From sequence record DRR723986_5691: 20,000 nucleotides of DNA. One strand, written 5' to 3'. Both the position numbers and the translations under genes were made by a program. Each line of letters begins with the position of its first letter. The first letter of the stretch is position 1. Below the pieces are notes generated by a model. It was not told the origin of the DNA. It did not search any database and saw only the letters and a program-made list of their open reading frames with translations. Below are positions 1 to 20,000 of this stretch, piece by piece.

Positions 1-158
1 ACATCCAGGCGACCGGTTTCGTCGAACACCTGAAGCTGCCGCATTACGTCGATTTCCAGGCCGAACTCGATCTGGTGCGCCGGATGCGCGGCGAATGGTT
101 CGAAAAACGCCGCCAGGAAGAAGAAGAGGGCAGCACCGCCCAGGAGGCGGCGGAATGA
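1..158 (+). CDS. phnI: C-P lyase complex subunit PhnI, 3' end (partial)
   Basis: Frame from nt 3 reads IQATGFVEHLKLPHYVDFQAELDLVRRMR...EAAE*, the conserved PhnI C-terminal HLKLPHYVDFQAEL motif; TGA 156-158 overlaps the next ATG. Confidence 0.93.
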   Translation, partial: IQATGFVEHLKLPHYVDFQAELDLVRRMRGEWFEKRRQEEEEGSTAQEAAE

Positions 159-583
159 GCAGCGGACTTAGTCATATGACGTTCATCGTCAGTGATCTCG
201 ACAGGATGACGAACCTGCTGACGACGGTACTTGGAGCCCGGGAAGTCTACTCCAGTGAAGAGGCCACCTTTTCCCTCTCCCAGGAAAAGTTCTTTCTGGT
301 CGGTGACGTCTGGATCGCGATCATGCAGGGCGAAGCCCTGAACGAGCGCACCTACAATCACGTGGCTTTCAAGATCGAAGAGGAAGACTTCGACACGAAG
401 CTGGCAGCCGTCGAGCGCCTTGGCCTGGAAGTCAAACCACCACGCGCCCGCGTCGAAGGTGAAGGCAGGTCCATCTACTTCTACGACAACGACAATCACC
501 TGTTCGAGTTGCACACCGGAACGCTGGACATGCGCCTCGACCACTATCGCCGGATACTCAGGGAACGGAGTGCTGCGCAATGA
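155..583 (+). CDS. fosX: FosX-family fosfomycin hydrolase (VOC superfamily), 142 aa
   Basis: MSSGLSHMTFIV...FSLSQEKFF...RTYNHVAF...RARVEGEGRSIYFYD..NHLFELHTGTL. His7, His69, Glu118 (metal ligands) and Glu44 (general base) fall at FosX positions. ATGA overlaps at both ends; SD GGAGG upstream. Confidence 0.92.
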   Translation: MSSGLSHMTFIVSDLDRMTNLLTTVLGAREVYSSEEATFSLSQEKFFLVGDVWIAIMQGEALNERTYNHVAFKIEEEDFDTKLAAVERLGLEVKPPRARVEGEGRSIYFYDNDNHLFELHTGTLDMRLDHYRRILRERSAAQ

Positions 584-1509
584 ACGATACGGCTCAGATT
601 TTCGAACAGGGCGAATACAACTTCGCCTATCTGGACGAGCAGACCAAGCGCATGATCCGCCGGGCAATCCTGAAGGGCATCGCGATACCGGGTTACCAGG
701 TGCCTTTCGCCTCGCGCGAAATGCCGATGCCCTATGGCTGGGGCACCGGCGGGGTGCAGGTCACGGCGGCAATTCTGGGCAAGGACGATTGCCTGAAGAT
801 GATCGACCAGGGCTCCGACGACACCACCAACGCGGTTTCCCTGCGCGGTTTCTTTGAAAAGACCGCCGGCGTGCGCACCACCTACGAGACATCGGAGGCA
901 AGCGTCATCCAGACCCGCCACCGGATTCCGGAAAAGGCCCTGCGCGAAGACCAGATCATCGTCTTCCAGGTGCCGATTCCCGAGCCCCTGCGCTTCCTGG
1001 AGCCACGCGAAACCGAGACCCGGAAGATGCATGCGCTCGAGGATTACGGCCTGATGCATGTGAAGCTTTACGAGGATATCGCCAAGAACGGCCATATCGC
1101 CACCACCTACGCCTATCCGGTGAAGGTCAACGACCGCTACGTGATGGATCCTTCGCCGACGCCGAAGTTCGACAACCCGAAGATCGACCAGATGGCGGCG
1201 CTTCAGCTTTACGGTGCCGGGCGTGAGAAACGCATCTACGCCATCCCGCCCTACACCAAGGTGAAGAGCCTCGACTTCGAGGACTATCCTTTCGAGGTGC
1301 AGAAGTTCGACAAGCCCTGCGGCCTGTGCGGTGCGGAGAATGTCTATCTCGACGAGGTGATCCTGGATGACAAGGGCGGGCGCATGTTCGTCTGCTCCGA
1401 CAGCGACTATTGCGAGGAACGGCGCGCGGACGGTCATCTCGGCCCGATGGCGGCGGATCCGGCGGCGCACCAGTTCGGCGCCACCCAGGCAGAGGAGACC
1501 GCCCGATGA
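580..1509 (+). CDS. phnJ: Alpha-D-ribose 1-methylphosphonate 5-phosphate C-P lyase (radical SAM) PhnJ
   Basis: YNFAYLDEQTKRMIRRAILK, REMPMPYGWGTGG, and Cys cluster CGLC-x21-CSDSDYC. Confidence 0.97.
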   Translation: MNDTAQIFEQGEYNFAYLDEQTKRMIRRAILKGIAIPGYQVPFASREMPMPYGWGTGGVQVTAAILGKDDCLKMIDQGSDDTTNAVSLRGFFEKTAGVRTTYETSEASVIQTRHRIPEKALREDQIIVFQVPIPEPLRFLEPRETETRKMHALEDYGLMHVKLYEDIAKNGHIATTYAYPVKVNDRYVMDPSPTPKFDNPKIDQMAALQLYGAGREKRIYAIPPYTKVKSLDFEDYPFEVQKFDKPCGLCGAENVYLDEVILDDKGGRMFVCSDSDYCEERRADGHLGPMAADPAAHQFGATQAEETAR

Positions 1510-2294
1510 ACGCCTTTCCGTCCGCGGACCCGCTGCTGCAGGTTCATAACGTCACCCGCTACTATGGCGACCGCATCGGCTGCGCCGATGTCTCCTTCGA
1601 TCTCTGGCCCGGCGAAGTGCTGGCCATCGTCGGCGAAAGCGGCTCCGGCAAGACCACATTGCTCAACTGCCTGTCGACACGTCTCGCCCCGACGGCGGGA
1701 GCCATCGAATACCGCATGCGTGACGGCACCATGCGCAACCTCTATCAGCTGACCGAGGCCGAGCGCCGCCTGCTGATGCGCACCGACTGGGGGTTCGTGC
1801 ACCAGAATGCTGCGGACGGGCTGCGCATGAACGTTTCCGCTGGTGCCAACGTCGGCGAAAGGCTGATGGCGGTTGGCGAGCGCCACTACGGCAACATCCG
1901 CTCCACCGCCGACGACTGGCTGGGACGGGTGGAAATCGACAGCGACCGGATCGACGACGATCCGCGCTCGTTCTCCGGCGGCATGCGCCAGCGCCTGCAG
2001 ATCGCCCGCAACCTCGTCACGAGACCACGGCTGGTCTTCATGGACGAGCCGACAGGCGGTCTGGACGTTTCCGTGCAGGCACGTCTTCTCGACCTCTTGC
2101 GCCGTCTGGTGGCCGATCTCGGACTTTCCGTGGTCATCGTCACCCACGACCTTGCGGTCGCCCGGCTGCTGTCCCACCGGATCATGGTGATGCGCCACGG
2201 CAACGTCATCGAAAGCGGCCTGACGGACCAGGTTCTCGACGATCCGCGCGAGCCCTATACCCAGCTGCTTGTTTCTTCCATTCTCCAGGTATGA
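1506..2294 (+). CDS. phnK: C-P lyase ABC-type ATPase PhnK
   Basis: Walker A GESGSGKT, RRLLMRTDWGFVHQ, FSGGMRQRLQIARNL, MDEPTGGLDVSVQARLLD; ATGA overlap with phnJ. Confidence 0.96.
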   Translation: MNAFPSADPLLQVHNVTRYYGDRIGCADVSFDLWPGEVLAIVGESGSGKTTLLNCLSTRLAPTAGAIEYRMRDGTMRNLYQLTEAERRLLMRTDWGFVHQNAADGLRMNVSAGANVGERLMAVGERHYGNIRSTADDWLGRVEIDSDRIDDDPRSFSGGMRQRLQIARNLVTRPRLVFMDEPTGGLDVSVQARLLDLLRRLVADLGLSVVIVTHDLAVARLLSHRIMVMRHGNVIESGLTDQVLDDPREPYTQLLVSSILQV

Positions 2295-2302
2295 GGACCG
2301 AA

Positions 2303-3007
2303 ATGCCCGTACGCCTCTATCTCAACAACGTCGGCAAGTCCTTCACCATGCACCTGCAGGGCGGAACCGTCATTCCCGTGGTCGAGAAGGTCGAATTCTC
2401 GGTGAATTCCGGCGAATGTGTCGTCCTTGGCGGCCCCTCCGGCGCCGGCAAGAGTTCGATCCTCAAGATGATCTACGGCAACTACCGCTGTGACGAGGGT
2501 CAGATCCTGGTGACGGTTGGCGATGAAATCGTCAACATTGCCGGGGCCGAGCCGCGCAAGGTTCTGCGCCTGCGTGAAGACACGATCGGCTATGTCAGCC
2601 AGTTCCTGCGCACCATCCCGCGTGTTTCGGCCGAAGACGTCGTCGCCGAGCCGCTTATCGCCCAGGGCACCAGCGAGGAAGAAGGCGTCGACAAGGCCCG
2701 CTCCCTGCTGTCGCGGCTGAATGTGCCCGAGCGCCTCTGGACCCTGCCGCCCGCCACGTTCTCCGGCGGCGAGCAGCAGCGCGTGAACATCGCCAGGGGG
2801 TTCATTGCCCATTATCCGATCCTGCTGCTGGATGAGCCAACGGCCTCTCTCGACGCTGCCAACCGGGCCGTGGTCGTGCGTCTGGTGGAAGAAAAGAAAA
2901 CCCAGGGCGTTGCCATGGTGGGCATTCTTCACGACCAGGACGTCCGGGAACAGATCGCCGACCGCATCATCGACGTGACCGGTTTCAGCGCGGAGGCAGC
3001 CGCCTGA
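2303..3007 (+). CDS. phnL: C-P lyase ABC-type ATPase PhnL
   Basis: KSFTMHLQGG, GPSGAGKS, YVSQFLRTIPRV, PATFSGGEQQRVNIARGF. Start placed at 2303 (SD GAGGA); ATG 2291 is an alternative. Confidence 0.95.
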   Translation: MPVRLYLNNVGKSFTMHLQGGTVIPVVEKVEFSVNSGECVVLGGPSGAGKSSILKMIYGNYRCDEGQILVTVGDEIVNIAGAEPRKVLRLREDTIGYVSQFLRTIPRVSAEDVVAEPLIAQGTSEEEGVDKARSLLSRLNVPERLWTLPPATFSGGEQQRVNIARGFIAHYPILLLDEPTASLDAANRAVVVRLVEEKKTQGVAMVGILHDQDVREQIADRIIDVTGFSAEAAA

Positions 3008-3044
3008 GCCACGAGATGAGGAAAGGCTTGCAGACGGGCGGAAA

Positions 3045-3062
3045 CTGTCACAGAAAAGTCAC
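3045..3062 (+). promoter_or_regulatory. Pho box (PhoB-binding site)
   Basis: CTGTCAC-AGAA-AAGTCAC: two 7-mers at 11-bp periodicity resembling CTGTCAT-N4-CTGTCAT, in the only large gap of a phn cluster. Confidence 0.7.
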
Positions 3063-3153
3063 CGCCCGCCTTTAGGTCACTCCCTCAGAAAGTTGAAGGA
3101 TGTGGCCCTGCCACATCCCGGCCAAACCACATTTCAAAATCGCGATTTTCTTC

Positions 3154-3903
3154 ATGCGCTACGCCCTCTATTTCGCCGCCGATGCCGACGACCGCCTGAT
3201 GCAGCTCGGAAATTCCTGGCTCGGGCGCGATCCCTTTTCCGGCACGGCCCTTCCGCAACCGGAGCTGCCCGGAATGACATCGACACGCTTCCAGGAGTTG
3301 ACGACCGACCCCCGGCGCTATGGATTTCACGGGACCTTGAAAGCCCCGTTTTCGCTTGCAGCCGATCAGACCGAGGCAGCACTGCTGGACGCCTGCGCAG
3401 CATTTGCGGCAGAAATCGCCCCTTACGAGATAGAAGCGCTCGGCGTGAACAGGCTTGGCCGTTTTCTGGCACTGACCCCTGAGGCAGAAGAGCCGGCCCT
3501 GCGCGCCTTCGCCGGCCTGTGCGTGCGTCGCTTCGAGCCGTTCCGCGCACCACTGTCAGAGGCGGATCTTGAGCGCCGCCGCAAGAGCGGACTGTCGGAA
3601 AGGCATGACACCTATCTCGTCAGGTGGGGTTATCCCTATATCTTCGATGAATTCCGCTTCCACCTGACCCTTTCCAACAAACTGGAAGACGACACCGACA
3701 TGGAGTGGATGGCAAATGCCGCCCAGGACCACTTTGCGGATGTCATCGGCAAGAAGCGGCTGTGCCGCCACGTTGCGCTCTACACCGAAGCCGAACGCGG
3801 CGCGCCTTTCCAGGTCCATACCGTCTTTCAGCTGACCGGCAGCGTCGCTCCCGCCGACGCGCTCAGCGAGGCCGAGCGTCTTTCCCAAGAGGAATCTGCA
3901 TGA
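3154..3903 (+). CDS. DUF1045 phn-associated protein, 2H-phosphoesterase-like (putative cyclic phosphodiesterase)
   Basis: MRYALYFA...WLGRD, PRRYGFHGTLKAPF, WGYPYIFDEFRFHLTLS (two HxT motifs); lies between phnL and phnM. Confidence 0.88.
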   Translation: MRYALYFAADADDRLMQLGNSWLGRDPFSGTALPQPELPGMTSTRFQELTTDPRRYGFHGTLKAPFSLAADQTEAALLDACAAFAAEIAPYEIEALGVNRLGRFLALTPEAEEPALRAFAGLCVRRFEPFRAPLSEADLERRRKSGLSERHDTYLVRWGYPYIFDEFRFHLTLSNKLEDDTDMEWMANAAQDHFADVIGKKRLCRHVALYTEAERGAPFQVHTVFQLTGSVAPADALSEAERLSQEESA

Positions 3904-5045
3904 GCAAGCATCCCAAAGTCTTCAAGAATGCCAGTCTGGTTCTCGCAGGCGAAGTGTTCGACGGTTCCCTGACGGTCGATGATGCCGGTCTGATTTCCGG
4001 CATCGGGTCACCGACCGAGGTCGACGGACATGATTGCGAAGGCGACTACCTGCTGCCAGGCCTGGTCGAACTGCACACCGACCACCTGGAAACCCACTAT
4101 GCGCCACGTCCCAAGGTGCGCTGGAGCCCGGTTTCCGCCGTGCAGGCCCACGACGCCCAGATCGCGTGTTCAGGCATCACCACCGTGTTCGATGCGCTGC
4201 GCGTCGGTATGGATGAAGACGCGGACCTTGGTTATTCGGATATGCGCGCGCTTGCGGATGCCATTGAAACCGGCCAGCGGGAAAACCGTCTGCGTGCCGA
4301 CCATTTCATCCACCTGCGCTGCGAGGTATCCGCACCCGACGTGCTCAGCGCCTTCAAGGTGTTCGAGGACGACGACAGCATCCGCCTGATCTCGCTGATG
4401 GATCACACCCCCGGTCAGCGCCAGTTCGTGTCGATGGATGCCTACAAGATCTATTATCAGGGCAAGAAGGGCTTCACCGACGCCCAGATGGACGACTTCA
4501 TCCGCAAGCGCCAGGCGCGGGCCAGCAGCCTCGCCCCTGAAAACCGCAAGCACCTGTCGGCCATCGCCCAATCGCGCGGCATTGCCATCGCCAGCCACGA
4601 CGACGCCACTACCACCCATGTGGAAGAGGCGATTTCACTGCAGACGAAAATCGCCGAGTTTCCAACCACGCTGGAAGCCGCCAAGGCATCTCACGAAGCC
4701 GGTATGGCCGTTTTGATGGGGGCGCCGAACGTCGTGCGCGGCGGATCACATTCCGGCAATATCTCGGCGAAGGCGCTTGCCGAAGCGGGCGTTCTGGATG
4801 TGCTCTCCTCGGACTATGTGCCGATTTCGCTGCTGCAGGCTGCGTTCCAGCTGGCAGCAGAGGTCGAGGCGATTGCCCTGCCACAGGCAGTCGCCATGGT
4901 CACGGCAACGCCAGCGAAGGCCATTGGCCTGCAAGACCGCGGCACCCTGGAACCCGGCCTCAGGGCCGATCTCATTCAGGTGAAAATGGTTGGTGACATC
5001 CCGATCGTGCGCGGTGTCTGGCGCGAGGGCAAACGGGTTGCCTGA
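3900..5045 (+). CDS. phnM: Alpha-D-ribose 1-methylphosphonate 5-triphosphate diphosphatase PhnM
   Basis: PGLVELHTDHLE, HLRCEVS, SLMDHTPGQRQF, ASHDD, GAPNVVRGGSHSGN, LSSDYVP; ATGA overlap with DUF1045. Confidence 0.96.
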   Translation: MSKHPKVFKNASLVLAGEVFDGSLTVDDAGLISGIGSPTEVDGHDCEGDYLLPGLVELHTDHLETHYAPRPKVRWSPVSAVQAHDAQIACSGITTVFDALRVGMDEDADLGYSDMRALADAIETGQRENRLRADHFIHLRCEVSAPDVLSAFKVFEDDDSIRLISLMDHTPGQRQFVSMDAYKIYYQGKKGFTDAQMDDFIRKRQARASSLAPENRKHLSAIAQSRGIAIASHDDATTTHVEEAISLQTKIAEFPTTLEAAKASHEAGMAVLMGAPNVVRGGSHSGNISAKALAEAGVLDVLSSDYVPISLLQAAFQLAAEVEAIALPQAVAMVTATPAKAIGLQDRGTLEPGLRADLIQVKMVGDIPIVRGVWREGKRVA

Positions 5046-5058
5046 GGCTGGCTCCGAC

Positions 5059-5616
5059 ATGACAGAAAAACTCGGCCCCGGCCGCATGGTGCTCGTAGTC
5101 GGCCCGAGCGGGGCCGGCAAGGACACATTGATGGCCGCGCTCAAGGCCCGTCTGGCGGGCCGGACGGACGTCAGCTTCGCCCGGCGAGCGATCACCCGGC
5201 AGGCCGATGTCGAGGCTGAGGATCACGACACGCTTTCGCGCGCCGAATTCGATCAGCTGAGAGCGGCCGGAAAGGTTGCCCTGTGCTGGGAGGCCCACGG
5301 GCTCGGCTACGTCATCCCGCAAAGCTACGACCAGGCAATCGAAGCAGGCGCAACCGTGATTGCCAATGGCTCGCGCAAGGTCTTGAAGCACGCAGAGGAC
5401 AAGTACCACAACGCCAGCGTTCTGCTGATCACCGCGCCGGTCGAAGTCCTCGCCGAACGCCTTGCCGCACGTGGCCGCGAAAGCAGACAGGAGATAGAGG
5501 AACGGCTGCGCCGTGCCGACCTTGAACCGGAAAACGTCGCCAATCTGATCCGCATTGAAAACACCGGCACGGTGGAGGATGCGGTCGACAGGATGGTCGC
5601 CGCACTCGGCCTTTGA
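5059..5616 (+). CDS. phnN: Ribose 1,5-bisphosphokinase PhnN
   Basis: VVGPSGAGKDTL, RRAITR, WEAHGLGY, NGSR, LAERLAARGRES..IEERL.RA. Confidence 0.94.
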   Translation: MTEKLGPGRMVLVVGPSGAGKDTLMAALKARLAGRTDVSFARRAITRQADVEAEDHDTLSRAEFDQLRAAGKVALCWEAHGLGYVIPQSYDQAIEAGATVIANGSRKVLKHAEDKYHNASVLLITAPVEVLAERLAARGRESRQEIEERLRRADLEPENVANLIRIENTGTVEDAVDRMVAALGL

Positions 5617-5634
5617 CCTCAACCGTGCCCGTCT

Positions 5635-5985
5635 CTAGTCCGCAAAAGCGCTCTGGACGGCCTGACTGAAAATCAGGGCCCTGGCATCCAGTGCGTCCTG
5701 ATGATCTCCGTCGAACGCGTGAACCATGGTGCGGAACTGTTTTGCTTCTTCGCCCAGTTCGGGCTCCCCGACCGCCCGACGGAGATGGATCAGGGCGTGT
5801 TCGTGCCTGACCACAAGGTCTGCCAGATGGAGGGCGGAACCGATCATGTAGGCCCGATACTGCAGGCGTTTGACATGATCGAGCCTGTGAACATCCGGTT
5901 CCTGCAAAAGCTGCCAGAATCCGATGACATTCCTGCAAGCGGTGCGCATCAGGCGACCGCATTTCTCTTCGTCTGACCGGGACAT
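5635..5985 (-). CDS. Hypothetical alpha-helical protein, 116 aa
   Basis: MSRSDEEKCGRL...QSAFAD with GAGG SD upstream of ATG 5985; fills the gap convergent with phnN; no motif recognised. Upstream in-frame starts exist to 6117. Confidence 0.6.
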   Translation of the reverse strand: MSRSDEEKCGRLMRTACRNVIGFWQLLQEPDVHRLDHVKRLQYRAYMIGSALHLADLVVRHEHALIHLRRAVGEPELGEEAKQFRTMVHAFDGDHQDALDARALIFSQAVQSAFAD

Positions 5986-6205
5986 GCTTGCCTCGCAAGA
6001 TTCGCCTCGACCATTCAAGCGTAGCGCTACACCCGGAAACTGCAATGAACCAGAAGAGTCATGACGCGTCATTACACGCCCAGATTCATTGATTTCGAAA
6101 TTATTGTTTTTGGACAAAGATTTGTGCGGTGGATTGCAGCCGGAAAAAATTCATTTCAAGGCCAGAGAATACAACCATAGGGTAGAACTTTGGTTCACAT
6201 CCGGG

Positions 6206-6745
6206 TCAACTGGCGCCCGCAGCGATCGCTTGATTGATTTTCAAACCCGCATTCACGGCGTGATAGATCGGGAAAGGTGTGCGTTGTGACAGGTCGATGT
6301 CCCGCCTCAACCACTCCTGCTCTTCCAGAACACCAAGGGACTTCGACAGTGCCCGGTCCGTAACTGGCCCGAGGTCCGACTTGATCGCCGAAAACCGGCT
6401 TGGCGCCCCGGTTACGGCCAGGATAGGCACCGTCCAGCTGCGTCGCAGTACCGAAAAGGCATCCTCGTTCGGAACGATCTCCTCGATCCGGCTCGCCATG
6501 GTAGCAACAGCCTTGCCTTTGTCCGTCAGCCGAAACTCGGGCCGCAGGGGATGGCCGTGGCCGGGGTTCCGCTCCAGCAGTCCAAGCTGGAACAGATGTT
6601 CAAGGCTTGCTGCAAAAGAGCTGCGACTCGCCCCTGTCGCCGCGATCAGCGGGGCTTGCCGACCGGAAACACCTGCATGCAACTGAGCCAGAATTTTCAG
6701 CGACCAGGCTTTGGATGTGAGGTTGACAAGAAGCTGCATATTCAT
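6206..6745 (-). CDS. Transcriptional regulator with two tandem HxlR-like winged-helix domains
   Basis: Two repeats of the HxlR pattern: KAWSLKIL...LEHLFQLGLLER...EFRLTDKG and RSWTVPIL...RFSAIKSDLGPVTDRALSKSLGVLEEQEWLRR...PIY. Confidence 0.82.
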   Translation of the reverse strand: MNMQLLVNLTSKAWSLKILAQLHAGVSGRQAPLIAATGASRSSFAASLEHLFQLGLLERNPGHGHPLRPEFRLTDKGKAVATMASRIEEIVPNEDAFSVLRRSWTVPILAVTGAPSRFSAIKSDLGPVTDRALSKSLGVLEEQEWLRRDIDLSQRTPFPIYHAVNAGLKINQAIAAGAS

Positions 6746-6749
6746 ATTT

Positions 6750-6762
6750 TATAGCTACTATA
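6750..6762. promoter_or_regulatory. Candidate operator palindrome in divergent promoter
   Basis: TATAG-CTA-CTATA in the 40-bp AT-rich gap between the regulator and the VOC gene. Confidence 0.35.
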
Positions 6763-6785
6763 CTTTTGATACATAGGAAAGTCTC

Positions 6786-7157
6786 ATGTCTGTCGTTTCT
6801 CTGGATAATACGATCACTCTCGCCCTCTCCGTTCGCGACAGGCATGCAAGTGCCGACTGGTACGCGGAAAAGCTCGGATTCGAGTTGCTCTATCATATGG
6901 ACGACGCTGGCTGGAGCGAGCTGGCAACCCGGACCGAAGGCGTGACCCTGGGACTGGGCGAACAGTCTGAACCAACGCCCGGAAACACGGTTCCCGTCTT
7001 CGGCGTGGCCGATATCGCAGGTGCCCGCAGTGCGCTGGAAGGGGCCGGTGTCAAATTCGACGGAGCGACGGAGACCATCGAAGGCATGGTCAGCACCGCA
7101 ACCTTCTACGATCCCGATGGCAACGCGCTCATGCTTGCTCAGGACCTGTCCAAATAG
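6786..7157 (+). CDS. VOC family (glyoxalase/bleomycin-resistance-like) protein
   Basis: LSVRDRHASADWYAEKLGF...VFGVADIAGARSALEGAGVKF...FYDPDGNALML; SD AGGA upstream. Confidence 0.9.
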   Translation: MSVVSLDNTITLALSVRDRHASADWYAEKLGFELLYHMDDAGWSELATRTEGVTLGLGEQSEPTPGNTVPVFGVADIAGARSALEGAGVKFDGATETIEGMVSTATFYDPDGNALMLAQDLSK

Positions 7158-7196
7158 GCGGTTCACAAGGAACAGCCCCCCGAAGAACATCGGCAC

Positions 7197-7220
7197 ATCC
7201 GGTCGGGCGTCCGACCGGAT
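7197..7220 (+). terminator. Stem-loop downstream of VOC gene (possible terminator)
   Basis: ATCCGGTCGG-GCGT-CCGACCGGAT perfect 10-bp stem; no clear U-tract. Confidence 0.4.
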
Positions 7221-7420
7221 ACTGTCTGCAGAGGGTTTTCGCAAACATCCAAGGCACGAATTTACGATCTGACAGGCAGCACGCGACAGAAATACGTCAT
7301 ACTTCCCAGAGGAAGTTGACGAATGAGGCAAAGGAATAGTCGACACAAAATCTTTGCATTGCCAGAATAGTCGACTACTCTCTTATTCTTGATCTCATTC
7401 TGAAAATCGAGTTCTGCGGC

Positions 7421-7789
7421 ATGCCTGCGACATTGTTTGAAAAGTACGGCGGCTTCGGGTCGGTGAGCCGCATCGTAATGACCTTTTACGACAAGGTTCT
7501 CGATTCCGAAGAGATCGGTGACTTTTTCGACGACGTCGACATGACCCGCCTGATCGATCATCAGACCAAGTTTATCTCCTACCTGTTGGGCGGGCCGGTC
7601 AGCTACTCGGAAGAGCGGCTGAGGCGAACCCATGCCACCCTTAACCTGAAAAACGAGGACTTTGACGAAGTTGCACGTCTCCTGCGCGAGACGCTGGTGG
7701 AACACAAGTTCGACCCTGCAGACATCAAGTCCGTGATGTCGGCAATCGAAGCGCGACGTTCCGCAATTCTTTCAACCGGTGCGACATGA
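7421..7789 (+). CDS. Group I truncated haemoglobin (2/2 globin, GlbN-like)
   Basis: TLFEKYGG (A-B Gly-Gly), FY (B9-B10 Tyr23), FF (CD1 Phe36), HQ (E10/E11), LLGGP (E-F Gly-Gly), proximal His71 in LRRTH. Confidence 0.92.
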   Translation: MPATLFEKYGGFGSVSRIVMTFYDKVLDSEEIGDFFDDVDMTRLIDHQTKFISYLLGGPVSYSEERLRRTHATLNLKNEDFDEVARLLRETLVEHKFDPADIKSVMSAIEARRSAILSTGAT

Positions 7790-8838
7790 GCATTACCGCC
7801 ATCAACCAGCAGCTCTTGCGCGCGATCGGGGTCGGCATTGCCGTCGTCAACAGCAAGGACCTCCAGTTCCTGTTCCAGAACGCTCCGTTTTCCGATTGGT
7901 TCGGCAAGCCGGAAGCCGTCACCACGCTTGCCGATCTGCTGCCGGATATCGACATCGAACAGCTTCGTGAAGCAATCAAAGAGCAGGGACGCTTTTCCGG
8001 AGAAGTCTCCGTCAAGCTCAAGCGCCGGACCCTGGTCATCGCCCTGACCGTTTCGCCAGCTGAAGAACAGGACTTCCTCGTCGTTGAATGCCAGAACATC
8101 ACGCGGATCCGCGAACTGGAGTCGATGATCGACAGTTACTCCTCCATGGTAGAGCGGAATACGCGCGAACTGGAACGCGAGAAGGAACGTGTCGAGCGTT
8201 TGCTGCTCAACCTGATGCCGCGTTCGGTCTACGAGGAGTTCAAGACCTTCGGTGTCGTCACGCCGCAGCTTTACGAGAGCGTTTCCGTGGTCATGCTCGA
8301 CTTCGTGGACTTCACGAAATTCTCCGCAGAGCACGACCCGACGGTGACGCTTGGTGAACTGAACGACATCTTTACCGCATTCGACCGTATCGCCGAGCAA
8401 TTCGGTTGTGAGCGCATAAAGACCATCGGCGATGCCTATCTTGCCGTTTCAGGCATGCCCGAGCCCTCACCGGATCACATGCGCGCTGTTGCCAACTGCG
8501 CCGTGCGCTTCATTCGCTACCTGGAGCGTCGGAACCAGAGCCATCAACACAAGTGGCGGGCGCGTGTCGGACTGGGTACGGGATCGGCAGTCGGTTCCGT
8601 CGTCGGAATCCAGAAGTACGTTTATGACGTCTTCGGCTCGGCAGTGAACCTTGCCGCACGGTTGCAGGAATTCGCCAATCCCATGTGCGTCGTTGCGCCG
8701 GATGCCATGAAGGAATTCCTGGTGGACGAGTTTCATCTGGAAGACCTTGGCAAACGCGAGATCCGCAGCTTTGGAGAAATGCGGCTGATGCGGGTCAGCC
8801 CCGGTGTCGAACTGGCCCATCGGGCGCGGCAGTTCTGA
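7786..8838 (+). CDS. PAS-like / coiled-coil / class III adenylate cyclase
   Basis: N-terminal PAS-like region (GVGIAVVN...FQNAPF...QNITRIR), coiled coil ending LLLNLMP, catalytic motifs MLDFVDFT, IKTIGDAY, YDVFGSAVNLAARL; no transmembrane segment; ATGA overlap with the globin. Confidence 0.92.
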   Translation: MSITAINQQLLRAIGVGIAVVNSKDLQFLFQNAPFSDWFGKPEAVTTLADLLPDIDIEQLREAIKEQGRFSGEVSVKLKRRTLVIALTVSPAEEQDFLVVECQNITRIRELESMIDSYSSMVERNTRELEREKERVERLLLNLMPRSVYEEFKTFGVVTPQLYESVSVVMLDFVDFTKFSAEHDPTVTLGELNDIFTAFDRIAEQFGCERIKTIGDAYLAVSGMPEPSPDHMRAVANCAVRFIRYLERRNQSHQHKWRARVGLGTGSAVGSVVGIQKYVYDVFGSAVNLAARLQEFANPMCVVAPDAMKEFLVDEFHLEDLGKREIRSFGEMRLMRVSPGVELAHRARQF

Positions 8839-8906
8839 CCGGACAACAGGTCCGCTGTCAGGTCATTCGCACAGCCGAAACCCGCCCGCTCAGTCCCACG
8901 GCAAAA

Positions 8907-8940
8907 GCAAAGGTGCGCCCCCCAAACGCAGCACCTTTGC
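8907..8940 (-). terminator. Rho-independent terminator of the AsmA gene (possibly bidirectional)
   Basis: GCAAAGGTGC (8907-8916) / GCACCTTTGC (8931-8940) stem, followed on the minus strand by TTTT; lies between convergent genes. Confidence 0.65.
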
Positions 8941-8952
8941 GCCAATGCGCCG

Positions 8953-11865
8953 TCAGTTCTTGTTTTTCTTCTTGTTCCCGAAAACGTTGCCCAAAAGGCC
9001 GGAAGGCAGACCGAAACCTTCTTCTACCGCTTTCAGAACTTCCTCGTCATCGACCTCGCCGTCCAGAACCTTCTGAACGTCGATCTGGGTCTTGCCGCCG
9101 GTCGCCTGGTTGATGACCTTGTTGGCCTGGTCAACCAGCTCCTGGGACGGTTCCTTCTTTCCCTGAAGAATGGAGATCAGCTCACCGCCGGTCTGCTGCA
9201 GTTGCTTGTAGGCTGCCTCCGGGTTTTCCAGAATACCCTTGATGTCCGGATAGATCCGCGGATCGTTCCACGGACCTTCGATCACGATGGGCACACCTAG
9301 GCCGGCCAGCTTCTTGTCTTCGCCCTTCCGCCGAGGCTGCGGGGCCTGACCTTCCAGCGTCGGCACGATCTTCGGCTCCACACGCCAGGAAAGCCGTTGC
9401 GCCGGCATGTCCGTCGTGCCCTTGCCGGTCATGCGAACCAGCGGCCCGATCAGCGACAGATCGTCGGTCTTGGCAATGCCGTTCTGGATCTGGAACGTTG
9501 AGCCGAGCGAGCTGAAATCGGTCTTGGCCGACGGATTGGCCTGCCATCCGAGCAACGTCTCCACCGACAGGCCACGCACTATCTGCGGCACGTTGATGCC
9601 CTTGATCGCGCCGTCGGCGAACGTGTAGTTGGCTGTCCCGTTCAGGGCCTGCACCAATGCCTGTTCGCTGCCGCCTTTGGAGGTAACATCCAGGTTTATG
9701 TTGGCCTTGCCTTCGATCCAGCTGAAATCGGCTGCATCACGCAGCAACGGATAGGCATTGAGGTTGGCGAGAGCAAATTTCGCGGCAACTTGAGGTGTTG
9801 CGGACGCCCCGTTGAGCGTAACCGTACCGGTGCCGGAGCCGCCGTAAAGTGCCAGCTTTTCCAGGTTCGCAGTCAGCACACCGTTCTTGATGGTGGTCGA
9901 CAGGGCGCTCTGGTCGATCTTGATCTTGTCCCAGCGGATTTCGCTGGTGGTCAGCTTGAAGTCCGCGTCGATCGCATTGAGACCGGAGAAATCTATCGGC
10001 GCTGTACTCCAGCCGCCTGCCCCACCGCGCTTGCCGCCGCCAGCCGAGGAATTTCCGGACGCCTGGCCAGAACCGCCACCACCGCCGCTGCCTGCGCCCG
10101 AAGACGATGCGCCGCCGAGATAGGGGTCGAGCACAAGTTCCCGCAGATCCAACCGCGCCGTAACGCTTGGCTTGCCACCGAGGACGATCCGTCCGTTGGC
10201 TTCACCCGACGTATCATCCAGCGTGAACCGTGTTTCCTCGAATGAAATCGTCTCGCCTGCAACGCCGAAGATGCCTGAAGCCTTGAAGCGCTTCAGACCG
10301 CCACCGCTGCCAAGCGGTTTGCCGAGCCACGCCATGAGCCCGCGCAGGTCGGCAGTATCGACGCTGACCGCACCATCAAGCGCACCGTCGCGCGAAGCCC
10401 GACCATTGAAGCCGGCGCTCACACGATTGCCTTTCACGCTCACGGAAACCGGCGCAGCTCCCCCCGCCAGCAAGCGAGCGGTGTCGCCTTCGCCGGTCAG
10501 GCTGAACGCTTCGCCGCGCCAGGACAAGGCACCGCTGAGCGAAATTGGGTTTTCCAGTCCCTGCAGATCGATATCCATGGCAAGGTTCGTCAGGCGGTCC
10601 GCTTCCGGATCGCCGCCGACCGCCGAAGCAAGCCCAAGTCCGCCAATCTCGCCCTCGGCGATACGTACGGACCCCGTGATATCAAGACCGGCAAGCAGTT
10701 CCTCCCCTGTCTGCCCCACGGTTGCAAAAGCGAGGTCGAGGCTGAGTTTGCCGCTTGCAGGCAAATCCCTGCCCGCCAGCTGCAGGAGATCGGCAATCGA
10801 ACCGTCTTTCAGCACCAGCCGGCCGGAGACTTCAGGAACGCTCCCCGACAGATCCGCGTCCGCCGCACCGCCAAGAGACAGTTGGCCAAGCGTGATGTCG
10901 AGATCAGCCAGCGACAGCATGGCCTCGGTGCCTGCAACCTTGGCCGACACGGCAAAAGCACCCGGATCGGCGGCAAGGTCCTGCCCGGCCAGCGCTGCAA
11001 GCGCTTTCAGGGAAGGACCGGCTGCAGAAAGGGCCAATTCGGCGCGCATCGGATCCAGGCCGGATTGACCGGTGACGGAGACGCTGTTTTCACCGCTGGA
11101 AATTTTCAGGTCTACCGGAACCTGCTCCCCGCCCATGAGAGCGAGCGGGTTGGTCAGGGATCCTGCGACGGCGACCGGCATTTCGCGGAACGTGAAGCTG
11201 GATGTCAGATCCACCTCACCCGACAGGCTGGGCGCCTGCAGGCTGAGATCAAGGTTGGAGATACGAACCGGCTCGGCAGCATCCGGCGCCTTGTAGGTCA
11301 CCGTGCCACCGGTGATCTGCAGGCTGTCGACACCAATGCTCTTGAGATAGCCCTCGGGAGCTGCGGCTGTTTCTGCCGGCTCTGCTTCAGACGCAGGCGC
11401 AGGCGTGGCTTCCGCCAACGCATCGGTTTCGGCGTCGCCGGTTTCAGCCTCGATCAAGTCGCCAATGTCGCTGATGTCGCGGCGGGGCTCCCAGCTCGTG
11501 GTGCCGTTCGGGCCGATTTCCAGATAGATGTCCGGCTTGTCCAGGGCAATTCCGGTCACCTGGATATTGCCGGAAACCAGACCACCCCAGGCGAGCCCAA
11601 ATTCGACACGCTCGGCCTTGGCAAACTCGATTCCGTCGGCACCGGCCTCGCCGGCAAGGCCGATATCTTCCGCGACCAGCGAAAATCCGGGAAACAGCGA
11701 CAAGGACACAGGTCCGTCCAGGCGCACGCGCCAGCCAAAGCGCTTGTCCACCTGCTCAACTACCTGACGCTTGATTTCGTCCTTGGGCAGGAACAGCGGC
11801 ACCACCAGAATGATGGTTACCAGCATGAACAGCAGACTGCCCAGTCCGATCAAAAGCCGACGCAT
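8953..11865 (-). CDS. AsmA-family protein, 970 aa
   Basis: N-terminal membrane anchor, then AsmA_N pattern (G..V.LDGPVSLSLFP...LDKPDIYL), beta-rich body, AsmA C-terminal pattern (LYGGSGTG, DGAIKGIN, KTDFSSL...IQNGIAKTDDL...GKGTTD, VPIVIEGPWNDPRIYPD); SD GGAG. Confidence 0.9.
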   Translation of the reverse strand: MRRLLIGLGSLLFMLVTIILVVPLFLPKDEIKRQVVEQVDKRFGWRVRLDGPVSLSLFPGFSLVAEDIGLAGEAGADGIEFAKAERVEFGLAWGGLVSGNIQVTGIALDKPDIYLEIGPNGTTSWEPRRDISDIGDLIEAETGDAETDALAEATPAPASEAEPAETAAAPEGYLKSIGVDSLQITGGTVTYKAPDAAEPVRISNLDLSLQAPSLSGEVDLTSSFTFREMPVAVAGSLTNPLALMGGEQVPVDLKISSGENSVSVTGQSGLDPMRAELALSAAGPSLKALAALAGQDLAADPGAFAVSAKVAGTEAMLSLADLDITLGQLSLGGAADADLSGSVPEVSGRLVLKDGSIADLLQLAGRDLPASGKLSLDLAFATVGQTGEELLAGLDITGSVRIAEGEIGGLGLASAVGGDPEADRLTNLAMDIDLQGLENPISLSGALSWRGEAFSLTGEGDTARLLAGGAAPVSVSVKGNRVSAGFNGRASRDGALDGAVSVDTADLRGLMAWLGKPLGSGGGLKRFKASGIFGVAGETISFEETRFTLDDTSGEANGRIVLGGKPSVTARLDLRELVLDPYLGGASSSGAGSGGGGGSGQASGNSSAGGGKRGGAGGWSTAPIDFSGLNAIDADFKLTTSEIRWDKIKIDQSALSTTIKNGVLTANLEKLALYGGSGTGTVTLNGASATPQVAAKFALANLNAYPLLRDAADFSWIEGKANINLDVTSKGGSEQALVQALNGTANYTFADGAIKGINVPQIVRGLSVETLLGWQANPSAKTDFSSLGSTFQIQNGIAKTDDLSLIGPLVRMTGKGTTDMPAQRLSWRVEPKIVPTLEGQAPQPRRKGEDKKLAGLGVPIVIEGPWNDPRIYPDIKGILENPEAAYKQLQQTGGELISILQGKKEPSQELVDQANKVINQATGGKTQIDVQKVLDGEVDDEEVLKAVEEGFGLPSGLLGNVFGNKKKNKN

Positions 11866-12088
11866 TTAGTGTCTCCCCGTCGCGAATCGGTCCCCAATGT
11901 AGACCAATCGGGCCGGAACGTCCCCAAGCAGAAGCAACCGCTTTCGCAGGAAAGGAGACAGAACGATCAAATACCGGCACATCGGTCTACAACACCGCAT
12001 ACCGCCCCTGGGACCGGCATACGATCCCGATCACTGTGCCAGCCGATTTTGACAAAAGCAGGAAGTCTGCCGAATTTGCCCCAGGTTG

Positions 12089-12122
12089 GCACCATTCAGG
12101 CTGAAAACAGCCTGAATGGTGC
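12089..12122. terminator. Perfect 15-bp stem-loop downstream of the iron operon
   Basis: GCACCATTCAGGCTG-AAAA-CAGCCTGAATGGTGC, 26 nt past the DUF1513 stop; no U-tract. Confidence 0.5.
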
Positions 12123-12148
12123 AGGATCCGGCCGTCTGCTGCTCTGTC

Positions 12149-13300
12149 TCAGGACAGGGCAAACATGTGATTGTCCCAGGAAATGCCCGGTGGGCGAGCC
12201 AGAATTTCCGCCGGTTGGGCAGGATCCTCGACAAGAGACAATGCCCCGTTGCCGTCAGATATCAGAAAGCTGCCCTGATCGATCGGCGCAACGCCGCATC
12301 CGTCGGCAATGGCCTCGGCACCCAGAAATGCGCCGGTATCGGCCTTCCAGAACAACGTCTGCCCGCCCCTTGGAGCGGACGTTGCAATCACCTCACCGCT
12401 TGCGTTTGCGGTCACCGAGCCGATGTAGTTCTGAAGGCCTGACGCGATACCTGTCGGAATTTCCGTCAAGATGGGTGCCTCGTCCCGCGAAAACACGCCA
12501 ACCAGAGGCGGCAGGTCTGTTTCCGGCCCCTCGAACTGACCGCCGACCCACGCCCGCCCTTGTCCGTCCAGCGCCATATGCCGGAGCGACAGCTGGTGCA
12601 GGGAAGCGTCCAGAGCGTGGCTGGCATGAAGATCACCGGTTTCGCGATCCAGGAACACCACGGTCGGCGCCATGGTGTCGAGATTAAGCTTTTCCCGCCC
12701 CTTGTCCGGATGGGTCATGATGCCGCCATTGGCAACGACAAGCGTGCGCCCGTCCGGCGCGAGCAGCAAGTCATGCGGACCGATGCCATGGGTCTCGATC
12801 TCGCCGATCCGCTGAACCTGACGGCCACTCATGTCGTAAACACCAATCACGCCACGGGCTACGGCATAGTCGTTTTCGACCGCATAGAGCAGTCTGCCAT
12901 CAGCGGAAAAACAGCCATGTCCATAGTAATGGCGGCCAGGTTCCGCCGTGAGAACCTCCGGCTCCACATCCTGATATGGCCGAACCACGACAGCGAAAGT
13001 GCCGGGCCGGCGGGCGAAGGCTACAAACCTGGACTTGTCGGGAGAAACCGCGACGCCGTGGCCCCGTCCCGGCAGACCGATCCTGGCCAGAACCTGTCCA
13101 AGGTCGTCGACAACACCGACTCCATAATCGCCGTTTTCAAGCTTGTAGGCGCTCACGAACAGTGGCACGCCGTCGGAAGCTTCCCGGTTCAGAAGGCTTG
13201 CCGCCAGCGTCGAGCCGGAAAATGCCGGCAAGGCGGCAAGGCCGCCGAGTGCTGCCAGAAAACCACGCCGGGAAAGGGGCTTAGTCACCATCGAGCGCAT
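12149..13300 (-). CDS. DUF1513 protein (Tat-exported beta-propeller)
   Basis: Tat motif SRRGFL; RGHG, FARRPG, RHYYGHGCFS.DG, GIGPHDL, ANGGIMTHP, LSLRHM, YIGSV, WDNH; SD GGAGG before ATG 13300. Confidence 0.9.
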   Translation of the reverse strand: MRSMVTKPLSRRGFLAALGGLAALPAFSGSTLAASLLNREASDGVPLFVSAYKLENGDYGVGVVDDLGQVLARIGLPGRGHGVAVSPDKSRFVAFARRPGTFAVVVRPYQDVEPEVLTAEPGRHYYGHGCFSADGRLLYAVENDYAVARGVIGVYDMSGRQVQRIGEIETHGIGPHDLLLAPDGRTLVVANGGIMTHPDKGREKLNLDTMAPTVVFLDRETGDLHASHALDASLHQLSLRHMALDGQGRAWVGGQFEGPETDLPPLVGVFSRDEAPILTEIPTGIASGLQNYIGSVTANASGEVIATSAPRGGQTLFWKADTGAFLGAEAIADGCGVAPIDQGSFLISDGNGALSLVEDPAQPAEILARPPGISWDNHMFALS

Positions 13301-14360
13301 TAAAACCTCCAGCAAGTTCCAGGGCACCTGCAAGTTCAAGGGCAATCGTGTCGCGAAGCGATTTCAGCGTGATCGCCAGGACAACCATCTTGTCGTAGGC
13401 ATCGCCTTCTTCGAAGGACTGGCGCAAGGGCGGATCCAGGGTCCCCAAAAGAGTGACAGCATTGCCAAACTCGAAGTCGAGCGTGTCGTAAATCCAGGTG
13501 AAATCGTCCGGCGTCAGGTCTTTCAGGTCGAGGGAAGCAATGGCCTTCTGAATGCCGAGCAGCTCGCCGTTGAGATAGACCACGCTGTTGCCGGAGCGCG
13601 AGAACGGAAAGCGCGTCGCCCTGGCCTTGTCCTTGCCGGTTCCCAATGCCGGAAGCACATCCTGATCCCACGCGATGATCAGCCCCGTGACCAGCGCGTT
13701 GAACACGCTTTCCAGCGCTTCCTTCGACGTATGGAACCGCTCGTTGCCGCCTTCAGCTGTCAAGAGCACCTCGCTGTATCCGTCGGGATCCTGCCAGCCG
13801 GCAGCGATTTCGCTGGCCATGGCCGCAAGGTTTTCCGAAATTGCCAGTGCATAGCCGCAGCTAAAGTCCTTGCCGTCGTCCGCCTGCCCAAGCCGAACCG
13901 CATTGTCCTTGTCGAAAGCGAGCAATTCCAGTGCTGTCAGTCCCTGAACCGCGACGCTCTTGTCCTTGAGCGTCGCCGCAGACAACGCGTCCTTGTCTTC
14001 AGAAGCGAGAAGTTTGCGGATCTGGCGTTGCGTGATGCCACGCGGGTCAGGCAGGAAAGCCAGCCGACTGAGGCGATCGTTGTCGATCAACGGGCCAAAT
14101 CGCAAGAAATGCACATGGGAGAATTCCCGCACAGTGTCTGAAAAGGCCGTCCTGAACCCCTCGACCGATGCTTCGTCCGCATTTGCGCAGACCGCTCGAA
14201 CAGCGTCCGGCAGATTTGCAGAGGTTTCGGCAAACGCACCGGTTGCCGGTTGGATATAGGCCTCGATCAGATTGTCGAGTTTCGGCTCGTAGTCCGTGGC
14301 GAACGCGGGCTGGGCGATAACGGCTCCGGAAACGAGAGCGGCAAATAGCAAACAGCGCAT
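13281..14360 (-). CDS. Imelysin-family (peptidase M75-like) periplasmic protein
   Basis: Signal peptide (..PAFA), RFGPL...FLPDPRG, SVAVQGLTALE, C-terminal GFNALDGD; TGATG coupling to the upstream gene. Confidence 0.88.
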   Translation of the reverse strand: MRCLLFAALVSGAVIAQPAFATDYEPKLDNLIEAYIQPATGAFAETSANLPDAVRAVCANADEASVEGFRTAFSDTVREFSHVHFLRFGPLIDNDRLSRLAFLPDPRGITQRQIRKLLASEDKDALSAATLKDKSVAVQGLTALELLAFDKDNAVRLGQADDGKDFSCGYALAISENLAAMASEIAAGWQDPDGYSEVLLTAEGGNERFHTSKEALESVFNALVTGLIIAWDQDVLPALGTGKDKARATRFPFSRSGNSVVYLNGELLGIQKAIASLDLKDLTPDDFTWIYDTLDFEFGNAVTLLGTLDPPLRQSFEEGDAYDKMVVLAITLKSLRDTIALELAGALELAGGFNALDGD

Positions 14361-15889
14361 CAAAGGGACTCCAGAAAACGTATAAGCGATTGTCGGTCGG
14401 CGGGCGGAAGCGCAACCACAGCGTCGCGCGCCTGTCGGGCTTCGCCGTCGTGCCACAGGACCGCTTCCAGCAGATTGCGTGCGCGGCCGTCGTGCAGGAA
14501 CCGGGTGTGATTGTTGACAGTCTCGGTCAGGCCGATGCCCCATAGCGGCGGCGTACGCCACTCCTGTCCACTGGCGTCACCCACCGGGCGATTGTCGGCA
14601 AGGGCTTCGCCCATGTCATGTAACAGGAAATCCGAATAAGGCCAGATCAACTGAAACCTGTGCGCCGGATTTTCCGCCTTTCGACTGGTCACGAATTTCG
14701 GTTGGTGGCAGGCCGGACAGCCCGACTGGTAGAAAACCTGCTTGCCTTTCAGCACCTCGGGATCATCCACGTCGCGGCGCATCGGCACCGCCAGGTTTTC
14801 CGAATAGAAAGTGACGAGATCCATGACCGGGTCCGGAGCTTCCGAGACACCAAGGTTTGCCTGTTCGCCATGAGGCAAGGCGCGGCAAGCTGTCTGCGCC
14901 TTGGTGCAGTCGCCGTAATTATCCGGCATCTCGGGTGTCGAAATGCCGATATCACCGGCAAACGCTGCTGCGGACTGGGCACGGATCGAGGGTTTGGAAG
15001 CCTTCCAGCCGAAACGGCCAAGCGTTAACGCACCCGTCGCAGGGTCACGAACCCGGCTGACCTTGCCGGAAATTCCATCACTGTCGATGTCGTCGGGGTC
15101 CGCAAGCGCTTCAATGTCGCCGGGATGAATGGCCTGCACCAGACCGAGGCCGATCATGGGCGGGGCCGCGCGGGCCGAAATCATGGTGTCGGGGTGCATG
15201 TCGCCATATCCAAGATCCCGGATCCTGTAGACGGGCTTCTGCAACACAGCCTTTTCCCCACCGGCCAGCGGAACCTCGATCTCCTCCACCTCGATATCGA
15301 AGCGTCCTTCACCGGGCAGGCCCGGCACCGCAAAGGTCTGGAACTGACCGCCGTAGGTCGGCTCCGGCACCAGCAGGATATCCTTGTCGGCAAGTGCCTG
15401 ACGCTGCGCCTCGGACTGAGGCGGGATGGACAGGCGAAGGAACATGGAAACCGCGTCTTCACCCGCCCGCGGCGGTCGGCCCCGGCCATCCTTCAAGTGA
15501 CACCCCTGGCAGGAGCGCGCGTTGTAGAGCGGTCCCAGGCCATCCGATGCCTGTGTCGACGAGGGAGAAGACGCCCAGAGCTTCTTGAACAGCCCGTTGC
15601 CTACCTTGAAGGTGGCCTGTTCTTCGAAGGTCAGATTGGCATTGGAGTGGGAATAGGCATCCCGGTTGATCCGCTTTCGGGACGTACCGGCCCCGCCCTG
15701 CATGATTTCGAATGCTTCAGCGGCTTCGAAATCGGCCGGCGGCTGCAGAACCTTCGCGGCCTTGATCCTGTCCTTGGCCGAAAGATCATCCCGGTGAGAC
15801 AGCGCATCATCTGAAAGAGCGGTTCCTGCCGCCAGGCAGAAACACAAAAAGACGCCCGTCATGGCGCCCGGTCTGGGGACCAGTCTCAT
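14360..15889 (-). CDS. Di-haem cytochrome c / di-haem oxidoreductase (DHOR, DUF1111) protein
   Basis: Two CxxCH motifs (SCQGCH, GCPACH), DGLGPLYNARSC, GRFGWKA, LLHDMG, EWRTPPLWGIG, FLHDGRARNL.EAVLWH; signal peptide. Confidence 0.92.
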   Translation of the reverse strand: MRLVPRPGAMTGVFLCFCLAAGTALSDDALSHRDDLSAKDRIKAAKVLQPPADFEAAEAFEIMQGGAGTSRKRINRDAYSHSNANLTFEEQATFKVGNGLFKKLWASSPSSTQASDGLGPLYNARSCQGCHLKDGRGRPPRAGEDAVSMFLRLSIPPQSEAQRQALADKDILLVPEPTYGGQFQTFAVPGLPGEGRFDIEVEEIEVPLAGGEKAVLQKPVYRIRDLGYGDMHPDTMISARAAPPMIGLGLVQAIHPGDIEALADPDDIDSDGISGKVSRVRDPATGALTLGRFGWKASKPSIRAQSAAAFAGDIGISTPEMPDNYGDCTKAQTACRALPHGEQANLGVSEAPDPVMDLVTFYSENLAVPMRRDVDDPEVLKGKQVFYQSGCPACHQPKFVTSRKAENPAHRFQLIWPYSDFLLHDMGEALADNRPVGDASGQEWRTPPLWGIGLTETVNNHTRFLHDGRARNLLEAVLWHDGEARQARDAVVALPPADRQSLIRFLESL

Positions 15890-15935
15890 ATTCGCATCCT
15901 GACTGTAATCCGCGAGCCCCAATTCGCGGACAAGC

Positions 15936-15961
15936 CGTCAGGCGGCCGATGCCGCCTGACG
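15936..15961 (-). terminator. Intercistronic stem-loop after the IrpA-like gene
   Basis: CGTCAGGCGGC-CGAT-GCCGCCTGACG 11-bp stem 10 nt past the stop; second stem TCCGCGA/TCGCGGA at 15909-15930. Confidence 0.5.
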
Positions 15962-15971
15962 ATCTATTCGA

Positions 15972-17234
15972 TTATTCGAAAACGGCGCCCGGGTTGTCCA
16001 GGCTGTCGGAACCTTCAAACGCGATATCGTCGAGTTCAAGCACCTTGACGACCCGCTCGATGGAAGCCGTCTGGTCAACCAGTGCATCGACAGCGGCCTG
16101 CACGACGGCGTTGCCCTCGTCATTGCCTTCGCCGATCATCTGGTCATAGGCTTCGCCGCCTTCGGCCCGGGCCTTCATGGCTTCGAAAGCTGCCAGCGTG
16201 GCGTCGAGCTTCGTCTTCATTTCTTCCGCCAGCGCCGGATCCTTTTCCGCCACCAGATCGGCCAGGGACGCACCGGAAACATCGTTGCCGACCGGGCTCT
16301 TGTAAGACCCGAAATAGACGTTCCGGATGCCGACCACGTCGTTGTAGTGCGACATGTGGGTGTTGTCGGAGAAGCAGTCATGCTCTTCTTCCGGATCATG
16401 CAGCATAAGGCCAAGCTTGATGCGCTCACCGGCCAGTTCGCCATAGGAAAGAGACCCCATGCCGGTCAGGATGGTAGCAAGACCACCGGCCTCGCCCTTG
16501 CCGGCCAGCTCTTCGCGCGCAGCCCCGTCAGGAGCCCAGGCATTGGCCATTTCTTCAAGATCCGAAATCAGAAGATCGGTTGCGGCCTGCAGATACTGAA
16601 TGCGGCGCTCGCAATTGCCACCGGTGCAGTTTGCCGGATCAAAGTCGGTGGCAGGGCGGTTGCCGGCACCAGCTTCGGTGCCGTTGAGGTCCTGACCCCA
16701 CAGCAGGAATTCGATGGCGTGGTAGCCGGTCGCAACGTTCGTTTCCACTTCGCCGGCTTCCTGCAGGGATTCAGCAAGCAGGGTCGGCGTGATTTCGGTG
16801 GCATCTATGGTTTCACCACCGACCTTGAGTGTCGGATTTGCAATCACGTTGGCGACGTAGAGATCGTTTTCTTCAGATTCATCACCGTAGGACGCGTCGA
16901 CATAGTCGATCAGGCCTTCGTCGAGTGGCCAGGCATTCACCTTGCCTTCCCAATCGTCGACAATGGCGTTGCCGAAACGGTACGCTTCTGTCTGCTGGTA
17001 AGGGTCGCGTGCTTCCTTCCAGGCGGTGCGCGCGGCTTCCAGGTTTGCTTCGGTCGGCTCAGCTACGAGCTTGTCGATCGCGGATTTGAGCGTCTTGGCC
17101 GTTGCGAGTGAGTCCGCATATTTCGCCTGGGCGATGTCGCCGTAGGTCGACAGAACGTCGGAAGGTGCTGCAGCCAGGGCCGGTGTGACGAAAAGGGCAG
17201 AAGCGGCCAGAAGGCCAAGCTTGAAAGTATTCAT
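15972..17234 (-). CDS. Imelysin / iron-regulated protein A (IrpA/IcmP-like), 420 aa
   Basis: Signal peptide (..PALA), YQQTEAYRF, VNAWPLDEGLIDYV, GxHxxE motif GYHAIEFLLWGQD, ELAGER, EEEHDCFSDNT. Confidence 0.93.
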   Translation of the reverse strand: MNTFKLGLLAASALFVTPALAAAPSDVLSTYGDIAQAKYADSLATAKTLKSAIDKLVAEPTEANLEAARTAWKEARDPYQQTEAYRFGNAIVDDWEGKVNAWPLDEGLIDYVDASYGDESEENDLYVANVIANPTLKVGGETIDATEITPTLLAESLQEAGEVETNVATGYHAIEFLLWGQDLNGTEAGAGNRPATDFDPANCTGGNCERRIQYLQAATDLLISDLEEMANAWAPDGAAREELAGKGEAGGLATILTGMGSLSYGELAGERIKLGLMLHDPEEEHDCFSDNTHMSHYNDVVGIRNVYFGSYKSPVGNDVSGASLADLVAEKDPALAEEMKTKLDATLAAFEAMKARAEGGEAYDQMIGEGNDEGNAVVQAAVDALVDQTASIERVVKVLELDDIAFEGSDSLDNPGAVFE

Positions 17235-17347
17235 TGATCCATCCCGTAATATGTGTCGCCCGCAGTGCGCGTGGACCGTCTCTGGGCGAAACCTGAGTGA
17301 TTTTGTGGCGCGGAAACACGCGCCGCAGGGAGAGGGAAACCATTTCA

Positions 17348-17362
17348 TGAGGCAGGAAGTCA
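17348..17362. promoter_or_regulatory. IRO / Iron-Rhodo-box-like site (TGA-N9-TCA)
   Basis: TGA-GGCAGGAAG-TCA overlapping a minus-strand TTGACT -35-like hexamer upstream of the iron operon; short motif, so chance is possible. Confidence 0.45.
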
Positions 17363-17388
17363 AGTTATAATTCCAAAAAAATCAATAG

Positions 17389-17405
17389 TTTAGAACAGTT
17401 CCAAA
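17389..17405. promoter_or_regulatory. Iron control element (ICE, Irr-binding site)
   Basis: TTTAGAA-CAG-TTCCAAA matches TTTRGAA-N3-TTCYAAA with no mismatch, upstream of an iron-uptake operon. Confidence 0.85.
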
Positions 17406-17542
17406 AAGTTGACTTATAAATGCCGGATTTGATTCCCATCTCAAAGTCTTAAAGCCGACATCAACCCTTTGATGGTAAAGAGGGAATGGTATAGCAATAA
17501 AAGCCGGCCTGTTTGGGGGGCCAGGCAACAGGAACGACAGAC

Positions 17543-18019
17543 ATGCTCAATGCGCTGAAAAGTTTTGTTCGGGAGCTGACCTTTGGTGACAGCGGAGAAA
17601 AGACCTTCGCCGAAGACGACAAGCGCCTGGCTGCGGCGGCTCTCTTGTTTCACCTGATCGATATCGACGGCGTGATCGAGGAAAGCGAAAGCTCGAAGCT
17701 GCGGGAAATCCTGCGCAAGCACTATGACCTGACGGACAAGGAAACGACCGAACTGATCGCCGCCGCCAAGCAGCGCGACGAGGAAGCGGTCGATCTGTAC
17801 GGCTTCACATCGGTGCTGAAGCGCACAACCGACGAGGAAGAGCGCCTCGCGATCGTCGAGATGATGTGGGAAATCGTCTATGCCGACGGCCACGTGCACG
17901 AGTTCGAGGACAACACAATCTGGCGGGTTGCCGAACTTCTCGGGGTCTCCACACGCGATCGCATGACCCTGCGCCACAAGGTTGCCCAGACTGCCCCGGA
18001 GACCGACGAACTGGACTGA
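17543..18019 (+). CDS. TerB-family (tellurite-resistance-like) protein
   Basis: LAAAALL..IDGVIEESE and EMMWEIVYADGHVHEFE...VAELLG, the repeated ADG-x4-E TerB pattern. Confidence 0.88.
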   Translation: MLNALKSFVRELTFGDSGEKTFAEDDKRLAAAALLFHLIDIDGVIEESESSKLREILRKHYDLTDKETTELIAAAKQRDEEAVDLYGFTSVLKRTTDEEERLAIVEMMWEIVYADGHVHEFEDNTIWRVAELLGVSTRDRMTLRHKVAQTAPETDELD

Positions 18020-18053
18020 TCGCCCACGCGATAATCAGCCGGGACGCGTATTT

Positions 18054-18869
18054 ATGCAGGATGAAGTGGCAACGGGACTCGATTTTCGTGCCGACCTCCC
18101 TCATATTAAGTCCATGCTTTTTCAGTCCGATCCCGTGAAGAACCGACCGAAAGTCCTGATTGTCCTGCATCAGGAGCATTCCTCGCCCGGACGAGTGGGC
18201 CTTGAGCTTGTAAAGCGCGGCTTCGCGCTGGACATCCGCAAGCCTCGGTTCGGCGACCTTCTCCCCGACACTATGGAAAACCATGCCGGCGCCGTCATTT
18301 TCGGCGGCCCGATGAGCGCCAACGATCCCGATGCCTTCATTCAAAAGGAAATCGACTGGATCGGTGTTCCGCTTGCCGAGGAAAAACCCTTTCTCGGCAT
18401 CTGCCTTGGTGCGCAGATGATGGTCAAGCATATGGGCGGCACAGTCACGGGCCATCATGAGAGCCTGGTTGAGATCGGCTATTATCCGCTGCAGCCGACC
18501 GAGGCAGGCAAATCCCTGATGGACTGGCCGAAAAAGGTCTATCAATGGCATCGGGAAGGGTTCAACCTGCCCCGCGGCGCCGATCTGCTGGCCTCCGGAC
18601 CGACTTATCCGAACCAGGCGATCCGCGTCGGGTCTTGCGGCTACGGCATCCAGTTTCACCCGGAACTGACCCACCAGATGATGGTCCGCTGGACGACCAA
18701 GGGCGCCCCGCGCATGGAGCTGCCCGGCGCCCAGCAACGCCGCGACCATTTTGCCGGACGCTTCGTTTACGATCCCGCTGTTCGGAAATGGCTCGACCGT
18801 TTTCTGGACCTCTGGATCGGCACGGCCGCCGCCCCGGTTTGCCACGGCATGTTGAAGGCAGCGGAATAA
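18054..18869 (+). CDS. Class I glutamine amidotransferase-like protein
   Basis: FGGPMSAND, nucleophile elbow GICLGAQ, YQWH, QFHPE; start uncertain (18054 or 18114). Confidence 0.9.
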   Translation: MQDEVATGLDFRADLPHIKSMLFQSDPVKNRPKVLIVLHQEHSSPGRVGLELVKRGFALDIRKPRFGDLLPDTMENHAGAVIFGGPMSANDPDAFIQKEIDWIGVPLAEEKPFLGICLGAQMMVKHMGGTVTGHHESLVEIGYYPLQPTEAGKSLMDWPKKVYQWHREGFNLPRGADLLASGPTYPNQAIRVGSCGYGIQFHPELTHQMMVRWTTKGAPRMELPGAQQRRDHFAGRFVYDPAVRKWLDRFLDLWIGTAAAPVCHGMLKAAE

Positions 18870-18928
18870 CCGGCGTTTCAGACCCGATACCCCGGCAAGA
18901 CATTGCTTTAACGAGACCCTGAACTGCC

Positions 18929-18977
18929 TCCACCGTCATTCCGGACAAGCAAGGCGAAGCGGTGCGCAGATCCGGAA
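18929..18977 (+). repeat. REP-like palindromic repeat, copy 1
   Basis: TCCACCGTCATTCCGGACAAG-N15-CGCAGATCCGGAA; the 21-bp and 13-bp ends are identical to 19934-19982. Confidence 0.8.
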
Positions 18978-19224
18978 CGACAGTGACGGGGTTCAGGCGC
19001 CTCGAATTCTGCAACAATTGTCACCGCCACCCCCTGCGCGTCTCACCTCGGGTGACAGACGAAAGAGTAACAAAAGTCGCCCCAGATAATTCCGAACGGC
19101 TTTTGAAATGACTGTCGCAAGCACCCAATCTTTTAATGACGCCGATTGCGCAACTCTTGCGAATAAGGCTGTCTATGCGGCGAAACAGAAACCACAAGCT
19201 TCTGGCAATCATTCAGGAGCGGGA

Positions 19225-19725
19225 GTGACACACGCTTTGGGCCGTCCAGCAATTCACCTTCACAACGCCAGGCCCGAAGAAACAGAAACCCTGGCTCGTA
19301 TTGGCCTGGAGGCCTGGCTGAAGGGCATTGCCCCTCTTGTCCCGGACGGAGCCCGTCAGGAGATCCTTGCTGACAATCCATTTATTCCCTTTCTTAAATC
19401 ATTCGGGCCTGCGGTGATCGTCGGAACAATCAACGGCGAACCTGCAGGCATCGGCGCCTGCGAACACACCGAGGACACCATCTCTGACATCTGGGTCGCT
19501 CCTGCGTTCGAGGGGCTCGGTGTTGGGACAGCCTTGGTCAGATCACTTGAAACAGAGATCCTCAACCGTGGTCACCCTGTTGCCTACATCCAGGTTGCCG
19601 CGCTCAACAGCCGCGCCTTTAGCCTGTACCGCCATCTAGGATATCGGGAAGAATGGCGGCAGATGAGCTTCGATCCGATCCTGAAGGTAGAGATGGAAAA
19701 AGTTGGACTATCGAAACAGCTCTAG
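19225..19725 (+). CDS. GNAT-family N-acetyltransferase
   Basis: ISDIWVAPAFEGLGVGTALV (acetyl-CoA motif A), NSRAFSLYRHLGY; GTG start 5 nt after AGGAG. Confidence 0.88.
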   Translation: MTHALGRPAIHLHNARPEETETLARIGLEAWLKGIAPLVPDGARQEILADNPFIPFLKSFGPAVIVGTINGEPAGIGACEHTEDTISDIWVAPAFEGLGVGTALVRSLETEILNRGHPVAYIQVAALNSRAFSLYRHLGYREEWRQMSFDPILKVEMEKVGLSKQL

Positions 19726-19880
19726 CCCTTGGCCAAGCGAAAATCGGAGCAGTTCCTAGGACAACATTCGAAGTAACTCGACTATCGTCTCTTGTTACCC
19801 CACACACGTTTTCACAGGAGACGCGGGCAGTGCCCCAGAAAAAGACAGGGCTAGACGCAATGTGCATCTGCCCGGGAATA

Positions 19881-19920
19881 CTGGATCCCGGGTCTGCGCT
19901 ACGCTTCGCCCGGGATGACA
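19881..19920 (-). repeat. REP-like palindromic repeat, inverted variant copy
   Basis: Minus strand TGTCATCCCGGGCGAAGCGTAGCGCAGACCCGGGATCCAG has the same GTCAT-stem...GCAGA-stem-ATCCAG layout. Confidence 0.75.
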
Positions 19921-19933
19921 ATCGAGAGGCACA

Positions 19934-19988
19934 TCCACCGTCATTCCGGACAAGTGCAGCGAGGCTGCACGCAGATCCGGAATCCAGC
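19934..19988 (+). repeat. REP-like palindromic repeat, copy 2
   Basis: TCCACCGTCATTCCGGACAAGTGCAGCGAGGCTGCACGCAGATCCGGAATCCAG with internal GTGCAGC/GCTGCAC hairpin. Confidence 0.8.
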
Positions 19989-20000
19989 GCATCTGCGTGA

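Follow-up and report, generated by a model that had tools for sequence, protein, structure and literature searches.

A conserved overlapping gene pair of a truncated haemoglobin and a PAS-domain adenylate cyclase suggests a two-protein gas or redox sensor

The genes of a truncated haemoglobin and of a PAS-domain adenylate cyclase are kept together in approximately 160 marine and sediment bacterial loci, which is far beyond chance. The conserved and overlapping arrangement of both genes suggests a two-protein gas or redox sensor, and we lean towards the globin being a trans-acting haem sensor for the cyclase. The pair was analyzed in a window of 20,000 nucleotides (sequence record DRR723986_5691), i.e. 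the whole stretch of DNA under study. Its gene anatomy, its domain folds, the intact catalytic and haem-pocket residues and the strict conservation as a unit are established.

Gene organization

The pair and its domains are located in the window as follows.

7421-7789, plus strand: globin open reading frame, 122 amino acids, group I truncated haemoglobin (trHbN)
7786-8838, plus strand: cyclase open reading frame, 350 amino acids, predicted soluble PAS / signalling-helix / class III adenylate cyclase
7786-7789, plus strand: ATGA overlap, cyclase start codon over globin stop codon
7786-8097, plus strand: N-terminal PAS domain (cyclase residues 1-104), divergent, PAS topology in the AlphaFold model
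8101-8250, plus strand: signalling helix (residues 106-143) and short pre-catalytic helix (146-155), from the AlphaFold model and conservation
8260-8781, plus strand: predicted class III (IIIa-like) adenylate cyclase catalytic domain, from PF00211 and structure matches

An earlier note on this DNA had described a two-gene unit with an ATGA overlap, and both reading frames and the overlap are found exactly there. The sharing of the globin stop codon and the cyclase start codon suggests translational coupling of the two genes.

Conservation of the gene pair

The earlier note had proposed to look for conserved pairs or fusions of the two genes. In our neighbourhood survey the pairing proved to be strongly conserved, while fusions were not found; globin and cyclase are encoded by separate genes in 159 of 159 pairs. 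In the genus sample each locus with a full-length relative (8/8, 56-100% identity) has the globin gene immediately upstream, and these include a paralogous globin–cyclase pair which is 57% identical and has different flanking genes. Each of the 80 named genome loci (80/80; Roseibium/Stappia, Ruegeria, Leisingera and others), which were taken from at least 556 matching genome loci, shows the globin at the same offset. It is also upstream in all four strong matches (4/4) of a phylum sample of 401 genomes, and in 75 of 80 metagenome loci. Four of the five metagenome exceptions have less than 200 nt of upstream DNA, and the fifth (L181) has a cupin gene at the globin's place. A start/stop overlap of 4 nt occurs in 112 of the 159 pairs, the rest showing small gaps or overlaps.

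For comparison, other class III cyclases of the genus sample, which resemble the cyclase in the catalytic domain only (28-37% identity), have a globin at 0 of 12 loci, and weak generic-PAS matches of the phylum sample at 0 of 17 loci. Both the pairing counts (8/8, 80/80, 4/4 and 75/80) and these controls (0/12 and 0/17) speak for a signalling reading.

The nearest genome (G001) has a single Bac_globin match, which is this globin. In two other genomes of the genus each strong Bac_globin match adjoins a cyclase of the same PAS-cyclase family, and one extra weak match (E 1.3e-4) in these two genomes is not located beside such a cyclase. A conserved third gene was not found, as any flanking gene family occurs in at most 9 of 46 representative loci. 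A reading of the locus as a defence system or mobile element was rejected, since the locus has neither an effector gene nor a conserved neighbour.

The globin and its haem pocket

The assignment of the globin to the group I 2/2 type, already made in the earlier note, is upheld by a Pfam match to PF01152 (Bac_globin, E 4.9e-17, 62.7 bits with a cut-off of 21) and by group 1 truncated haemoglobins as its closest solved relatives: Tetrahymena 3aq5 (1.2e-16), Synechocystis cyanoglobin (3.5e-14) and M. tuberculosis HbN (6.9e-10). The top 24 PDB matches are of the group I or cyanoglobin type, group II HbO occurs only at E 5e-5, and a Protoglobin family match stays below its cut-off (19 vs 25 bits).

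Alignments to 3aq5, to its Y25F/Q46E/Q50E mutants and to cyanoglobin 2hz2 place TyrB10 at Y23, LeuE7 at L44, HisE10 at H47, GlnE11 at Q48 and HisF8 at H71. No variation is seen at G10, G11, Y23, F36, H47, Q48, G58, P59, H71 and D101 across 47 globin sequences (47/47), and Y23, H47, Q48 and H71 among these mark a haem pocket under selection. D101 and a C-terminal R-x-x-x-I-V belong to the conserved surface positions of the globin. The hallmarks of trHbN, i.e. HisF8, TyrB10, a polar residue at E11 and the Gly-Gly motifs G10-G11 and G57-G58, are present and invariant or nearly so in the same set. The haem-pocket residue set is intact, and the globin is predicted to bind haem.

The GlbN proteins of Synechocystis and Synechococcus belong to the same group and share the B10 Tyr, the E11 Gln and an aligned E10 His, the counterpart of H47 in Synechocystis cyanoglobin being the His within AHQKAF. 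They differ in being stand-alone proteins, and H47 is a candidate iron ligand in the present globin; to our knowledge cyanobacterial GlbN proteins do not pair with a cyclase. According to PMC7082302 the group I globins of Synechocystis and Synechococcus are hexacoordinate, and PMC4720485 names residue E10, if it is His or Lys, as a potential sixth haem ligand; in Synechocystis GlbN the sixth ligand does occupy E10. The globin studied here may, judged by its residues, be hexacoordinate as well.

The pocket is at the same time an argument for a different role, in which the globin is an enzyme or buffer (NO dioxygenase, peroxidase or O2 scavenger) that is merely co-expressed with the cyclase for one stress response and neither contacts nor regulates it. 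The distal pocket of TyrB10, LeuE7 and GlnE11 matches the one in M. tuberculosis HbN, and trHbN proteins with TyrB10/GlnE11 such as this HbN are NO dioxygenases. The NO-detoxification role of M. tuberculosis HbN is cited in PMC4256840; PMC4319818 reports peroxidase activity for a Roseobacter truncated haemoglobin, but this protein is of the glbO type and has a different gene context. Co-expression alone is not expected to keep approximately 160 pairs adjacent, mostly with a 4-nt overlap, despite variable flanks and a duplicated pair. It also leaves unexplained that the globin follows one PAS-cyclase family and not other cyclases, and a conserved reductase partner was not found beside the globin in the representative loci. 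Overall we regard an enzyme or buffer without influence on the cyclase as unlikely.

The adenylate cyclase domain

The catalytic domain is recognized by Pfam as PF00211 (residues 159-332, E 4.3e-39, 134 bits), and its best sequence matches are AC9, AC8, AC5 and the soluble domain of M. intracellulare Cya (5o5k). All catalytic residues reside in one chain: the metal-binding D172 (MLDFVDF) and D216 (IKTIGDAY), the substrate-binding K212 (in the latter motif) and D281 (YDVFG), and the transition-state residues N288 and R292 (VNLAAR). These six residues align to C1/C2 of AC9 and do not vary among the 47 aligned family members (47/47), so that the metal Asp, the ATP-specifying Lys and Asp and the Asn/Arg pair listed in the earlier note are all confirmed. 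Because the full residue set is present in one chain the cyclase is predicted to be an adenylate cyclase of the homodimer type and not an alpha/beta heterodimer, and because all six residues are invariant an active enzyme is favored on sequence grounds. The caveat raised earlier that the usual KGKG motif reads RSFG is correct as to the letters but minor: the family consensus is I-K-G-F-G, most relatives have KGFG, and G330 is nearly invariant.

The closest catalytic domains are those of mycobacterial Rv1625c/Cya and of mammalian membrane adenylate cyclases (class IIIa); 5o5k and 5o5l show 34-35% identity to the cyclase with a TM score of 0.84-0.88 on the target (5o5l 0.84). Common to them is a conserved helix just before the catalytic domain. 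In contrast, these enzymes are anchored in the membrane by six-helix domains, whereas the cyclase of the pair is soluble and has a PAS sensor.

The catalytic residues also bear on a reading in which the flow of information is reversed or signalling is absent, i.e. the cyclase or cAMP controls the globin, or a silent cyclase domain serves as a scaffold. A silent domain is at odds with six residues being invariant in 47/47, and a reversed flow with the globin having no nucleotide-binding domain in the Pfam search. Moreover, in proteins of the PAS / helix / cyclase type control normally runs from the N-terminal sensor to the C-terminal enzyme, as established for soluble guanylate cyclase (sGC) and class III cyclases. 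Such a reading is very improbable.

The PAS domain and the signalling helix

Pfam, the AlphaFold model and the ATP-type residues agree with the architecture of PAS domain, long helix and class III adenylate cyclase that had been proposed before from the DNA letters. In the AlphaFold model the PAS domain (pLDDT 92) consists of an N-cap helix, five strands and three short helices. If searched alone its best fold matches are dimeric short-LOV/YtvA/NifL PAS domains (E 6e-6 to 1e-4) and not specifically the PAS domain of sGC. A search of 1.84 billion representatives gave 161 clusters at E <= 1e-3, in which the PAS domain is always N-terminal and starts within about the first 50 residues. Proteins with the same PAS domain that are not cyclases exist, namely histidine kinase, PP2C and CheA-like members. 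The strong matches in the phylum and Rhodobacteraceae samples are cyclase-length frames only, and a metagenome scan with an N-terminal-domain alignment of the non-cyclase members returned 80 loci that are all of the cyclase type where the C-terminal part is on the contig.

The PAS domain of this cyclase contains an invariant residue N32, no His and a single Cys (C102). The Cys position of LOV domains is occupied by Ala (A33) and is variable in other members. In the alignment of the wider family a conserved His, Met or Cys ligand was not found. The PAS domain is therefore regarded as having no obvious cofactor of its own, because His is absent, the one Cys is not conserved and the LOV Cys position is A33.

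An alternative would be that the PAS domain senses its own small ligand and that the globin only shapes the signal locally, for example because it uses up NO or O2 or serves the PAS domain as redox partner or haem donor. PAS domains commonly bind ligands of their own, and flavin-binding LOV and NifL PAS domains are the closest folds; within the cyclase clade E101 is conserved and position 102 is Cys in the majority. Yet position 102 carries A, I, G or F instead of Cys in members of the wider family, a His or Met ligand is not conserved, and the LOV Cys position is Ala. The PAS domain furthermore is the fastest-evolving of the four parts that were compared (mean pairwise distance 1.55 vs 0.85 for the globin), a pace not usually seen in a tight cofactor pocket. 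A PAS domain with its own ligand and a globin of only local effect thus seems distinctly improbable.

Of the four parts the signalling helix has diverged least (mean pairwise distance 0.42), and together with the short pre-catalytic helix it makes up the most conserved stretch of the family (ITRIRELESMIDSYS...ERLLLNLMPRSVYEE). Residues 95-150 of the cyclase give a weak HNOBA match in Pfam, which with 20.4 bits stays below the cut-off of 23.4 and covers only the last 55 profile positions; among members of the wider family 10 of 51 match HNOBA at E <= 1e-3.

Comparison with known systems

Over its whole chain the cyclase model can be superposed on the alpha and beta chains of human and Manduca sGC, from the PAS domain through the coiled coil to the cyclase domain (Foldseek; 8hbf, 7d9r, 8hbh, 6jt0 and 9p2r; 355-391 aligned columns, E about 1e-18 to 1e-19), and both systems combine a haem protein with a PAS domain that lacks a cofactor. 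The haem module of sGC is an H-NOX domain, whereas here it is a 2/2 globin on a separate polypeptide, and an H-NOX match is absent from both proteins in the Pfam search. Furthermore, sGC is an alpha/beta heterodimer, while the present cyclase carries a full residue set in one chain, with the Lys/Asp pair typical of adenylate cyclases. Of the likeness to sGC claimed in the earlier note, the order of PAS domain, coiled coil and cyclase holds; the PAS domain alone is closer to short-LOV/YtvA folds, the HNOBA match is below the cut-off and H-NOX is missing.

Stand-alone bacterial H-NOX proteins are trans-acting haem NO sensors that are encoded beside histidine kinases or diguanylate cyclases. Like them, the pair has the gene of a small haem protein immediately beside that of a signalling enzyme, without fusion; it differs in the truncated globin fold and in the PAS-adenylate cyclase as partner. 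Globin-coupled sensors are described in the review PMC7475203 as S-family 3/3 globins fused to an MCP, kinase, GGDEF or adenylate cyclase, e.g. HemAT. The coupling of a globin to a signalling output is common to both systems, adenylate cyclase being among the outputs listed there. In contrast to these single chains with an N-terminal 3/3 globin, the group I 2/2 globin has its own gene here and a PAS domain stands between globin and enzyme. In the literature searched we found no description of a truncated haemoglobin paired with a PAS-cyclase, which is in line with the earlier remark that no characterised example was known.

Proposed mechanism

Both genes together could form a self-contained sensor-effector operon, in which translational coupling would let the truncated haemoglobin be made in step with the cyclase. 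We infer a contact between the two proteins, with regulation from globin to cyclase and a haem-borne signal. The globin would be an in-trans haem receptor for O2, NO or CO, or for the redox state of its haem, and the cyclase a homodimeric soluble adenylate cyclase whose cofactor-less PAS domain and signalling helix would take up the globin's state and thereby determine how fast cAMP is made. By analogy, this logic would be that of the haem domain of animal sGC acting via PAS domain and coiled coil, and that of a stand-alone bacterial H-NOX protein controlling a neighbouring kinase or diguanylate cyclase. As a plausible switch, the binding ligand would push the invariant distal His-E10 (H47) off the haem iron and thereby move the E helix.

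Three further analyses relate to the contact between globin and cyclase. A natural globin–PAS fusion was not found in searches for longer globin relatives and among PAS representatives, so that there is no Rosetta-stone support. The only longer globin relative (P0121, 272 amino acids) was rejected as a fusion, as the globin is confined to its C-terminal part and the first approximately 150 residues look like an over-extended open reading frame call. The distances of globin and cyclase co-vary (r 0.64-0.75), which fits an inheritance as a unit. The partial correlation with the globin distances is 0.31 for the PAS domain and 0.43 for the catalytic domain, and since it is no stronger for the PAS domain the correlation is taken as a sign of co-inheritance, not of contact. 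A complex prediction for cyclase residues 1-160 with haem and globin, in which alignments were not used, gave a score of 0.01, the mark being 0.34, and weighs neither in favor of binding nor against it.

As a more specific and tentative proposal, which we hold to be possible though rather doubtful, the divergent PAS domain could be a dedicated receiver for a truncated haemoglobin. This would make up a modular two-protein haem-sensing system of a globin in trans, a receiver PAS domain and an output, with ligand displacement of the distal His-E10 as the switch; the outputs would mostly be adenylate cyclases, and also histidine kinases, PP2C phosphatases and CheA-like kinases. If the PAS domain is such a receiver, a group I truncated haemoglobin would for the first time have a role in signalling, and bacteria would possess a counterpart of sGC with a different haem fold.

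NO detoxification or O2 handling is the enzymatic function usually ascribed to group I truncated haemoglobins, whose physiological roles are unsettled in most bacteria. Their pairing with a PAS-adenylate cyclase in many marine Alphaproteobacteria (Roseibium, Ruegeria, Leisingera and others), which live on algae, corals and sediments, would give them a part in signalling and would couple cAMP to O2, NO or redox state. The pair would also provide a simple soluble two-protein model in which a haem signal can be followed from the PAS domain along the signalling helix into a class III cyclase, which is the route of human sGC.

Transcription and upstream region

RNA-library contigs cover the globin–cyclase locus with 95-99% likeness. 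In three runs these contigs are 10-85 kb long, and a contig that spans two genes does not equal a single transcript; the same applies to a 2.1 kb contig of a fourth run that bridges the globin–cyclase junction. A tentative site was noted upstream of the globin gene.

7340-7368, plus strand: promoter-like site 5' of the globin gene (weak evidence), in a block partly conserved among Roseibium/Stappia orthologues

One sigma-70-like match (9/12) precedes the globin gene, shuffled controls giving 0.6 on average, so that the match is not significant alone. Nine aligned upstream regions share the partly conserved block CAAAA.CTTTGCATTG..AG..AGTCG.CTACTCT at approximately 50-95 nt 5' of the globin ATG.

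Conservation of the gene pair

The globin and cyclase genes form a real and strongly conserved two-gene unit. As the earlier note had described, both open reading frames lie on one strand of the window, and the ATG of the cyclase overlaps the TGA of the globin in an ATGA at 7786-7789:

7421-7789, + strand: globin, 122 amino acids
7786-8838, + strand: cyclase, 350 amino acids

We surveyed gene neighbourhoods, as the note had proposed, and found the two genes adjacent at nearly all loci of this cyclase family. Full-length relatives of the cyclase occur in 8 of 25 genomes of the window's genus (Roseibium/Labrenzia/Stappia, judging by its nearest genome and by named relatives), comprising orthologues at 82-100% identity and a paralogue group at 57%. 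A globin is located directly upstream in 8/8 fetched full-length loci of the genus, and none is found at 12 other fetched loci, which match the catalytic domain only (28-37% identity). The paralogous pair in L008 keeps the ATGA overlap in another gene context, with a methyltransferase on its upstream side and a LysR regulator on its downstream side. Globin and cyclase genes are thus moved or retained together.

A scan of species-representative genomes gave at least 556 loci with relatives. In the best 80 of these, which were examined, a globin ends at the cyclase start in every case (80/80), and the loci stem from Roseibium, Stappia, Limibaculum, Ruegeria, Leisingera, Sedimentitalea, Pseudodonghicola, Albibacillus, Cribrihabitans, Tropicibacter and Falsiruegeria. 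Comparison of Roseibium with Ruegeria gives 68-72% identity for the cyclase and 48-58% for the globin. Another 80, more divergent loci came from metagenomes; they are 33-49% identical to P0183, which served as the first query sequence, in its N-terminal domain. An upstream globin is present in 75 of them, and four of the five without it have only 35-199 nt upstream on the contig. The overlap measures 4 nt in 112 of 159 definable pairs, the others showing small gaps or overlaps, and a fusion of globin and cyclase was found in none of the 159. No flanking family is common to more than nine of 46 representative loci.

The N-terminal domain of the cyclase was also followed by itself. Its profile strongly matched 4 of 401 genomes in a phylum-wide sample, all Alphaproteobacteria and all with the globin (4/4); the 17 weak matches are PAS domains within large proteins and lack a globin. 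In a Rhodobacteraceae sample with about one genome per genus the domain is patchily distributed (34/401 genomes), always in frames of about 330-460 amino acids.

Some metagenome loci deviate individually. The fifth globin-less locus, L181, carries a cupin-like gene (382-843, + strand) in the globin position ahead of a cyclase at about 820-1850, and its product may be a swapped sensor partner. In L146, on a 2.56 Mb contig, two tandem globin matches (E 3.5e-42 and 1e-40) run in the direction of the cyclase at 2465-3544, and their ends lie 29 and 490 nt upstream of where the PAS domain starts; this looks like a duplicated globin ahead of one cyclase. Two loci, L124 and L194, contain frameshifts or N's within the cyclase.

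The globin and its haem pocket

The globin matches the Pfam family Bac_globin (PF01152, E 4.9e-17), and its assignment to group I of the truncated haemoglobins (trHbs) holds, as every one of its nearest solved relatives is a group 1 trHb: Tetrahymena 3aq5 (1.2e-16), Synechocystis cyanoglobin (3.5e-14) and M. tuberculosis HbN (6.9e-10), compared to only about 5e-5 for group II HbO. The nearest genome has no Bac_globin match besides the globin of the pair. In two further genomes of the genus every strong match adjoins a cyclase of the window's family, and one extra weak match (E 1.3e-4) is located elsewhere.

Pocket residues were assigned from an ungapped alignment with 3aq5 and with the deposited mutants Y25F, Q46E and Q50E of that protein, giving TyrB10 = Y23, LeuE7 = L44, HisE10 = H47, GlnE11 = Q48 and HisF8 = H71. 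Across 47 representative sequences G10, G11, Y23, F36, H47, Q48, G58, P59, H71 and D101 are invariant, and L44 and the motif D-H-Q-T-K-F nearly so. H47 is aligned with His46 of Synechocystis cyanoglobin, which stands in the motif A-H-Q-K-A-F and serves this bis-histidyl protein as distal axial ligand. According to PMC4720485, His or Lys at E10 in trHbs gives potential six-coordinate forms and calls for care; PMC7082302 describes hexacoordinate group I globins of Synechocystis and Synechococcus, whose tunnels open only when liganded, and the use of LysE10 by Chlamydomonas THB1. From the cyanoglobin alignment and this literature, ligand-driven release of H47 would be a reasonable candidate switch.

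The cyclase and its N-terminal domain

The class III cyclase domain covers residues 159-332 (PF00211, E 4.3e-39). Alignment to the C1 and C2 domains of AC9 shows that a single chain supplies all the catalytic residues that the note had read from the sequence: D172 and D216 as metal Asp, K212 and D281 as the ATP-type Lys/Asp, and N288 and R292 as the Asn/Arg pair. These six residues are invariant in 47 paired cyclase sequences. In the AlphaFold model of the full cyclase (mean pLDDT 84), an N-cap helix with a PAS fold of five strands (1-104) is followed by a long helix of 38 residues (106-143), a short one (146-155) and the catalytic domain, in line with the claimed PAS-helix-cyclase order. Pfam adds a weak, sub-threshold match of the end of the HNOBA profile to residues 95-150.

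The resemblance to soluble guanylate cyclase (sGC) stands for the whole chain and is not specific in the PAS domain taken alone. Over 355-391 columns (E about 1e-18 to 1e-19) the full-length model can be aligned to alpha and beta chains of sGC, from the PAS domain through the coiled coil to the cyclase, and a mycobacterial Cya aligns to it through its soluble domain (5o5l, 34% identity). For the model of PAS plus helix alone (pLDDT 92) the nearest folds are dimeric short-LOV proteins, YtvA, a YF1-type LOV-kinase and NifL PAS1 (E 6e-6 to 3e-5, TM 0.6-0.7, 15-19% identity). By its modelled fold it is thus a PAS domain of standard dimeric type with an N-cap and a J-alpha-like helix, and not specifically an sGC PAS.

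Within the cyclase, variation is greatest in the PAS domain, with a mean distance of 1.55; the globin is at 0.85 and the catalytic domain at 0.54, and the helix with the segment preceding the catalytic domain is the most conserved part (0.42). N32 is the sole invariant residue of the PAS domain, which in the window contains no His, and its only Cys, C102, is kept in the cyclase clade and replaced in wider relatives.

Residues 1-160 have relatives in only 161 clusters at E <= 1e-3 (HMMER, 1.84 billion representative proteins), and the match to the N-terminal domain always sits at the protein N-terminus. A Pfam scan of 51 longer sequences with this domain, the window's own protein included, found cyclase (28), HATPase_c (12, 8 of them with HisKA), SpoIIE/PP2C (7) and CheA-like Hpt (3) domains. 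The non-cyclase carriers are rare metagenome singletons, one named as stemming from a Sericytochromatia MAG. Eight related proteins (P0124, P0183, P0186, P0208, P0220, P0223, P0241, P0259) combine the same PAS and MLDSYS-type helix with histidine kinase, GAF-kinase, PP2C (SpoIIE) phosphatase or CheA-like Hpt-HATPase outputs; in P0124 GAF and kinase domains follow an N-terminal domain 65% identical to that of the window.

Potential mechanism

Of the readings weighed, a split haem sensor is the one best supported, and we consider the chances somewhat better than even that the pair is one. The globin would be made stoichiometrically with the cyclase, bind haem and, on contact, report O2, NO, CO or redox state to the cofactor-less PAS domain, which would set cyclase activity via the signalling helix. 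Globin distances correlate with those of the cyclase parts at r 0.64-0.75, and the partial r is 0.31 with the PAS and 0.43 with the catalytic domain; this shows co-inheritance only. RNA-library contigs span the locus, and contigs of this kind cannot prove a single transcript. The main rival, a purely enzymatic globin of the NO dioxygenase type merely co-expressed with the cyclase, appears unlikely to us, as it fits poorly with a strict, family-specific and translationally coupled pairing.

As a split haem sensor the pair would be a new version of the haem-sensor-plus-cyclase theme, with a predicted and directly testable mechanism. Our full-text searches returned no paper describing a trHbN (group I)-adenylate cyclase pair; in silico mentions are possible in Hade et al. 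2017 (IUBMB Life), which reportedly treats multidomain truncated haemoglobins, or in supplements. Globin-coupled sensors are 3/3 S-family chimeras according to PMC7475203, which lists chimeric T globins of bacteria for T2/O and T3/P, whereas the globin of the window is a separate group I protein. A Roseobacter glbO is described by PMC4319818 in a nitrogen-metabolism context without a cyclase. PMC4256840 concerns a Legionella trHbN with a cyclase as reporter, and passages of PMC8717448 and PMC1592074 do not describe the pair.

Genomic surroundings

Around the pair the window contains:

580-5616, + strand: segment of a C-P lyase phosphonate operon (PhnJ, two ABC-type ATPases (PhnK/PhnL-like), DUF1045, PhnM-like amidohydrolase, PhnN-like P-loop kinase-like protein)
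6206-7157, divergent: HxlR-type regulator (− strand) and glyoxalase/VOC-family protein (+ strand), just upstream of the globin
8930-8914, − strand: terminator-like hairpin
8953-11865, − strand: AsmA-family protein, 970 amino acids, converging on the cyclase 3' end
12149-17363, − strand: DUF1513, imelysin (Peptidase_M75), di-haem oxidoreductase (DHOR) and second imelysin

The last cluster looks like an iron-uptake type. The C-P lyase segment has no link to the pair in other genomes, and the HxlR and glyoxalase/VOC genes are not kept beside it in distant loci. Upstream of the globin ATG, AATAGTCGAC occurs twice within 7335-7377, the copies being 30 nt apart and the second falling in a stretch that Roseibium/Stappia orthologues share in part; the sequence may act as a regulator site or belong to the promoter.
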